From contig CAYMOC010000002.1 in the NCBI GenBank assembly GCA_964391965.1, positions 16,915-80,914 of the forward strand: 64,000 bases of DNA, read 5' to 3'. A program made the translations under genes and the position numbers. The notes under the pieces were generated by a model that worked only from the letters and a program-made list of their open reading frames with translations, was not told the origin of the DNA and did not search any database. This stretch comes from an uncultured Thermoplasmatales archaeon (lineage in GTDB: Archaea > Thermoplasmatota > E2 > DHVEG-1). How positions within the stretch are numbered: position 1 is the first letter of the stretch; each line of letters starts with the position of its first letter. Positions 1-64,000 of the stretch are shown here, in pieces.

Positions 1-1385
1 GACGATCTGAACAAAGTTCTTTGATTTCAACTTTGTTTCATAGAAGAGTAGTATCAGATGAATTCTGGAAACACATAAATATGTTATCTGATAATTTTGA
101 AGATCTTTCTGAAAAAGACAAAATTGTTGTTAAAAAACTAAAAAAAGATGTAGAAAAATCAAGGAAAATCCCTGAGGATTTTGTAACACGTATGTCCAAG
201 GCTACAACTATTGCTTATCAGAAATGGGAGGAAGCTCGAAATAAAAAAGATTTCAAGGTTTTTGCATCTGATTTAGAAAAAATAGTGGAACTAGAAAAAG
301 AATACTGCGGTTATATGGATCTTCCAGGACCACGATATGATACATTATTAGATGACTATGAGGAAGGTATGACTGCTGAGAAACTTAAAAAAGAATTCTA
401 TCCATTAAAAAAAGAACTTATTAAAATCCTTGAAAAAATAAAAGATAGTAATGTTTATTCTAACCAAGAAAAGTTAAATAAAAAGTTTAGTAAAGATCAG
501 CAAAAAAAGCTTTGTGATCTTGTTATTGAAAAAATGCTTCTTCCAAAGGACCGGGCGAGGGTTGATGAAACCACGCATCCATTTACCACTTCAATTGGTA
601 ACCAGGATGTGCGTATTACTACTAACTTTGGAAGAGGTGATCCATTGTTTTCTTTTACATCAACTGTTCATGAAGCAGGTCATGCATTGTATGAGCTGGG
701 TATGCCGAAAGGTGAATACGAGTATACTGTTATTTCTGATTCACCGTCTTTAGGTCTTCATGAGTCTCAGTCTCGTTTCTGGGAGAATATGATTGCTAAA
801 AGCAAAAGTTTTTGGAAATATTTTTACCCAAAGTTTGTAAATACTGCTCCAGATCAGTTTGAAAACACAGGTTTTGATGATTGGTATAAACTTGTGAACC
901 GTGTTGAACCATCTCTTATAAGGGTTGAAGCTGATGAGTTGACTTATTGTTTACATGTAATTCTTCGTTTTGAAATAGAGCTGGGTCTTATGGATGGATC
1001 TATTAGTGTTTCTGAGCTGCCTCAGGTTTGGAATCAAAAAATGGATGAAATGCTTGGAGTAACACCCTCTAACGATGTTGAAGGAGTGCTTCAGGATATG
1101 CATTGGAGTGGAGGAAGCATAGGTTATTTTCCCACTTATGCAATTGGTTCTATTTATTCTTCTCAACTTTTTAAAACTCTAACATGTGAAAAACCAAAAA
1201 TTTATGAAGATATAGAAAAAGCAGAGTTTGCAGAAATTCTCAGCTGGCTGAGGAAAAAAGTTCATGTCCATGGACGAAAGTATATGGCTGATGATATCAT
1301 CAAAAGAGTATGTGGAGAGGGGCTTAATTCTAAAGTTTTTGTTGATTATCTAAAAAACAAATACTTCGAATTATACGAAGTATAA
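1..1385 (+). CDS. M32-family (Taq-type) zinc carboxypeptidase, 5'-truncated at window edge
   Basis: The reading frame is open from the window start. It carries the M32 signature motifs HPF, DVRITT (DxRxT), HEAGHALYE (HExxH), HESQS, IRVEADE and GVLQDMHWS. Confidence 0.75.
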   Translation, partial: RSEQSSLISTLFHRRVVSDEFWKHINMLSDNFEDLSEKDKIVVKKLKKDVEKSRKIPEDFVTRMSKATTIAYQKWEEARNKKDFKVFASDLEKIVELEKEYCGYMDLPGPRYDTLLDDYEEGMTAEKLKKEFYPLKKELIKILEKIKDSNVYSNQEKLNKKFSKDQQKKLCDLVIEKMLLPKDRARVDETTHPFTTSIGNQDVRITTNFGRGDPLFSFTSTVHEAGHALYELGMPKGEYEYTVISDSPSLGLHESQSRFWENMIAKSKSFWKYFYPKFVNTAPDQFENTGFDDWYKLVNRVEPSLIRVEADELTYCLHVILRFEIELGLMDGSISVSELPQVWNQKMDEMLGVTPSNDVEGVLQDMHWSGGSIGYFPTYAIGSIYSSQLFKTLTCEKPKIYEDIEKAEFAEILSWLRKKVHVHGRKYMADDIIKRVCGEGLNSKVFVDYLKNKYFELYEV

Positions 1386-1469
1386 AGATTTCATTATTTT
1401 ATATACCCAAAGGATAAATACAAAAAAAATATAACCACTAAAAAAATTGTAATTAGGATAGTATCATCG

Positions 1470-2528
1470 ATGATTAAAAAAACTGTACGTTGCCCTAAAT
1501 GTAACGGTGTTACATCATTTTCTGGCATGGAAGGAGAAACAAAAAATATAACTTGTCCATCTTGTGGTAATACTGGTAAAGTTACTTTTAGAAAAGAGTC
1601 TGAAGAGAAGTCTTATGCTATTGAGGTTTCGGATCTTAAAAAGATTTATGGAAATCTATCAGCTGTTGATGGTATTTCTTTTAAGGTTAAAAAAGGAGAA
1701 GTTTTTGCTTTTCTAGGCCCTAATGGTGCAGGTAAAACAACTACGGTTGAAATGATTGAATCTATTAGAAAACCTAATCAGGGTTCAATAAAAATTTTGG
1801 ATAAAGACGTCTCTGTTTCTTTTAATGATGTTAAAAATTTGATTGGTATTCTTCCTCAGGAGTTTCATAGTTTTGAAAGACTCACGGTTAGGGAGACTCT
1901 TGATTATTTTTCTAAACTTTATGAAAAAAATGCAGATATTGATGAAATTATTGATGCGATGAATCTTAACGATGATGAAAACAAACTTTACAAGGACCTT
2001 TCTGGTGGTTTGAAACAACGTGTTGGTGTAGCTATTTCTTTGGTTAATGATCCTGATATTGTTTTTCTTGATGAACCAACAACGGGTCTTGATCCTAAGG
2101 CACGACGTGAAGTTTGGGATGTTATAGCGGGTCTTCGTGATAAAAATAAAACTGTTTTTTTAACCACTCATTACATGGAGGAAGCAGAGTATTTAGCAGA
2201 TCATATAGCTATTATTCATAAAGGAAAAATTATAGCTGAGGGTTCTTTGGAAGAGTTGAAAGATAAGTATGGCAAGGGTAGTGTTTTGCGTGTTAAAAAC
2301 TGTAAGAATCATGATGCAGTTGAAATCTTAAAAGATAAAGGTTTTGATGTTAAAAAAGAAGGAAATGGTGATATTGCAGTTAATATTGAACATAAGGATC
2401 GTGTTTTAGAGGTCTTGTCTTCTTTGAAAAAAGAATGTATTGATTATGATAGTATAGATATCCGTAAGAGTAATCTTGAAGAAGTTTTTCTTTATCTTAC
2501 TGGTGCTCGTTTGAGAGGTGACACTTGA
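1470..2528 (+). CDS. ABC transporter ATP-binding protein with N-terminal CxxC...CxxC zinc-ribbon
   Basis: Walker A is GPNGAGKTT, the ABC signature is LSGGLKQRV and Walker B is IVFLDEPTTGLD. The first ~40 aa contain CPKCNG...CPSCGN. Confidence 0.8.
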   Translation: MIKKTVRCPKCNGVTSFSGMEGETKNITCPSCGNTGKVTFRKESEEKSYAIEVSDLKKIYGNLSAVDGISFKVKKGEVFAFLGPNGAGKTTTVEMIESIRKPNQGSIKILDKDVSVSFNDVKNLIGILPQEFHSFERLTVRETLDYFSKLYEKNADIDEIIDAMNLNDDENKLYKDLSGGLKQRVGVAISLVNDPDIVFLDEPTTGLDPKARREVWDVIAGLRDKNKTVFLTTHYMEEAEYLADHIAIIHKGKIIAEGSLEELKDKYGKGSVLRVKNCKNHDAVEILKDKGFDVKKEGNGDIAVNIEHKDRVLEVLSSLKKECIDYDSIDIRKSNLEEVFLYLTGARLRGDT

Positions 2529-2531
2529 TTT

Positions 2532-3641
2532 ATGAGACCGCGTTTTATTTTGTTTGATTTGTATTATAATATTAAGACATGGATGAGGAGTAAGGGTACG
2601 GTTTTTTGGACTTTGCTTTTCCCGGTTTTGTTAATTCTTATTTTTGGTGCGATTTTTTTAGATACAGGTGATGTTGAGTATGATCTTGTTGTTCAAGATC
2701 TTGATGATAGCGAACACTCGGAGGAGTTTGTTAAGGTTCTTAGGAATATTTCTGTTTTTAGGGTTATTGAGATTGATTTAGATGAAGATATCTCGGATTA
2801 TATGAAGGATAATGATAAGTCTTCAGCGTTGCAGATACCTAAAAATTTTGGTAGTAGTGTTCAGATGTCTTTTGTGGATGAGAATGTTAGTACTAATTTG
2901 ACTTTTTTTAATGATCCATCTGATCAGAGTACAACTGGTGTTGTAAGAAACGTTGTTTCTAATGCTTTAAATGAGTATAATATGGGTATTACACAGGGTC
3001 GTCGTGTTGTTGGATTGGATGAAGAAAGTACGGTTGGTGATGATTTTGAGTTTATTGATTTTTTTGTTCCAGGTATTATCGGGTTTACTATTATGACTAG
3101 TTGTATTTATGGTAGTATTGAACGTAATACTAAGTATCGTAAGGATGGTATTCTTAGAAAACTTTTGACAACGCCTGTAACTCGGACTGAATGGATTGTT
3201 TCTAAGATGCTTTTTATGTTGTTTCTTTCTTTTGTTTCAACTTTGTTGATTATCGTTGTTGGTATGGGTGTGTGGGGTCTTAGTGTTAATATTGGTGTTT
3301 TCTTTTTTGTAATTATTATTGCGACTAGTTTTCTTTTTTCGGGTATGGGTATGATTATTGGTCGTTTTGTTAAAGAAGAGGAAACAGCTGATATGGCTGG
3401 TGGAGCGATTACTTTTCCTATGATGTTTCTAGCGGGGACTTTTTTTCCTTTGGAGCAGATGCCGGATTTTTTGCAGACTATTGCTCAGTTTCTTCCTTTG
3501 TATTATGTTAATGAGGCTCTAAGAAATACTATGATTTATGGCAATTTAGATAAGACTCTTTATTTCACTGGTTTTGTTTTGGTTTTTGCTTTGGTGTTTT
3601 TTGTTGTGGGTGTTTTGGTTACAAAGTGGAAAGAAGATTAA
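2532..3641 (+). CDS. ABC-2 type transporter permease
   Basis: Its start lies 4 bp after the ATPase stop. It has multiple hydrophobic helices, a long extracytoplasmic loop after TM1 and an ABC-2 type C-terminal TM bundle. Confidence 0.6.
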   Translation: MRPRFILFDLYYNIKTWMRSKGTVFWTLLFPVLLILIFGAIFLDTGDVEYDLVVQDLDDSEHSEEFVKVLRNISVFRVIEIDLDEDISDYMKDNDKSSALQIPKNFGSSVQMSFVDENVSTNLTFFNDPSDQSTTGVVRNVVSNALNEYNMGITQGRRVVGLDEESTVGDDFEFIDFFVPGIIGFTIMTSCIYGSIERNTKYRKDGILRKLLTTPVTRTEWIVSKMLFMLFLSFVSTLLIIVVGMGVWGLSVNIGVFFFVIIIATSFLFSGMGMIIGRFVKEEETADMAGGAITFPMMFLAGTFFPLEQMPDFLQTIAQFLPLYYVNEALRNTMIYGNLDKTLYFTGFVLVFALVFFVVGVLVTKWKED

Positions 3642-3768
3642 GTTGATGCTATAGTCTTAAATAGTAGTTTTTATAAAAATCAAAAAATATAAATAGTTTG
3701 AACTACAAACATAATAATAGTGAATGATGTTAACAATTATCATTATTTGCTGGGGGTATAGAAAAATA

Positions 3769-3897
3769 TGTTAATCATCGGCCAAGTATCAAACGAACAA
3801 GAAAAAAACATGGTAACCTTCGTAGCAAAAGTCTTCATCGTAGGAGAAAGATTCAGATACTTAGCAAGAAGAGAAAGAGAAAAAAAATTTAGATAAA
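3769..3897 (+). CDS. small ORF (42 aa), Arg/Lys-rich C-terminus; hypothetical
   Basis: The ATG lies just downstream of a duplicated promoter-like motif. The ORF is below the ORF-track size cut-off and I found no homology. Confidence 0.15.
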
Positions 3898-3910
3898 ATA
3901 GTTTGACGCT

Positions 3911-4333
3911 TCAAGAAAAAAGAGGTGATATAGATGAAAAACTTTCTTTATCAAACTCGATATTATCAGACAAAGCTTGAAGTAAACACATCCAAGAAGC
4001 AGGATGAAACAAAAGAACTAAAATAAAAATCAAAGTATGATCCGTGATAAAATCAACCATCCCTGGAGAGAAATGGTCGTCCATATACACAATAAAAAGA
4101 AGCACCCACTCAAAAAAATTTGAAACTATCAAAGCAAGAATTATAAATATAAACAAAAAACCCATAAAAAGTGGTTCTGGAGTTGCTTGATATTCCATGA
4201 AGAAATCAGTTTTTTCAACATTTACTTTAAAATCTTTACCTGAAAAATTTGGAACTGCAGAGATTGAAGAAAACATCAAAAAGATTGAAAAAAATGCCAT
4301 ACAAAAAATTAAAAATTTTTTTATTTTTTTCAT
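3911..4333 (-). CDS. hypothetical small membrane protein
   Basis: It has an N-terminal signal/TM segment and two further hydrophobic helices. I recognised no family. Confidence 0.3.
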   Translation of the reverse strand: MKKIKKFLIFCMAFFSIFLMFSSISAVPNFSGKDFKVNVEKTDFFMEYQATPEPLFMGFLFIFIILALIVSNFFEWVLLFIVYMDDHFSPGMVDFITDHTLIFILVLLFHPASWMCLLQALSDNIEFDKESFSSISPLFS

Positions 4334-4439
4334 AAAAACAAAACCTCAAATTTTAAAATATTATAAAAATAATCAAAGTAATCAGAGTATAAAAAAATAT
4401 CTAGATAAAAAAATTTAAGAAAAAAATATTTTGATATTT

Positions 4440-4706
4440 TTAGCCAGATAAACTCTCTGTACTAATCAAAGTTTTCGAGTCCATTACTCCCTTAATTGCT
4501 CTAATATTTTTAATTACAACTTTTCCAATCATATCAATATTTGATGCCTCAATTTTTACAAGAATATCATACTCTCCAAAAAGAGGATGAACTTCAACAA
4601 CCTGAGGCATATCAGATAATTTCTGAAATACTTCTTTTTCCTGTAATGGACTTATTGTTATTAATGCAAATCCAGTTGCCATAGAATCGCATAATGCAAC
4701 TAACAC
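4440..4706 (-). CDS. stand-alone Lrp/AsnC-type ligand-binding (RAM) domain protein
   Basis: It is about 88 aa and shows the beta-alpha-beta-beta-alpha-beta pattern typical of AsnC C-terminal domains (…EVHPLFGEYDILVKIEA…). Confidence 0.5.
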   Translation of the reverse strand: MLVALCDSMATGFALITISPLQEKEVFQKLSDMPQVVEVHPLFGEYDILVKIEASNIDMIGKVVIKNIRAIKGVMDSKTLISTESLSG

Positions 4707-4787
4707 ATATTATAGTTTTTCTTTCAATTATTTGTAAAAAATGTAATTTTTTTACCAATCAAAAAATATTTATCCTATTTATGCATT

Positions 4788-5138
4788 ATGTTAACAATTG
4801 ACTGGGGGTTTTATGTTTTGGTAAATGAAGAAAAAAACAAATCAAGTATTACAAGTGTGGCAGAAAAAGAAATAAATCTATTAAACAGACATGTAGATGT
4901 ATTAAAAACAGTAAAAGAACACGGACCCATAGGAATAATACGACTATCAAAAATGACAGGGCAACCACAACATACAATTCGATATTCACTAAGAACACTT
5001 GAAAAAGATGGAATAATCGAGCCGTCACCAAATGGAGCAATGGTCACAGACAAAGCAGAAGATACACTTGATACAATTGAAACAACAATAGATGAATTTA
5101 CAACAACCATGAAAGGAATAAAAGATAAACTCAAATAA
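4788..5138 (+). CDS. winged-helix transcriptional regulator (possible start at TTG 4818)
   Basis: An HTH-like segment (LSKMTGQPQHTIRYSLRTLEKDGII) resembles TrmB/MarR-type wHTH. Confidence 0.4.
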   Translation: MLTIDWGFYVLVNEEKNKSSITSVAEKEINLLNRHVDVLKTVKEHGPIGIIRLSKMTGQPQHTIRYSLRTLEKDGIIEPSPNGAMVTDKAEDTLDTIETTIDEFTTTMKGIKDKLK

Positions 5139-5269
5139 AGAAATATTTATATTATTTTTATATAAAATAGCGTAATTTCCTGTTTTTGGTAATTAATGTT
5201 AAACAACTTTTATAAACTAGTTATGTGTATAATAAGGAGTAGAGAACAAAAAAAGATAAAAAAATCGGA

Positions 5270-6382
5270 GTGAAAATTAAGATGAAGAAATTTAAGATCA
5301 TAACAATGACATTAGGACTTATGCTACTATTCACACTAGGATCAGTTGCTAGCTCAGAAGACGTTAATGTAACTATAAATGATCCGAAAGCAGATGTAAT
5401 GGACTTCTATAAAGCTCTACAAGGAATTTATAGTGGCGGTGATTACAACGAAGATATTGATATAAAAACAATATCCTATGAAAAATCAGAAGGAAGCACT
5501 AAATTATCTTTTGATTTAGAAGTATTCGGTAAAATACTAGACAGTGGAGATGTAAGCGCACTTACCGGAGAAATGGACCCGGATATGGAGGAAACAGATC
5601 CTTTATCAATGATATCAAAATTAAAAGATCCTATAGTTTATTATGCAATATCATTCCAAAGCTCAGAAGAAATTTACACATTCAATTATATTAATACTAA
5701 TTGTTCAGTGACAATTGCTGAAGAAACAATCTGGGATTTAGACTATGAAATAAACAATGGCGTTCTTTCATCATCATTTAATCTCAAAAACGAAGATGAA
5801 ACGATAGAAAACATTACAGTAGAAACAACGTATATGAAAATTGACATAGATTTATCATCCTTATCAGATCCTTCAAATGCTGAAAATATAGATGAATCAT
5901 CTATGATTAACTGGTACTCTGATAGCTATCCAAATATGGAAGGTTTCTTTGCATCATTTTATACTGAACCGACAAATCCACAACCAGATGAGGAAACAGA
6001 GATAACTGCTAGTATATATGGCGGAACTGAACCGTACTCATATAAATGGGATTTTGGAGACGGCAGTGAATCAACAGGTTGGTTAGATGATCCAGGCACA
6101 ACTCATATATTTGAAGAAAAAGGAACATACACTGTTAACTTAACAGTAGAAGATAATGAAGGCAATTTAAGTTATGCAGAACTACCTGTTTTTGTTGGAA
6201 CAGAAAATTTAGATGATGTAAATCAAACCGGTGATACAAACAGCAGTAGAAATAAAAATAATAACGATGGTTTTCTTGCTGCTGCAACAAGTGGTAACAC
6301 GGGTCTGATAGCATTTATTGCCCTTGTAGCAATAATATTAGTAGCAGGTCTTGCAGTACTCTACTATATTAGCAAAAGATAA
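5270..6382 (+). CDS. secreted surface protein with PKD domain and C-terminal TM anchor
   Basis: It has a signal peptide, a PKD-like motif (YKWDFGDGSESTGW) and a C-terminal hydrophobic helix followed by KR. Confidence 0.55.
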   Translation: MKIKMKKFKIITMTLGLMLLFTLGSVASSEDVNVTINDPKADVMDFYKALQGIYSGGDYNEDIDIKTISYEKSEGSTKLSFDLEVFGKILDSGDVSALTGEMDPDMEETDPLSMISKLKDPIVYYAISFQSSEEIYTFNYINTNCSVTIAEETIWDLDYEINNGVLSSSFNLKNEDETIENITVETTYMKIDIDLSSLSDPSNAENIDESSMINWYSDSYPNMEGFFASFYTEPTNPQPDEETEITASIYGGTEPYSYKWDFGDGSESTGWLDDPGTTHIFEEKGTYTVNLTVEDNEGNLSYAELPVFVGTENLDDVNQTGDTNSSRNKNNNDGFLAAATSGNTGLIAFIALVAIILVAGLAVLYYISKR

Positions 6383-6480
6383 AAAAAATACATATTTTTT
6401 TTCTTTTTTTATTTTACTCTTTTTTAGTTATGTTTTTATTTAAAGAATATATCATGTTTCTTAATTAGTGAGGAACATTT

Positions 6481-7836
6481 ATGGCTAAAAAAGAAAATAA
6501 GAAAAGCGAATACACTTATAAAAGAAATTTTGCATGGGATGTTTTTTCAAAAAAACAGATTGAGGATGTTTTTAGTTTTTGTGAAGAATATAAAGATTTT
6601 TTAAACAATTCTAAAACTGAACGAGAAAGTATTAAAGAAATTAAAAAAATTGTAGAGAAAGCAAAAAAGAAAATCATTCTAAACCGTGAATCTGAAGCAG
6701 CAATTTTTATCAATGGAAATAAAAAAGTTGAGGATGGTTTAAGAATTATTATTTCTCATGTGGATAGTCCTCGTTTGGATTTAAAACAGGTTCCATTGTT
6801 TGAAGATGGTGATAGTAATCTTGCACTTTTTGAAACACATTATTATGGAGGTATAAAAAAATTTCATTGGGTTACAATTCCTCTTGCTTTGCATGGAGTA
6901 ATTATTAAAAAAGATGGAGAAAAACTTTATTTTAATCTTGGTGAGGATGAAAAAGATCCTGTTTTTTCTGTACCTGATTTGTTACCTCATCTTTCTTATG
7001 AAGTACAGAATGAGAAAAAAATGTCTAAAGCAATCAAGGGTGAAAGTCTTGACATTATGGTTGGGAATCAACCTGTTAAGGATGAAGAAGTTAAAAACCG
7101 GATTAAAGCAAATATTCTTGAAAAACTTCATGAGAAATATGGACTTATCGAAGAGGATTTTATATCAGCAGAGTTAGAAGCAGTGCCAATTTATAAAAGC
7201 CGGGATGTGGGTTTTGATCGTTCAATGATTGGTTCCTATGGCCAGGATGACCGTGTTTGTGCTTTTACAGCTATGAAAGCAGCACTTGATGCTAAAAACA
7301 AGTACAGTTGTATTGTTTTATTTGTAGATAAAGAAGAAATAGGAAGTGAAGGTAACGCTACAGCACAGGTATCAAATTTTATAAGGTCAGTTATTAAAAA
7401 ACTTGATAAAAATGTTGATGTAGATGAGGTTATGCTTAAAAGCAAAGTTATTTCTGCTGATGTTAATGCCGCTGTTACACCAAATTATACTGAGGTTTTT
7501 GAGTTGAAAAACGCTTCATCCTTAGGTAACGGTGTTGTAATGTCTAAGTTTACAGGTCATGGTGGTAAGTATGCTGCTAATGATGCCACAGCTGAGTTTG
7601 TCTCAGAGATTAGAACACTGTTAAATGAGAATAAGATTCCTTGGCAGACTGCTGAACTGGGAAAAGTAGACAAAGGCGGCGGTGGAACTGTTGCTAAATA
7701 CTTTAGTCGCCTTGGTATGGATGTAATAGATTTGGGTCCTGCGGTTATGAGTATGCATGCACCATTTGAAATTACTAGTAAAGTCGATGTTTATTCAGCA
7801 TATTTAGCCTATAAAAAATTCTTAGAAGCAACATAA
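6481..7836 (+). CDS. M18-family (aspartyl/ApeA-like) aminopeptidase
   Basis: It has the HVDSP motif, DDR and a C-terminal MHAPFE-type metal-ligand region. Length is about 450 aa. Confidence 0.6.
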   Translation: MAKKENKKSEYTYKRNFAWDVFSKKQIEDVFSFCEEYKDFLNNSKTERESIKEIKKIVEKAKKKIILNRESEAAIFINGNKKVEDGLRIIISHVDSPRLDLKQVPLFEDGDSNLALFETHYYGGIKKFHWVTIPLALHGVIIKKDGEKLYFNLGEDEKDPVFSVPDLLPHLSYEVQNEKKMSKAIKGESLDIMVGNQPVKDEEVKNRIKANILEKLHEKYGLIEEDFISAELEAVPIYKSRDVGFDRSMIGSYGQDDRVCAFTAMKAALDAKNKYSCIVLFVDKEEIGSEGNATAQVSNFIRSVIKKLDKNVDVDEVMLKSKVISADVNAAVTPNYTEVFELKNASSLGNGVVMSKFTGHGGKYAANDATAEFVSEIRTLLNENKIPWQTAELGKVDKGGGGTVAKYFSRLGMDVIDLGPAVMSMHAPFEITSKVDVYSAYLAYKKFLEAT

Positions 7837-7862
7837 AAAAAATCTATTTTTTTTTTATTTTT
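7837..7862. terminator. T-rich bidirectional terminator between convergent genes
   Basis: An oligo-T/A tract (tattttttttttatttttt) lies between the stop codons of convergent genes. Confidence 0.3.
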
Positions 7863-9483
7863 TACTAAGACGATCAATTATATGATTACGACAATACTCA
7901 GGATTACATTTTTTATCTGTTTTTCTCGCCACTGGTAAACCCGCGAGTCGCATCATAGGCCGGGTTGCTTTTTTTCCATGTTTCCAACGAGCATAAAACC
8001 AATGTACAAAGAAAAACATAGGACCAAGTACCTTTTGCATCTGCGGCGCCCAGAAATCAATATTATTACGCCAGCAACGAGAAAGTACCTCCCATTGAAG
8101 CTCTGTAAGATTATCAAGATTTGTTCGATGTGAATCACTAAGAAGTGCTTCACGAAGTGGAATAAAAAGAACAGGAGTGTAAAACATTTTAGAATTTTGA
8201 GCTCGCAGTTCATCTATCAACTCAAGTGTTGCCAATACATCATCCTCTGTTTCATCAGGCTGACCGGTCATAATAGTACACAATGGATACCAATCATGAT
8301 CATTTAGATGCCCTATTGCTTCAACTACAAGCTCAGGCCAATTATCAACACTGAAAGGCAATGCTTTTCCTTTCATATATTTCTGCATCAAACGAACACT
8401 ACCTGTTTCAATACCCATCTCAACAGAAATAAATGGTTTTTTGTAAAGTTCACTAGTCTTAGGAGTCCATTTAGTTTTCTCTATCAATATCGGTGTAAGT
8501 TCCTCAAGAAGTGTTTTATCGTACAAAATCGGTGCAAAAGAACCATGTGAAAGAAGAATATGTTCAACACCAGGATAATCCGCAATTGTCTTGTAAAGTT
8601 TTACAACCTCAGGTGTATTTGGAACAAAATTTTTTTTACATTTATAAAGAAAAATATCCTCAGTTACAGTAAAAATAGATTTAGAACCTTCTTTTATATT
8701 GGTTTTAACTTCTTTCATTATATGATCAATTGGAAAACTATGCCTGTTACGCATAGTAGGGCTACAAAAAGCACAACCACGTCCACAACCACGCATAATC
8801 TCAACCATTCCATAACTAGAAGCATGTTTAATCGTTGGAATGAAATCTCTTTTAGGATGAGCCGCCTCATAAAAAGCAGGAAATTTTTCACTGTTTAACA
8901 ATTTTTTGAAAACAGGTACAACTTCTTCCTCCCCTTCACCCTGAAAAATATGATCAATACCAAGCTTTTCTTGCATATTTGCTTCAGCAATCTGCCAGGC
9001 ACCCTGGCCGCCAACAATAACCTTTGGATCATATTTTTTAATAGAAGGATGCTTCAACAATTTCACAAACTCTGAAGCATTCAATGCTTCTCCACCAAAA
9101 CCAATCAAACTATTATAAGTAGTAGAAACATAAGCAAGACCCATAGGATCCATAGTTGAAATACCAACAACTTTTGTTTTTCGTCCTACAAAACGATGAA
9201 TTTGATCATAATGAGTGCAAACCACATTTTCTTCACCGAACTCATCAATAAGCATCGATTCAACCTTACGTAACCCATAAATAGTTTGTTTAGCAGAACC
9301 ATCAGAATTGCATTCAAGATTGTTTAAATGTTCACGAAGAGCATAACCCGAAAGTTTTTTTGGAAAAGTACAAATAAACGCGGCAAAAGGATTGTTATCA
9401 TACTCATTAGCTTCAGCTCTAGAAGCAGCTAAAACAATCGGTACACCTTCAACATCTGTATCCAACTCTAAATTATTGCTCAT
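7855..9483 (-). CDS. radical SAM protein with N-terminal B12-binding-like domain and long C-terminal extension (542 aa)
   Basis: CGRGCAFCS is a CxxxCxxC motif. An N-terminal Rossmann-like region (VVGISTMDP…KVIVGGQGA) is present. Confidence 0.6.
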   Translation of the reverse strand: MSNNLELDTDVEGVPIVLAASRAEANEYDNNPFAAFICTFPKKLSGYALREHLNNLECNSDGSAKQTIYGLRKVESMLIDEFGEENVVCTHYDQIHRFVGRKTKVVGISTMDPMGLAYVSTTYNSLIGFGGEALNASEFVKLLKHPSIKKYDPKVIVGGQGAWQIAEANMQEKLGIDHIFQGEGEEEVVPVFKKLLNSEKFPAFYEAAHPKRDFIPTIKHASSYGMVEIMRGCGRGCAFCSPTMRNRHSFPIDHIMKEVKTNIKEGSKSIFTVTEDIFLYKCKKNFVPNTPEVVKLYKTIADYPGVEHILLSHGSFAPILYDKTLLEELTPILIEKTKWTPKTSELYKKPFISVEMGIETGSVRLMQKYMKGKALPFSVDNWPELVVEAIGHLNDHDWYPLCTIMTGQPDETEDDVLATLELIDELRAQNSKMFYTPVLFIPLREALLSDSHRTNLDNLTELQWEVLSRCWRNNIDFWAPQMQKVLGPMFFFVHWFYARWKHGKKATRPMMRLAGLPVARKTDKKCNPEYCRNHIIDRLSKK

Positions 9484-9504
9484 AACAGAAACCTACAAAG
9501 AATT

Positions 9505-9828
9505 TTATGTTTTTTTAACAAGCATTTTTTTAAACAAAGGATCCTTAAGAGTCTCCTGAAGTTGACCTAGAAAATCATTCCATGAAAGACTATTATTAGA
9601 CCATTTAATCATTTCTTTTTTATGAAGTGAAAAAATTTTAAGAAAACTCTGCCAACTATAACCATCATCTTTTAATGGTTTAGACCAACCAGCATCACGC
9701 CAAAGATAACTAGGAAGCTTGTTTCCAAACCATAAAGTAAAAGAATCTATTTTAAGTTCCAAGTTTTTTTTCTGATTCATAAAATGTTTTTTTAATTTTT
9801 TAGGTTCAGGTGGAATATGATAATTCAT
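9505..9828 (-). CDS. hypothetical protein, probably co-transcribed with downstream radical SAM gene
   Basis: A 21-bp gap separates it from the next gene on the same strand. It is Trp-rich and I recognised no family. Confidence 0.3.
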   Translation of the reverse strand: MNYHIPPEPKKLKKHFMNQKKNLELKIDSFTLWFGNKLPSYLWRDAGWSKPLKDDGYSWQSFLKIFSLHKKEMIKWSNNSLSWNDFLGQLQETLKDPLFKKMLVKKT

Positions 9829-10026
9829 AGATTTTATACCCCATATATACTATATATAATATTTACAGCAAAGAGAGCATCAAGTATATATTTTTTTATA
9901 AAAAAATAAGAGAAAAACTACAATAATTAAGGATAAATGAGAAAAAAAATATTACACTACTCTAAATTTATTAATAGAAAACTTAATATTTAGATAACAA
10001 AAATATAACTAAAAGAATATAAGACG

Positions 10027-11019
10027 GTGGAAGAGCTGAAAAAAATTATAACCATTAAGGATAAACTATTTGCTCATTTAGAAACTTGGAGGATTTATAC
10101 TATTATATGGTGTGGTCTTGTAAGTCTTACAGGTTCATGCATATCTCATGAAGGTTTTCCACCATTAATAATTGCTTTTTTTGTAACAATTACACCGATG
10201 ATGGGATGGGCGGCAGCTCTATATCTATCAGATTTTTTAGACAGAAAACTTGATGCTATAGAAAAACCCCATAGGCCTATCCCTTCTGGAAGAATCAGCC
10301 CCAAAGAAGCAATAATTGTAGGCGGAATCTTTGTGATAACAGGGCTGATTATTTCATATATCTTAGGAATCTATAACTTTATTTTAGTGTTTATAGTAGC
10401 TATACTAGTTTATTCATATACAAAGATTTCAAAATCAAAAGGTTTAATGGGCAATCTGAACCGTGGAGTTGTAATAGTCGCAGCATATTTTTATGGAGTT
10501 TTTTCAGCAAATATACATATTGAATTATTGCCAGTATATATCTGGATATTACCACTTGTATTTCTCTTTCACGACACTAACAGCAATTTAGTTGGAGCCA
10601 TTCGAGATATGAAAGGCGACAAAAAAGGAGGATATCAAACTATACCAGTCAAGTATGGCCTGGAAAAATCTGTTTATATTTCATTAATTTTAACATTTAT
10701 ATGGCATGGTATACTATTATTTTTACAATATAACTATAAATTTTTAGAACCAGTTTTTTATGTTTTTTTGTTAATCGATATTTTTATTATAGTTTCATTA
10801 TATGGTTATATGTTTAGATCTATCAAAGACTACACTCGAAAAAAAGCTTTAAATTTTCATCGTTTTTTTGTGATAGAAAGAATAATACTTGCATCTAGCA
10901 TCATATTAGGAATAATTGAAATTAACTTAGGAGTAATTATTCTGATTTTATCCTTGATAACAACTATTACATCTCAACATTATTTAAGAAGTAGATATGA
11001 GTTTGTTGATAAAAAATGA
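10027..11019 (+). CDS. UbiA-family prenyltransferase (DGGGP-synthase-like)
   Basis: It has Asp-rich motifs DFLDRKLD (DxxDxxxD), RPIPSG and DMKGDKKGG. There are about 8 TM helices. The start codon is GTG. Confidence 0.65.
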   Translation: MEELKKIITIKDKLFAHLETWRIYTIIWCGLVSLTGSCISHEGFPPLIIAFFVTITPMMGWAAALYLSDFLDRKLDAIEKPHRPIPSGRISPKEAIIVGGIFVITGLIISYILGIYNFILVFIVAILVYSYTKISKSKGLMGNLNRGVVIVAAYFYGVFSANIHIELLPVYIWILPLVFLFHDTNSNLVGAIRDMKGDKKGGYQTIPVKYGLEKSVYISLILTFIWHGILLFLQYNYKFLEPVFYVFLLIDIFIIVSLYGYMFRSIKDYTRKKALNFHRFFVIERIILASSIILGIIEINLGVIILILSLITTITSQHYLRSRYEFVDKK

Positions 11020-12011
11020 AATATGCAGTTATTGGCTTAGGTGCCGTTGGGAGTATCATTGCTGGTTTACTTTCAAAAAACAATGAAAATGTTATCTTAA
11101 TTGGTAAAAAAACACAAATCGAGCAGATTAAAAAAAATGGATTAAAAATCTCAACAAATCAATCTGAGACAATAATAGAAAATCTTAACTTATCATCAAA
11201 GTTTGCTTCTGTAGAGAAAGTTGATATACTTTTTGTATGTGTAAAATCACAGGATACTAAAAAATTATTTTTAGAACTAAAAGAGTTTCTAAAAGAAGAA
11301 ACGGTTATTGTTTCATTACAAAATGGTGTTAGAAACGCTGAAATAATAAATAAAATTGTTAAAAATAAGGTACTTTCATCAGTAGTTTTATTCAATGCCG
11401 TATACAAAAAACCAGGAAACGTCGACTTGTCAATCAGGGGAGGAATTCTATTAGAAGATGATAAAAAATATTCAAAAATAATAGATGAATTATTCAAAAA
11501 CACGGATGTAAAAATAACTCTTGTCGAAAACATAAAAAGTTACCAATGGAGTAAACTTATCCTAAATCTGCAAATAGCTGTAACTGCACTTACTGGTCAA
11601 ACAATAAAAGAATCAATTATAAATAAGGATTCGAGGAAAATTTTAGCTGAAACAATGTCTGAAGGAGTAAAAATTGTTGACAAATCAGGTGTTAAACTTG
11701 AAAAACTGCCGGGTCTTGATCCAAAAAAAATGATTAAACGGCTTAATATGCTTAATTCAATATTTTTAAGAATAGGAAGTAAATTTCTTGGTGTTTCAAA
11801 GAATGCTAGAAATTCAATGTGGCAGAGTCTTGCAAGAAATAAAAAAACTGAAATAGATTTTATAAATGGTGAAATTGTAAAACTTGCAGAGAGAAATAAT
11901 TTAGAAGCACCTATAAATGAAAAACTTGTAAAATATGTAAAACAGGCCGAAAAAAAAGACAGTGTTGGTAACATCAAACCCAAGAAGTTGAGAAAAATAT
12001 TAGATTTTTAA
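11016..12011 (+). CDS. ketopantoate reductase (ApbA/PanE) family NAD(P)H oxidoreductase
   Basis: The N-terminus MKYAVIGLGAVGSIIAGLL is a Rossmann fold. Its start overlaps the UbiA stop (ATGA), giving translational coupling. Confidence 0.6.
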   Translation: MKYAVIGLGAVGSIIAGLLSKNNENVILIGKKTQIEQIKKNGLKISTNQSETIIENLNLSSKFASVEKVDILFVCVKSQDTKKLFLELKEFLKEETVIVSLQNGVRNAEIINKIVKNKVLSSVVLFNAVYKKPGNVDLSIRGGILLEDDKKYSKIIDELFKNTDVKITLVENIKSYQWSKLILNLQIAVTALTGQTIKESIINKDSRKILAETMSEGVKIVDKSGVKLEKLPGLDPKKMIKRLNMLNSIFLRIGSKFLGVSKNARNSMWQSLARNKKTEIDFINGEIVKLAERNNLEAPINEKLVKYVKQAEKKDSVGNIKPKKLRKILDF

Positions 12012-12064
12012 TTATTAAATTTTATTGGAAGCATTCTTAAGTTTGATATGAATTATAATGGATA

Positions 12065-12913
12065 ATGAAAAGAAATTCAAATAAACAAATTCAAGAGCAA
12101 TGGGCAAAATATTGGGATAACGTCTGGGTTCAGAAAGACGACTCAAAAAAACTTAAATCAATTAATAAAAAAGAGCAAATTTATTTTTCTTTAGCAGGCA
12201 TTATCAACTCATATATTAAAAATTATATTAAAAATGATAAAGAATACAGAATAATTGAGATTGGTTGCGGTGGTTCTTCAATATTTCCAATTTTGATGAA
12301 GAGCTTTAAAAATCTAAAAATCGCAGGTATTGATAGGTCTCTTCTTGGATGTAATTTCGTATTTGAAGGAAATGAATATAGAAATGGATCTGTTGATGTC
12401 ATCTGTGGTGATGCATTACAAATTCCAATAAAAAATAATTCTTTCGATATCTCTTATAGTATTGGCCTTGTTGAACATTTTGAAAATCAATATGAAATTA
12501 TCAAAAGCCATGTAGATCTTTTAAAAAAGGAGGGGTTAGTTGTAATAGTGATACCAAATCTAACTGGTTTTCAAAAAAAACTATTAAGATCTGAGCTTTT
12601 TAAATCCAAAACAGCATTGAACAATCAAAATTGGATTAATGGAATGAAAATAACGACAACTAATGATTTAAAAAAAATATTAAAAAAGCTAGATTGTAAA
12701 AAAATCGAAATCATACCCGCAGGAGGGTTACATCCGCTTTTAATGTTGGAATCATATTATTCAGAGAAATACTCTGAAGCAAATAAATTTTCAGATACTA
12801 TTTATAAAATCTTTTTATCAGGACTGTTTATAATAATTAATATTCCCTTTATATTTAGATTAAACATGATGAATTTATCACCTTTCATTGTAGCCACTGC
12901 AATAAAAAAATAA
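12065..12913 (+). CDS. class I SAM-dependent methyltransferase
   Basis: Motif I is IIEIGCGGSS. An acidic loop and a motif II-like region (VICGDALQIP) follow. Confidence 0.6.
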   Translation: MKRNSNKQIQEQWAKYWDNVWVQKDDSKKLKSINKKEQIYFSLAGIINSYIKNYIKNDKEYRIIEIGCGGSSIFPILMKSFKNLKIAGIDRSLLGCNFVFEGNEYRNGSVDVICGDALQIPIKNNSFDISYSIGLVEHFENQYEIIKSHVDLLKKEGLVVIVIPNLTGFQKKLLRSELFKSKTALNNQNWINGMKITTTNDLKKILKKLDCKKIEIIPAGGLHPLLMLESYYSEKYSEANKFSDTIYKIFLSGLFIIINIPFIFRLNMMNLSPFIVATAIKK

Positions 12914-12940
12914 TAAAAAAAACATATAAGTTGATAAAAA

Positions 12941-13594
12941 ATGAGTAGTAAAATAGTTATAAATTTTTTTTCTTTTATCAAAAAAATTTTGTTTTCTGAA
13001 TTTCCTGATAAATTCAAACCCGGGAGTTTAAAAAATGTTGTAGATCTGATGTTCAGAGTTTTTGAAAAAACAGCTCATAATTTTGATTTTATAACAAATG
13101 CATATTTGAATGCATATGAAGTTATGATTGAAAAAGAGTTAAAACTAACAGAGGTATCAAAGGATGATTCTGTTTTAATCATTGGATGTGGTTCTCTGCC
13201 TTCTACATCTATTGTTATTGCTGAAAAAACTAATGCTAAAAATGTTAGTATGGATATAGATAAATCTGCAGTTGAAGCAGCTAGAAAAATATTAAAGAAA
13301 ATGAATCTTTTAGATAAAGTAAAAGTAAGACTTGTTGAAGATATAAATTATCCAATAGATGATTTTGATTTAATCTTTATTTTATATGGTGTTAAGAAAC
13401 AGGAAAAAATTTTTAGACATATTTTTGAAAATGCAAAATCAGATGTTAAAGTTATAATTAGATCATATTCAGATGATTTTAAGAATGTTTTTGATTTTAA
13501 AAATTTTAAAGTTTTAGATCATTTTATAATTGTTAAAAAAGTTAGATCTGATGTTTTTGGACCTGTTTTTTCTTTTCTTTTAGAAAAAAAATAA
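12941..13594 (+). CDS. SAM-binding Rossmann-fold enzyme, nicotianamine-synthase-like glycine loop (or methyltransferase)
   Basis: VLIIGCGSLPSTSIVIAEK resembles the NAS motif (F/V)(I/V)GSGPLPLTSI(V/L). The protein is 217 aa. Confidence 0.4.
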   Translation: MSSKIVINFFSFIKKILFSEFPDKFKPGSLKNVVDLMFRVFEKTAHNFDFITNAYLNAYEVMIEKELKLTEVSKDDSVLIIGCGSLPSTSIVIAEKTNAKNVSMDIDKSAVEAARKILKKMNLLDKVKVRLVEDINYPIDDFDLIFILYGVKKQEKIFRHIFENAKSDVKVIIRSYSDDFKNVFDFKNFKVLDHFIIVKKVRSDVFGPVFSFLLEKK

Positions 13595-13601
13595 GTTTGT
13601 T

Positions 13602-14978
13602 TTATTTTTTTATTTTAGAAACTATTACTTTTATTTGATCTGAACGTGCATCTTTTTGTATATGATCTGTTTCTGTTACTCTGACTTTAACACTTTTTCC
13701 TATTTTTTGTTGAAATCTTTTTTGAAGTTCATTAATTAATTCTTTAACACTTACTCCTTGGTTTCTTTGTTTTTCATCTATTACGATTAATATTTCAACG
13801 TCATCAAGATCATGTTGCACTATTTGGAATTGTTTTATTTTATAAGAGTTAAAAAATTCCATTGTTTTTGCAGGGATACCAGTTACACTCAATGGAGAAA
13901 GTGTTTTTCCATTTGGAAGATAAATTAATTCTGATGTTCGGCCTTCGATGTGTTTTATTAATTTTGAAGTTATTCCACAACTTGTTTTTTTATCAATAGG
14001 TACAACTATGTCATCTATACCTGTATATCTTATTATTGGGGTTCCTTTCCCGTATAGTTTTGTTATTACTGTATGACCTGGTTTGTTTAAAGGAACGGGT
14101 TTATTGTTATCATCAAGTATTTCCATGTAGACATAGTCTGAGTGGATGTGGAAAAAGTTGCCTTCAACACATTCGAAACCTATTGGTCCTCCTTCTGTTG
14201 TTCCATAAATGTCAAAAACGCGTGTGTTGAATGCCTTTTCTACATATTTTTTTGTGTACTCATCAAGTGTTGAACCTCCAGAGCCTATGAATTTTGGTTG
14301 AATGTTTTTTCCTTGCCCATTGTGTTTTAAATATGCTAGTTGTCTAAGCATGTTAGGATCAGTAGCTAAAAACTCTGGTTGGAAAACATTTAGTTCTTTG
14401 ATTATTTTTTCTGGTTTTTCACCTAAATGCAGATATTTTACATGATCCATTGATATGAATTTTTTTGCGAAAGGCATTAGACTTTCTGAGAAAAAAGCGT
14501 TTTCTGCACTACCTGGTTCTACATCTATTATCAGACATGATTTTGTAGTTCTCCAGTTTCCACCATATGCTTTTAAAACTCTTATAAAAGCAAGCAGGCT
14601 TTTGATTGCAGCAAAACGGTCGATATAAATAAAAACTGGTTTACCAGTAGAGCCACTAGTAGATATTGTAAAACCGTCTTTTGTTTTAAAATTATAAGGT
14701 TTAATGTTTACAGGATAGTTATTTCTTAAATCATCTTTTGTGATGAAAGGAAGTTTACCGATATCATTTATTCCATGTATATCATCGGGATGAACTCCAG
14801 CTTTTTTGTATTTATCATGATACATTGGCACAGTGTATGCATATTTCACAATTTTTCTAAGTTGTTTATCCTGATATCGTCTAAGTTTTTCTTTGTCAAA
14901 ACTCCATGGTCTATTGATATCAGAAAGATAATTTTTGCCTAGATTATATAGAAATTTAGGATCGATAAAGAAACTCAT
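13602..14978 (-). CDS. PaaK/coenzyme F390 synthetase-like adenylate-forming enzyme
   Basis: It has the AMP-binding P-loop TSGSTGKP and an N-terminal region typical of COG1541. Confidence 0.65.
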   Translation of the reverse strand: MSFFIDPKFLYNLGKNYLSDINRPWSFDKEKLRRYQDKQLRKIVKYAYTVPMYHDKYKKAGVHPDDIHGINDIGKLPFITKDDLRNNYPVNIKPYNFKTKDGFTISTSGSTGKPVFIYIDRFAAIKSLLAFIRVLKAYGGNWRTTKSCLIIDVEPGSAENAFFSESLMPFAKKFISMDHVKYLHLGEKPEKIIKELNVFQPEFLATDPNMLRQLAYLKHNGQGKNIQPKFIGSGGSTLDEYTKKYVEKAFNTRVFDIYGTTEGGPIGFECVEGNFFHIHSDYVYMEILDDNNKPVPLNKPGHTVITKLYGKGTPIIRYTGIDDIVVPIDKKTSCGITSKLIKHIEGRTSELIYLPNGKTLSPLSVTGIPAKTMEFFNSYKIKQFQIVQHDLDDVEILIVIDEKQRNQGVSVKELINELQKRFQQKIGKSVKVRVTETDHIQKDARSDQIKVIVSKIKK

Positions 14979-15098
14979 TTTTCAAATATTTCCTCTTTTT
15001 TTGCTCTACATGTATTATTAACACAAGATATTTAACTTTTAATAATAGAACTATATTATTTGATTTAAAGGGAGGCGTCTTAACTGAGCGTGTTTTCT

Positions 15099-16412
15099 AT
15101 GATTCGTGGATTTTTAGCTTTAAAAATTCATGAAAGAAACTCTAGAGAAAAAATACTTAAAATTCAAGAAAAAAAATTCCGTAAAATTTTAAAATTTGCC
15201 TATAACAATTCTAAATTTTATCATAATCTGTATAAATCAAAAGGTATTTCAGAGGAGGAATTGGATAATATACCTGTTGAAAAAATACCTGTGGTAGATA
15301 AAGAAACATTAATGGAAAATTTTGATGATGTGGTAACAGTAGATGATGTTTCCAAAAAAGAGGTTCTGAGTTTTTTAAATGAAAGTAAACATCCTAATGA
15401 TCTTTTAAAAAACAAATATCATGTTATTCATTCATCAGGTTCCTCTGGTAAATTAGGTTTGTTTCTTTACAGCAAAAAAGAATGGGACAGCATTTACCCA
15501 TATATTACAAAAGCTTATGATTTCAATTTCAGAAAAAACCGTTCTGTTTTTATAGGTGCAACAGGAGGACATTTCGCAGGAGCCAGCTTTAGTAGTTGGG
15601 GTGGAAAAGGAATACCTGGTTTATTTAATGAACCACTTATACTTAATGTAAATGAACCAATAGATCAGATAATAAAAAAACTAAATAATTTTAAACCAAC
15701 AATTTTAGGTGGTTATTTTAATGCTTTAAAAATTCTTGCTCAGAAAAAAGAAAATGGTTTACTCAAAATTAATCCTAAAATATTAGTAAACTGTGGGGAA
15801 GGACTAAACCTTAAAGACAAAGAATTTATTGAGAATGTTTTCGATGCACCTATGTCAAATTTGTATAGTTTTGCTGAATGTATTGTTTTAGGATTTGGAA
15901 AGGATGAATATGAAGGCATATACCTTTTTGATGATTTAGCAAAAATTGAATTTAAAAAAGATTATATAATTGTTACAAACCTGTATAATAAAACAGAGCC
16001 GATAATTAGATACAGAATTGATGACTATATTTCATTAAAAAAAGATAAAAAAAACAAGTATCCCTTTACACTAGTAAATGAAATAATTGGAAGAGCAGAG
16101 TTTATAATTTGGTTTAAAAATGAAGAAGGAAACAAAGATTTTATTCATCCTTTGATTTTTACAGATTTTTTTGTTAAAGGATTAGATAAACATCAAATAA
16201 TTATAACCGGTGAATCTTCATTTATTTTTAAAGCAGTTATTAAATCTGATGAAAAAAAGAGAGTTTTAAAGGAAATAGATAAAAAATTAGAAAAAATTTT
16301 ATTAGATAAAAAATTTTCAAATGTCAAATACCAAATCAAAGAAGTTGATGAAATTCCTGTTAACCCAAAAACAGGTAAATATAAACTAGTAATAGATAAG
16401 AAAAAAAATTGA
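15099..16412 (+). CDS. PaaK-like adenylate-forming enzyme paralogue with degenerate P-loop
   Basis: Its architecture matches 13602-14978, but the P-loop is HSSGSSGKLG. The ATG at 15099 is preferred over the GTG at 15090. Confidence 0.5.
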   Translation: MIRGFLALKIHERNSREKILKIQEKKFRKILKFAYNNSKFYHNLYKSKGISEEELDNIPVEKIPVVDKETLMENFDDVVTVDDVSKKEVLSFLNESKHPNDLLKNKYHVIHSSGSSGKLGLFLYSKKEWDSIYPYITKAYDFNFRKNRSVFIGATGGHFAGASFSSWGGKGIPGLFNEPLILNVNEPIDQIIKKLNNFKPTILGGYFNALKILAQKKENGLLKINPKILVNCGEGLNLKDKEFIENVFDAPMSNLYSFAECIVLGFGKDEYEGIYLFDDLAKIEFKKDYIIVTNLYNKTEPIIRYRIDDYISLKKDKKNKYPFTLVNEIIGRAEFIIWFKNEEGNKDFIHPLIFTDFFVKGLDKHQIIITGESSFIFKAVIKSDEKKRVLKEIDKKLEKILLDKKFSNVKYQIKEVDEIPVNPKTGKYKLVIDKKKN

Positions 16413-16416
16413 TGTT

Positions 16417-17814
16417 TTAATCATCTCTTATAAAAAACATTCTAAGTCCTGCTTTAATAAAACGGAAATCCCATTTTTTAAAAGCTCTAAAAATTTGTCG
16501 AAAAAGATATTTAGGATTAAAATAAAATTTTTTATGAGCATATAAACAGTAATCATTTAGCTCCTCTTTTGACAGTTTACTTAATCCTCTGTTTGAGTCT
16601 GCATCCACAATATATTCATCTGATCTGACTTTGCCATTTTTCACAGCTTCATCCCACATCTCGGAACCGCGGTAATAACCAAGAGTTAAAAAATGTGCGA
16701 TATCCAATGGAATACTTCTAGCAAAACGAATTGTATCCTCAATATCTTCTTTTGTTTCCATTGGTGCACCAAAAATAAAACTACCAGAGGTTATGAAACC
16801 CATTTTGTGGCTAAGATGTACTGCATTACGAATTTGATCAGGAGTTGTTCTTTTATTATAAAAATCTAAAACTTTCTGATTAGCTGATTCGATACCAAAA
16901 GAAATAAATTTTACACCGGCATCCTTCATTTTTTTATAAATTACTGGATCTGCTGAATCTACTCTAGCAGCCATAACCCAGAAATTTAGATTAAAATTAT
17001 TCTCGATTACTTTATCCATTATTTTTCCGACACGTTTCTTATTTGCAAGAAAATTATTATCAACAATTATAACAGTTTCAAAACCATCTTTTACAATCTT
17101 ACGAAGCTCTTTGATGACATTTTCAACAGATCTCTCACGATAACATGGATCTATTGCATTATAACCACAGAATCTGCAATTATATGGACAACCCCGTGTT
17201 GTGATTATAGAAGTTGTTTTACCATCGGTCATTTTTTGACCTAAGATATAACCATAGTCATATTTTTCAACAAGATGGCGAGCTGGAAAAACGATCTTAT
17301 CTAAATCTTTTATAACATCTAAATCCGCGGTTTTTTTAATCAAACCTTTTTTATCACAATAACAAATCCCTTTAATCGCTGATAGGTCTTTTTTACCGTT
17401 CAAGGCATCAACAATATCAAGTATGTTTTGCTCCCCTTCCCATTTAACACAAATATCTGAATCAAAATCCATAAGAGCATCTTCTGGATCTAACGCACAA
17501 TGAGGGCCACCAATTAAAAAAGGTTTATTTTTTTCAATGTTTCTAATAAATTTTGCTAATTCTTTTGATTGCTCAAAAGAACTTGTACAAATAGTTAGAC
17601 CTATAACATCTGACCATGAAATCAATGATTTAAGTTTTTCACGTTCAACATTTTCAGCAGTTAAATCTAATACTTCAATACTGTGACCGTCTTTTTCTAG
17701 AATTGCTGAAAGATATAATATTCCCAGAGGTGGAGAATAAGGATTAACCGGTAAGGTTTTTTTATCTGCGATTCTAAATCCTCTACCTGGAGGGAAAATA
17801 AACAAAAAATTCAT
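16417..17814 (-). CDS. B12-binding radical SAM protein
   Basis: It has an N-terminal cobalamin-binding-like domain and the motif RGCPYNCRFCG (CxxxCxxC). Confidence 0.7.
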   Translation of the reverse strand: MNFLFIFPPGRGFRIADKKTLPVNPYSPPLGILYLSAILEKDGHSIEVLDLTAENVEREKLKSLISWSDVIGLTICTSSFEQSKELAKFIRNIEKNKPFLIGGPHCALDPEDALMDFDSDICVKWEGEQNILDIVDALNGKKDLSAIKGICYCDKKGLIKKTADLDVIKDLDKIVFPARHLVEKYDYGYILGQKMTDGKTTSIITTRGCPYNCRFCGYNAIDPCYRERSVENVIKELRKIVKDGFETVIIVDNNFLANKKRVGKIMDKVIENNFNLNFWVMAARVDSADPVIYKKMKDAGVKFISFGIESANQKVLDFYNKRTTPDQIRNAVHLSHKMGFITSGSFIFGAPMETKEDIEDTIRFARSIPLDIAHFLTLGYYRGSEMWDEAVKNGKVRSDEYIVDADSNRGLSKLSKEELNDYCLYAHKKFYFNPKYLFRQIFRAFKKWDFRFIKAGLRMFFIRDD

Positions 17815-17828
17815 TTTTAGATCCTTTT

Positions 17829-19157
17829 TTAAATATTAAAATCATTTTTGTAATATCTTCTAAATGTAACATTAGTCCCCATAGGAAGTAATGCTCCCAT
17901 TCTCCTAACTGTTGTTAAAATCCTTGTGTTTCTTTTTATGATATTCTTCCACGAGTAAAATTCTTTAGCGACTTTTTTACTCCCGTTTAATAATTCTTCA
18001 ACGGTCATATTTTTGGGTTCAAAAACAACATCAACCTGATTATATTTACTCCAATCTTTAGTAAAAATACGTCCTTCTCTATCAAGCCTATCAAATAAAG
18101 GCGTACCTGGATACGGCGTTAAAATATTTATTTCAAGAACATCTATTTCAAGTTCATTTATTTTTTCAAGAGTTGCATCAAAAACATCAGGTGTGTCTTC
18201 ATCAAAACCAAATATTATCCCCCCTTGAATTGACATCCCGTAATCATGAACACGATCTATCATTTTACTAAAATCTTCAACCTTATTATGTGTTTTTTTT
18301 ATACCATTAAGAGCAGCCTGACTAACTGATTCAAAACCTACAAACCATTCAACACAACCAGATTCTCTAGCCAGCTGTAAAAATTCATCATCAGCTTTTA
18401 ACAAAACATTAGTTGTACCATTAGACACCCAACTTTTATTTATCTTATTTTTAATCATTTCCTTGAAAAGTTTTTTAGCATATTTTGGATTCGCAGTTAA
18501 ATGAGGATCATGAATTGTAAAGAGTCGGTTAGGCATTTCTTTCATTTCATTTATTACATTTTGTATAGGTCTTTGTTTAATACCATGCTCGCAGAAACTA
18601 GCAATTGCACAAAACTCACACCTGTTGGGACAACCACGTGTTGTCTGAACAGCACCCATAATAGGATTATGTCTGATAAGATCTCTTCTTATAGGAGGTA
18701 TGTCCTCGGGTTTATAGTTTGTATCTTTTTCATAAATTTTTTTAAGTTTTCCTTTCTCAAAATCAGCAAGAAGCTTAGGCCAGTTCGATTCAGCCATACC
18801 TAAAATAATACTATCAGCATGTTTCAAAGCCTCTTCAGGCACAGCAGTTGGATGATAACCTCCAAGAACTACTTTTTTACCCCTTTTTCTAAACTCATCA
18901 GCTATTTCATAGACACGTGGAGCTGTCATAGTATAACAAGTAATACCTATAAGATCTGCATCAGTATCAAAATCAAGGGAATCATAGTTCTCATTAACGA
19001 TTTCTACATCATATTTTTTAGGAGTGATTGCTGCAACATGGGGCAAAGTAATTATTGGATAACCAAAAAGAATAGAAGCCCATGAGCTTTTATCATTTAC
19101 AGTAGTTGCACCATGTTCAATCCTTGGAAACACAAGAAGTACTTTAATAAAGTTCAA
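17829..19157 (-). CDS. B12-binding radical SAM protein (DUF4070-like C-terminus)
   Basis: The radical SAM motif is RGCPNRCEFCA. It is a clear paralogue of 22762-24045. Confidence 0.7.
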   Translation of the reverse strand: MNFIKVLLVFPRIEHGATTVNDKSSWASILFGYPIITLPHVAAITPKKYDVEIVNENYDSLDFDTDADLIGITCYTMTAPRVYEIADEFRKRGKKVVLGGYHPTAVPEEALKHADSIILGMAESNWPKLLADFEKGKLKKIYEKDTNYKPEDIPPIRRDLIRHNPIMGAVQTTRGCPNRCEFCAIASFCEHGIKQRPIQNVINEMKEMPNRLFTIHDPHLTANPKYAKKLFKEMIKNKINKSWVSNGTTNVLLKADDEFLQLARESGCVEWFVGFESVSQAALNGIKKTHNKVEDFSKMIDRVHDYGMSIQGGIIFGFDEDTPDVFDATLEKINELEIDVLEINILTPYPGTPLFDRLDREGRIFTKDWSKYNQVDVVFEPKNMTVEELLNGSKKVAKEFYSWKNIIKRNTRILTTVRRMGALLPMGTNVTFRRYYKNDFNI

Positions 19158-19270
19158 ACCTCCCTAATTAATATTAAACTATTTATTGAACCTAAATAAT
19201 TTTTATGATGATTTATCCTTAAGAAGGGGAAGTATATTTAATCTTTTTTATTAGGTGATTAATAAAAAAA

Positions 19271-20587
19271 TCAAAAAAGTTTATCAAAATCCGAGATGAA
19301 ATAATCGGATTTATTTATTTCAACAGACTTAAAATCTATTTTAATTTTTGGATAGAGTTGAAATTTTGTTTTAATTTTTTTATTTAGACCATGTGAATTT
19401 AAAACTAAATTTAAACCAAAACCTTCAGGTGGTTTTAAAAAATCTAAGCTTATAGAACTATGATTTGTGTTAAATAATTGTCTTTGAGGTTCAAATTTAC
19501 AAAACCCTTCTAAATCTATTCTTCTATCGCCATTTGAATAAAAACCTTTTACAGTTCCAGGTTGTTCATAAACTATATATGCATTCTTATTGTCAGATAA
19601 TTTAAATAGAAAACCATATGGGTCAGTTTTTTTCTTAAAATTTATTTTGAATTTTTCTTTATCATCCTGAAAGATTAAACTTATTTCAGTGGGGTAATAA
19701 ATATCATGATCTTCTGAATATTCAATTTTTTTATATTCAAAACATCCATTAAAAAATTCTTTATATTTGCATCCATCCTTAGATAAAATAATTGTGCCTA
19801 TAACAGGGCCTTTTAATATCCATCCTAAAATATTACCATAAAAAAGAGTCCAACCATTATCAAAAACTGCCCATGCCCAATCATAACCAAGAGGGTTATT
19901 GTCTTTACTAAAAGCTAAGGAATTTGGGATTCTTGGTTTTTTGCATTGCAACCATTTACCCATTAGTTTAGCATAAGTTGAAAGACTTTTTTTAATATTT
20001 CTTGAATATGTAAACCAGTTTGTATATGAAAAATCTCCCCATACATGTTCATAATATCCAGAGCCGTTTACTGAAAAATTATTTTGATTTATGTTTAACA
20101 AACCTGAGATTTTACATTTTGGGATAAAACCATACCTGTAAAAACCTAAACCCATTGGAAGCCAGCCGTTAGTTGTTCCTTGGGATACCCAATGTGGTAG
20201 TGCTTCTGATTTATATGTTAAATTGGTTTGTATATTGTTTTTTTTATCATTCAAAAAAATTTTATAATCTGGGAATAAACCTTCGATGTATGAATCTTTG
20301 TAATTTATTTTTTGAGTTTTGTGATCTGCATATATTTTCAGTTTTTTTCGCTGATTTTCAGAATAATAACTATAATGTTTATTTTCATCTAAGTCGAAAA
20401 GAGTTATAAAAAAATTTGAGCCGTATTCTTTTGATTTTTTGAACCATTCGCCAAAGGAGGCTTTTAAATTCCATTTTTTTTTATTATCATTTTGTTTTAA
20501 AAAAGCTTCGAAACACCACCACTCTATTGCACTTTTTTCATGTTCTTTTTCATCAGAACAGCTCCAAGGATTTTTATTATCAACCAT
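19271..20587 (-). CDS. CrtC/AttH-like (carotenoid 1,2-hydratase/lipocalin-like) protein, tentative
   Basis: HEKSAIEWWCFEAFL resembles the H..EWWY.TGhL N-terminal motif of the CrtC/AttH family. The protein is Trp/Tyr-rich and beta-rich. The internal ATG at 20587 avoids overlap with the divergent gene. Confidence 0.35.
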   Translation of the reverse strand: MVDNKNPWSCSDEKEHEKSAIEWWCFEAFLKQNDNKKKWNLKASFGEWFKKSKEYGSNFFITLFDLDENKHYSYYSENQRKKLKIYADHKTQKINYKDSYIEGLFPDYKIFLNDKKNNIQTNLTYKSEALPHWVSQGTTNGWLPMGLGFYRYGFIPKCKISGLLNINQNNFSVNGSGYYEHVWGDFSYTNWFTYSRNIKKSLSTYAKLMGKWLQCKKPRIPNSLAFSKDNNPLGYDWAWAVFDNGWTLFYGNILGWILKGPVIGTIILSKDGCKYKEFFNGCFEYKKIEYSEDHDIYYPTEISLIFQDDKEKFKINFKKKTDPYGFLFKLSDNKNAYIVYEQPGTVKGFYSNGDRRIDLEGFCKFEPQRQLFNTNHSSISLDFLKPPEGFGLNLVLNSHGLNKKIKTKFQLYPKIKIDFKSVEINKSDYFISDFDKLF

Positions 20588-20682
20588 AGACAAAAATTGT
20601 ATTAAATAGATTATATAAATATGTTTATCATACATATAAAAAAGTTTTTTTATAGGATAAAACATATAAAAAATGGTTTTCT

Positions 20683-21699
20683 TTGCAGATGAAAAAAACA
20701 AAAGTTGACATAATAGGCGGGGGAATATCAGGATTAGCCGCAGCCATAGCAATAAAAAAACTTAACAAAAAAATAGATGTAAATATCTATGAAAAACACA
20801 AAAAAATAGGATACAACCCAGAAGGAAGAAGATGTGGAGAAGCCCATTCAATAGAAGGAAAATGGAAAAAATGGAAACCAAACAAAAAAAGCATATTCAA
20901 TGAAATATACAAAGTCGAAACAATAGTCGGGAAAAAAACTTATACACTAAAAAGAAAAAAAGGAACATCCTGCATATTAAACAGACAAGAATTCATATCA
21001 AATTTAGGAAAAAAAGCAGAAAAACTTGGAGCATACATACAAACAGATAACAAAATAAAAACAATAAAAGAATTAGATGCAAAATACATAATCGATGCAT
21101 CAGGATGCCCTAGCTTTGTAAAAAAAGAATTAAAAATTAACCATGGAATAACAGGAAAAACATATCAACAAACAATAGAAAACTCAAATTTTTTCATAAA
21201 AGACACCGTTAAAATATTTATAACAGAAAAAACAGGCTATTATTGGATTTTTCCAAGAAATCCCGATAAAAAAGAAATTAATCTAGGTGTAGGCATTGTC
21301 GGAAAAAAACAAGCTAACTTAAAAAAAATATTAAATGAATTTAAAGAAAAATACAAAGTCACAGGAGAAATTAATTACAAAACAGGAGGGTTGATACCGG
21401 TCGGGCTGCAGAGGCCGCTTAAACATGAAAATATACTATTTGTTGGGGATACAGGAGTCGGCACTTTTCCGTATACTGGAGAGGGAATATACCGTGCTCT
21501 ATTAAGTGGAGATATCGCAGCGGATTGCATCGTCAAAAAACAAATAAGAAGATATCCTCATGAAATAAATCAAAATTTTATCAAATGGGATCTTATTGGA
21601 AAAAATGTAATAAGGATAAGCTCAGTATTAGAAAGTATAAGCCCAAAAGCTGTTGTTTCAATGCATCAAAAATATCTCAATTTTTTTATTAGCAATTGA
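20683..21699 (+). CDS. geranylgeranyl reductase-family FAD-dependent oxidoreductase (short, 338 aa)
   Basis: It has the FAD-binding motif DIIGGGISGLAAA and the GGR-family motif FVGDTGVGTFPYTGEGIYRALLSG. Confidence 0.55.
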   Translation: MQMKKTKVDIIGGGISGLAAAIAIKKLNKKIDVNIYEKHKKIGYNPEGRRCGEAHSIEGKWKKWKPNKKSIFNEIYKVETIVGKKTYTLKRKKGTSCILNRQEFISNLGKKAEKLGAYIQTDNKIKTIKELDAKYIIDASGCPSFVKKELKINHGITGKTYQQTIENSNFFIKDTVKIFITEKTGYYWIFPRNPDKKEINLGVGIVGKKQANLKKILNEFKEKYKVTGEINYKTGGLIPVGLQRPLKHENILFVGDTGVGTFPYTGEGIYRALLSGDIAADCIVKKQIRRYPHEINQNFIKWDLIGKNVIRISSVLESISPKAVVSMHQKYLNFFISN

Positions 21700-21735
21700 A
21701 TAGAAAATAATATTATTACTATTTATTTTTAAATT

Positions 21736-22716
21736 TTATCTATCAAATTTTTTGGGATACATGGTGTAACCAAATTCGTCAAAATAAAAAATCATTTTTT
21801 TATAAATGTATTCTCTAAGAAACTTTACTTCTCGGGCAAGATTAAGATTTCTAGGCTCTACATAATCCTTAAAATCTACGTCAGTTGTTACATCTAAAAA
21901 ATCAAGTACTTCATCCATTGTTTTATCTGTTTTATTACAAAGTGACTCATATGTAATAGAAACATAATCATTATCATTTAACTTATGTATATTATTTAGA
22001 TAAAAACTTGTTTCTTTTGAAGCCCTATTTATAATATCAAAAACACCAGTAGGAAAAAAACCTGAATAATATAAACGATTTAATGCTAAAAGAATAGGAT
22101 TTTCATATGTTTTATTATATTTTTTTGAAAACATTGCAGTATACAAATTCTTTTTCTCTAATAATTTCTGCCATGCCCTCATTGTAGAACTGATAACTGC
22201 TAGTGGATTTCTGTTGATAAAAATAAATTTGGCATTTGGAAAATGTTTTTTTATAAATAAAAAATTTGGATAATCATATGGGTTTTTAAGAAGAACAGGA
22301 TAATTATTTTTAGATATAAACATAATTTTTTGACATAATTGTTTTAAAAGAGCTGTGTTTTCCAAAGAAGTTTTCTCAGACATGTTTTTTTTAGTGTAAA
22401 TGTAAACATATTCATGAGCGTAATCAGCTGTTACTTTAATTCGATCAATTTTTCTATTAGTGATTCCTTTTGATTTAAAAACTTCATTAAGTTCTTCCTT
22501 TGTATCTTGTTCAAGGTTATTTATATGATTATAAATTAACTCATCATATTTTAAAATATGATACGCAGTTACAATATTGAGTTTTTTTGTATCACCTAGC
22601 ATTTTGTAAAGAATGCTTGTACCAGATCTATGCAAACCCATGATAAATATAGGATAAAAATCCATATTTTCTATTAGGTTAAGATGTGTTTTGTCAATAT
22701 TTTTTTCTTGTAACAT
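21736..22716 (-). CDS. PAPS-dependent sulfotransferase
   Basis: The 5'-PSB motif is GLHRSGTSIL and the 3'-PB motif is RNPLAVISS. Confidence 0.65.
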   Translation of the reverse strand: MLQEKNIDKTHLNLIENMDFYPIFIMGLHRSGTSILYKMLGDTKKLNIVTAYHILKYDELIYNHINNLEQDTKEELNEVFKSKGITNRKIDRIKVTADYAHEYVYIYTKKNMSEKTSLENTALLKQLCQKIMFISKNNYPVLLKNPYDYPNFLFIKKHFPNAKFIFINRNPLAVISSTMRAWQKLLEKKNLYTAMFSKKYNKTYENPILLALNRLYYSGFFPTGVFDIINRASKETSFYLNNIHKLNDNDYVSITYESLCNKTDKTMDEVLDFLDVTTDVDFKDYVEPRNLNLAREVKFLREYIYKKMIFYFDEFGYTMYPKKFDR

Positions 22717-22761
22717 TTTTTTATCAGAAAAATATAGTTTATTGTTATAAAATAATTTTTT

Positions 22762-24045
22762 TCAGATGTTTAGTTTTTCATTTTTGTAAAAATATCTAGT
22801 ACTTAAACCTGAAAGAAATGATGTTAAAACATCTATAACATTAAAACCATTGTTTTTTATACTTCTTTTTAAACAGTTTTTAACCGAGTAAAACTCTCCA
22901 GCTATCCTTCTGATACCCTCATATAATTCATCAGCCGTCATTTCTTTTGGTATGAAATTTACTTTACCTTCTTCATATCTTGACCAATCATAACTTGTTA
23001 TCCTTCCTTCTTTTTCCAATCTATCAAATAGTGGGGTACCTGGATAAGGTGTTAATATACTAAATGTTGCTGAATCAAGACCCCAATCATACATTGCTTT
23101 AAGTGTTTCATCAAAACAATCTGGTGTGTCATAATCTAACCCAAATACAAAAAAACCTGTAACTTTCATATCATGATTTTTGATTTTTTGGATAGCTTTT
23201 TCATAATCTTCAACCTTATTTGTACCCTTACCAGCAGAATCGATGCTTTCTTGGGATATAGATTCTATACCAAGATACCATCTTACAACGCCTGCTTTTT
23301 TAGCTAATTCTAAAAATTCATCATCTTTTGCTACAATATTTATATTGCCAAATGCATAAAATTTTTTATCAAGTTTCGCCATTTCCCTAAAAAGTTTTTT
23401 TGTATATTTTGGATTGATCGTGAGTGATGCATCTGCAAAAAATATTGATTTAGATTTTATTTTTTTCATTTCGTCAATTACAGATTCTACAGGACGGGCT
23501 CTAAAAATTCTTCCCTCCACCCTATTCATAGCGCAGAATTCACAACCAGTTGGACAACCTCGAGATACTTGGATTCCCTCCATAAAAGTATAATTACCGA
23601 CATCATGTCTTGCCTGTGGTATTTCTTCAGGTTTTACTAATCTTTCAGGTGTATATATTTTTTTAAGTTCTCCTTTTTCTAAATCCTTTAAAAGTTTAGG
23701 CCAAGTAAGTTCTCCTTCTCCAATAACTATTGCATCAGCATGCTCTTTTACTTCATCAGGCATAAGAGTTGCATGATAACCACCAATTACTACAGGCATA
23801 TTTTTTTCTCTAAATTTTTTTGCGACTTCATAAGCTCTAAGAGAATTATAAGTTAGAGACGTGATACCGACCAAATCATATTTTTTATTAAAATCTATAG
23901 TTTCATATCTTTCATCAATGATTTCAACATCATGTCCGTCCGGTGTAATACCAGCGATTTGTTGTAAAGTCAAACTAGGATAAGTAATCTTATTTAACAT
24001 ACTTCTTTTTGTATTTGGATGAGGAGAAACTAATAAAATTTTCAT
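22762..24045 (-). CDS. B12-binding radical SAM protein
   Basis: The radical SAM motif is RGCPTGCEFCA. It is a paralogue of 17829-19157. Confidence 0.7.
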   Translation of the reverse strand: MKILLVSPHPNTKRSMLNKITYPSLTLQQIAGITPDGHDVEIIDERYETIDFNKKYDLVGITSLTYNSLRAYEVAKKFREKNMPVVIGGYHATLMPDEVKEHADAIVIGEGELTWPKLLKDLEKGELKKIYTPERLVKPEEIPQARHDVGNYTFMEGIQVSRGCPTGCEFCAMNRVEGRIFRARPVESVIDEMKKIKSKSIFFADASLTINPKYTKKLFREMAKLDKKFYAFGNINIVAKDDEFLELAKKAGVVRWYLGIESISQESIDSAGKGTNKVEDYEKAIQKIKNHDMKVTGFFVFGLDYDTPDCFDETLKAMYDWGLDSATFSILTPYPGTPLFDRLEKEGRITSYDWSRYEEGKVNFIPKEMTADELYEGIRRIAGEFYSVKNCLKRSIKNNGFNVIDVLTSFLSGLSTRYFYKNEKLNI

Positions 24046-24289
24046 CTTTTAACACATCTAACAAATTTTTTTTATAAATTTTTTATATACAATTCTTATA
24101 TTTGTAGTTTTACCAACAAAACCCTGTTAATAAACTAAATTTTAGCGTAAATACACTCTATACTGGTTTAGTTTACTAAATAGGTTTTATTTAAAATTTT
24201 TTGATAGATCTATCCAAAAGAAAAAATTGATATCAACAGTAGTTTTTAATATTTCATGTTTTATTTTCCAATACTGGCGAATTGATATT

Positions 24290-25687
24290 ATGAATGAATT
24301 CTTTAATCCAAAAAATACATTTTCGTTTTTAAAAACATTTTTTTTCGATCCAAAAAGATTAAAGAATTTTTCCAAAGAAAAAATGGAAAGATATAGAAAT
24401 AAAGCATTTAGAAAAACAATAGAGTATGCTTATACAGTTCCTTTATACCATAAAAAATATAGAAAAGCAGGAGTACACCCTAAAGATATAAAAGGATTTA
24501 AAGATATAGAAAAACTACCTTTCGTTACAAAGAAAGACCTTAGAGAGGCATCCTTAGAAGAGATTATTTCAAAAGGTGCAAAAAAAGAGAATAAATATGT
24601 TGTTTGCACCAGTGGTTCTACTGGAAAACCTGTAAATTTTTTTACTGATTTTCAAACATTATCAAAAAGTATTGGGATTTACTTGAGAGAATTAGAGATT
24701 TTTGATTTACATTGGAGAAAGTCAAAAGTAGCACATATTGGAAATTTTAGTAAAGACAAAGCAGATTCTGCTTTCGAAGAAGGTTTTGTATCCAAAACAC
24801 GTGTTTTTTACAACCATAGTAACTCTCTTTCAATTAACAATTTTGAACCGATAGATAAAATTATGAAAAAATTAGACAGTTTTAAACCCGATCTGATTTT
24901 ATCCTACCCGGTGACTTTTAAAAATTTAGCTTTTTTAAAAAATAAAGGATATGGTAAAAACGTTAACCCCCAGGTTTTAGCTGTTGGCGGTTATGTTTTA
25001 GATGAATATACCAAAAAATATGTAGAGGATGCTTTCAACTGTAAAATGTTAAATGTTTACTCATCAGCAGAATCAGGTGCAGATATTGCATTTGAATGTT
25101 TTGATGATACTTGGCATGTAAACCATGATTTTTTCCATGTTGAATCTATAGATGAACAAAGAACTCCTGTTGATGATAAAACTTCAGGTCATGTTGTTTT
25201 GACAAGGATGTTTGGACAAGGAACGCCTATAGTTAGATACACAGGTATGGATGATTGGGTTACAATAGAAGAAGATTATAACTGCAGTTGTGGTTTAAAT
25301 ACCCCTATTTTAAAAGGTGGTATTAAAGGTAGGATGAGCACAAGTGTTATTTTACCAGATGGAAGAGTTTATCCTTCTGCATCATTTGCTTTTATATCTG
25401 TTATTTTAAATAAGTTTAATACAAAAAAAGTGAAACAATTTCAGATAATTCAGAATAAAATTGATGATATTGAGATTTTACTTGTAATAGATGAAGTCCT
25501 TAGAGATAAACCTCCCGCGGTTGATAAAATTTTTAATAAAATAAAAGAAAAATATCAAGAGATCTGCGGAGAAAATGTTAATATCAAAGTAAGAGAGGTA
25601 GATGAAATTAAATCTGAAAGAGGGAAACCTTCACCTTTGGTGATTTCAAAGATTGATACTGAAGAGGCATATAAAAAAATATTATAA
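24290..25687 (+). CDS. PaaK/coenzyme F390 synthetase-like adenylate-forming enzyme
   Basis: The P-loop is TSGSTGKPVNFF. It is a close paralogue of 13602-14978. The start is at the internal ATG at 24290. Confidence 0.65.
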   Translation: MNEFFNPKNTFSFLKTFFFDPKRLKNFSKEKMERYRNKAFRKTIEYAYTVPLYHKKYRKAGVHPKDIKGFKDIEKLPFVTKKDLREASLEEIISKGAKKENKYVVCTSGSTGKPVNFFTDFQTLSKSIGIYLRELEIFDLHWRKSKVAHIGNFSKDKADSAFEEGFVSKTRVFYNHSNSLSINNFEPIDKIMKKLDSFKPDLILSYPVTFKNLAFLKNKGYGKNVNPQVLAVGGYVLDEYTKKYVEDAFNCKMLNVYSSAESGADIAFECFDDTWHVNHDFFHVESIDEQRTPVDDKTSGHVVLTRMFGQGTPIVRYTGMDDWVTIEEDYNCSCGLNTPILKGGIKGRMSTSVILPDGRVYPSASFAFISVILNKFNTKKVKQFQIIQNKIDDIEILLVIDEVLRDKPPAVDKIFNKIKEKYQEICGENVNIKVREVDEIKSERGKPSPLVISKIDTEEAYKKIL

Positions 25688-25765
25688 AGAATAGATTTTA
25701 ACATTATTTTTTATTGATATATTTGGAAGTCGAAAATATTAAATCAAATAGTTTTATTCCTCAGG

Positions 25766-26224
25766 TTGAGAACTATGAAAATACAAGTTATAATGGGATC
25801 AAAATCTGATATGAAGGTAGCTGAAAAAGCAGAGAAAATATTAAAAGAATTCAGTGTAGATTATGATATTAAAGTAGCTTCAGCACATCGTACACCTGAT
25901 TTTTTAAAAGAACTCGTTCAAAAATCTGATGCAGATGTATTTATTGGAATAGCCGGGCTTTCCGCAGCACTACCAGGCAGTATAGCCGCACATACAATAA
26001 AACCTGTTATAGGCGTTCCTGTTTCAGGTAAAGTAAATTTTGATTCGATTCTTTCAATTGTTCAAATGCCTCCAGGGATACCTGTTGCCGCTGTTGGTTT
26101 AGACCGTGGAGATAACGCAGCTCTTTTAGCAGTTGAAATACTTTCCCTGATGGATTCGAAAATTAAGGATGAGTTGAAAAAATATAGAGAAAAAAGAAAA
26201 GAACAGACTATAAAAAGCAACTAA
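25766..26224 (+). CDS. purE: N5-carboxyaminoimidazole ribonucleotide mutase
   Basis: It matches the PurE fold, with the GSKSD and AHRTP motifs. Confidence 0.8.
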
Positions 26225-26244
26225 GTTTTGTTTGGTAAAAAATT

Positions 26245-27192
26245 ATGTTTAAAGCTAAAAAGTTTATAGAAGAATCAGTTGAAAAAATCAAAAACGATGT
26301 CGACGGTAAAGCCCTTATAGCTTTTTCTGGAGGAGTAGATAGTACTGTTTGTGCAGCTCTTGTAAATAAAGCAATCGGTGATGACCTAATAGCAGTACAT
26401 GTAGACACTGGTTTTATGAGGAAAGGCGAATGTGAATCGGTAAAAGAATTAATGGAAAACATGAATCTTAATTATCGATTTATTGATGCAAGCCAAGATT
26501 ATTATAAAGCTCTTAAAAATATTGTTGATCCTGAACAGAAACGTAAAATTATTGGTGAAAAATTTATACGTATTTTTGAAAAAGTAGCCAAGGAAGAAAA
26601 CATTGATTATTTGGTTCAAGGAACAATAGCTCCGGATTGGATTGAATCAGGTGATGATGTACGTGATACAATTAAATCTCATCATAATGTCGGTGGTCTT
26701 CCTGAAAAAATGGATTTAAAACTTGTTGAACCACTTCGAGATCTTTACAAAGACGAGGTCCGCAAACTTGCTAGAGAGATGAAGTTACATGTTTCAGAAA
26801 AACAACCATTCCCGGGACCGGGTCTAGCAATTAGAATTATGGGTGAGGCAACATCAGAAAGAGCAGATATTGTTAGAGAAGCATGTTTTATTGTTGAAGA
26901 TGAAATAAACAAAGCTGTTGAAAAAAAACTTATGGAGATGCCTTGGCAGTATTTTGCAGTACTACTCCCAGTTAAAACAGTTGGAGTACATGGAGACAAA
27001 AGAGTTTATGGAGATGTTATAGCTGTTAGAGCAGTAAAAAGTATGGATGCCATGAGTTGTTCATTTAGTAGCATACCTGATGAAATCTTAGATAACATAT
27101 CTAACAGAATCACAAACACACTTGGGGATAAAATCAACCGTGTGGTTTATGATGTGACAAATAAACCACCTGGAACAATCGAATGGGAATAA
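26245..27192 (+). CDS. guaAB: GMP synthase subunit B (ATP pyrophosphatase)
   Basis: It has the SGGVDS PP-loop and a GMP synthase C-terminal domain. Confidence 0.8.
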   Translation: MFKAKKFIEESVEKIKNDVDGKALIAFSGGVDSTVCAALVNKAIGDDLIAVHVDTGFMRKGECESVKELMENMNLNYRFIDASQDYYKALKNIVDPEQKRKIIGEKFIRIFEKVAKEENIDYLVQGTIAPDWIESGDDVRDTIKSHHNVGGLPEKMDLKLVEPLRDLYKDEVRKLAREMKLHVSEKQPFPGPGLAIRIMGEATSERADIVREACFIVEDEINKAVEKKLMEMPWQYFAVLLPVKTVGVHGDKRVYGDVIAVRAVKSMDAMSCSFSSIPDEILDNISNRITNTLGDKINRVVYDVTNKPPGTIEWE

Positions 27193-27198
27193 AAAACC

Positions 27199-27777
27199 AT
27201 GGTTAAAATCTATGTTGTAGATAACGGCGGTCAATGGACACACAGGGAATGGCGTACATTAAAATACTTAGATGTAAACACAAAAATCATTCCAAATACA
27301 ACACCTTTTAATGATTTAGAAAATAAAAAAATTGATGGTTTAGTTCTATCCGGTGGAGCACCACGCATAGGATTAAAAAACGAATTAGGGAACTGTGCTG
27401 AATATCTAGAAAAAGCAGATTTTCCAATCATGGGAATCTGTGCAGGTCATCAATTCATGGCAAGGTTTTTTGGAGGAGAAGCAAAACCCTCAAAAATCCC
27501 TGAATTTGGAAAAATAGAATTAACTATTATTGAAAACAATGATCTTTTCGAAGATGTACCCGAAAAATCAGTAGTTTGGGAATCCCATAATGACGAGGTT
27601 ACAAAACTACCAAAAGATTTTATAAATTTAGCCGAGAGTGAAAACTGCAAAATTCAAGCTATGAAACATAAAAATAAACCATTTTATGGACTACAGTTTC
27701 ATCCAGAGGTAGACAACACTGAATACGGAGAGGAAATCTTTAAAAACTTTGTAAAAAAATGTTTACAAAAAAAGTAA
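27199..27777 (+). CDS. guaAA: GMP synthase subunit A (glutamine amidotransferase)
   Basis: It has a class I GATase triad (GICAGHQ…HPE). Confidence 0.8.
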   Translation: MVKIYVVDNGGQWTHREWRTLKYLDVNTKIIPNTTPFNDLENKKIDGLVLSGGAPRIGLKNELGNCAEYLEKADFPIMGICAGHQFMARFFGGEAKPSKIPEFGKIELTIIENNDLFEDVPEKSVVWESHNDEVTKLPKDFINLAESENCKIQAMKHKNKPFYGLQFHPEVDNTEYGEEIFKNFVKKCLQKK

Positions 27778-27812
27778 TTAAACGCCTTTATAATTTTTAA
27801 AAAATAATTGGA

Positions 27813-28400
27813 GTGGAGAGGAAAATGAAAAAAAATATAATAATTACTACAATTTTACTTGTTTTTATAACAACCTTTATTTTAACTGGTTGTTTTGAAG
27901 AAGAAAAAATAACTAACCAAAATGAGTTGCTTTCAGATGTCCCATTTGAAGATATGAAACTCTCAAGTTCATCATTCAACAATAGCGAATATATACCAGA
28001 AAAATATACAAAATATGGAAAGGGTGTATCTCCGCCTCTAAGTTTTAATAATTGTCCAAACAACACTAAAAGTTTTGTTTTAATAATGGATGACTTCGAT
28101 GCAGAAAATTTTGTTCATTGGCTTGTATGGAACATACCAGCTAATGATACAGGTTTTTATGAAAATGAAACAATTATTTATCCACAGGGGCTGAATGATT
28201 TTAATGAAATAGGTTATGGCGGACCAAAACCTCCAGCTAAATCCGATGTTCATAATTATCGGTTTATTTTATATGCTTTAAATGTAGAAGAAATAAATCT
28301 AAAAGAAGGTTCAACCCGAGAAGAATTGGAATCTTTAATAGATGAAAACAGTTATGCTATAGAAAAATCTGTTTTAATGTGTAAATACAAAAAAAATTAA
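27813..28400 (+). CDS. PEBP (YbhB/YbcL) family lipoprotein
   Basis: It has a signal peptide with a Cys lipobox. The PEBP motifs DDFDAENFVHW and GGPKPP…HNYRF are present. Confidence 0.65.
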   Translation: MERKMKKNIIITTILLVFITTFILTGCFEEEKITNQNELLSDVPFEDMKLSSSSFNNSEYIPEKYTKYGKGVSPPLSFNNCPNNTKSFVLIMDDFDAENFVHWLVWNIPANDTGFYENETIIYPQGLNDFNEIGYGGPKPPAKSDVHNYRFILYALNVEEINLKEGSTREELESLIDENSYAIEKSVLMCKYKKN

Positions 28401-28424
28401 AAACAGAGTTAGTCTACTGTTAGA

Positions 28425-29240
28425 TTGTTTGGTGAGAAATCAAAAAAATTTTCTTATAGAGTGGGAGAGTATATTTTGTATACAGATAATAAACTAAAAC
28501 CAAGTATTGCTGATGCATTAAAATTTATTGAAAATAAACATAAATCTGTACCTGAAAAAACTATTCTTTTAATAGCAGGTGATTGTATGATTGATTACAA
28601 GGGACGTGCTCGATCGTTTCTAGACTGGGGCGAACGTATAATTATGATAAAAGAAGATGGAAACGTGCTTGTCCACCGTCCGGAACTACGGGAACCAGTT
28701 AACTGGCAACCAGCAGGAAGTAAAACAGATTTTAAAATCGAAAAAAAGTTTTTAGTTATGAGATGTAGCCATAGTAAACCTGCTGAAAAAATGAAAATTA
28801 AGTTTCGATCTATAAAATTTGTGACAGCTACAAGGCTAAAAGATAAAGCTGCACCAGTGATTTCTGGTATGGAATCAGATGTAGTTAATCAAATTATGTC
28901 TGAACCAGAATGCATAGAAGAAGGATTCAGAGTAAAAAAACGAGAGAAACAGGTTAAATCAGGTATGATTGATCTTTATGGTTTTGACAAGGACCACATT
29001 CCTGTTGTAATCGAAGTAAAACGCAGTCTTGCAACCATAAGCGCAGTACATCAACTACGAATGTATGTAAATGATATAAAGGGTGAAGCAGAGGAAGCGA
29101 AAGTACGAGGCATACTTTGCGCACCTCGTGTTCCTGACATGGTAAAACATCTATTAGAAGATTATAACCTCGAATGGCAAGAAGTAGAAAGAAAAATAGT
29201 ACTACCAGATGATTATCAAAAAACACTAAAAGATTTTTAA
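28425..29240 (+). CDS. nucS: NucS/EndoMS endonuclease
   Basis: The C-terminus has a RecB-like PD-(D/E)xK motif (IDLYGFD…VIEVKRS). An N-terminal DUF91-like domain is present. The start codon is TTG. Confidence 0.55.
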   Translation: MFGEKSKKFSYRVGEYILYTDNKLKPSIADALKFIENKHKSVPEKTILLIAGDCMIDYKGRARSFLDWGERIIMIKEDGNVLVHRPELREPVNWQPAGSKTDFKIEKKFLVMRCSHSKPAEKMKIKFRSIKFVTATRLKDKAAPVISGMESDVVNQIMSEPECIEEGFRVKKREKQVKSGMIDLYGFDKDHIPVVIEVKRSLATISAVHQLRMYVNDIKGEAEEAKVRGILCAPRVPDMVKHLLEDYNLEWQEVERKIVLPDDYQKTLKDF

Positions 29241-29309
29241 CAAAAATTTCAAAAATAAATATATAAATAATAAAATTATACATCTTAGTTTAGAGAGTGA
29301 TGTAAAAAA

Positions 29310-29693
29310 ATGAAAAAAAGCATAATAATATTTGTATCATTTTTTATAATATTTTTAATGACATCAAACACTACAGCAGTTTCAAACACATTAACACCAG
29401 AAAAAGAAAAAATTATTGAAAAAAATGAAGAAAATAAAGATTATGAGAACATTGAAAAAGAGATAGATATTTTAAAAAATAATCTTGACTTAAAACATAC
29501 AACAGGATTATTTGAATTCTTAGCTGCATGGCTTATAACTTGGGCGATCCATGTCGTCGATTTCTTTGAAACTTTTCATCCAATTGCATACAAAATAATG
29601 GAGATATTTGAAATACCTCTCTTAGTTGCTCTGTTGTTTCCTATGACCTATGTTTTATTAGTTGTATCTTTCTTTGAAGTTCTTTTCACATGA
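29310..29693 (+). CDS. hypothetical secreted/membrane protein
   Basis: It has a signal peptide and two C-terminal TM helices. Confidence 0.35.
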   Translation: MKKSIIIFVSFFIIFLMTSNTTAVSNTLTPEKEKIIEKNEENKDYENIEKEIDILKNNLDLKHTTGLFEFLAAWLITWAIHVVDFFETFHPIAYKIMEIFEIPLLVALLFPMTYVLLVVSFFEVLFT

Positions 29694-29750
29694 TAGCAAT
29701 CAAAAAAATTACCTTTATTTTTTTAAACAAGTAAACCAATACATATCTTA

Positions 29751-30206
29751 ATGGTAGAAATTGTATTTGAAAATTTTATAAGTTCAGAGGATGTAGAATT
29801 AGTAATAAGACTATTTGCTGCTGTGATACTTGGTGCCATTGTTGGTTATGAAAGAGAGATGAGCCATAAACCCGCGGGTCTTAGAACACATATATTTGTT
29901 TGTATGGGTTCATGTCTTTTCACAATTGCTTCTTTTTTCTTGCTACCTGGAGATGTTAGTGGCAATTATGATGTAACAAGGATTGCAGCTGGCGTGGTTG
30001 CAGGAATAAGTTTTATCGGTGCAGGAAGTATAATAGCACTCCGCGGGGATGTGAAGGGACTTACAACTGCTGCTAGTTTATGGGTTGTTGCAGCTATAGG
30101 ATTGATTATCGGACTTGGAAATTATTTACTTCCAATTCTTGCCACAGTTATTTCTTTTATAATCTTACAGTTAGAAAGAGTGAAGAAGAGACATATAAAA
30201 AAATAA
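29751..30206 (+). CDS. MgtC/SapB family membrane protein
   Basis: The N-terminal sequence LFAAVILGAIVGYERE is conserved in MgtC. Confidence 0.65.
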   Translation: MVEIVFENFISSEDVELVIRLFAAVILGAIVGYEREMSHKPAGLRTHIFVCMGSCLFTIASFFLLPGDVSGNYDVTRIAAGVVAGISFIGAGSIIALRGDVKGLTTAASLWVVAAIGLIIGLGNYLLPILATVISFIILQLERVKKRHIKK

Positions 30207-30218
30207 AAATTTTTTTTA

Positions 30219-31784
30219 TTAGTTAAAGATATGGCATGGAAGGATAATATCAAATAGATTTTTAACAAAATTTTTGAAAATATTCAATATTTTAAAGATA
30301 AGTGTTTTTTCTGTAAAGAATCGGTTTGTATTTGAGGTTTCTGTCCATGTGCTTTCTGCTCCATGTTCATCCTTTGTTTTGACTTTTATAAAATTTTCAT
30401 ATTCACGTATTATTTTACATGATTCTCCAGATTCGTATGGACCTAACCAGCCTGAATTGTCTCCGTTTTCCCATTGAAAAAGATAGTAAATTTTGTGTTT
30501 TTCTGCATCTGTTGTTGTAGCAGAATATCCTTCGTTTCCATTTATTGTTGTTCTTTCTACATCAGGTTTACTAGGTGCAGTATTGTAAATATTTAGATTT
30601 AAATTTTGAGACCATTCACTTTCCTGACCGTACACATCCATTACTTTTACTTTTATATCAAAATTTGTTGTAGAGGTTACACTCCAACTATGAGTTATAG
30701 TCATTTCTTCTCCAGATGGTTTTGGGGGGAGCCATCCTGTGTTTGTTTCATCCCCCCAGTCAAAAAAGTAGTATAATCCGTTGTTATCTGGATCTGTTGA
30801 GCTAGCAGTAAATGTTATTGTTTCACCGGCATTACTTCCATATATATCTGGATAGAAATTAATTGGTTTTTCTGGTTTTTGGTTTTCACCTATTGTCATA
30901 TAGTATGATTCCTGGTTTATTTCACATTCTTTGTATTTTATTTTAAAAAATCCTTCTTCTCCCCAGTTTGTTCCCCAACTGTTTTTACATATCCAATAAC
31001 CTGGATTATCATTGTATCCAACTATTGAAACGCAGTGTCCTCCAAGTTTTGATCCCCATACATGTTCATATATACCGCTGTTGTAATATTTGAAATCTTC
31101 ATAAACGATAAATGTTGCTACAAGTGGACCATGAGTTACTATTGCATCTTTCATACCTTCAATGCTATTTGCTCTTCTGTAATTTGAGATTTTTGCTACT
31201 TTTTTCTGCCAGTTTTCACATGCATCATCACATTCTGTGTTTTTTGAGTCATATGGTAGACATGTTTCAGGTGGAACTCCAGTTGTTTTTAATCTATCAA
31301 GAGCGTTTTTTGGAAGCCATCCTGAACCGCATGTTCCTCCGCCGCAGAAAAAAAGTTGGCCCTCCGATAGATCAAAATCATAAAAGTTGTCTGAGTTTGA
31401 TTTTAGGTAAACTTCAAATGCTGAAAGAGTTCCAAAAGCTACACAGCTTCCGCAATCTTCTTGGTTTTTAATTGGTGTTGTATAATCTACTCCGTTAATA
31501 TTTCTCCAATCGTAACTTTCAGGGAGATTTGAGGAGGTTGGTTTTTGATCTGGAAGGTTGTCAGTTTCTTCTCTTTTTGCTCCTAATAGTGTTTTCATTT
31601 CTTCATTGGTTAGTTGTGATATGCTATTTTCAGCTGCAATCCATTCTGCATTGTTTTTTTCTATCGATGCCTGGATTTGATCTATTGTGTTATTTGATTT
31701 TGCAATGATGGAGTTGAAGTTTAATGAGATTATTAATAAAATTGTGTAAGCTATTATTATTTTTGGTTTTAACATATTTGACAT
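30219..31784 (-). CDS. secreted papain-like (C1) cysteine protease with two C-terminal PKD domains
   Basis: It has a signal peptide. The catalytic-Cys motif is CGSCVAFG. PKD-like motifs are YFFDWGDETNTGW and YLFQWENGDNSGW. An SD-like GGAGAG lies upstream of the ATG at 31784. Confidence 0.6.
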   Translation of the reverse strand: MSNMLKPKIIIAYTILLIISLNFNSIIAKSNNTIDQIQASIEKNNAEWIAAENSISQLTNEEMKTLLGAKREETDNLPDQKPTSSNLPESYDWRNINGVDYTTPIKNQEDCGSCVAFGTLSAFEVYLKSNSDNFYDFDLSEGQLFFCGGGTCGSGWLPKNALDRLKTTGVPPETCLPYDSKNTECDDACENWQKKVAKISNYRRANSIEGMKDAIVTHGPLVATFIVYEDFKYYNSGIYEHVWGSKLGGHCVSIVGYNDNPGYWICKNSWGTNWGEEGFFKIKYKECEINQESYYMTIGENQKPEKPINFYPDIYGSNAGETITFTASSTDPDNNGLYYFFDWGDETNTGWLPPKPSGEEMTITHSWSVTSTTNFDIKVKVMDVYGQESEWSQNLNLNIYNTAPSKPDVERTTINGNEGYSATTTDAEKHKIYYLFQWENGDNSGWLGPYESGESCKIIREYENFIKVKTKDEHGAESTWTETSNTNRFFTEKTLIFKILNIFKNFVKNLFDIILPCHIFN

Positions 31785-31865
31785 GTTTATCTCTCCTTTT
31801 AAAAGCAATAACAAAAATAATTAACATACGTTAACTATATAATATTTTTCCAAAAAAAGAAAAAA

Positions 31866-32420
31866 TTATCCCCATCTATCAAAAAGAGAATGAGCAAGTC
31901 CAAGCTGATCCAAAATTTTTCCAACCACAAAATCAACTAAATCCTCAATTTTTTCTGGTTTATGATAAAAACCAGGCATAGCAGGCAATATTGTAGCACC
32001 AGCAAGTTTTGCTTTTTTCATATTATCAATACCTGTTAAATCAAGAGGAGTCTCCCGTGGAACAAGAACAAGCTTTCTTCCTTCTTTAAGAGCGCAAACA
32101 GCAGCACGAGCAGTAAGAGTATCACCATAACCATTAGCAATAGAAGAAAGTGTTTTCATACTACAAGGGCAAACAACCATAGCATCAAGCTTAAAAGACC
32201 CGCTAGCTGGTCCTGCAAACATATCATCATTTTCGTAAACAAAATCAACAGATTTTTTTAAAACATTAAAAGAAAAACCAGTTTCATGTTCTAAAATATT
32301 TTTTCCACCAGATGAGGCTATTAAATGAATTTCAACATTTTTATTTTTAGAAAGAATTTCAACAAGTTTAACCCCATAGATAGAACCCGATGCTCCACCA
32401 ATACTTACTAATAATTTCAT
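31866..32420 (-). CDS. ubiX: flavin prenyltransferase UbiX
   Basis: The N-terminus is MKLLVSIGGASGSIYG… (flavoprotein fold). The protein is about 185 aa. Confidence 0.7.
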   Translation of the reverse strand: MKLLVSIGGASGSIYGVKLVEILSKNKNVEIHLIASSGGKNILEHETGFSFNVLKKSVDFVYENDDMFAGPASGSFKLDAMVVCPCSMKTLSSIANGYGDTLTARAAVCALKEGRKLVLVPRETPLDLTGIDNMKKAKLAGATILPAMPGFYHKPEKIEDLVDFVVGKILDQLGLAHSLFDRWG

Positions 32421-32436
32421 TTTAAAACAAAAAAAA

Positions 32437-33198
32437 TTATATTTTTGTTGCCTCAACAATTTTATTAAGAGCACTTTCAAGATTTTTTTCTTCCTCAAGA
32501 GCAGTACCAGTTACAATAATATCTGCTCCAGCTATAGCTTTTTTTCTAACAGTTTCGGCATCACGAATGCCACCACCGACAACCAAGGGAATATTGATGT
32601 TTTTCTTAACCGCTTTGATCATCTCATCAGAAACAGGATCGGGTGCACCGGAGCCAGCCTCTAAATAAAAAAACTTCATTCCAAGAAACTCAGAAGCAAT
32701 ACCGTATCCTACTGCAGTTTCAATATCAGATCGTTCGACTAAATCCACATCCCCCATCTTACCCGCAGTCATACCAGGTTCAACAATAAGATAACCCATA
32801 GAAATAGGTTCAAGACCAACATGTTTGACAAAAGGTCCACCTTTTACATGTTCACGGATAACAAAATCAAGATTCCGAGAATTAAGAAGACTCATAAAAA
32901 AAATCGCATCAGCATAACCACTAAGAAATTTAGCACCCGAGGGAAACAAAATAACAGGAAGATTACATTGAGCTTTAATTGCTTTAACAGTATCATCAAC
33001 CTGTTCACTAGAAGCAAGAGTTGATCCGCCTACCATTATTGCACTACTACCTGCTTTTTCAGCGGTTTTTGCTTTAACAGCAGCTTCATCGGAAGTTTGA
33101 TCCTCAGGGTCTAAAAGAGCGAAATGAAGAGTTCTTTCTAATGCAGTTTTTGATATATCTTCAGATAATGTCATACTAACACGTCGAAAATAAAACAT
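32437..33198 (-). CDS. geranylgeranylglyceryl phosphate synthase
   Basis: It has a PcrB/GGGPS TIM-barrel with the conserved C-terminal GGGIRD. Confidence 0.7.
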   Translation of the reverse strand: MFYFRRVSMTLSEDISKTALERTLHFALLDPEDQTSDEAAVKAKTAEKAGSSAIMVGGSTLASSEQVDDTVKAIKAQCNLPVILFPSGAKFLSGYADAIFFMSLLNSRNLDFVIREHVKGGPFVKHVGLEPISMGYLIVEPGMTAGKMGDVDLVERSDIETAVGYGIASEFLGMKFFYLEAGSGAPDPVSDEMIKAVKKNINIPLVVGGGIRDAETVRKKAIAGADIIVTGTALEEEKNLESALNKIVEATKI

Positions 33199-33222
33199 AC
33201 TATTTAAACATTATAGTTATCT

Positions 33223-34008
33223 TTAACCCAAAACTGTAAGATTTTCAATTAATTCCTTGTTACACGCTGCTATGACACTAGTTCTTTCATCCAAAGACAG
33301 GGGCATATCAAGCTTTCTACCCATCATATCTGTCACAAAACCACCAGCCTCACGAACAAACAAGGTAGATGCGGCAATATCAGTAACCCTCATGTACTCA
33401 CGTCCAACAATATAAAAATCCAAAGCACCTGTAGCCACAAGACACATCTCCAAGCTAGCACAACCTAAAGAACGAACTTTATCTTGTTTAGCAAGAACGA
33501 AACTTTTTTTATCATAATTATTACCCAAAGTCAAACAAGAAAGAATCTGCTTATCGGGAACCTCTGGAGCGGCAACACGGTTTTTGTTCATAAAGGCACC
33601 ATGACCTTTTTCGCAAACAAACAAATCACCAGTAGGAATATTACGAACCACACCATACCATACATCTGACAAGTTTTGTTTACCCACAGCTAAAGAAACA
33701 GAATAAAAAGGAATACCACGAGAGGCGTTACGAGTACCATCCACAGGATCCAAAACAAAAACAAACTCTCCCCCATTATCAACAAAACCAGCTTCTTCAC
33801 TAAGAACATTAACCTTAATTTTAGATTTCTTAATAGCCTTTAACGCTACATCCTCAGCAAGCTGATCAATAAACTTAGTAGGAGTACCATCAGCACCAAT
33901 ACCTACATTTCGTTTAAAACTAGAAAAATCAGATTTAGCAACACGTCTAACCTTACGATAGATTTTATCAACAACTTTACCAGCTAAAATTTTTATTTCT
34001 TCAACCAT
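33223..34008 (-). CDS. inositol monophosphatase / fructose-1,6-bisphosphatase family (SuhB-like)
   Basis: It has the VLDPVDGT metal-binding motif. Confidence 0.7.
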   Translation of the reverse strand: MVEEIKILAGKVVDKIYRKVRRVAKSDFSSFKRNVGIGADGTPTKFIDQLAEDVALKAIKKSKIKVNVLSEEAGFVDNGGEFVFVLDPVDGTRNASRGIPFYSVSLAVGKQNLSDVWYGVVRNIPTGDLFVCEKGHGAFMNKNRVAAPEVPDKQILSCLTLGNNYDKKSFVLAKQDKVRSLGCASLEMCLVATGALDFYIVGREYMRVTDIAASTLFVREAGGFVTDMMGRKLDMPLSLDERTSVIAACNKELIENLTVLG

Positions 34009-34140
34009 AAATAAAATTCAACAAAAAAATAACAACAGATCTTAAAATAAAAAAATTTGGTAAAAAAAATTGTTTTGTTTGAGATTCAATCGGTTTTGTA
34101 ATGAATTCATTATAAAAAAACAAGTTTTTCAAATAATCTT

Positions 34141-34262
34141 TCAACAAAATTGTGTTTTTGAGTATTAATATCTAGTAACACAAAATTTGTAACTTTTATT
34201 TTTAAACTATCCGACCATTCTCCTTCATTACCATGAACGTCTTTTGCTTTTACACGTAGTTT
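34141..34262 (-). pseudogene. out-of-frame remnant of a PKD/Ig-like domain C-terminus downstream of the subtilase stop
   Basis: The reverse-strand translation LRVKAKDVHGNEGEWSDSL parallels KVKVMDVYGQESEWSQNL in the C1 protease PKD domain. It is preceded by a stop codon in that frame. Confidence 0.2.
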
Positions 34263-34297
34263 ATATTTTAATTGTTATCCAAACCAAATCTTCTTTA

Positions 34298-37200
34298 TTA
34301 TTTTATAAGCTTATTAACTAACATAAATATAAGGGGAAATCTTTGTGTAAACTGATAGAGTTTAAACAAAAACGAATTCACTTCTGAAACATGAACTCCA
34401 TCTATAACTGTTTGAGTGATACTGTTACCATTTAAATCAATTGCATTTGTTCTGAAAGAAAGTTTTGTATCATCTACTACAGAAATTTCTGCAATCCATC
34501 TATTTTCTGAAGTGGGAATTAAAGAAGTATTTTTCCAGGTTTTTCCGTTATCAGCAGAATGCTGCAAATTTAATTTTAACAAAGAACTTTCATCTTGGAC
34601 TTCCATTACCAATTGTATCTTATTATCTTTGGTAATAACTCTATTGTACAAATTATTGTTTAAACATCTAAGATAAACATCCGGAGGATTTGAATCTTTT
34701 GAAAGATTAGCAAAACTTTCAATTTTCGTAATAATTTTTGATGAAATTGAAAGATTTAAGTAACTTTCCGCTATGATTTCAAATTTAGAGGTATCCTTGA
34801 AACTAAAATAATCGTCCAGTTCTTCAGTTATGACATTATCATACAATACATTTCCATCTTGAATAATTGTCCAAATTGTTCTATCAACACCCGAAAAAAC
34901 ATTGTTACCATGTGCATCTTCTAAAATTGTATCAGTTAAAGTAATATAATTATTAGTTTCATTAAGTTTATTTTTGGATATTCTCAGGCCAGATTTAAAA
35001 GGATGTTCTCCAAATACTTTCGTAGGATTGCTATTTTTTCCGTAGCTTTCAATATTAAGCGACATAAAAGAGATACTTTTATTCTCATACATTCCAATTG
35101 CAGCATCGATATATTTAACTGGCTCAGCTTGAAGAAATACATTTATTTTATAAGGTGAAGGCATCGTAATTAATTTTGGTATCAAATCAATTGGATTCAT
35201 AAAATAAAATCCAAAAATATTGGTCAATTCATAGTCTTCTACAAAAGGAAACAGACCCCAATTTACAATACCCTCTTTGATCTGAGGAGTTTTAAGTATT
35301 GTTTCTCTTTTTATGAAGTTATTATAATCCGGTTTAAATGTTGTATCTTCTTTTATCCCTTGTTGGTTAAATCTTACAACATAAAAACTTGGCATTTTTG
35401 TTTCATGACTTAAATACCACATATAATCCTTGAACAATCTTAACTTTGGATGAAATTGGTAATTTAATGTCATGTTAAATTTCTCATTTGGAGAAATCCT
35501 AAAATCACCATCATAAAAAGTACTGCCAAATCCCGCCCTGTCAATACCAATACGATTATAACAAACAATTTGATTGATTCTTCCTGGATTAAAATCTACT
35601 TTTACTGTATTTTCTGAATCCACTATTATTCTACAATCATCGATTATACTGAGATCTTCTTTTAATAAAATATTTGTTTCTACTTTATTAGAAATAAAAT
35701 CATCCAGTTTTTTTGAGAAGGACTCACAAGAGTAGATATGATAAACACCATCTGGTAAATAAAAAACACTATTTAAACTACCTATTTCCGTCTCATTTTT
35801 ACCCATTTTTAAATACGTATAATAAGAGAAACCATACCAGTTATTTTCCTCAGAAAAAATCATTGTATAAGCAGTATAAATTCCAAAAAGTTTTATTTCA
35901 TCTTTATTCTTAAAAGGAGTAGAAATATTAATTTTATTTAAACCACTAATTCCAAACATTACATTATAACTGTCATTTAAATCAGAGGTTATCGATATTC
36001 GTCCATAATAGATTTTTTTAGGTATATTAGTTGTGTTAACTGTTAACTTTATAGATCTCTTGCATCCTGCAGGAATTATTAACTCAGTTTCATTTAATTT
36101 CACAAAATCAAATATGTTACCATGAATATCATATAATGATAATTTTAGACTTACTTCATGATCAACTATTTGGTTAAGATTTTCAATGTAAAATATTTCT
36201 TCTTTTGTAATAAACTCTGTAAACACTCCAAAATTGATAAATGAGTTTGAGATATGTAAATCAGAACTAACCGCCGAAGAAACATTTAATCTTCCAGCAC
36301 CCTCCTGATAAGCATTATAACCCAACGGATTTGCAGTTGAGGTTAACGCATCTTTAACATCAGAAACATTCCAATCTGGATGTGCCTGCATAACTAGACT
36401 AGCAGCACCTGCTACATGTGGACAAGCCATACTAGTACCAGAATAAGTCACATATCCCTCACTAAAAGCATCTGCTGCAGTAATCCTATAACCCGGAGCA
36501 ACAAGATCAGGTTTCATAAGATGATTAAAAGACGGTCCTTTACCGCTAAAATATGCTAACTCATCATTTTTTGTACTTGCACCAACAGATATTACATCAT
36601 TAGTACTAACAATTGGATTCATAGTATAATATCCAGCGCTTCCATCGTTTCCCGAGGCGACTACCACCAAAACATTATTCTCAATTGCATTGTTAATTGC
36701 TTTTTCTAAAGGATTTTCTGTAACACTACTAAATAATGTACTCGGGCCTAGACTCATACTTACAATATCTGCTTCATCTCCAGTATTTGAAATATTATCC
36801 GGCCCATAAGCAGCATATTCAATTCCAGAAATAATCCAAGAAATATAACCTCCGTCTTTACCTAATACTTTAACGTTCCATAGTTTTGCTTTTGGAGCAA
36901 TGCCAGTATAACGATAATCTGAGGCGGCACCAGTTCCTGCTGCTATACTAGCACAATGTGTACCATGACCAACAACATCCTCTTCAGTTTCATTATACTT
37001 GTTTTCCCTGGAGGGTATGCATAACTTATTTTCAACTACCTTTGGGTCATGTGTTAAAGGATTATCGTCTAAATCATCAAGATCAGGATGAGAACTATTT
37101 ATGCCTGTATCCAGAATGGCAATTTCGATATTTTCTCCATCAAATCCATAGTTATGAGCCAAATCCGCCCCTACAATTGGAACGCTTTCATCTAAACAAA

Positions 37201-37864
37201 CATCTACTTTTCTATCTAACCATATTTTATTTATATTATTATCTGAAATTAACGATTCAACTTCAAAATCAGGTTCTTTTATAGAGATTTTTGAGGCGAC
37301 TAAATTTGCAATACTATAATAATTACGAGACATCGTATTTTCTTTTATCAGCCTATCAGTTTTAAGTAAAGAAGTATCATCTAAAAAAGAGGATCTGCAA
37401 ATATTATTTACCTCGCTTCGACTATCTTTCAACTCTATAATAACAGGTATATAATCTAATTTATAATATTCATTTTCAATTAAATAATCAATGTTAAAAA
37501 ATTCAATATCGATTTTTTCCAAATCTATATTCTTTGGAATTAAATAATTATTATTTTTGATTTTTAATTCATGAAAATTATTGAGATCTTCTATTTGATC
37601 TGAGGGAAATATTATTGGTTTTTTATCTACATTTTCAATTTGTTTAACTAAAAAACGATCACCAGATATTAACATTAAATCTTGTGTGTCTCCAGATTTA
37701 TCCGATTGATAGTTATTATCAATCAAATAGTTATTATTATTCATTTTATAATTGGTAAAAATTTTCTTCCCCGATATACTACTAACATTATTTGTCATTA
37801 GAAGATTAAAACCAGCTAAAAATAAGATGCTTACTAATACAATAGATATGAGTTCTTTTTTCAT
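34298..37864 (-). CDS. secreted subtilisin-like (S8) serine protease with very long C-terminal extension
   Basis: The D/H/S triad motifs are AILDTGI, HGTHCAS and GTSMACPHVAG. A signal peptide follows the ATG at 37864. Confidence 0.7.
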   Translation of the reverse strand: MKKELISIVLVSILFLAGFNLLMTNNVSSISGKKIFTNYKMNNNNYLIDNNYQSDKSGDTQDLMLISGDRFLVKQIENVDKKPIIFPSDQIEDLNNFHELKIKNNNYLIPKNIDLEKIDIEFFNIDYLIENEYYKLDYIPVIIELKDSRSEVNNICRSSFLDDTSLLKTDRLIKENTMSRNYYSIANLVASKISIKEPDFEVESLISDNNINKIWLDRKVDVCLDESVPIVGADLAHNYGFDGENIEIAILDTGINSSHPDLDDLDDNPLTHDPKVVENKLCIPSRENKYNETEEDVVGHGTHCASIAAGTGAASDYRYTGIAPKAKLWNVKVLGKDGGYISWIISGIEYAAYGPDNISNTGDEADIVSMSLGPSTLFSSVTENPLEKAINNAIENNVLVVVASGNDGSAGYYTMNPIVSTNDVISVGASTKNDELAYFSGKGPSFNHLMKPDLVAPGYRITAADAFSEGYVTYSGTSMACPHVAGAASLVMQAHPDWNVSDVKDALTSTANPLGYNAYQEGAGRLNVSSAVSSDLHISNSFINFGVFTEFITKEEIFYIENLNQIVDHEVSLKLSLYDIHGNIFDFVKLNETELIIPAGCKRSIKLTVNTTNIPKKIYYGRISITSDLNDSYNVMFGISGLNKINISTPFKNKDEIKLFGIYTAYTMIFSEENNWYGFSYYTYLKMGKNETEIGSLNSVFYLPDGVYHIYSCESFSKKLDDFISNKVETNILLKEDLSIIDDCRIIVDSENTVKVDFNPGRINQIVCYNRIGIDRAGFGSTFYDGDFRISPNEKFNMTLNYQFHPKLRLFKDYMWYLSHETKMPSFYVVRFNQQGIKEDTTFKPDYNNFIKRETILKTPQIKEGIVNWGLFPFVEDYELTNIFGFYFMNPIDLIPKLITMPSPYKINVFLQAEPVKYIDAAIGMYENKSISFMSLNIESYGKNSNPTKVFGEHPFKSGLRISKNKLNETNNYITLTDTILEDAHGNNVFSGVDRTIWTIIQDGNVLYDNVITEELDDYFSFKDTSKFEIIAESYLNLSISSKIITKIESFANLSKDSNPPDVYLRCLNNNLYNRVITKDNKIQLVMEVQDESSLLKLNLQHSADNGKTWKNTSLIPTSENRWIAEISVVDDTKLSFRTNAIDLNGNSITQTVIDGVHVSEVNSFLFKLYQFTQRFPLIFMLVNKLIK

Positions 37865-37937
37865 TTTATCCAAACCAAATTTTTTATTTGTTTGTTTATA
37901 TAAATTTTCATATATAAATTTTTCCTTATATAAAAAA

Positions 37938-38846
37938 TTAATTAATGTTTTCAAAATTTGCACTATAAAATGACAAAAAAACTACAACAAAAAACCCTGC
38001 AATTATTGAAAAAAAGGTAAAAAATACATTCGAAGGATTATCAAGTATAATCTTACCAGGGGAACGAAGAGCACCTACCATCAAACCAATAACAAAACAT
38101 AAAGTAGCTGTATGATACTTTTTAAGAAGAAAAGACAAAACTCGAGAAAAAGAAAGTAAACCAACTGCTCCACCAGCAATATATAATACTGCATAGGGAA
38201 GATCAGTGAAATCTAAAGTCGCGATTTTTTTTAAAACATTTATCATAAAACTATACTGACCAAGAACAAGAAGAATAAAAGCACCAGACACACCTGGCAG
38301 TATCATAGCACAAAAAGAAATGAAACCAGCAAGAAAAATAACTATAAAAGAATGGGTGGTATTTATTTGTTCTAAACCTACAACCAGAAAACCAACTAAA
38401 AACCCAATTAAAACAAAAAAAAGAGACCTAAAAGTAATATTTTTCTTAACCGAATGATAAACAAAAAAAGCAGAAGCAAGAATTAAACCAAGAAAAAAAG
38501 CATAAGTATAATTCTTAAAATTAATTATCAAATAATCCATAAGATGAGCAAGAGATAAAAAAGCAATAAAAATACCAAATGCTAACGGAATTAGTAAAGC
38601 AAAATCTATTTTTAAAAAATTTTCACAAGCTTTTTTAAAATATTTTCGTTTATAGAAACCTTTAAAAAAATAAAAAACAAACTTCAAATCTATAGCTCGG
38701 ATAGCATAAACCAGTCTTTCATAAATACCAGTTATAAGAGCAATTGTTCCACCAGAAACACCAGGGATTATATCAGCACTACCCATGAATAATCCTTTTA
38801 GAAAAATCAGTAATGCCTCAAACTTTGTGTTTTTTGTTTTTTCCAA
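37938..38846 (-). CDS. DUF368-family polytopic membrane protein
   Basis: Two repeats carry a PGVSGxT motif (BacA-like PGxSRSGxT) and there are about 8 TM helices. Confidence 0.45.
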   Translation of the reverse strand: MEKTKNTKFEALLIFLKGLFMGSADIIPGVSGGTIALITGIYERLVYAIRAIDLKFVFYFFKGFYKRKYFKKACENFLKIDFALLIPLAFGIFIAFLSLAHLMDYLIINFKNYTYAFFLGLILASAFFVYHSVKKNITFRSLFFVLIGFLVGFLVVGLEQINTTHSFIVIFLAGFISFCAMILPGVSGAFILLVLGQYSFMINVLKKIATLDFTDLPYAVLYIAGGAVGLLSFSRVLSFLLKKYHTATLCFVIGLMVGALRSPGKIILDNPSNVFFTFFSIIAGFFVVVFLSFYSANFENIN

Positions 38847-38902
38847 GAATCTTATGCCACCTTAAATCTTAAAAGTTGATAGTAGAAAACATAATTAAAT
38901 AA

Positions 38903-40183
38903 TTATACTTTTTTTCCAAAACCTTTGCTTACCATTAATTCTTTACCCTCTATTACTCTTTCACCACGTATAAAAACATCCGAAGGAAAACATGCTCTAA
39001 AACCTTCAAATGGCGTCCAACCACAACGTGAATGAAGCATATCCGAATCAATCTTGGTTTCATCTTTTAAATCAATAACAACTAAATCAGCATCAAAACC
39101 TTTAACGATTTTTCCTTTACGGATATTTAATATTTCTGCAGGTTTTTCACATAATAAAGAAATCAAACGATTCCAAGAAATTTTTTCTTTTTTAGCCAAA
39201 TACAAAAACAAAGGATACATTGTTTCAACACCCGGAACACCAGAGGGTGCTTCGTTAAACTCTTTTTCTTTTTCTTCCAAGCTGTGTGGTGCGTGATCAG
39301 ATTCTAAAACATCAAAACCATGTTTAATTATATTTTCAAATAAAAAATCCCTGATATCTTTTTGTCTAATTGGAGGGTTAACTTTGTAAAAACTCTGAGG
39401 AGAAAGATGTTTATCAACATATAATAGACTATGATGAGGGGTTACACCACAACTAACATTATTTTCATTACAGTCCTTAATTAAATTAAATGCTTCTTTT
39501 GTCGAAATATGACAAAAATGAATTTTAACATCCAAACCTTTCTTAAATTCTAACACTTGTTTAACAGCTAATTGTTCACATACACCTGGACGAGTTTTAA
39601 GGTGATCCGAAATGTTTTCTTCTTTTATTCTATATTTATTTAAACATTTTTCATCCTCAGCATGAAACAAAATAGGAACATCAACTCCATCCAATGTTTC
39701 AAACAAAGATTTAAGATTATCAAAATCAAATAACAATGAATTTGTTGAACTACCAAGATATGCTTTGAAACCATTACCAAAATCTGCTAACTTATAAGCA
39801 TCTGAAAAATTGTTGTTATTTAAACCAGCGTACAATCCAAAATCTACAACAGATTTATTTTCAGCAGTAGAAATCTTATCTTTTAAATCTGAAACAGTAA
39901 CAGTTTGTGGTTTTGTATTCGGCATATCAAAAACACAAGAAATACCTCCAAAAACAGCGGCTTTTGAACCTGTATAAAAATCCTCTTTTTGTGTCATACC
40001 AGGATCCCTGAAATGAACATGGATGTCTACCCCTGCTGGAAGGATAACCTTGTTTTTAAACTTAAAATGTTTATCACCGGTTAGAATCTTTTTAATACTA
40101 ACTATTTTACCTTCATCTATTCCAATACAACAGTTTTGAAAACCGCCATTAATGTAACATTTTCCTTCAACAACTGTTTCCAT
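38903..40183 (-). CDS. pyrC: dihydroorotase
   Basis: DIHVHFRDPG…MPNTKP is a cyclic amidohydrolase signature. The start is at the internal ATG at 40183. Confidence 0.7.
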   Translation of the reverse strand: METVVEGKCYINGGFQNCCIGIDEGKIVSIKKILTGDKHFKFKNKVILPAGVDIHVHFRDPGMTQKEDFYTGSKAAVFGGISCVFDMPNTKPQTVTVSDLKDKISTAENKSVVDFGLYAGLNNNNFSDAYKLADFGNGFKAYLGSSTNSLLFDFDNLKSLFETLDGVDVPILFHAEDEKCLNKYRIKEENISDHLKTRPGVCEQLAVKQVLEFKKGLDVKIHFCHISTKEAFNLIKDCNENNVSCGVTPHHSLLYVDKHLSPQSFYKVNPPIRQKDIRDFLFENIIKHGFDVLESDHAPHSLEEKEKEFNEAPSGVPGVETMYPLFLYLAKKEKISWNRLISLLCEKPAEILNIRKGKIVKGFDADLVVIDLKDETKIDSDMLHSRCGWTPFEGFRACFPSDVFIRGERVIEGKELMVSKGFGKKV

Positions 40184-40778
40184 CAATTTTTTTCTCCAAT
40201 ATTTCTCCATTGGGTTTTGTTTCAGTAAAAATCTGACCAGAGAATTTATAAATTTTTGTATCAGTTTCAAACCAGGAATCAGGAGGAAGTCCTGCTTTCA
40301 TACAAGTGTGATTCAAAAATTCTTCTTTATCCCACTCTTGTTCAACAGGCACCTGTGGAAGAAGTAGTCCTTTAAACATTCCTTTTTCCACGATGAGTCC
40401 ATCTCGTCCGATTTTTATTGTATCAACATACTCTTGTGGTTTATCAACCTTGATTATTTCTGGTTTTGTAAGAATTGTAACCTCAATAATAATTTTATCA
40501 AGCTCATCAACACTTAAAGGAGGAAAACGAGGATCCCGGGTAGCTGAACTAGCTCCTTCTGCTATAGCGTCTTTTAGTTTCATAACAGGCGTGGGAATTC
40601 CTATACATCCACGTAAATCATGATTTGGGTGAGTATGAAGTGTTACAAAAGCTCCTTGTTTTTCATCAAAAAAATCTTCATCAAAACCAGGTATAGTATC
40701 ATTTTTAACTTTATTTTCAACAACGTTTCTAGCATACTTTACTGCTTTTTTTCCTTTATCTAAATCAATCATAATCAA
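40167..40778 (-). CDS. AMMECR1 domain protein
   Basis: It has the LRGCIG signature. Confidence 0.7.
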   Translation of the reverse strand: MIMIDLDKGKKAVKYARNVVENKVKNDTIPGFDEDFFDEKQGAFVTLHTHPNHDLRGCIGIPTPVMKLKDAIAEGASSATRDPRFPPLSVDELDKIIIEVTILTKPEIIKVDKPQEYVDTIKIGRDGLIVEKGMFKGLLLPQVPVEQEWDKEEFLNHTCMKAGLPPDSWFETDTKIYKFSGQIFTETKPNGEILEKKIDGNSC

Positions 40779-40852
40779 AAAAAGAGTAACATATTTGTTA
40801 TTTAAAAGAAATTTGGTAGAAAAAAAATAAAAAAAGAAATTTTTAAAAATAT

Positions 40853-43800
40853 TTAGTCTTCATCTCTTGACATCAATATGTTTTCTGTTTGAGTCATTGG
40901 TTCATTATCTTCAGAAACAACTTCAAGTGTTCCAATATAGGTATAATTAACTGTATCATTTCCAAATTTAACTGTTTGATTTATAGATACATTATATGAA
41001 CCGGGTTTCAACTCTAGATAATACTGACCGTTTTTATCAGAGGTTATTGTTTTTGATGCTGCTGTGTTATTAACAACTGATTCGTTTTTATCAAAATCAA
41101 TCTTTATGTTACCAATGTTTGAACCATTAATTTTGTCCTTTGTTTCACCACTTACATTGACTGTATGTTTTGTAAGAGAGATATCTAAAGAACTTGTAGA
41201 TGCTGTATCTATTTGTCCATCATAGGAATACACCAAAGCTTTACCCTCTTCTGTATAGCTTCGAATGGTTATATTATAAGAAGCATCATTATTTAATTCT
41301 ACAGTGAACTCTCCGTTTTCATCACTAGTTGGATCATCGGGTGATTTAGCAGGGTTATCCTCTGCTGATTTATCTATCGAGAAATCAATTTCTATATCAT
41401 CAACAGGTTGATTGTTAAATTCAACGTTTCCTGTGAAAGTTAAAGATTCTTTGGTTAATGAAATATTTTGACTTGTTCCATCAGAAGCAGAATCTATATC
41501 ACCTGAACCTGTGTAAACAACTACATCACCTTCGGTGTAATTAACAGATATATTGTAGTAACCTTCAGGTGTTAATTCAACCAGATAGTATCCATCTGAA
41601 TCTGTTGTTGGATTAAATGGTTTTAACGCTGAGTTATTTTCAATTGATTCATCGATTTCAAAATCAAGAGCGATACCTGATTTTTCTATAACGTTTGAGC
41701 TTTTATCAACTATATAACCAGTTATTGTAGCGGAATGTTTCTCAGTTAGTTCTATGTCTTTATCATTGATTTCTGTTTCACTTTTATCAATTGTAAAACC
41801 ACTTTCATTATAAGTGTAAACTAAAACATCTCCTTCTTTATGACTTATCGAAATATTATATACTCCAGGTATCAAATCAAACTTTTCATCAGTTTCTCCA
41901 TTTAATTCATTTGTATATTCGCCATTTAAGTTAGTAATAGCAGTTTTTGCAACTGCAGTATTATTAACAGGATCCTCAACAGACAGATCTGGTGAAAACT
42001 CAATCTGTATTTCTTTATCTTCAACATCTTCACCATCGTATTCAACAGAACCACTTACTTCAACAGGTGCAAGACCAACTGAAATATTATAAGTCAAGGT
42101 CTCATTTTCCTGAGGGAAAATGTATTCCTCTGCAGCATATTCAGTAGTCTCAACTTTTAAAGTGTAGTTGTTAAGATTTAAACCATTAATTGAACCAGGT
42201 ATAAGATTTTTAAAAGAAAAATCTCCTTCGGAATCAGTTGTATCATTTTTAATTTCAGAAGCAACAGTGAACATGTCAGTTGTTTTTTTATGAAGTAAAC
42301 GAACAGTCACATCTTTTAGTTCTTCACCAGAATCATATTTTCCATTCTGGTTTTCATCATAAAATAATTTACCTTCAACATTGGCTGGTTTAGCTTTTGA
42401 AATATTAAGTGTTTTAGTACCAGAATGTAAATTCACAAGATTTCCATAAATGTTGAAATCACCTTCTGATGCATATAGTTGATATCTTCCAGGGAATAAA
42501 TCTGAAACACCATAAAAACCTGATTCTGAAGAAGTATTATCGCCTCGATCGCCTCCCGCAGTATCAGGTTGACCATTTTGATCTATTTTAGTTATTTCTA
42601 TAAGATTCACAGATACATTAGAAAGAACTTTATCAGAGGAAGAATCAAAACTACTATTATCATCCTTATTTTCAAAAACATAACCTTCAACACCTGCAGG
42701 TTTAATTGTAATATTTCCAAGATCTATTCTTCCTTTATCATCAGTAAGTCGCATAGCTTCATCCTCTGAAACTTGAACAGTTATATTTTTAAGGATGAAA
42801 CCACCAACATTTTCATTTTCAATGGATGCAGGAATACCAGAACCAATGGTTGGATAAATATTGAATAATTGTGACATATACTCAGGATAACGAATAACAC
42901 TGAGTTTTATTTCCCCGCCACCAGTTAAAGCACTAAAGTTACCATCAGAAATATTAATCTGATCATGTGTTACTGGAATAACAACTTCATCTGTGTAACT
43001 AAGATTTTTCTGAACCAGCATCATCACAGGTTTATTCATATATTCACCTTGATAAACAAGTGAACCGTTGACTGTGGCACCCTCGTAATATTTAGCAATG
43101 ACAACTGGAGCGAAACCTTGATATTTGGAAATATCAGAAACATACTCTGCATAGAAATGCTTCATACCCTGACAAGGGAGTTGAAAATTTGGAAACTGAC
43201 TTTGTTGTTGCCCTTGCATCTGTGACATTTGACTTTGCCTATATCCAAAGAATGTTTTGTAAAACATAGTATTAAAATATGGATCTTGATAATCCTGACT
43301 AGTGTCAGTAACTTGATAATATTGCCTTTCATTTTCAGGTAATTCTAGAATTTCTTTGGCATACTGATCGAACCTACGTTCAGGTTCTCCTTGTGGATTC
43401 AAAACTTCTCCTTTGTAATTGATTTTAACAAATTCATCACTTGGTACTTGTTGAGTCATAATAAGACTTTTATCAGCAAGAAATGCAAATATACTAAAAA
43501 TTTGTCTATCATAGATTTCTGTAGCATAATAACGAATACTTAACCCCGTAGTTTCCTGAATATCATGATAGAACCACACGGTTTCATCCAGAGATAGACC
43601 AGTTGTGTTATTATTTACCAAATCAACAATATCATGATAATAAGCATTTTCAGGCCATTGAGCACCTACTTTTAGAAATCTTTCATCAATATTTTGAATA
43701 TACTGATGATACTCAGGATAAATGTCTTCACCGTATGATGGAGACTCAGTAGGCTGTTCTAACCAAGAAGAGATCTTTTCTGCATTATCCGGGAAATATT

Positions 43801-45790
43801 TATTTAAAACATCATACACATCATCAGAAACTTTGTTTTTGTTTTTTGAAACATCGCCTTCCATCAAACGTATCGCTAAAACAGCTATAGCTTCTTTTTC
43901 ACTAGTAGCAGTATGAAAATTACTGGCAGGAGGAATACCATCCTGGAAATTGTCAGCAACAGTAGGATGTTCACCAATTGCAACCTCATAGAAACCATAA
44001 TCCCACCAGGATATAACAGCAGGACGATCTACTGGATCTGAAATATCTGTATCTTGTTGTTTCAACCATTGAAAAGCTTCAGTCCAATATCTTTCTTTTC
44101 CAACACCTAAACCAAATGGATGAGAAACTTCTTCACCCCAAAACATTTCCTTCCATGTGCCATCTCCATCTTCAGTTTCAGCATTAGGAATAGCAGCAGT
44201 AAAAACAGGTATAATATTAAAAATCAAAGACATAGAAACAAAAAGGATTCCCACTACATGTAAAACTTTTACACCACGTCGTATCCCATGCAAACCTCCT
44301 CCAGCATTTTTAATATCCCTAACCATACCTGGATAGTCAATTTTATCAATAATTAACCAAGTTAGAAAACCAGCAAAAATAGCTATCACCGGCGCCATAT
44401 CTGTAAGAAAACGACCAGCAATACCAGTCAACCAAACATTTACCATAAACAAGATAACCAAAAATAATAAATCATTTCTCTCATGATTTTTATAAAATTT
44501 ATAGATTACAAAAATAAAACCAGCCCAACCAAGCCAATACAAAACAGCACCGAAATTCATAACAGTATTACTAATCGGAAAAGTATTAGCCTCAGCAATA
44601 GTCAAAGAAACTTTATTAGAATAAATCCCGCCAGTACCACGAATGATTTCACTAAACTTTGAAAGCTGACCTATATATGGGACAACAGAACTAAGCTCTG
44701 GAATAAACCATAAAAAGGAAAAACCAGCACCACCTAAAATTAATATAACAGGCAATGAAAGAGTCCAAGGGATTTTTCTTCTACCCAACACATAATAGAT
44801 TAATCCAAAAATCAAGACTCCTAATATCATATAAAATGGGATTGTTGCTCTGAAACCACTCGCCCATTTTGATGCGATCACAGGCAACGAAACCATATAA
44901 CCTGTAAAAAGTATAACCAAAGGAGGCATAAACGTTTTAATATCATCTTTTCCTTTTAAAAGATCGATAAAAATTTGAACAAATGCATACAACGCAATAA
45001 CAGTATACAAGTATTCATGTTCAACCCAAACCATACTTAAACCAGCAAGAGATATTCCTCCAAGAAGAGCATAAAAAAATGATTTTGCTCTATCTTTTTC
45101 TTTAATGCTTTTTATAAGAAAAGCAAACGTTATGAAAAACAAAAGTAAGTTAAATGAATCATGATCAAAAAGAGAATAAGCTGAACCATGACCTGTACCA
45201 ACAATTGCAACAGTTAACGAAAGCCATAAAGCAGAGATTAATCCAACTTTTTTATTAAATACATCTTTTCCTATAGAATAAACTGGGAAAACAAGTAACG
45301 CTCCAAATAAAGCAGGTATAAACTGCATCGCATATCCAATTGCATCAATTTCATCCATAAACGGAGTTAACACTCTACTGAAACCAAGAGCCATCATGTT
45401 AAATAATGGAGCACGACCACCAGATCGGCCAATAGGATAATCTAGTAAGGGATCATTCTCTGAGTAAAACTGGTACGTCCCCTCATTATATGTTTCTTCA
45501 ACGATTCTCATATTATAGTAAGGGTCCGGGCCTGAAAGATAATATTTTTCTAAGCCATCTCCATCAGGATTATATGCTACACCACTTATAATGTTGAAAT
45601 AGGAATTAAAGAGTAATACTAATAAAAAGATTCCAATTAAAGCAACTCCTATCCACCAGTTTTTTTTCAGTTTAGGGATTGTGCTTTTTGGTTTTTCAAT
45701 CACTGTTTTTCTGGTGGATACATGTTTTGGTTCTTCTGAATAGGTTTTACTTTTTCTTTGTGCTCGTTTTCGCATTTTAACTTTCACCAT
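40853..45790 (-). CDS. aglB: oligosaccharyltransferase AglB/STT3 with ~700-aa C-terminal repeat extension
   Basis: It has a polytopic N-terminal domain, the WWDYG motif (ISWWDYGFYE) and an N-terminal DPYY/SGGRAPL region. C-terminal repeated beta-domains contain YNISVNYTEGDVVVYTG-like units. Confidence 0.8.
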   Translation of the reverse strand: MVKVKMRKRAQRKSKTYSEEPKHVSTRKTVIEKPKSTIPKLKKNWWIGVALIGIFLLVLLFNSYFNIISGVAYNPDGDGLEKYYLSGPDPYYNMRIVEETYNEGTYQFYSENDPLLDYPIGRSGGRAPLFNMMALGFSRVLTPFMDEIDAIGYAMQFIPALFGALLVFPVYSIGKDVFNKKVGLISALWLSLTVAIVGTGHGSAYSLFDHDSFNLLLFFITFAFLIKSIKEKDRAKSFFYALLGGISLAGLSMVWVEHEYLYTVIALYAFVQIFIDLLKGKDDIKTFMPPLVILFTGYMVSLPVIASKWASGFRATIPFYMILGVLIFGLIYYVLGRRKIPWTLSLPVILILGGAGFSFLWFIPELSSVVPYIGQLSKFSEIIRGTGGIYSNKVSLTIAEANTFPISNTVMNFGAVLYWLGWAGFIFVIYKFYKNHERNDLLFLVILFMVNVWLTGIAGRFLTDMAPVIAIFAGFLTWLIIDKIDYPGMVRDIKNAGGGLHGIRRGVKVLHVVGILFVSMSLIFNIIPVFTAAIPNAETEDGDGTWKEMFWGEEVSHPFGLGVGKERYWTEAFQWLKQQDTDISDPVDRPAVISWWDYGFYEVAIGEHPTVADNFQDGIPPASNFHTATSEKEAIAVLAIRLMEGDVSKNKNKVSDDVYDVLNKYFPDNAEKISSWLEQPTESPSYGEDIYPEYHQYIQNIDERFLKVGAQWPENAYYHDIVDLVNNNTTGLSLDETVWFYHDIQETTGLSIRYYATEIYDRQIFSIFAFLADKSLIMTQQVPSDEFVKINYKGEVLNPQGEPERRFDQYAKEILELPENERQYYQVTDTSQDYQDPYFNTMFYKTFFGYRQSQMSQMQGQQQSQFPNFQLPCQGMKHFYAEYVSDISKYQGFAPVVIAKYYEGATVNGSLVYQGEYMNKPVMMLVQKNLSYTDEVVIPVTHDQINISDGNFSALTGGGEIKLSVIRYPEYMSQLFNIYPTIGSGIPASIENENVGGFILKNITVQVSEDEAMRLTDDKGRIDLGNITIKPAGVEGYVFENKDDNSSFDSSSDKVLSNVSVNLIEITKIDQNGQPDTAGGDRGDNTSSESGFYGVSDLFPGRYQLYASEGDFNIYGNLVNLHSGTKTLNISKAKPANVEGKLFYDENQNGKYDSGEELKDVTVRLLHKKTTDMFTVASEIKNDTTDSEGDFSFKNLIPGSINGLNLNNYTLKVETTEYAAEEYIFPQENETLTYNISVGLAPVEVSGSVEYDGEDVEDKEIQIEFSPDLSVEDPVNNTAVAKTAITNLNGEYTNELNGETDEKFDLIPGVYNISISHKEGDVLVYTYNESGFTIDKSETEINDKDIELTEKHSATITGYIVDKSSNVIEKSGIALDFEIDESIENNSALKPFNPTTDSDGYYLVELTPEGYYNISVNYTEGDVVVYTGSGDIDSASDGTSQNISLTKESLTFTGNVEFNNQPVDDIEIDFSIDKSAEDNPAKSPDDPTSDENGEFTVELNNDASYNITIRSYTEEGKALVYSYDGQIDTASTSSLDISLTKHTVNVSGETKDKINGSNIGNIKIDFDKNESVVNNTAASKTITSDKNGQYYLELKPGSYNVSINQTVKFGNDTVNYTYIGTLEVVSEDNEPMTQTENILMSRDED

Positions 45791-45870
45791 TTTTTAAATA
45801 ATTCTAAAATTGGGTTTTAATAGTCAGAACCCGTAAAAAGTCTAGCATTATATATAAGTTATCTAAATAA

Positions 45871-46743
45871 TTATAATGATTGATTTGAAAGAATCTTTTT
45901 CATAACAGTTGCAGTTTTTACTATACTAAAATCATTTTCGATAGTATCAGTTGATATGATTTCATCACATCCATTAGATTTTAGTTTTTCAACAGCATTT
46001 TTTGCAAACAAACCATGAGTGCAAGCTGCAAAAACTTTGTTTGCACCATTTTTTTTAAGCTGCTGAATTGATTTAGCCATGGTGCCACCAGTTGAGATTA
46101 TATCATCAACTATTGCTACATTTTTGTTTTTTGCATCAAGATTTTTTGGTTTAATTTCAACTGTCTCTCCATCGATGCGTGTTTTTTCCATATAATCAAA
46201 ATCACAACCAATGATCGATGCTGCTTTTTTAGCTCTATTAAGTGCTCCTTTGTCAGGAGCAAGAATCATATCAACATCTTTTGTTTTTAGATGTTCTGCA
46301 ATAGCAGAAACAGCTGAACAACTTTTAGCTTCACAATCAAAAAAATCAAGAATGTATTCTTTATGAGGATCCACTGTTACAAAAAAATCTGTATTCAAAC
46401 TAATAAGTTTAGCAATAGCACGAGCACTAATTGGTTCCCCATCTTTAAATTTTTGATCCTGACGAGCATAACCAAAATAAGGAGCAACAACTGTGATACT
46501 ATTTGCTTTTGCTTCTTTTACTGCATCCATAAGTAAAAAAAGCTCAATTATTTTTTCATCAGGAAAAGTAGTTTGAACAATTATAACATCTTCATCAGAT
46601 ACATCATCCATGAGTCTAACATACAATTCTCCATCAGGAAAACGTTTTCTCTCAAGTTTAACCACTGATACATTCAAAACTTTAGATAAGTCATTAGATA
46701 TTTTCTTTGATGCTGAACCTTCAATAATCTTCATAACAATCAA
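45871..46743 (-). CDS. prs: ribose-phosphate pyrophosphokinase
   Basis: It has the PRPP-binding motif VDDIISTGGT. Confidence 0.8.
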   Translation of the reverse strand: MIVMKIIEGSASKKISNDLSKVLNVSVVKLERKRFPDGELYVRLMDDVSDEDVIIVQTTFPDEKIIELFLLMDAVKEAKANSITVVAPYFGYARQDQKFKDGEPISARAIAKLISLNTDFFVTVDPHKEYILDFFDCEAKSCSAVSAIAEHLKTKDVDMILAPDKGALNRAKKAASIIGCDFDYMEKTRIDGETVEIKPKNLDAKNKNVAIVDDIISTGGTMAKSIQQLKKNGANKVFAACTHGLFAKNAVEKLKSNGCDEIISTDTIENDFSIVKTATVMKKILSNQSL

Positions 46744-46839
46744 AAAATCGAAACTGCAATTAGATTAAAAAGTTTTTTTGGTAAGAAAGTTTTTATAACA
46801 ATCAAATATTATTCTATTTAAAGAAGGTGGGATGTAATA

Positions 46840-49029
46840 ATGAAATACAATCGTACTATTATTTTTATATTAATAATCGGATTAATTTTTTCTTCTGTAG
46901 CTGTTAATATTGACACGATAAATGCAGATGATGAAAATGCACAAGACAATGTGGATACTGAATTCAGAATTACAATAAATTCTCCCACTTATTTTTTGAT
47001 TAATGCAACAACGATTGTTGAACATATAACCCTACCAGGCAGCGGTAAAACATATAACACCTCTCAGATTGAATCAGGGAGTGCACCTCTCGAGGCTATT
47101 AAAGGACGCATCCATGAAGTTATAAATGAAACAATAAGAAATACATTCCCAGGATGTAAAATAAATCCGAATCAGGATTTACCAGCATATACTAATGGTT
47201 CTTTTAACTCCGATTTTTTTATAACTGTAACAACAGAGTTTTTTTCAATGAACGAAAAAGCAGATTTAGCTAAAATGCTAAAAGGAATGCTAAATATGGG
47301 TGCAGATATAGTATACGATTTTAATCTATACGCAACAAACGGATGGCAGAACACTTTTGAATTTTTTTCTGAATCAGAATACACAATCATCAGCTCCAGC
47401 AGAAAAAAAACTGTTGATGGAAATATACAAAACGAAAATAACAAAAAAATTAAGATTACAAACATGTCAAAATCATCAAGTCTAGAAGAAAAAATCACAT
47501 TTGATTTTAAGATTGATTCAACACAAAATAAAAGAAATTCTCTAGAGATTACAATGACAATAAAATCAATCGCAATATCTATTTATAACCTTCCTGATTA
47601 TGTCGACAAATTGAGTTTTATAACTGCTGATGGAATAAGACTTTTTATAGAAAACAAATTTAACAATTTCACATGGAGCAATATAAAAACCACTACAATC
47701 AATCCTCTAATAAAAGACACGTCATCAATAATTGAAAATTCATCTCTAAATCAAACACTGAACCTCGAATTTGAATGGGATACAAACTCTACAGAAGTTT
47801 CACCGGGCTATGATTTAAATAATATGGATAGTCAACCACCTATAAAAACAACATTTATAGACGACTATGTTAACTTAAGCATATGTAATATCTCTGATAA
47901 AGCATTTTATGGCATAATAAATTCAGGAGGCAAAGTAAATCTTAATTCCGAGGATATCAATTTTGGTGATGGTTTAAACAAATTATCATATGAATATGAG
48001 AATTCAATATTATTCCCAAAAAATATGACATTAAGTAATCAAAATCCATTTACATGGAAACAATCAGAGGATTTTAACGGAAACTTTGAATCGAAAGATG
48101 CAAAGGATTACAATAAAGAAAATAAAGAAACAGTTATTGAAATTGACCTTCAAAATCCTCGGTTAAATGTTTTGAGTTTTATAACAGGTAATACCGAGCT
48201 TGAATTTGATGCAATAGTTACAGAGAGTAGAAAATATTATGTTTCAAATATATCAAATGAATCAGAATATTTCCCAATTCCAGAAAAAATTTCTCTGGAT
48301 TATCTTTGCGCTGATGCCTTTAGATTATGTGTAAATGAAAATGTTTTCAGTGATGAAAACATGACTAGTTTTTTACAGAATGAAAAAAATATTTTCAAAC
48401 AAAGAACAAATGATTTATGGCCGGGTTTAAAAATCGGTAAACAAGCAAAAATAGATAAAACAACGTTTGAAAAATCCTTAAATTCCGAAGAAGTAAATAT
48501 TTTTGATATGGACGAATATCCTGCTATAAATGTTGACAGTAACGCTAAAATAGTTAAGCCTATCAATTTTGATTTAGGTCTTCTACCGCCGTCTTTTAAA
48601 ATAGAAAAACAAACATTTAAAATAGAAAGTTTAGAGGATCAAAATATAACGTATAGGATTATATTCCCAGATGGCATAAATGTAAAGGTTAGAAATAGTT
48701 TAATTAAAGATGCGGATATACAAAAAACAAAAGATGGAAGAACAATAATTGAATTTAGTTTCAATAGTTCAGAAGGAGGTTTGCCTGCTAATCTCATAGA
48801 TTGCGAACTTGAGACGTCCGGTGTTTTTATCCTTGGCATGTTTCTACCATGTATACTCACATTTATTGTGGCAATTATTCTTGTATTAGTAATTATTTTT
48901 GTTAAAAGAAAAAAAGGTGGAAGATTCAGAGATTTAATACCACGTAGATCTAAAAAAGAAAAATTTGAAGAAGACAGTTACGAAGATGAAGAATTCTATG
49001 TTCCGCCACCACCGGAAGGAAAAAAATAG
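46840..49029 (+). CDS. type-I membrane surface protein, hypothetical
   Basis: It has a signal peptide, a large Asn/Ser-rich ectodomain, a C-terminal TM helix and a basic tail with PPPP. Confidence 0.45.
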   Translation: MKYNRTIIFILIIGLIFSSVAVNIDTINADDENAQDNVDTEFRITINSPTYFLINATTIVEHITLPGSGKTYNTSQIESGSAPLEAIKGRIHEVINETIRNTFPGCKINPNQDLPAYTNGSFNSDFFITVTTEFFSMNEKADLAKMLKGMLNMGADIVYDFNLYATNGWQNTFEFFSESEYTIISSSRKKTVDGNIQNENNKKIKITNMSKSSSLEEKITFDFKIDSTQNKRNSLEITMTIKSIAISIYNLPDYVDKLSFITADGIRLFIENKFNNFTWSNIKTTTINPLIKDTSSIIENSSLNQTLNLEFEWDTNSTEVSPGYDLNNMDSQPPIKTTFIDDYVNLSICNISDKAFYGIINSGGKVNLNSEDINFGDGLNKLSYEYENSILFPKNMTLSNQNPFTWKQSEDFNGNFESKDAKDYNKENKETVIEIDLQNPRLNVLSFITGNTELEFDAIVTESRKYYVSNISNESEYFPIPEKISLDYLCADAFRLCVNENVFSDENMTSFLQNEKNIFKQRTNDLWPGLKIGKQAKIDKTTFEKSLNSEEVNIFDMDEYPAINVDSNAKIVKPINFDLGLLPPSFKIEKQTFKIESLEDQNITYRIIFPDGINVKVRNSLIKDADIQKTKDGRTIIEFSFNSSEGGLPANLIDCELETSGVFILGMFLPCILTFIVAIILVLVIIFVKRKKGGRFRDLIPRRSKKEKFEEDSYEDEEFYVPPPPEGKK

Positions 49030-49038
49030 TTGATAAGT

Positions 49039-50223
49039 TTATTTTAAAAGTTTAGGTAAAAATCTTACCAACGAAGGTGATTTCTTAATCAAAGGTTTAA
49101 CTAGTTTAGAAGGAAAATCTATATCCCCATGTTCATTTATCGTGTTAATTATTTTTTCATTTTCAAACTTTTTAATATAGAAATCTAATTCTTCATCAGC
49201 TAAGTTTTTGAATATTTTTCTAAATCTCATACCTATTTTGATTTCTTTACCAAGCATGTTTGTCCATTTTTTTTGATAAATACTAAGGTTTTTTGCTGTA
49301 AAATCATTATTTCCAAGAGAATTTAGTGCTGTTTCGGCACAAAAATCTGCTGAAACTAAACCAGGGTATAAACCACCACCGGATGTGGGTTTTACCTGAG
49401 ACGCTGCATCTCCAACGATCATAAGATTGTCATCAAAAGTTTTTTTTAGAAACCCAACAGGTATTATTCCACCGATATTTTTTGTAATTTTAATATTTTT
49501 AAAAATTTTTTTTGTGTGTTTATGTTTTAAAAAACGGTTGAAATAATATTTTGATGAATGTTTACAGTTCTGTTGTATACATAAACCTATTCTTGCCTTG
49601 GTTCCCTCATCGTTTAAAGGGATGATCCATGCAAAAAAACCTGGAGATATTTTGTTTCCAACAAATATTTCGACAAAATCAGGATCAAGTTTTGTGTTTA
49701 TAATTTCTGCTCCGATACCGATTAGTTTTTCTTCAGGTTCAGGTAGTTTGAATTGTTTTCTAACCCTGGATAATGCTCCATCTGCACCTATTAATAATTT
49801 AGTATTGTAAACGTTTTCTTTATTTGTTTTGATTTTTATTTGATTGTGTTTTTTAACGGTTTCAATAAATTTTTCATTTCTATAAATCTGTGTGTTGCTA
49901 TCAACTGAGTTTTCTATTAGTTTTTTATCAAAAAGCTGTCGGTCTATAACCAACGCATGTGTTTTATTTCCACCAAGTGTTAATATATGATTTGATGGAG
50001 AATGAACGTGAGCTCCTTTTATCTTATTTTGGAGTGATTCATTTTTATTTATATCAATAAGTTTAAAGATTCTTGATGTGACTAAACCTGCGCATTGAAT
50101 ATGTTGTCCTATTTCTTTGTTTTTCTCTATAATTACTACTTTGTAACCTTTTTTTGAGATTTTCTGAGCAACTGATGCGCCTATTGGCCCTCCGCCGATA
50201 ATTGTAACATCTGTTTCCATCAT
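49039..50223 (-). CDS. geranylgeranyl reductase family FAD-dependent oxidoreductase
   Basis: It has the motifs VTIIGGGPIGASVA and VGDAASQVKPTSGGGL. Confidence 0.6.
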   Translation of the reverse strand: MMETDVTIIGGGPIGASVAQKISKKGYKVVIIEKNKEIGQHIQCAGLVTSRIFKLIDINKNESLQNKIKGAHVHSPSNHILTLGGNKTHALVIDRQLFDKKLIENSVDSNTQIYRNEKFIETVKKHNQIKIKTNKENVYNTKLLIGADGALSRVRKQFKLPEPEEKLIGIGAEIINTKLDPDFVEIFVGNKISPGFFAWIIPLNDEGTKARIGLCIQQNCKHSSKYYFNRFLKHKHTKKIFKNIKITKNIGGIIPVGFLKKTFDDNLMIVGDAASQVKPTSGGGLYPGLVSADFCAETALNSLGNNDFTAKNLSIYQKKWTNMLGKEIKIGMRFRKIFKNLADEELDFYIKKFENEKIINTINEHGDIDFPSKLVKPLIKKSPSLVRFLPKLLK

Positions 50224-50311
50224 TTTTATACAAGAGATTGTGTAATGTGCCAAAGATTTATAATGGAATCGTTGATTCACTGGCTTTAACAAAAAATACA
50301 AGAGTTTTTTA

Positions 50312-50674
50312 ATGGAGTATCAAAACGCTATGGGCCTGTTTAAAAAAATCAAAGAGACATTTTTTACATTTAAGAAAAAAGAGAAAAAATCTAAAAACGA
50401 TGATGATAAAAACTATGATGAAATGTTGTGTCGTTTTGTTCTAGATGGATCTGGTAACACTGTTGGAGAAAGTATAGCGGTTAATGAAAACGAAAGCGTT
50501 ATGATTATTAAATCTGATAAAAATTACCTTGGTGTTCCATTGAAACATATTGAAAAAAGAGGGAAAACTCTTCTTGTAAAAGGTTTGGTTGATCAGGAAA
50601 AAGCAAGTATTATGGGCGAACAATGGCGTAAGGAATCATATCAAGAGATAAAACATTCAAAAGAAAGTGAATAA
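50312..50674 (+). CDS. hypothetical protein (possible PRC-barrel-like)
   Basis: This is an acidic/basic small protein with weak resemblance only. Confidence 0.25.
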   Translation: MEYQNAMGLFKKIKETFFTFKKKEKKSKNDDDKNYDEMLCRFVLDGSGNTVGESIAVNENESVMIIKSDKNYLGVPLKHIEKRGKTLLVKGLVDQEKASIMGEQWRKESYQEIKHSKESE

Positions 50675-50695
50675 AAAATGTGTTTTGAATATAAA

Positions 50696-51037
50696 ATGGT
50701 GATAGTAACAAGAAAAGATCTTAAACTTTCACCAGGTAAACTTGCTGCTCAAGTTGCTCATGCTGCCGTGGAATGTGCCTTTGGTACTAAAAAAAATAAT
50801 TCCAAATGGTTTAAAAAATGGCAGCAGGAAGGCGCTAAAAAAGTTGTAGCAAAAACAACTTCAGAAAAAGATTTTTTTATTTTAAGAGAAAAAGCAAAAG
50901 ATCTCGGGGTTTTTACAAAAATAATAACTGATGCAGGACATACTGAGATAGCTGCGGGTACTAAAACTGTTTTAGGTGTTGGACCCGCGCCATCTAATAT
51001 TATCGATCAAATAACTGGAGAACTGACTTTACTATAA
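50696..51037 (+). CDS. pth2: peptidyl-tRNA hydrolase, archaeal type
   Basis: MVIVTRKDLKLSPGKLAAQVAHAAV matches the Pth2 family. Confidence 0.75.
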   Translation: MVIVTRKDLKLSPGKLAAQVAHAAVECAFGTKKNNSKWFKKWQQEGAKKVVAKTTSEKDFFILREKAKDLGVFTKIITDAGHTEIAAGTKTVLGVGPAPSNIIDQITGELTLL

Positions 51038-51291
51038 AGAAATAACAAAAAAGTTTTTTTGGGTTTTTCTATTTTCTCTTTTTTTATGATTAGAAACAAT
51101 TGCTGAATTTAGCGCTGTAACGATATGTATAAACTTGCTATTAAAAATCAAATTAATGGGTTTTATTTTTTTAAAATGAGTTATGATATATATCAATATA
51201 TTTTTTAAAATACTATAACATTTTCACAAAAAAAAGAGTTTTTCCCAAAACTTAAATATAAAAATATTCTTTTGCGAATAAATGTGGTAGT

Positions 51292-52101
51292 GTGAAGAAA
51301 AATATAGTTGTGATGCTAATATTGATGCTGTTAGTAGGCTTAGTTTTTAGTGGTTGCATTGGAACTGATGATGAAAATAATGATGAATCTGATAATGTAG
51401 ACAACGATGTTGATGGCAATGATGGAAAAATGACAGGAACGGCCAACTATTCCGGAACATGGTCAGGTTCAATAGGTGGAGAATCCTATAGCGGAACATG
51501 GGAATTCGATGTCGACTTCGATGAAGGAACAGTAACCGGCTCGTTTTCAGGCGATGGCACAGGAGATATAACTGGAACAGTTTCCGATAGAGAAATACAG
51601 GCATCTGGGAACGCAGCCTTCGGCACCGTTGAATGGTCCGGTGATTTTACATCTAACGGCGAAGAAGTTTCAGGCACCTGGGAACTCGCTGGGGACTATG
51701 CCTACTCTGGATCTGGCACATGGAGTGGAGAATTAGGCGAAATAGAGAACGGAAATGACGGTGACAACGAGGATAATGGCGATGAAAATGGTCTGCCAGA
51801 CGAAGATCAAGTCGATGGAGATGAACCAATAGCCCGATATCCGGATTCAATTATGCTGGAGCATTCCAATTTCACATCTGAGGAGGGGCAGATAATAGAA
51901 ATCAATTATGGAACTACTGATAGTCTCGATGATGTTGTAGCCTGGTACAAACAAGAGTTAGGGGGACCTAACGCAGAAGAGAGCGAAGACGGTGAAACAA
52001 CACTTCACTATATGTTTGAAGAAGAGGAATATGCTAAGATAACAGTCTCAACAGATGAATATACTCTAATCGAACTCCGATATGGGGTTTCAGAGGGATA
52101 A
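51292..52101 (+). CDS. acidic secreted lipoprotein-like protein with GTW/SGTW repeats
   Basis: It has a signal peptide with Cys (VFSGCIG) and internal repeats. Its GC content is higher than the neighbouring genes. Confidence 0.45.
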   Translation: MKKNIVVMLILMLLVGLVFSGCIGTDDENNDESDNVDNDVDGNDGKMTGTANYSGTWSGSIGGESYSGTWEFDVDFDEGTVTGSFSGDGTGDITGTVSDREIQASGNAAFGTVEWSGDFTSNGEEVSGTWELAGDYAYSGSGTWSGELGEIENGNDGDNEDNGDENGLPDEDQVDGDEPIARYPDSIMLEHSNFTSEEGQIIEINYGTTDSLDDVVAWYKQELGGPNAEESEDGETTLHYMFEEEEYAKITVSTDEYTLIELRYGVSEG

Positions 52102-52168
52102 TATTACAATTCCATATTTCTTTATTTTTCTATTTCATCAATTTTTTCTTTAATTTTTAAGAAAAAAA

Positions 52169-53032
52169 TTATAGTTTTTTCTTTTTTAAAATTATAATCG
52201 CTACAGCTAAAGCGACAACAAATGCAAATAGTTCAAAACCTGGTATCCCGCCGTTATCATCTTCTTCAGTTTGTTCGTAAACTGTTCCAGTCATTTCATT
52301 CATAATACTAATTGAATCCTGATTCCATTGAGTTAAATCCACATCGCTAAAAGCTCTAACATATAATCGCACATCTTTCAGAATTTTATGTGTATCTTTT
52401 TCAGGTATTTCAAAAGGAATTTTACTACTGTTAAGTGGTCCATTCACATATTGTCTACCTCTAAATGTAGACCAATCATCATCCCCATTAGGACCTGTTC
52501 CAATAAACGTTAATTCAAAAGAGTAATCAGCTAAATCTAAACCTGATTGTTTAAACGGACTCATCCAAACATTTGCATGTTCAGCTGAGTCATCTTCATA
52601 GTAATTAACTAGAATATAGTAACATGCATAAACATCTCCAGATGTTGAACCATCAAAAGTCATGTCAAACTCTACATTATTATCCTTATTTGAATAATCT
52701 AAATCAAAATTTTTTATAGAAACAGAAATACTCTCATCAGTTGGTTTTTCTGAACCAGGTTCATTGTTAGAATCTTGATGATAAATTTTATAGTTTTCAT
52801 CAGATTCTTCAGGTGGTTCAATGTTTTCAATGTCTTCAGCTAAACCAAAAAGATTTTTAAAAAAATTGATTGTTTTATTTACAATTGGGATTTTTTTAAG
52901 GAATTCAAGAATTGGTCCATCACGATTATTTTTAAAAAAAACGTTTGTGTTATCTGTTTTTGCGTTTACAACCGTTACAAACATTGTAGTAAACAATAGC
53001 ATTGCTATTAAAAAAATTAATATTTTTTTCAT
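52169..53032 (-). CDS. PGF-CTERM sorting-signal surface protein
   Basis: It has a signal peptide and a C-terminal GGIPGFELFAFVVALAVAIIILKKKK. Confidence 0.5.
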   Translation of the reverse strand: MKKILIFLIAMLLFTTMFVTVVNAKTDNTNVFFKNNRDGPILEFLKKIPIVNKTINFFKNLFGLAEDIENIEPPEESDENYKIYHQDSNNEPGSEKPTDESISVSIKNFDLDYSNKDNNVEFDMTFDGSTSGDVYACYYILVNYYEDDSAEHANVWMSPFKQSGLDLADYSFELTFIGTGPNGDDDWSTFRGRQYVNGPLNSSKIPFEIPEKDTHKILKDVRLYVRAFSDVDLTQWNQDSISIMNEMTGTVYEQTEEDDNGGIPGFELFAFVVALAVAIIILKKKKL

Positions 53033-53146
53033 ACAAATTGCCCCATATATTAATATTTTTATACAAATCACTATTGTAATATTTCTTATATAATTATCGC
53101 TGTTTTTTTAAGTAAAAAAATAAAACTTAGATAAAAAAGAGAGGGG

Positions 53147-53890
53147 TTATTTTCTTTTTCTTAAAAAGATTAAAGCCAACCCAATTGCAGCTAATAATGA
53201 AATTATTTCAAAACCAGGTATGCTTCCTCCGCCATTATCACCGTCGTCATTTGAAGAAGATGCAGAAGGATACATGCTTCCAGCCCATTCACCAGGCCCC
53301 AAAGGTGCAGCATCAACATAGGTTTTGGTTTCAAAATCTGTATTCTGCGGATTTTCTGTATCTATATTTGTATAATCAAAATTTGTTACAACCTCGGTTG
53401 TCACAGCCCAGAATTCAAAAGAGGGCTCATCTGTCTGAATTTCAAATGACGCAGTAAAAGTCTTATCTCCATTTGATAAAGGATTAGATATAGTTCCTAT
53501 ATTTTGAGAACCACCCTGAATTGTTTGATATGTCGCTGTACCGGAGGTTGTATAAGTAGCAGTATGCCAATAATCTGAATTATCAGGATCGCCATAATAT
53601 AATACATATGAGCAGATAGAACTTTGATTGAAAGACGGTATTTGTTCTTCCACAGATAAAGACATAGTAAGGTTATTACCATTTAATGAATAACTAGCTT
53701 TTATAATGTCAATATAGGGTCTATCTCCAACATTTTTTGAAGAAATTGAATAAGTATTTGCTCCAGTGTTTATTTTATAACAAAAAATATCATTTTTTTC
53801 ATCAGTTATCTCTTTTGCAGAAACTGTACATGTTATTAACAGCATACTAAAGATTGATATTAGAATAAATATTTTTTTAGATTTCAACAT
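53147..53890 (-). CDS. PGF-CTERM sorting-signal surface protein
   Basis: It has a signal peptide and a C-terminal GGSIPGFEIISLLAAIGLALIFLRKRK. Confidence 0.5.
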   Translation of the reverse strand: MLKSKKIFILISIFSMLLITCTVSAKEITDEKNDIFCYKINTGANTYSISSKNVGDRPYIDIIKASYSLNGNNLTMSLSVEEQIPSFNQSSICSYVLYYGDPDNSDYWHTATYTTSGTATYQTIQGGSQNIGTISNPLSNGDKTFTASFEIQTDEPSFEFWAVTTEVVTNFDYTNIDTENPQNTDFETKTYVDAAPLGPGEWAGSMYPSASSSNDDGDNGGGSIPGFEIISLLAAIGLALIFLRKRK

Positions 53891-53982
53891 TTTTTTTTCA
53901 ACATCCATAATATCAAAAAAGTTATTCCTTATTAGTTTAACTAAAAATTATAATGAATAAAAAAATAGAAAGGATTAAAAAT

Positions 53983-55248
53983 TTATTTTTTGTTTTTTCT
54001 TTTTAAGAGTATTAAGGCGATACCAATTGCTGCAATTAAAAAAACAGTTTCAAAACCAGGTATGCCGGACCCTGAACCGTCATCATCTGATGAATTTGAA
54101 CCATCATCTGATGAATTTGAACCATTTAGAGTATTAATGCTATATGAGTCTTGGTTCCATAGTGTTCCATTAGCATCTTTATAAGCTCTAACAAAAACTT
54201 CAGTTTTTGATAATGTTTTATTGGAATCTACATCCTCTGAGACAAGAGGAGAGGTTTCGGAATACGAGGTGTCAAGTGTACCTTTTATTTTGTATTCCCA
54301 GGTCTGCCAATTATCAGATAAGGATTTGAAATGATAAGCTTCAAACTCAGTTTCTCCCATAAAAGATCCAATTGCACTAAGATAAGAGGTCATATCGAAA
54401 CCAGACGTCCAGACATATTGTTCATCTGTTGTTCCATCACTGTAGTAATTAACAAGACAGATTTTACAATGATCAACCCCGCTTGTGGTTCCTGAAATTC
54501 TCATATCAACAGTACTTTTATTATCACTAGAGCTAAAATCATAATTTGCTGAATCAATTGAAACTTGAATAGATGTATCTGTAGGTGTTTCACTAGAAGG
54601 ATCTGTTGTGGTTTCAGTATAATTCATCATATCATCCATATCGTTAGGAATATCACCCCAACCATTATCAGAGGGGTCATCCTCTTCTTCCGGCTCTGTT
54701 CCATCATCTCCACTTGAATCTTGATAGTATGGTGCAAACATATCTGGTGCGTAATCATAATATGCCTCTGTGGCATCCACTGATTCAGATGCCATGCCAT
54801 ATATGTCAAAACTATCTTCAGGATGGTTAATATCAAAGATTGCAGTAAATGTATCTCCCGAAACAGGATCTGTTAACTGCCCCATTTCACCACTATACTT
54901 ATTGTTTCCTATCCACATCCCGCTGCCAGCTGAATAAGTTGCATAATATTGACCGGATGAATTTTCAAGATAAATGATATAAGTATGATACATGTCATTT
55001 TGTATCTCACCTTCTACGGTTAAAGATGCAGTGACTGTAGAACCTGAAATTTCATAACTAACACTTGTCACATCAACATTGTCTCTTGAACCTGAATATT
55101 GACGATAGGCCATACCTGAACCCCCAAGTTCATAAACCCAAACATCATCAGTATCATCATTTACAGTTGTTCCTGAGGCGCCAACACTCAAAAGAGTTAT
55201 TGCAATTAAACCTGCAATTATTAGACTTGTTTTTTTTAAAAGTTTCAT
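53983..55248 (-). CDS. PGF-CTERM surface protein, two-domain fusion of the neighbouring paralogue types
   Basis: It has a signal peptide and a C-terminal SGIPGFETVFLIAAIGIALILLKRKNKK. The N-domain resembles 53147-53890 and the C-domain resembles 52169-53032. Confidence 0.5.
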   Translation of the reverse strand: MKLLKKTSLIIAGLIAITLLSVGASGTTVNDDTDDVWVYELGGSGMAYRQYSGSRDNVDVTSVSYEISGSTVTASLTVEGEIQNDMYHTYIIYLENSSGQYYATYSAGSGMWIGNNKYSGEMGQLTDPVSGDTFTAIFDINHPEDSFDIYGMASESVDATEAYYDYAPDMFAPYYQDSSGDDGTEPEEEDDPSDNGWGDIPNDMDDMMNYTETTTDPSSETPTDTSIQVSIDSANYDFSSSDNKSTVDMRISGTTSGVDHCKICLVNYYSDGTTDEQYVWTSGFDMTSYLSAIGSFMGETEFEAYHFKSLSDNWQTWEYKIKGTLDTSYSETSPLVSEDVDSNKTLSKTEVFVRAYKDANGTLWNQDSYSINTLNGSNSSDDGSNSSDDDGSGSGIPGFETVFLIAAIGIALILLKRKNKK

Positions 55249-55340
55249 ATTTTATTTCCCTCGGCCAGTCGTAAAAGGTTTATTTCTTATAAAACTATTG
55301 AAAAGTTTTCTAAAGGTCTTTTTGTTTAATTTCTTTTATA

Positions 55341-55916
55341 TTGATGAAAAAACAAATAAGACTTCTTGGAATTGATGATTCTCCTTTTACCTTTAAAGAT
55401 AAGTTTTCCTCTGTTATCGGTGTGGTTATGCGTGGTGGAGAATACTTGGAATGTGTTTTAAAAGATAAAGTCGAGATTGATGGAGAGGATGCAACAAAGA
55501 TCGTTAAAAAAATGATAAAGAATACTCGTCATAAGAAACAACTTAAAGCTATGCTTCTTGATGGTGTGGCTTTAGGGGGTTTTAATGTTGTTGATATTGA
55601 CAATGTGTATGATTCAACAAATCTACCAGTTATAACGGTTACTAGAACTAAACCTTGTTTTAGTAAAATTAAAACTGCTCTAAAAAGTAATTTTGATGAT
55701 TGGAAGAGGCGTTGGAATATTATAAAATCTGGAGAGCTTTATAAGGTTGAAACAGGGTTTAATCCGATTTATGTTAAATGTTCAGGAATTGATTTTGAGG
55801 AGGCAAAAGAAATAATAAAGTTGTCTACGATACGAGGGGTCATACCTGAACCTGTCCGGGTTGCTCATCTTATAGCATCAGGTATCACTAGAGGTGAAAG
55901 CTATGGTAAAGCCTAA
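55341..55916 (+). CDS. DUF99/UPF0215-family protein
   Basis: The N-terminus RLLGIDDSPF is typical of archaeal DUF99. Confidence 0.4.
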   Translation: MMKKQIRLLGIDDSPFTFKDKFSSVIGVVMRGGEYLECVLKDKVEIDGEDATKIVKKMIKNTRHKKQLKAMLLDGVALGGFNVVDIDNVYDSTNLPVITVTRTKPCFSKIKTALKSNFDDWKRRWNIIKSGELYKVETGFNPIYVKCSGIDFEEAKEIIKLSTIRGVIPEPVRVAHLIASGITRGESYGKA

Positions 55917-56091
55917 AGCAATTGTTGATAAAGAAAAATGTCTTGCCTGTGGCGGTTGTATTAGTGTATGCCCACAGGATGCAATTTCATGGATTGGAAA
56001 TAAAGCCTTTGTAACTAAAGAAAAATGTATATCATGTAAGATTTGTTTTAAAACATGTCCAGTTGGAGCGATTTCTATGGAGGAGTACTAA
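55894..56091 (+). CDS. 2x[4Fe-4S] ferredoxin
   Basis: It has two CxxCxxCxxxCP motifs. It overlaps the upstream gene and ends 4 bp before the GGR gene. Confidence 0.6.
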   Translation: MKAMVKPKAIVDKEKCLACGGCISVCPQDAISWIGNKAFVTKEKCISCKICFKTCPVGAISMEEY

Positions 56092-56094
56092 AAT

Positions 56095-57291
56095 ATGAAA
56101 TATGATGTTGTTGTAGTTGGATCGGGGCCGGCGGGAAGCGTAACAGCTCGTTTTGCTGCTGAAAATGGTGCTAAAGTTCTTGTTATAGAAAGACGCGCTG
56201 AAATTGGTGTACCCGTTCTCTGTGGCGAAGGAATTAGCCGGAAAATTGATGACTGGGATATGCTCAAAGGAAATCGTTGGATAGCAGGTCGTATGGATGG
56301 AGCACGAATCTATTCACCAGATAAAACATGTGTAACCCTTGATGCAGATATGGCAGGTAATGAAACAGGATATGTTGTATACCGTGATGTGTTTGATCAA
56401 GAACTTGCTCGTCGTGCTGCAGAAGCAGGAGCAGATTTTATGATGAACACACAAGCAACAGGGCTAATAAAAAAGGATGGAGAAATAAAAGGAGTTACAG
56501 CTAAACATTTTGAAGAGGAAATACAGATAGAAGCAGATATCGTAGTTGGTGCCGATGGAGTAGAATCAAAAATTGGTCAGTGGGCTGGTCTTAAAACAAT
56601 CTTGAAACCACATGATTTGGAAACATGTTGTCAATACACTTTTACCAACTGTGAAAACCTGGATGCATATTGTGATTTCTATCTTGGAAAAAAAATAGCG
56701 CCAGGAGGATACATATGGGTTTTTCCAAAAAGTGATGGTACAGCCAATGTTGGTATAGGTATACTTGCAAGCCTTTCTGAACCTGGACTTGCTAAAAAAC
56801 TACTAGATGAATTCATAGAAAAAGATAAAAGATTTACTGATGCTCAACCAATACGTTTTCTAACTGGTGCAGTACCTGTTTCAGAACCCGCAGAAGAAAC
56901 AGTTGATGATAATCTGATTTTAGTTGGTGATGCGGCAAGACATGTAGATCCCATAACAGGCGGGGGTTTGACTCATAGTTTAGAAGTCGGAAAAATAGCT
57001 GGAGAGATTATCGGAAAAGCAGTAAAAAACAAGGATTTTTCAAAAGAATTCCTATCAGAATATCAAGAAAAATGGAAAAAAACAATAGGGAAAAAAATAA
57101 AACGTAACTACATGGTTAAAGAAATAATGCTTGACATGGAAGATAAAACATTCAATATGCTAGCGGATTCCTTAAAAGATTATAAATTCGAAGAACTCAG
57201 TACTTTTAGTTTAATAAAAGCACTAGTCGGAAAGCATCCTACACTCTTAATAAAATTAAAACCTCTTATGAAAGTTGCAAAAGAAAAATAA
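56095..57291 (+). CDS. digeranylgeranylglycerophospholipid (geranylgeranyl) reductase
   Basis: It has the motifs VVVGSGPAGS and LVGDAARHVDPITGGGL. Confidence 0.7.
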   Translation: MKYDVVVVGSGPAGSVTARFAAENGAKVLVIERRAEIGVPVLCGEGISRKIDDWDMLKGNRWIAGRMDGARIYSPDKTCVTLDADMAGNETGYVVYRDVFDQELARRAAEAGADFMMNTQATGLIKKDGEIKGVTAKHFEEEIQIEADIVVGADGVESKIGQWAGLKTILKPHDLETCCQYTFTNCENLDAYCDFYLGKKIAPGGYIWVFPKSDGTANVGIGILASLSEPGLAKKLLDEFIEKDKRFTDAQPIRFLTGAVPVSEPAEETVDDNLILVGDAARHVDPITGGGLTHSLEVGKIAGEIIGKAVKNKDFSKEFLSEYQEKWKKTIGKKIKRNYMVKEIMLDMEDKTFNMLADSLKDYKFEELSTFSLIKALVGKHPTLLIKLKPLMKVAKEK

Positions 57292-57310
57292 AAAATTGTT
57301 GTGTATTTGT

Positions 57311-58123
57311 ATGAAATGGGGAATTGTTTACAATTTACATACAAAAAAAGCATCATCTCTTGCTGAAGAAATATATGAATTTCTAAAAGAAAAACAAGAA
57401 GTTTTTTTGGAAAAAAAATTCTCCAAAAAAGACCGAGTAAAAGAACATTCCTTATCTGAAATTAATAAAAAATGTGATATAGTTGTAACCATTGGTGGAG
57501 ATGGAACTATTCTTCGTGCTCTTGAAAAAATAGATAAACCAATCTTTGCGATAAACTGCGGCGGGATGGGTTTTCTTTGTGAATCAGAATCTAAATATGC
57601 AAAAGAAGGAATAAATCGTGTTATTTCTGGTGATTATAATGTTGAAGAACGAGCTAAACTAAAAATAACACTTGATGGAAAAAGACTGCCTGATGCTGCA
57701 AACGAAGTAACTGTACAAACTGCAAGGATTGCAAAAATTATGTATTTACAGGTCTTTGTTGAAAACGAACTTTTAGAAACACTTGGTGCTGACGGAGTGA
57801 TTGTTGCAACACCAACTGGTAGTACAAGTTATGCTCTTAGCGCTGGTGGACCGATACTTGATCCTATGGTTAACGCGATGGTTATAGCGCCTCTTGCACC
57901 GTTTAAACTTGGTGCTCGTCCTTGGATTGTTCCTCTTAGTAAAAAAGTACAAATTAAGGTCCTTCCTAAAAGTGAGGATTCAAGTATTGTAATCGACGGG
58001 GAATCTCCTCAAAAAGTCGATACAGAAAGCGAAATTATGATTACGGGTTCTGAAAATAAGGCTCGTTTTGTTAGATTTGGTGAAAGCTTTTATCAGATGG
58101 TTAGATTAAAACTAGTTAGATAA
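57311..58123 (+). CDS. nadK: NAD kinase
   Basis: It has the GGDGT, NCGGMGFL and DGVIVATPTGSTSYALSAGGP motifs. Confidence 0.75.
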   Translation: MKWGIVYNLHTKKASSLAEEIYEFLKEKQEVFLEKKFSKKDRVKEHSLSEINKKCDIVVTIGGDGTILRALEKIDKPIFAINCGGMGFLCESESKYAKEGINRVISGDYNVEERAKLKITLDGKRLPDAANEVTVQTARIAKIMYLQVFVENELLETLGADGVIVATPTGSTSYALSAGGPILDPMVNAMVIAPLAPFKLGARPWIVPLSKKVQIKVLPKSEDSSIVIDGESPQKVDTESEIMITGSENKARFVRFGESFYQMVRLKLVR

Positions 58124-58138
58124 AATCCTGAGTTTTTT

Positions 58139-58561
58139 ATGTTTTTTAAAAAAAAGAAAAAGGATAGGAAAATAGTTGATCCTGTGAAACCCTGGCGTAT
58201 TACAAAGAGTTGTCTTGAGATGATTTTGGAGTCTTCTAAAGATGTTTTTCCAAAAGAATTTGGTGGGCTTCTTAGAGTTGATAGCTATGATAAACATTTG
58301 ATAACAGAAATTGTTATGCTCCCGGGCACCATTTCAGGTAATACTCATGCGATTTTTCAGATGCATATGAGACCCATTGATTATAGTATTATTGGAACGG
58401 TTCATAGTCATCCTTCAGGATCTTTTTATCCTTCAAATGCAGATAAGGAGATGTTTAGAAAGTATGGTAAAGTTCATATTATTGTTGCTTCTCCTTTTTC
58501 TTTTGAGTCGTGGAGTGCTTATGATTATGATGGTGAAAAAATAAAGTTAGAAATTTTTTAA
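58139..58561 (+). CDS. JAMM/MPN+ metalloprotease
   Basis: It has the JAMM motif E…HSHPSGSFYPSNAD. Confidence 0.55.
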   Translation: MFFKKKKKDRKIVDPVKPWRITKSCLEMILESSKDVFPKEFGGLLRVDSYDKHLITEIVMLPGTISGNTHAIFQMHMRPIDYSIIGTVHSHPSGSFYPSNADKEMFRKYGKVHIIVASPFSFESWSAYDYDGEKIKLEIF

Positions 58562-58591
58562 AAAAAAAGTTTTTTTTATTTTGTTTTTTCT

Positions 58592-58651
58592 TGTCCGCAG
58601 CTTTTGCATTTTTTCCAACTATCAAGGTTTCCATGTCCGCAGTTTTTACAT
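58592..58651. repeat. 18-bp imperfect direct repeat TGTCCGCAG(C/T)TTTT(G/A)CAT x2, 42 bp apart
   Basis: The copies lie at 58592-58609 and 58634-58651, in a convergent 3' intergenic region. Confidence 0.4.
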
Positions 58652-58688
58652 ACCCAACCTGTCAAAAAATTATTCCTCCTGTATTGTA

Positions 58689-58919
58689 TTATTTTTCAAA
58701 AATTCTGAGCAGTTCTTTTCCTTTTTCGGTTAATGTGTATTTTTTACTCCTGTTTTGCTCGTCTTCTTCTTTAATGAGATTCATTTGTTTTAAGTCTTTA
58801 AGATGACCGTAAACTGTAGAGAGAGATAGATTTAAAGCAGATGCTATTTTGTAACCGTGTAAGGGTTTATTTTCAATTTGTTTTAGGATTTTTTTCTTGG
58901 TTCTGCCTAGAATGTCCAT
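58689..58919 (-). CDS. small winged-helix transcriptional regulator (PadR/ArsR-like)
   Basis: The HTH segment is HGYKIASALNLSLSTVYGHLKDL. Confidence 0.5.
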   Translation of the reverse strand: MDILGRTKKKILKQIENKPLHGYKIASALNLSLSTVYGHLKDLKQMNLIKEEDEQNRSKKYTLTEKGKELLRIFEK

Positions 58920-58974
58920 TTTATTTTTTACCTAATGCAGATTTACAGTCATAAAAAATATTGCAATTATATAC

Positions 58975-59026
58975 GTTATAACGGAAAAAACCGTTATATG
59001 TAACCTGTATAACTAAGTAGATATCA
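58975..59026. promoter_or_regulatory. candidate operator: inverted repeat TATAACGG-6-CCGTTATA plus extra TATAAC half-sites upstream of HTH regulator
   Basis: The arms lie at 58978-58985 and 58992-58999, 55-105 bp upstream of the regulator start. Confidence 0.3.
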
Positions 59027-59209
59027 GCATTTTGTTACAATAAAAATTTTTTTTATAGCAATATTAAATCACTAACTTTTGAGACCTCACAATGATTAAT
59101 AACAATCGTTAATATATAAAATTTTTTCTCATCCAAAAAACCTAAACAAAGATAAGAGTTTATATAAAAAATAAACATTCCATCAAAATTGAGGAGAAAC
59201 AAAAAAAAA

Positions 59210-60274
59210 ATGGATGCTCCATCAATAGATACACTGATATTTGCACCACTTGCACCAATACTCTGTGTTCTATTACTATGGTTCATACAACTACTATTCA
59301 TAGAAAGCGAAAAATATCTTCTCGAAAAAATAAGGCCATTACATGAAGCTTTATTTCGTTTTACAAACTTTTTAGGCATACTCTTTCAAAACATATGCCA
59401 TGCATTAGGATACACGGTTACAAAAAGTGGGGTATCTGATTTTCATATAACAATACATTACGGCAAAGTTAAACCTAAAAGAGAAAAAACCGGTATTTTC
59501 GAATGGATATCCAATGCCTTTCTATTTGTAGGGCCTTTTTTCATACCAGCCTTTTTACTATTAACATGTCTCTTTTTCTTGATTCAGAGAGGATACGGGT
59601 TTCAGATACCTTATAACTTAGAAGGACTTGAACATACTTTTGGCGGCCAGATAATAATAGTAGGAACCAGCCTTTACGAGTTCACAGCTAAATTTTTAGG
59701 GTTTTTAGTAAACATAGATCTATTACACCCCGCGCATTTTGGGTTTTTCTTATTTATGATCATATTAGGAATGGGCATAAGGCCAATATACATTGGTGAA
59801 AAAAAAACACAAAGAGTAGACATGTTTTATGATCTAAAAAACATCTGGAATCTAATAGTTGACCACCCTCGTTATCTACTCTATTTTTTTATTTTAGCTT
59901 ACTCGTTTTTTTATATATCATATTATTTCCAAAATAACTGGTATGTCTTCATATTCTCCATATTCGGATGGCTCTCAATAATATCAATTTTCTCAATCCT
60001 TATTTCAGATATGATACTACTTTTAGTGATGAAAACAGATGAAATAAAAGGTTTAAAAAAAGCTATACCTTTCATCATAATCCCAATAATTTACATTTTG
60101 ATGCGTATAATCTTTTATTATCACCCAACAGATTACAGTAACAGCGCATCCTTGTTGGTTACATTTCTAACTACTATTCTTGTTACATATTTGCTACTCA
60201 AAAAATCTACCAATAGTTTTAAATCTAAATTAGGATTTAAAATGTTTAAAAAGAAAAAAAAGGGAGAAAAATAA
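59210..60274 (+). CDS. hypothetical polytopic membrane protein
   Basis: It has about 8 predicted TM helices. I recognised no family. Confidence 0.35.
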   Translation: MDAPSIDTLIFAPLAPILCVLLLWFIQLLFIESEKYLLEKIRPLHEALFRFTNFLGILFQNICHALGYTVTKSGVSDFHITIHYGKVKPKREKTGIFEWISNAFLFVGPFFIPAFLLLTCLFFLIQRGYGFQIPYNLEGLEHTFGGQIIIVGTSLYEFTAKFLGFLVNIDLLHPAHFGFFLFMIILGMGIRPIYIGEKKTQRVDMFYDLKNIWNLIVDHPRYLLYFFILAYSFFYISYYFQNNWYVFIFSIFGWLSIISIFSILISDMILLLVMKTDEIKGLKKAIPFIIIPIIYILMRIIFYYHPTDYSNSASLLVTFLTTILVTYLLLKKSTNSFKSKLGFKMFKKKKKGEK

Positions 60275-60278
60275 GTTT

Positions 60279-61166
60279 ATGTCTGATGATGAAATTTTAA
60301 AAGGTGAAAAAATTGAAAAAGTGCTTTCACCACATCCTTTTTCATTTATGAATCTGCAATCATTATGTATATTCTTAATAATATGGGGTTTACTAAGTGC
60401 ATGGATAATTAATTTTTCTGAATGGAGTCCGGCTTTTGAGGGGAATTTCTGGCTTTCATTATTTTTATGGGGAATTGGGTTGTTATTAGCAGGAATTGTT
60501 GCATCACTATTAACAGTCAGATGGAGTATTTTCTTTTTATATCTAGGAGTTTTTGCAGGCGGAACAGGCCTTATTTTTCTACTTTCAATAGATGGAGCAA
60601 TAGGGTTATTTGCTCCAGCTTGGACCATTAGTATGTCCATTATCGGTTTTTTGCTTGTTGAATGGTATCGAAGATCACATAAATACATATTATCCAATAA
60701 GAGATTAAAATTCAAAGGAGGGGTATTTACAAAAGAAGAAAGAACCATCCGATATGATAAAATCTCTGACATTAATGCTAAACAAGGAATACTAGGTCAA
60801 ATTTTTGGTTTTGGAACAATCATACCAATAACGCAATCAGGTTTTGGACTTGGAAGCGATGAATCAATGGCCGGTGGAGGTGTTGCACTTGGCGGGAAAA
60901 AAGCAAAACTTTTTGGTTTCGCAGGAGGCGGGCGTGAAGTAAGCACACCACGAGCACGCAGCTATTATGAACTACATGGAGTATATCCTTATAAAGAAAT
61001 AAAAAAAATTGTTGAAAAAATGGTTCAGGAATCATCGATTACACCATATCAACAAGAACAAGTAGCTTTTCAAAAAGAACAAGTCGATATTCAAAAACAA
61101 ATGCGTGATTTACTTAAAATGCAGGATGCTAACAAAAACATTGAGGAAGAAGATAACGAAGAATAA
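60279..61166 (+). CDS. membrane protein with bacterial-type PH (bPH_2/YdbT-like) domain
   Basis: TM helices flank YILSNKRLKFKGG…RTIRYDKISDINAKQGILGQIFGFGTI. It has an acidic coiled-coil tail. Confidence 0.45.
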   Translation: MSDDEILKGEKIEKVLSPHPFSFMNLQSLCIFLIIWGLLSAWIINFSEWSPAFEGNFWLSLFLWGIGLLLAGIVASLLTVRWSIFFLYLGVFAGGTGLIFLLSIDGAIGLFAPAWTISMSIIGFLLVEWYRRSHKYILSNKRLKFKGGVFTKEERTIRYDKISDINAKQGILGQIFGFGTIIPITQSGFGLGSDESMAGGGVALGGKKAKLFGFAGGGREVSTPRARSYYELHGVYPYKEIKKIVEKMVQESSITPYQQEQVAFQKEQVDIQKQMRDLLKMQDANKNIEEEDNEE

Positions 61167-61176
61167 AAAGGAGCAG

Positions 61177-61680
61177 ATGAGTTTTTTGATCCCAAAAAAA
61201 TTATTTCTTACAAAAGGGAAAGGTTTTCATAAACATAAACTTCAATCTTTTGAACTTGCACTTCGTGATGCAGGAATAAGCAGATGTAATCTAGTAAAAG
61301 TATCCAGCATCATTCCTCCAAAATGTGAAATAATTAACAAAAAAAAAGGTGTTTCTTTTCTTAAACCTGGTGAAATAACATTTTGTGTGCTATCTGTTTG
61401 TGAAACAAATAATGCTAACGAAGAGATAGCAGCCGGTATCGGTTTAGCATACTCAGATAATCGAGAAATATTTGGATATGTAGCAGAAGGAATTAAAAAA
61501 GGGGAAGAAAGTGGAAAACTTACAGAGGATGTCGAGGAGACAGCTGAAAACATGTTAAAAACTGTTTTAATAGATACTCAATCGGATTGTGTTTTAAACA
61601 AAAAAAGTATAGTTCAGACATTTAAAGGAAAAGAAGATGTTTGGTCAACAGCCGTTGCTGCAGCTGTTTTTTTAATGTAA
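61177..61680 (+). CDS. pdaD: pyruvoyl-dependent arginine decarboxylase
   Basis: LALRDAGISRCNLVKVSSIIPP matches the PdaD self-cleavage region (…SS…). GGAG lies upstream of the ATG at 61177. Confidence 0.6.
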   Translation: MSFLIPKKLFLTKGKGFHKHKLQSFELALRDAGISRCNLVKVSSIIPPKCEIINKKKGVSFLKPGEITFCVLSVCETNNANEEIAAGIGLAYSDNREIFGYVAEGIKKGEESGKLTEDVEETAENMLKTVLIDTQSDCVLNKKSIVQTFKGKEDVWSTAVAAAVFLM

Positions 61681-61784
61681 AAAATTAAGTGATTTTATAT
61701 GTTTTTCAAAGTATTGATTTTATAGAAGAAGACTTTATATACAGGTTTCCTTTACCAGTGTTAAATTAAGGAGTGTATATTAGA

Positions 61785-64000
61785 ATGAAAGAAGAATTCA
61801 ATATTTGGTTTGAAGATCTTAAAATGGAGGATGTGCCATCTGTGGGTGGAAAAAATGCATCACTTGGAGAAATGATAAGATCTCTAAAAGAAAAAGGCGT
61901 TAACGTCCCATCAGGTTTCGCAGTTACAGCCTATGCATATAAATACACAATGGAAAAAGCAGGTACTGATAAAAAAATAAGAGAAATCTTATCAGATTTA
62001 GACACGCATGATGTAAAAAACCTTGCAGAACGCGGTAAAAAAATCCGTGAAATAATAAAAAACACACCACTTCCAAAAGAAATAGAAGAAGACATCCGTA
62101 AACACTACCGTGGAATGGAAGAACGATACGGTAAAAATTGTGATGTTGCAGTAAGAAGCAGTGCAACAGCAGAGGATCTTCCTGATGCAAGTTTCGCAGG
62201 TCAGCAAGAAACATATTTGAATGTTCAAGGCGAAGAAGAATTACTTGAAAAAGTACGTGAATGTTTCGCTTCACTTTTCACAAACCGTGCAATATCCTAT
62301 CGTGAAGACAAAGGATTTGATCACTTCGACGTGTACCTCTCTGTTGGAGTTCAGAAAATGGTAAGATCAGATCTAGCTAGTTCTGGTGTTATGTTTTCAA
62401 TTGATACAGAAAGTGGTTTTGAAGATGCAGTATATATAACTGGTGCATATGGACTTGGAGAAAACGTTGTACAAGGAGCAGTAAATCCTGATCAATTCTA
62501 TGTTTTCAAACCAACTCTTAAAAAAGGATTCAAACCAGTTGTAGAAAAAAAACTGGGAAGTAAAGAAAAACGTATGATTTACTCTGATAGAGGTGTAAAA
62601 AACGAATCAGTTTCAGAGGAAGATAAAAATAAATTTGTTATAGGTGATGACGAAGTCATACAGCTTGGTAAATGGGCAACAATTATTGAAGAACATTACA
62701 AAAAACCAATGGATATAGAATGGGCAAAAGACGGAAAAACCGGAGGACTTTTTATAGTACAAGCACGTCCAGAAACAGTTCATTCACAAAAAGATGTTAC
62801 AAAATTAGAAACATATGTACTTGAAGAAAAAGGAAACGTTCTCGCACAAGGAGAAGCAGTAGGAGCTAAAATCGGCCAAGGAGAAGTAAACGTTATAGAA
62901 TCAGCTGAAAACATTGACCAATTCAAGAAAGGGCAAGTTCTTGTAACAGATATGACAGATCCGGATTGGGAACCAATCATGAAAATCGCAGGAGCAATTG
63001 TTACAAACAGCGGCGGAAGAACATGTCATGCAGCAATAATATCTCGAGAATTAGGTATCCCTTGTGTAATAGGAACAGTTAATGGAACAGAAAAAATCAA
63101 AAATGGTGCAAAAGTCACAGTAGACTGTTCAGAAGGTGTAGGAAACATCTATGATGGTCTTTTAAAATTCAAAATAGAAGAAACCAAACTTGATAGCATA
63201 CCAGAAACAAAAACCAAAGTGATGATGAACGCAGCAATTCCTGAAAAAGCATTCCAACAAGGACAAATACCAAACGATGGAGTAGGACTAGCAAGAGAAG
63301 AATTCATAATAAACAGTCACATCGGAATTCACCCAAAAGCATTACTAGACTATGATGAACTAAAAAACAAAGCACAAAATGATGAAAAAATCGCTGAAGT
63401 AATAAAAAAGATCGATAAGATAAGCGCAGGTTACACAGACAAAAGAGAATTCTTTGTTGATACTCTTGCACGAGGAATCGCTAAAATCGCTGCAGCATTT
63501 TACCCCCGTGATGTAATTGTTCGTATGAGTGATTTTAAAACCAACGAATATGCAAATCTAATAGGCGGATATCTTTACGAACCAAAAGAACACAACCCAA
63601 TGATCGGATGGCGCGGGGCAAGCCGTTACTATGATAAAAACTACAAAGAAGCATATGGAATGGAATGCGAAGCCATTAAAAAAGTACGAGACGAAATGGG
63701 TCTAACCAATGTAAAACCAATGATACCATTCTGCAGAACCCCTGAAGAAGGACGTAAAGTAATAGAAACCATGGAAGAATTCGGCCTAAAACGCGGAGAA
63801 AATGACCTAGAAGTCTATGTGATGTGCGAGATACCAAGTAATGTAGTAGTTGCAGATCAATTCGCAGAAATATTTGACGGATTCAGCATAGGATCAAACG
63901 ATTTAACACAACTAACACTAGGACTTGACCGTGACAGCGATCTTGTAGCACATATATTCGATGAAAGACAAGAAGCAGTAAAAAGACTAGTAAAACAAGT
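61785..64000 (+). CDS. ppsA: phosphoenolpyruvate synthase, 3'-truncated at window edge
   Basis: VPSVGGKNASLGEM is the PEP-utilising N-terminal domain. The frame is open to the window end. It is missing from the ORF track because no stop codon falls in the window. Confidence 0.85.
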   Translation, partial: MKEEFNIWFEDLKMEDVPSVGGKNASLGEMIRSLKEKGVNVPSGFAVTAYAYKYTMEKAGTDKKIREILSDLDTHDVKNLAERGKKIREIIKNTPLPKEIEEDIRKHYRGMEERYGKNCDVAVRSSATAEDLPDASFAGQQETYLNVQGEEELLEKVRECFASLFTNRAISYREDKGFDHFDVYLSVGVQKMVRSDLASSGVMFSIDTESGFEDAVYITGAYGLGENVVQGAVNPDQFYVFKPTLKKGFKPVVEKKLGSKEKRMIYSDRGVKNESVSEEDKNKFVIGDDEVIQLGKWATIIEEHYKKPMDIEWAKDGKTGGLFIVQARPETVHSQKDVTKLETYVLEEKGNVLAQGEAVGAKIGQGEVNVIESAENIDQFKKGQVLVTDMTDPDWEPIMKIAGAIVTNSGGRTCHAAIISRELGIPCVIGTVNGTEKIKNGAKVTVDCSEGVGNIYDGLLKFKIEETKLDSIPETKTKVMMNAAIPEKAFQQGQIPNDGVGLAREEFIINSHIGIHPKALLDYDELKNKAQNDEKIAEVIKKIDKISAGYTDKREFFVDTLARGIAKIAAAFYPRDVIVRMSDFKTNEYANLIGGYLYEPKEHNPMIGWRGASRYYDKNYKEAYGMECEAIKKVRDEMGLTNVKPMIPFCRTPEEGRKVIETMEEFGLKRGENDLEVYVMCEIPSNVVVADQFAEIFDGFSIGSNDLTQLTLGLDRDSDLVAHIFDERQEAVKRLVKQ

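Follow-up and report, generated by a model that had tools for sequence, protein, structure and literature searches.

A candidate glycosylated stalk: the tail of six beta-sandwich domains on AglB from an uncultured Thermoplasmatota archaeon

AglB is the enzyme that defines archaeal N-glycosylation and, to our knowledge, all that is known of its structure and biochemistry comes from proteins of approximately 600–1050 aa. A 64,000-nucleotide stretch of DNA from an uncultured Thermoplasmatales archaeon (hereafter the window) contains an uninterrupted aglB gene of 1645 codons plus a stop (positions 40853–45790 of the minus strand, on which all parts of the gene described below also lie). This locus raises the question of whether so long a protein is genuine and, if it is, what its additional C-terminal part consists of and what it may do for the enzyme or the cell.

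One explanation to be considered is an artefact, i.e. a fusion of aglB with the gene of a surface protein through a sequencing, assembly or annotation error. Over its 4938 nt the gene can be read into 1645 aa without a change of frame, and the only stop codon is the one at its end. Moreover, the tailed architecture within a single ORF is shared by independent assemblies, as it was found in all 120 homologues listed, as well as in the complete ORFs (where the contig was complete) among 80 species-level loci of Thermoplasmatota metagenome-assembled genomes (MAGs). In the nearest genome, a MAG of an uncultured Thermoplasmatales archaeon, AglB (86% identity) bears the same six tail domains, and the junction itself is conserved, with invariant and near-invariant residues over positions 1000–1040. 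The preliminary description of this DNA, which saw neither an overlooked stop nor a frameshift in the fusion, is thus borne out, and the artefact is effectively refuted already. The true start of the gene is probably Met6 (45775), since the homologues begin with MRKRAQRK, corresponding to the window protein from Met6 onward; the sequence GGTGA is located 8 nt upstream of this ATG.

The initial proposal that the gene product is an oligosaccharyltransferase of the AglB type was supported. The protein was recognized by the Pfam families STT3 (PF02516; 62.9 bits against a cut-off of 24.5, residues 84–477) and AglB_core-like (27.4 bits against a cut-off of 27, residues 585–638), and its best sequence match in the PDB was Archaeoglobus fulgidus AglB-L (E 1e-15). 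The AlphaFold2 (AF2) model of residues 1–1200 (pLDDT 79) had AfAglB-L (7e9s/5gmy/3wak) as the top fold match (E 1e-21, TM 0.65 on target), followed by STT3 and PglB. The model TIGR04154 (archaeo_STT3, archaeosortase A system-associated) was rejected, as the score fell well short of its cut-off (198 of the required 450 bits) and only model positions 28–581 of 831 were covered.

The enzyme begins with a basic cytoplasmic N-terminus and an approximately 13-helix transmembrane GT-C domain (residues 1–540; 44171–45790), assigned from the STT3 match, the alignment with AfAglB-L, the invariant residues and hydropathy; about 13 hydrophobic segments were found before residue 540 and none after it, and the AF2 helices agree on this number. 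This domain contains the motifs GPDPYY (87–92), FDHD (208–211), TIAE (397–400) and AGRF (458–461), of which the first aligns with GNDPWY of AfAglB, the first DxD-type acidic motif in EL1. The set of acidic, metal- and acceptor-binding motifs of the transmembrane domain (the EL1 DxD-type motif, D-x-D/H and the EL5 TIXE/SVSE motif) is therefore present, and residues D89, D209, H210, D211 and E400 are invariant among 67 sequences. The extracellular catalytic globular domain follows (residues 541–874; 43169–44170), identified by the AglB_core-like match and by matches to the C-terminal domains 3vgp and 3vu0 in the PDB. It carries the WWDYG motif (residues 595–599; 43994–44008), invariant across the family, and, according to the AF2 secondary structure, a helical insert at approximately 650–750. 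The next unit, D0 (residues 875–1027; 42710–43168), is a beta-rich peripheral unit of the globular domain, with AF2 strands at 879–1007, for which no family was found by Pfam. It probably corresponds to P1/P2 in the CC/IS/P1/P2 scheme drawn up for the solved AglBs (PMC3703281).

The GT-C transmembrane domain and the WWDYG globular domain are thus common to the window protein and to the AglB-L enzymes of A. fulgidus (PDB 3WAJ, 3WAK, 5GMY, 7E9S) and Pyrococcus, and with AfAglB-L the acidic EL1 motif, the D-x-H/D motif, TIAE and a conserved Arg are also shared, although the sequence identity is only about 14%. The solved AglB-Ls, too, bear non-catalytic beta-rich peripheral units, P1 and P2, of unknown role (PMC3703281). 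A canonical DxxKxxx(M/I) motif, of the DK or MI type that forms the Ser/Thr pocket, could not be recognised in the window AglB: the pattern is absent from residues 1–700, and WWDYG is followed by a conserved helix with ...TATSEKEA..., in which E631 is invariant. In the A. fulgidus AglBs, too, the DK/MI motif is a variant one, for which sequence gives no alignment (PMC3703281). Residues 1 to about 1027 constitute a complete and apparently active AglB, in which the metal- and substrate-binding motifs of the transmembrane domain are intact. What sets the window protein apart is what follows, as AfAglB-L (868–875 aa) has approximately 325 residues past WWDYG and the window AglB has 1050, and none of the solved AglBs has a counterpart of residues 1028–1645.

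This tail of approximately 618 aa, lying beyond the canonical AglB fold, is composed of six prealbumin/transthyretin-like beta-sandwiches, two SdrD-B-like domains followed by four CarboxypepD_reg-like repeats of 95–107 aa. An extension had been correctly reported before; its length of about 700 aa was an overestimate, as the stretch then noted (40853–43000, residues 931–1645) takes in not only the six tail domains, of which four form a clear repeat, but also a portion of a seventh beta unit, one that the globular domain of AglB includes. The first SdrD-B-like domain, D1 (1028–1135; 42386–42709), was assigned by its similarity to D2, weak SdrD_B and CarboxypepD_reg matches and an all-beta AF2 structure, and has an acidic D/N-rich loop, while D2 (1136–1240; 42071–42385) was assigned by its SdrD_B match and has the loop FYDENQNGKYDSGEE. 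These loops may resemble the calcium-binding loops of the SdrD B domains. SdrD_B (PF17210) was matched by the whole protein with 35.9 bits (cut-off 29.7), by D2 alone with 31.5 and by D1 alone with 16.4.

The remaining four units are D3 (1241–1347; 41750–42070), which is nearest to the first unit of the orthologues with two copies, D4 (1348–1446; 41453–41749; CarboxypepD_reg 22.5 bits) and D5 (1447–1541; 41168–41452), both of which are extra in comparison with the modal architecture, and the terminal D6 (1542–1645; 40856–41167; CarboxypepD_reg 25.3 bits), which is nearest to the sole unit of the one-copy proteins (48% identity) and has a hydrophilic, acidic C-terminus without an anchor. CarboxypepD_reg (PF13620) was matched above its cut-off of 32.3 bits by the whole protein (62 bits), whereas each single tail domain remained below it (15–28 bits); the 7-strand transthyretin-like sandwich of this family is likewise recognized in the tail. 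Compared with the transthyretin-like regulatory domain of carboxypeptidase D (PF13620; PDB 5AQ0, 1QMU), the units of the window protein thus form a subfamily of their own. Together with the all-beta AF2 model of residues 1020–1645 (pLDDT 91.9), the whole-protein score upholds the original assignment to carboxypeptidase-regulatory-like or Ig-like beta domains, and the pTM of 0.70 suggests a defined inter-domain geometry in the modelled tail.

As BLASTP of the whole C-terminus against itself gave the identity match alone, fragments were compared with the whole. This revealed internal repeats at approximately 1240–1645 (E down to 2e-17, 35–43% identity) and a weaker pair, 1030–1101 against 1134–1199 (D1/D2, E 1e-5). 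A MAFFT alignment of units 1240–1347, 1348–1446, 1447–1541 and 1542–1645 showed pairwise identities of 27–43%, which agrees with the at least four repeats of about 90–110 aa claimed earlier. The four recurring strings pointed out at that time all lie at an equivalent position of the unit (YN[IV][ST] at residues 1311, 1412, 1505 and 1599). The consensus of the D3–D6-type unit is F..PD.S..NNTA...SDE.G.Y..L.PG.YN. At the DNA level, no tandem repeat of a relevant period was found in 40800–43100, and the repetition is visible in the protein only; recent duplication or slippage is therefore ruled out as its origin, and the repeats are old.

The comparison with other genomes revealed that a tailed AglB is the norm in this uncultured Thermoplasmatota clade. 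The 120 homologues listed are 1273–1645 aa long and share a core Pfam set, with STT3 and CarboxypepD_reg in every protein and SdrD_B in all but one, so that the length of 1645 aa, flagged at the outset as unusual, is so in comparison with the characterised AglBs but not within its own clade, in which proteins of about 1400 aa are usual. Between one and four terminal units are present, with a mode of two: the 121 proteins analysed comprise 15 with one unit, 94 with two, 5 with three and 7 with four, the window AglB being at the maximum, and the 80 species-level loci fall into matching copy-number classes. In the four-copy proteins the units show position-specific orthology (53–63%). The tail matched 294 of 1.84 billion representatives. 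Each protein inspected among the strong D3–D6 matches was an AglB or a fragment of one, while the bacterial SdrD_B-type repeat proteins matched the D1/D2 region only; as judged from these searches, the D3–D6 unit type is essentially confined to AglBs of this kind. No description of a tailed AglB was found in the open-access literature, the absence there being no proof of novelty.

The gene lies in a conserved neighbourhood of housekeeping character, and a surface protein encoded nearby (46840–49029) is conserved as well. Searches with repeat HMMs found the D3–D6 unit in no other ORF of the window, and a surface module common to neighbouring genes is thus ruled out. Elsewhere in the window lie genes for large peptidases from families of secreted enzymes, namely an S8 subtilase (34298–37963) and a papain-like C1 peptidase (30219–31814).

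In a Foldseek search, the tail matched pilin and TIE/SdrD stalk arrays, the best matches being a TIE protein, SpaC, RrgA, SdrD and UafA. Tandem prealbumin-like stalk arrays are indeed what the tail has in common with the Gram-positive shaft and B-repeat domains (SdrD B; the CnaB-type SpaA, BcpA and GBS52; TIE). Since these best matches are stalks of adhesins and pilins, the tail might be considered an adhesin-like appendage to particles (e.g. detrital protein) or to other cells, with AglB serving merely as its membrane anchor, and the two peptidases of the window would be compatible with a particle-associated, proteolytic lifestyle. We regard this as highly improbable, because the chain closes with an ordinary repeat unit and not with a distal head or ligand-binding domain, a thioester or isopeptide signature is absent, and there is no evident reason for an essential enzyme in a conserved housekeeping neighbourhood to anchor an adhesin. 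Across 246 aligned units, no column contained a Lys conserved in at least 60%. This result, along with the lack of an LPXTG sorting signal and the hydrophilic, acidic C-terminus, also rules out an isopeptide pilin of the CnaB type, with which the fold alone is shared; without a distal head domain and a conserved isopeptide triad, the tail is not a pilin. The array of the window protein differs from the Gram-positive shafts and B-repeats in having no sortase signal, no head domain and no conserved isopeptide Lys; moreover, it extends a polytopic membrane enzyme at its C-terminal end and is not attached to the cell wall, and it is rich in sequons and hence probably glycosylated.

In the solved AglBs, all of the sequence past the last transmembrane helix is extracellular. 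Given this topology, and as no hydrophobic segment occurs past residue 540, we infer that the tail is extracellular too. The distribution of N-X-S/T sequons was examined along the protein. None is present in residues 1–480, while the tail (1028–1645) contains 24 against an expected 10.8±2.8, a number reached in 0 of 2000 shuffles. Family-wide, the ratio of observed to expected sequons is 2.3, with z>2 in 92% of the 121 proteins, which are related and hence not independent. N-x-S/T occurred 1639 times, against 905 occurrences of the reversed S/T-x-N and 414 of N-x-x-S/T; the beta-strand i/i+2 periodicity inflates N-x-S/T-like patterns, and the reversed motif is accordingly frequent as well. Some sequon columns recur inside the unit consensus, and at N1026, N1129, N1229, N1235, N1312 and N1385 a sequon is present in 64–95% of 66 orthologues. 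Sequon enrichment is not equivalent to occupancy, but the approximately twofold excess together with the several conserved positions makes heavy N-glycosylation of the tail most likely; the modifying enzyme would presumably be AglB itself, working either in cis or on adjacent molecules.

On these grounds we propose, giving it about an even chance, that the tail forms a stalk outside the cell that has no catalytic function, is heavily N-glycosylated and extends into the envelope. Coated with glycans, this rod-like structure would stretch from AglB into the envelope or glycocalyx. There it could be a spacer or a contact to an outer layer of the envelope, as well as a shield that resists proteases, and its length could be tuned through the gain or loss of units. 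The stalk or spacer role is based on fold analogy and on the variation in copy number. In Sulfolobus, the S-layer is anchored to the membrane by SlaB, a glycosylated beta-sandwich stalk (PMC10903991), and the proposed stalk would resemble the beta-sandwich part of SlaB or the shaft domains of Gram-positive pilins and adhesins. SlaB, however, has a purely structural role, contains a coiled coil and one transmembrane helix, and forms trimers, whereas the beta-sandwiches of the window protein are fused to an enzyme and have no known partner lattice. As many Thermoplasmatales are devoid of an S-layer (PMC5155288), there may be no outer layer for such a stalk to reach.

Two other roles of the tail can be considered. 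It could consist of binding modules that aid catalysis, either lectin- or CBM-like ones recognising the lipid-linked glycan or the glycosylated products, or chaperone-like ones holding unfolded acceptors emerging from Sec, i.e. a fused analogue of the luminal beta-sandwiches of the eukaryotic oligosaccharyltransferase (OST) accessory subunits. The confinement of the unit type to AglBs suggests a function linked to the enzyme; weak Pfam similarity to the beta-sandwich domains of NOMO was also noted, and the strongly conserved N-T-A motif (N 91%, T 78% and A 92% in the 246 units) exceeds the requirements of a sequon, so that a conserved binding or structural site might lie there. Nevertheless, we find binding modules doubtful: no above-threshold sequence match to any defined carbohydrate-binding family was obtained, the units next to the catalytic domain are SdrD-B-like, which are typical stalk modules, and the variation from one to four copies among orthologues that retain the enzyme fits an element of length or valency better than a specific site.

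The second role, which we consider improbable, is that of a built-in, self-glycosylated substrate and scaffold, with AglB decorating its own appendage. The resulting glycan-coated rod might contribute to the glycocalyx or envelope that protects the cells of this lineage, which possibly have no conventional S-layer, or it might capture acceptor chains or glycans, as the separate beta-sandwich accessory subunits of the eukaryotic OST do. Either option would go with a unit type specific to AglB and with a copy number that sets the reach.

If the tail is merely a decorative stalk, its discovery amounts to a tidy note on domain architecture. In any case, a widespread sediment lineage of Thermoplasmatota is now seen to possess AglBs of 1270–1645 aa with a modular, sequon-dense and AglB-specific beta-sandwich tail. 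Should this tail prove to be either a stalk of the envelope that carries glycans or an accessory module fused to the enzyme, there would be a handle on the cell envelope of abundant uncultured archaea, as well as a natural experiment for gauging the contribution of non-catalytic domains to a single-subunit oligosaccharyltransferase.

In the AT-rich window (~30% GC), the AglB oligosaccharyltransferase is encoded at 40853..45790 (-) by one ORF of 1645 codons, whose translation contains a sole, terminal stop. The preliminary description had likewise read this region as a single ORF and, as there is no internal stop in 40853..45790 (-), the opposite reading, an artefact, was rejected. The true aglB start is probably Met6: MRKRAQRK, the N-terminus of homologues, corresponds to Met6 of this protein in the family alignment, and a Shine-Dalgarno-like GGTGA is located 8 nt 5' of its ATG. 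The annotated start (45775-45790 (-)) probably lies five codons too far upstream.

The enzyme part (residues 1 to ~1027) matched Pfam STT3 (62.9 bits versus a cut-off of 24.5, residues 84-477) and gave an AglB_core-like Pfam match (residues 585-638), while the top PDB sequence match (E 1e-15, query 84-634) was AglB-L of Archaeoglobus fulgidus (AfAglB-L), a structurally characterised oligosaccharyltransferase. Pattern searches located GPDPYY (residues 87-92), FDHD (208-211), TIAE (397-400), AGRF (458-461) and WWDYG (595-599), i.e. the motif set expected of an active oligosaccharyltransferase, with key residues invariant in a 67-sequence family alignment. The canonical DK/MI motif was not recognisable in the protein by pattern search; its recognition in the A. 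fulgidus enzymes is likewise a known difficulty (PMC3703281). The AlphaFold model of residues 1-1200 (pLDDT 79.4, pTM 0.73) found AfAglB-L as its best PDB fold match (E 1e-21, TM 0.65 normalised on target), followed by eukaryotic STT3s and PglB. These matches show a real AglB, whose motifs make it look catalytically intact. The NCBIfam archaeosortase-associated STT3 model gave a partial match only, far under its cut-off.

In the hydropathy profile, all of the ~13 hydrophobic segments lie ahead of residue 540. Together with homology with solved AglBs, this places residues ~540-1645 outside the cell, and the C-terminal tail (residues 1028-1645) is, by this homology, extracellular. Within the external globular domain there is a mostly helical stretch of ~100 residues (43500-43840 (-), residues ~650-750; AF2 helices at 656-748), which separates the WWDYG core from the beta units, and the PDB sequence matches end ahead of it, at ~residue 640. 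Just ahead of the tail is a seventh beta-rich unit (~875-1027), which had no Pfam match and is the probable counterpart of the peripheral P1/P2 units in solved AglBs.

The tail is shown to be modular and typical of its clade, and is composed of six prealbumin-like domains (D1-D6). Its AlphaFold model (residues 1020-1645, input of 67 sequences) is confident and wholly beta (pLDDT 91.9, pTM 0.70), in agreement with the beta-domains proposed in the preliminary description. The carboxypeptidase-regulatory-like resemblance suggested there also held, since the whole protein scored over the cut-off for Pfam CarboxypepD_reg (62 bits versus 32.3) as well as for SdrD_B (35.9 versus 29.7). Domain by domain, D2 alone cleared SdrD_B, and single repeat units reached 15-28 bits for CarboxypepD_reg, below the 32.3 cut-off, which makes them divergent members of the prealbumin-like clan. 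Comparison of 110-aa fragments of the C-terminal half with the whole protein (BLASTP) revealed significant internal similarity from residue ~1240 to the end (E down to 2e-17, identity 35-43%) and a second, weaker pair (1030-1101 versus 1134-1199, E 1e-5). Four units, D3-D6 (1240-1347, 1348-1446, 1447-1541 and 1542-1645), align full length with 27-43% identity, and the four recurring strings quoted earlier all fall within one column block of this alignment. The repeats of the supposed ~700-aa extension were thus recovered, although the region beyond canonical AglB is shorter (~618 aa, 1028-1645), and its "at least four" units are four obvious repeats in a tail of six domains. No tandem repeat was found at the DNA level in the aglB 3' region, and the duplications are therefore old.

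A search of 5.8 billion proteins yielded 497 matches; among the matches listed, all 120 (of 497) were 1273-1645 aa long, and STT3, CarboxypepD_reg and SdrD_B (the last with one exception) formed their shared Pfam core. A species-level scan (one genome per species) gave 80 loci, nearly all from Thermoplasmatota/Thermoplasmatales MAGs (e.g. SG8-52, SM1-50, UBA33 and Guaymas bins), the closest sharing 86% identity. An HMM built from the four units and applied to 121 proteins detected one terminal unit in 15 (median length ~1285 aa), two in 94 (~1410 aa), three in 5 (~1536 aa) and four in 7 (~1628 aa). In the 80 loci, residues after WWDYG fall into classes of ~600, 705, 800, 944 and 1040, and the window protein has 1050, at the upper end. 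At the unit level, shorter orthologues have their first unit matched by D3 and their last by D6 (which shares 48% identity with the single unit present in 1-copy proteins), and D4 and D5 are extra units; among 4-copy proteins, each unit position has its own orthologue (53-63% identity). Homologues sharing the single-ORF architecture, the unit classes and this position-specific orthology exclude an artefactual fusion as the origin of the long protein. By the standards of its own lineage, this AglB is ordinary and among the longest.

With the tail (1028-1645) as query, a full HMMER search through 1.84 billion cluster representatives returned only 294 proteins at E<=1e-3 and 106 at E<=1e-10. Among the proteins inspected, strong D3-D6 matches were AglBs or C-terminal AglB fragments; two large non-AglB matches were bacterial SdrD_B-type repeat proteins matching D1/D2 only, and one generic CarboxypepD_reg repeat protein matched D4/D5 weakly (25% identity). 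Repeat HMMs found the unit in no other ORF of the 64-kb window. At the HMMER sensitivity used, the D3-D6 unit appears to be a module specific to AglBs.

The recurring YN[IV][ST] strings are N-glycosylation sequons (N-X-S/T). Compared with composition-preserving shuffles of the protein, residues 1-480 contain 0 sequons (expectation 1.9), residues 481-1027 contain 7 (3.0) and the tail 24 (10.8±2.8; 0/2000 shuffles reach 24). Sequons at N1026, N1129, N1229, N1235, N1312 and N1385 occur in 64-95% of 66 orthologues, with identity in this region of only ~35-50%. In the tails of 121 homologues, the median sequon density is 3.5 per 100 aa (observed/expected 2.3, z>2 in 92%; the proteins are related, so these statistics are not independent). 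In the same related proteins, N-x-S/T occurs 1639 times versus 905 for reversed S/T-x-N and 414 for off-register N-x-x-S/T, and exceeds the reversed motif in 116/121. In 246 aligned units, sequons occupy three recurrent columns (in 46%, 61% and 71% of the units). The absence of any conserved Lys counts against pilin-type isopeptide bonds. An N-T-A motif of D3-D6 (40856-42070 (-); N 91%, T 78%, A 92% of the 246 units from 121 proteins) is conserved beyond the sequon requirement, and beyond the preceding Asn completing the sequon, which points to a possible role in structure or ligand binding.

The gene order GGR, orf729, PRPP synthetase, aglB, AMMECR1, amidohydrolase, IMPase and GGGP synthase (PcrB) (window 32437-50301) recurs in 50-63 of the 80 Thermoplasmatota loci compared, which places aglB among housekeeping and archaeal-lipid genes and not in a glycosylation (agl) island. 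The 729-aa orf729 (46840-49029 (+)), without a Pfam match, is divergently oriented, adjoins the PRPP synthetase/aglB pair and is conserved in 52/80 related loci. Its N-terminus has a hydrophobic, signal-like segment, its C-terminus a TM helix and then a charged tail, and it contains 18 sequons; as a candidate surface glycoprotein anchored in the membrane, it is a possible AglB substrate or envelope component. Some sequon enrichment was seen in orf729, and none in the neighbouring S8 subtilase (34298-37963 (-), 1221 aa). The latter has no counterpart in the 80 related loci and therefore appears to be an insertion particular to this lineage, in a gene order that is otherwise conserved; a papain-family C1 peptidase (531 aa) is encoded at 30219-31814 (-). 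Three genes downstream of aglB, and at that position in only 13/80 related loci, lies a DUF368/VCA0040-like gene (37938-38846 (-); Pfam 'undecaprenyl phosphate translocase-like', E 2e-66), and a putative polyprenyl-phosphate recycling flippase near an oligosaccharyltransferase is a thematic link. The mechanically called AMMECR1 (40167-40778) and amidohydrolase (38903-40270, TTG start) ORFs overlap by ~100 nt (40167-40270), and the TTG start is probably too far upstream.

The tail would be heavily N-glycosylated, as its sequons suggest, most simply by AglB itself, and is probably a non-catalytic stalk or spacer extending into the envelope or glycocalyx. In a Foldseek search of the PDB, the tail model matched stalk arrays from surface proteins of Gram-positive bacteria (B. 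anthracis TIE protein, streptococcal and lactobacillar pilins, GBS52 and SdrD). Adhesins of such bacteria have shaft domains that are analogues of the tail; an adhesin role for the tail itself is less likely. In Sulfolobus, SlaB connects the membrane to the S-layer, and its glycosylated beta-sandwich part is another analogue (PMC10903991); S-layers are missing in many Thermoplasmatales (PMC5155288), which weakens any claim of S-layer contact. In the main rival explanation, catalysis is assisted by the units, which would bind glycans or acceptor chains; the variation from one to four units and the lack of a head domain and of an anchor fit a length or coating element better than a specific catalytic accessory.

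Searches of the open-access full-text literature turned up no account of AglBs bearing tails of this kind, and database labels of the homologues are merely STT3 domain proteins or glycosyltransferases. Relative to characterised AglBs, which have CC, IS, P1 and P2 units, the window AglB is a variant with an added tail; it is a novel form of a known enzyme and not a new system.

Follow-up and report, generated by a model that had tools for sequence, protein, structure and literature searches.

Candidate sortase-processed surface proteins with PGFE tails in a strain-variable locus of a Thermoplasmatota archaeon

Genome analysis of the 64-kb window, i.e., the whole stretch of DNA under study, showed the presence of three neighboring genes, A, B and C, which probably (with a probability of about 0.65) encode sortase-processed surface proteins, located in a strain-variable slot and recombining at the repeat that codes for their C-terminal tails and at acidic linkers. 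The system is of an ordinary kind, and its parts are uncharacterised.

The three ORFs were found exactly where the sequence-only reading had placed them, as a tandem array on the minus strand. Gene A (53983..55248, minus strand) encodes a protein of 421 aa, consisting of a signal peptide, an N-type beta-sandwich, an acidic linker, a C-type beta-sandwich, a short linker and a PGFE tail; exactly this protein occurs in assemblies from both NCBI and Logan. Gene B (53147..53908, minus strand; 253 aa), related by BLASTP to the N-terminal half of A, encodes a signal peptide, an N-type domain, an extension and a PGFE tail. Gene C (52169..53032, minus strand), related by BLASTP to the C-terminal half of A, encodes a signal peptide, a helical region predicted with low confidence, a C-type beta-sandwich and a PGFE tail. 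The longest ORF of gene C, from GTG 53071, gives the 300 aa assigned to this protein earlier; its ORF coordinates held, but the length was corrected to 287 aa from ATG 53032, a start backed by the orthologue in relative L018 and by the gene calls made on identical Logan contigs. An amphipathic-helix motif of the N-terminal region of C was compared with the C-termini of S8 and C1 peptidases (E 0.027, no alignment).

The presence of signal peptides in all three proteins was borne out by inspection, which revealed in each a basic n-region followed by a hydrophobic core and a cleavage-type site of small residues (ASG|T, VSA|K and VNA|K), and by the N-terminal helix predicted by AlphaFold2, matching the signal-like segment. 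Each gene is preceded by a TATA-like motif and followed by a T-run. The AT-rich motif TTATAAGAAATA, detected as repeat family D10 and by sequence inspection, is located upstream of A (55281..55298, minus strand), and its second copy, from the same repeat family, upstream of C (53080-53097); these motifs are putative promoters. A, B and C may thus represent three independently transcribed genes, the products of which would be small, acidic cell-surface proteins. Scanning the window with Rfam and for tRNAs found nothing. In comparison with the orthologues of a related genome, dN/dS of A, B and C was 0.15-0.34, which indicates functional genes under purifying selection; in the same analysis, dS was mosaic (0.10-0.84), and dN/dS extended over 0.15-0.57.

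All three proteins terminate in the tripartite PGF-hydrophobic-basic signal that had been recognised in them: (I/S)PGFE is followed by approximately 17 hydrophobic residues, for which AlphaFold2 predicts a terminal helix directly adjoining the PGF motif, and by a cluster of K/R up to the stop codon. The candidate sorting tails are IPGFETVFLIAAIGIALILLKRKNKK in A (53986..54063, minus strand; AlphaFold2 helix at residues 400-418), IPGFEIISLLAAIGLALIFLRKRK in B (53150..53221, minus strand) and GIPGFELFAFVVALAVAIIILKKKKL in C (52172..52249, minus strand). The tail-coding DNA, including that of A and B, is a 73-nt direct repeat, D1, present in three copies. A search of every stop-to-stop ORF in the 64-kb window showed just these three PGFE tails.

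Assignment of the tails to the PGF-CTERM class was correct as regards the tripartite PGF layout, but not as regards the class model. Against the curated cut-off of 24.5 bits for TIGR04126, the tail of B scored 10.8 bits (E 0.3), the tails of A and C gave no match at E<=10, and the whole proteins gave nothing at E<=1. The model Loki-CTERM (NF033507, cut-off 19.9 bits) is passed by all three, with 21.4-28.3 bits for the whole proteins (28.3 for A, 27.2 for B) and 26.3-33.8 bits for the tails alone (33.8 for A, 31.8 for B, 26.3 for C). For Heimdall-CTERM (NF045529, cut-off 24 bits), the whole proteins remain under the cut-off at 18.1-23.9 bits, B having 23.9, and the tails alone reach 23.6 (A), 28.4 (B) and 28.1 bits (C), i.e., those of B and C exceed it. 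The matches to both models span profile positions 1-24/26. By these profile scores, the tails are the PGFE variant named Loki-CTERM by NCBIfam, at the threshold of Heimdall-CTERM, and not classical PGF-CTERM. In a literature search, no paper naming Loki-CTERM was found.

Both models are named for Asgard archaea, but the genome relatives of the family all belong to Thermoplasmatota. The best named relatives of guaA are from Candidatus Thermoplasmatota (77-79% identity), and all 13 GTDB loci in which family members occur are assigned to Thermoplasmata or Thermoplasmatota, one of them being titled Methanobacteriota. Asgard origin, which the model names might imply, was ruled out by the guaA relatives and the GTDB matches; going by sequence relatives, the host is a low-GC Thermoplasmatota archaeon. 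The family comprises about 380-800 clusters (383 at E<=1e-10), and no viral relatives were found in a search of IMG/VR.

The evidence for processing of the tails has to be weighed against the reading that they serve type I membrane proteins as ordinary transmembrane anchors at the C-terminus, not subject to sortase-like cleavage or lipid attachment, with PGFE as an inherited helix-capping or interface feature. Consistent with such anchors are the TIGR04126 result and the existence of about 14 relatives out of 176 with a plain hydrophobic anchor in place of the PGF tail (8 of the NC-TM and 6 of the C-TM type), which indicates that the ectodomains can work with simple membrane anchoring. Examination of the multi-TM ORFs in the 64-kb window (UbiA, a VCA0040-like protein, an ABC-2 permease, a bPH_2 protein, AglB and one ORF without assignment) and in 18 related loci (~250 kb) revealed neither an archaeosortase nor any other protein of the exosortase family. 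A conserved membrane protein of 361 aa (59189-60274) showed no family match and no obvious archaeosortase features, and a literature search retrieved no paper tying an archaeosortase to Thermoplasmatota. However, in proteins that otherwise share only 20-30% identity, P, G and F are near-invariant, and their spacing to the C-terminus is fixed: of 172 family members, 141 have retained PGF, located 22-28 residues before the end, and in 116 of these 141 the next residue is E. Such conservation exceeds the need of a plain membrane anchor. Moreover, the tails score above the cut-off of a curated model for sorting signals, and their tripartite layout with the motif adjoining the helix is a hallmark of the sortase type; in signals cut by membrane-embedded sortases, the motif adjoins the helix without a spacer (bioRxiv 10.1101/2023.06.07.544157), as it does here. 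Simple transmembrane anchoring is thus considered unlikely, and sortase-type processing is preferred.

Since the search of the 64-kb window and of ~250 kb of related loci yielded no archaeosortase, processing and lipidation are inferred by analogy. ArtA of Haloferax processes PGF-CTERM proteins in this manner, removing the helix and attaching a lipid. Each of the proteins would be exported by the Sec system via its N-terminal signal peptide and held in the membrane by the C-terminal helix. An archaeosortase-type intramembrane cysteine transpeptidase may then recognise PGF(E) adjoining the helix, whereupon the helix and the basic tail would be removed and a membrane lipid attached. The mature product would consist of one or two beta-sandwich ectodomains on disordered acidic stalks, with the C-type domain, if present, always membrane-proximal and the N-type domain distal.

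Similar to substrates of the PGF-CTERM/ArtA system, A-C combine a Sec signal peptide, P-G-F adjoining a hydrophobic helix and a basic cluster with Ig-like beta-sandwich ectodomains and with a linker, acidic or rich in Ser/Thr, that precedes the signal. They differ from these substrates in failing TIGR04126, in being much smaller than S-layer glycoproteins, in their Thermoplasmatota host and in the lack of ArtA in the 64-kb window and ~250 kb of related loci. Haloarchaeal tails are of the PGFG type, unlike the PGFE of A-C. A short C-terminal signature, a helix and a basic tail, together with modular, often repetitive ectodomains, are also common to the LPXTG/sortase and PEP-CTERM/exosortase systems, but the signature and the enzyme family are different there; in LPXTG proteins, a spacer precedes the helix, and attachment is to the cell wall, not to lipid (bioRxiv 10.1101/2023.06.07.544157).

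The ectodomains are represented by two types of beta-sandwich, confidently predicted by AlphaFold on disordered acidic linkers (AlphaFold2 mean pLDDT of 83 for A; pLDDT of 78 for C). In A, the N-type domain occupies residues 25-167 (54748..55176, minus strand), the disordered acidic linker residues 168-209 (54622..54747, minus strand; pLDDT 44-66), and the C-type domain, containing the motifs ETPTDTSI, GTTSGVDHC, W-TWEY and VRA-D-WNQ, residues 210-372 (54133..54621, minus strand). The C-type domain of C comprises residues 103-242 (52307-52726). The Ser/Asp-rich linker directly before the tail of A contains a perfect 21-nt tandem duplication (GSNSSDD x2; 54081..54122, minus strand; repeat family D8, 100% identity).

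No Pfam domain was found in the three whole proteins at E<=1, and comparison of both beta-sandwiches with PDB folds yielded no specific relative, the folds being generic and Ig-like. The N- and C-type domains are two uncharacterised beta-sandwich modules. It is improbable that the N-type domain is a carbohydrate-binding module similar to CBM9/DOMON, by which the proteins would tether polysaccharide or glycoprotein substrates on the surface of a peptidase-secreting heterotroph.

The composition of A from a B-type N-domain and a C-type C-domain, proposed previously, was supported by pairwise BLASTP: A(2-201) aligned with B at 27% identity (E 6e-16), and A(210-418) with C at 34% identity (E 2e-31). 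With such E-values, the mosaic structure of A is real, far beyond chance. It is not, however, a fusion unique to this array: the N-C architecture is widespread, being found in 35 of 176 family members. The description of the three proteins as paralogues holds for A-B and A-C, which share domains, but the common part of B and C is the tail only, their alignment being confined to a tail region of 47 residues (E 6e-08). Homology between the N- and C-type domains was considered and rejected (hhalign probability of 24% over 27 columns); as no homology of the two domain types is detectable, B and C are 'paralogues' through the tail alone. In the family, the architectures N, N-C, C and N-N occur, and C before N was never seen. 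The view of a modular family, evolving by gain and loss of domains and genes, is upheld by BLASTP, by these architectures and by the variable loci of relatives.

In relatives, the slot, which is flanked by the housekeeping genes Endo_dU and PTH2, contains from one to four family genes. A single N-only gene is present in relatives L019-L021; L018 has an N-C gene and C, and B is absent; in L017, the slot holds an N-only gene, an IS240 transposase, B, C and a further family gene, D. The N-only allele of L017 lacks a 615-bp segment, the left breakpoint of which is located in the acidic linker of A. The tail DNA of C past the PGFE codons matches the tail of D, the fourth gene of L017, and not that of C of L017. 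Identity switches at ATACCnGGTTTTGAA: upstream of it, C matches L017-C at 65/84 and L017-D at 44/90 positions, downstream at 35/72 and 67/72, respectively. The body of B is 91-100% identical to that of L017, but its tail only 56-76%. The tail of A in L018 resembles an A/B hybrid, which is only suggestive because the sequence is short and 77% identical. At the IPGFE codons, two clear indel/identity breakpoints and one weaker case are thus found. Recombination in the ~73-nt repeat that encodes the tails, the crossovers being located at the IPGFE codons, may give rise to new gene combinations; the low-complexity acidic linkers would serve as further recombination sites, and an IS element may contribute in one relative.

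A comparable slot is island 1 of Haloquadratum walsbyi, a strain-variable cell-surface glycoprotein locus with homologous recombination, mobile elements and purifying selection (PMC4535781). Variable surface genes, recombination with mobile elements and purifying selection are likewise characteristic of the slot between Endo_dU and PTH2, but it is much smaller, with 1-4 small genes between housekeeping genes, and its junctions map specifically to sorting-signal codons and acidic linkers. Tentatively, and at a little under even odds, the PGFE-signal DNA and the acidic linkers may form a built-in recombination joint, by which ectodomain cassettes are swapped, deleted or fused on a constant tail; strain-specific repertoires would then be drawn from two lineage-restricted, hitherto undescribed beta-sandwich domain families, and the Loki/Heimdall-type signal and its enzyme would belong to a wider archaeal system beyond Asgard.

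For the ectodomains, the most likely role is recognition or adhesion at the cell surface, where selection would favor diversity between strains. That the proteins are instead subunits of an S-layer lattice, with the C-type domain as the membrane-proximal lattice, appears very improbable. PGF-type signals do anchor the S-layer glycoprotein of Haloferax (bioRxiv 10.1101/2023.06.07.544157), the build is Ig-like, the gene of the oligosaccharyltransferase AglB is located ~7 kb away, and the slot in relatives always contains at least one family gene. But the proteins are small (253-421 aa), the conserved gene of the slot encodes a 248-aa single-domain protein on an acidic stalk of ~50 residues, and copy number and architecture differ between close strains. 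In addition, the halobacterial S-layer glycoprotein model TIGR04216 gave 10.6 bits against a cut-off of 400 bits, in the tail only; no S-layer protein from the PDB is among the fold matches; and the observed numbers of N-glycosylation sequons (8, 2 and 2) show no enrichment over those expected (4.9, 3.7 and 2.9). An enrichment that would tie the proteins to the nearby AglB was thus not seen.

Uncultured Thermoplasmatota abound in the ocean and in sediments; to our knowledge, almost nothing is known of their cell envelopes. The locus does not overturn current understanding, but offers a set of candidate proteins displayed on the cell surface, and two ectodomain families not yet modelled, as targets for proteomics, structure determination and cell capture. 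A sorting signal named for Asgard archaea by NCBI is the prevalent tail in a Thermoplasmatota family, which bears on annotation and on finding the cognate sortase. Breakpoints located on sorting-signal codons suggest a concrete, checkable mechanism for diversification of the surface repertoire between strains, for which pressure of viruses or grazers is a plausible driver.

Three open reading frames of 421, 253 and 300 aa follow one another on the minus strand at 52169-55248; the window is AT-rich (GC 29-37%), and its tRNA and Rfam scans gave no matches. Gene A (53983-55248) encodes a protein of 421 aa, gene B (53147-53908) a protein of 253 aa, and gene C (52169-53032; longest open reading frame 300 aa) a protein of 287 aa starting at ATG 53032, as placed by gene callers in three identical Logan contigs; the C orthologue of a relative likewise opens with MKKILIF. 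Each gene has its own AT-rich upstream motif and T-run terminator-like sequence. The N-termini of the three proteins are composed of a basic and then a hydrophobic, signal-like segment, and their C-termini (tails) of (I/S)PGFE followed by some 17 hydrophobic residues and then a cluster of K/R; no further genuine tails of the PGFE type were found among all stop-to-stop open reading frames of the window. In BLASTP comparisons, residues 2-201 of A align with B (E 6e-16, 27% identity) and residues 210-418 with C (E 2e-31, 34% identity), and the alignment of B with C is confined to the tail. The sequence-only reading had described three tandem genes with signal-like N-termini and C-terminal PGF tails, the 421-aa protein being a mosaic of the other two; this is confirmed throughout, save for the start codon of C, the gene lying where it had been placed but encoding 287 aa, not 300.

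The structure of A predicted by AlphaFold2 from a 60-sequence alignment (mean pLDDT 83) comprises an N-terminal helix (residues 3-21), a confident N-type beta-sandwich (25-167), a disordered acidic linker (approximately 168-209), a second confident beta-sandwich of C-type (210-372), a disordered Ser/Asp linker and a terminal helix (400-418). The same C-type sandwich is predicted in protein C (pLDDT 78) at residues 103-242, between a low-confidence helical region and a terminal helix. No Pfam or NCBIfam model matched either domain, and homology between the N- and C-types, at a profile-profile probability of 24% over 27 columns, was rejected as not real.

When 1.84 billion representatives were searched with a profile, 816 clusters matched at E<=1e-3, of which 383 reached E<=1e-10 and 75 reached E<=1e-30. 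Domain-level HMMs assigned the architectures N-PGF (74 members), N-C-PGF (35), C-PGF (21), N-N-PGF (8), N-C with a plain anchor (8) and C with a plain anchor (6) among 176 retrieved members, in which the C-before-N order never occurs; PGF occurs at a distance of 22-28 residues from the C-terminus in 141/172 members, 116 of which have E as the next residue. Thus, the three commonest architectures of the family occur in A, B and C; the family is lineage-restricted and modular, as the proposal of a modular family had anticipated, and the N-C fusion is not peculiar to this array. No viral relatives were found in IMG/VR contigs. One member, WP_455392653.1 (679 aa), contains an N-type domain, thrombospondin-type Asp-rich repeats, a C-type domain and an LPGFE tail, and its RefSeq record bears the name of the rumen bacterium [Eubacterium] cellulosolvens; as the tail is of archaeal type and the record that of a Firmicute, contamination by rumen Thermoplasmatota, or horizontal transfer, is suggested.

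All three tails are assigned by NCBIfam to Loki-CTERM (NF033507; cut-off 19.9 bits), with 21.4-28.3 bits for whole proteins and 26.3-33.8 bits for tails alone, and lie at the Heimdall-CTERM threshold (NF045529). With TIGR04126, the model for classical PGF-CTERM (cut-off 24.5 bits), the best score was 10.8 bits, for one tail only. The tails therefore carry PGFE as a variant of the PGF-type signal, so that the tripartite PGF layout claimed earlier stands and the classical assignment does not. The best named relatives of the window GMP synthase are all 'Candidatus Thermoplasmatota archaeon' (77-79% identity), and relatives of the C-type domain come from Thermoplasmata or Thermoplasmatota MAGs in 13/13 species-representative genomes, one titled Methanobacteriota; an Asgard host is ruled out by these relatives, and the Loki and Heimdall names of the models therefore do not mirror the host.

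The layout of the tails is textbook tripartite, with the motif abutting the helix, an arrangement typical of signals that ArtA and other membrane-embedded sortases cleave (Haft, bioRxiv 10.1101/2023.06.07.544157). An archaeosortase-like enzyme would cleave at PGF(E) and attach a lipid anchor. No archaeosortase is encoded in the 64-kb window, where the multi-TM open reading frames correspond to UbiA, a VCA0040-like protein, an ABC-2 permease, a bPH_2 protein, AglB and one protein without assignment, and no archaeosortase-like enzyme in approximately 250 kb of related loci. Because family members with plain anchors exist, whose ectodomains can work by simple membrane insertion, the alternative that the tails are mere transmembrane anchors stays alive, though it is rather improbable. 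The earlier interpretation as a whole is partly supported. The window also encodes (59189-60274, plus strand) a conserved protein of 361 aa that has 6-7 transmembrane segments but no match in Pfam or NCBIfam, and that is syntenic with a bPH_2 membrane protein in three related loci (L018-L020). In Haloferax, archaetidylserine-synthase-type enzymes provide lipid for ArtA substrates; in locus L009 of one Thermoplasmata MAG, an archaetidylserine-synthase-like gene (3560-4201, minus strand), scoring under the cut-offs of the general and 'protein sorting system' models, lies just upstream of an N-C family gene, a single case which may be coincidence.

A giant AglB/STT3 oligosaccharyltransferase (40853-45790, minus strand, 1645 aa) is extended at the C-terminus by a long stretch of Ig-like, CarboxypepD_reg and SdrD_B-like domains and keeps its synteny in relatives (1621-1634 aa). 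A secreted S8 subtilase (34298-37963, minus strand, 1221 aa) and a secreted papain-family C1 peptidase with a PKD domain (30219-31814, minus strand, 531 aa) have hydrophobic or amphipathic C-terminal tails that lack PGF. Between the tail of the C1 peptidase, ILNIFKNFVKNLFDI, and IVNKTINFFKNLFGL, part of the helical region near the N-terminus of protein C, there is a faint resemblance (BLASTP, E 0.027), which may be chance in an AT-rich genome. Anchors other than the PGFE tail occur in two further proteins predicted to lie at the surface, in a 370-aa PKD-domain protein with a plain C-terminal helix (5270-6382, plus strand) and in a 729-aa protein without family match (46840-49029, plus strand), which has a helix and a charged predicted cytoplasmic tail of about 45 residues and is fast-diverging (63% amino-acid identity to L017, dN/dS 0.26).

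The array occupies a slot between the Endo_dU and PTH2 genes, the contents of which differ among relatives. Loci L019, L020 and L021 contain one N-only gene (248 aa); L018 contains N-C (402 aa) and C-only (289 aa) genes and lacks B; L017, from the closest relative (guaA 95% identical), contains an N-only allele of A (254 aa), an IS240-type transposase, B (252 aa), C (301 aa), a fourth, N-type gene D (241 aa) and a lipoprotein gene; the window contains A, B, C and the lipoprotein gene. The IS240-family DDE transposase (L017 944-1498, minus strand), located between the A allele and B, shows mobile-element activity within the slot. The lipoprotein gene (51292-52101, plus strand), adjoining C convergently, encodes a very acidic protein of 269 aa with the lipobox LVFSG|C and weak, sub-threshold likeness to TbpB, fHbp and Slam-dependent surface-lipoprotein beta-barrels (E 1.6e-5 to 3e-3); unlike its neighbours, it is nearly identical to the L017 orthologue at synonymous sites (dN/dS 0.57).

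Relative to the L017 N-only allele, where a 123-bp acidic linker replaces the linker and C-type domain of A (615 bp), both breakpoints fall within low-complexity acidic sequence; the linker before the A tail, of the same character, carries a perfect 21-nt tandem duplication (54081-54122, GSNSSDD twice), which suggests replication slippage in such linkers. Up to the ATACCnGGTTTTGAA codons (IPGFE), window C is closer to L017 C (65/84) than to D (44/90), and past them it carries the L017 D tail and downstream flank (67/72 versus 35/72 to L017 C), and the window is without approximately 820 bp present in L017, namely C's own tail and the D body. The B bodies of the window and L017 are 91-100% identical, dropping to 56-76% from the PGFE codons across the tail and the B-C spacer; over its first 27 nt, the L017 B tail matches the window A tail at 26/27. 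The L018 A tail, at 77% overall identity, is only suggestive of an A-5'/B-3' hybrid. The DNA of the three window tails constitutes a direct repeat of 73 nt, the core of which (15 nt) is near-identical. The dS values are mosaic (A N-domain 0.84, B 0.18, C 0.68, lipoprotein 0.10, PTH2 0.73) and dN/dS stays within 0.15-0.57 across the compared genes, which indicates that lineages have recombined with one another and that selection on the products is purifying. Cell-wall-associated variable islands are a known archaeal pattern, described in Haloquadratum (PMC4535781); the slot has the same pattern and adds junctions on sorting-signal codons.

The features established for A, B and C are export-type N-termini, beta-sandwiches carried by acidic, disordered stalks, a conserved C-terminal signal of sortase type and strain-level reshuffling. 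An S-layer role, one of the functions proposed earlier, is unlikely, as the proteins are small, differ in copy number and architecture among close strains, show no sequon enrichment and do not match the S-layer glycoprotein model; a binding or adhesion role is a plausible candidate. Archaeal C-terminally sorted surface proteins are an already known class, of which A, B and C are new, uncharacterised members; in a Thermoplasmatota host, they bear a signal of the PGFE (Loki/Heimdall) type, and they occupy a small surface-protein slot prone to recombination.
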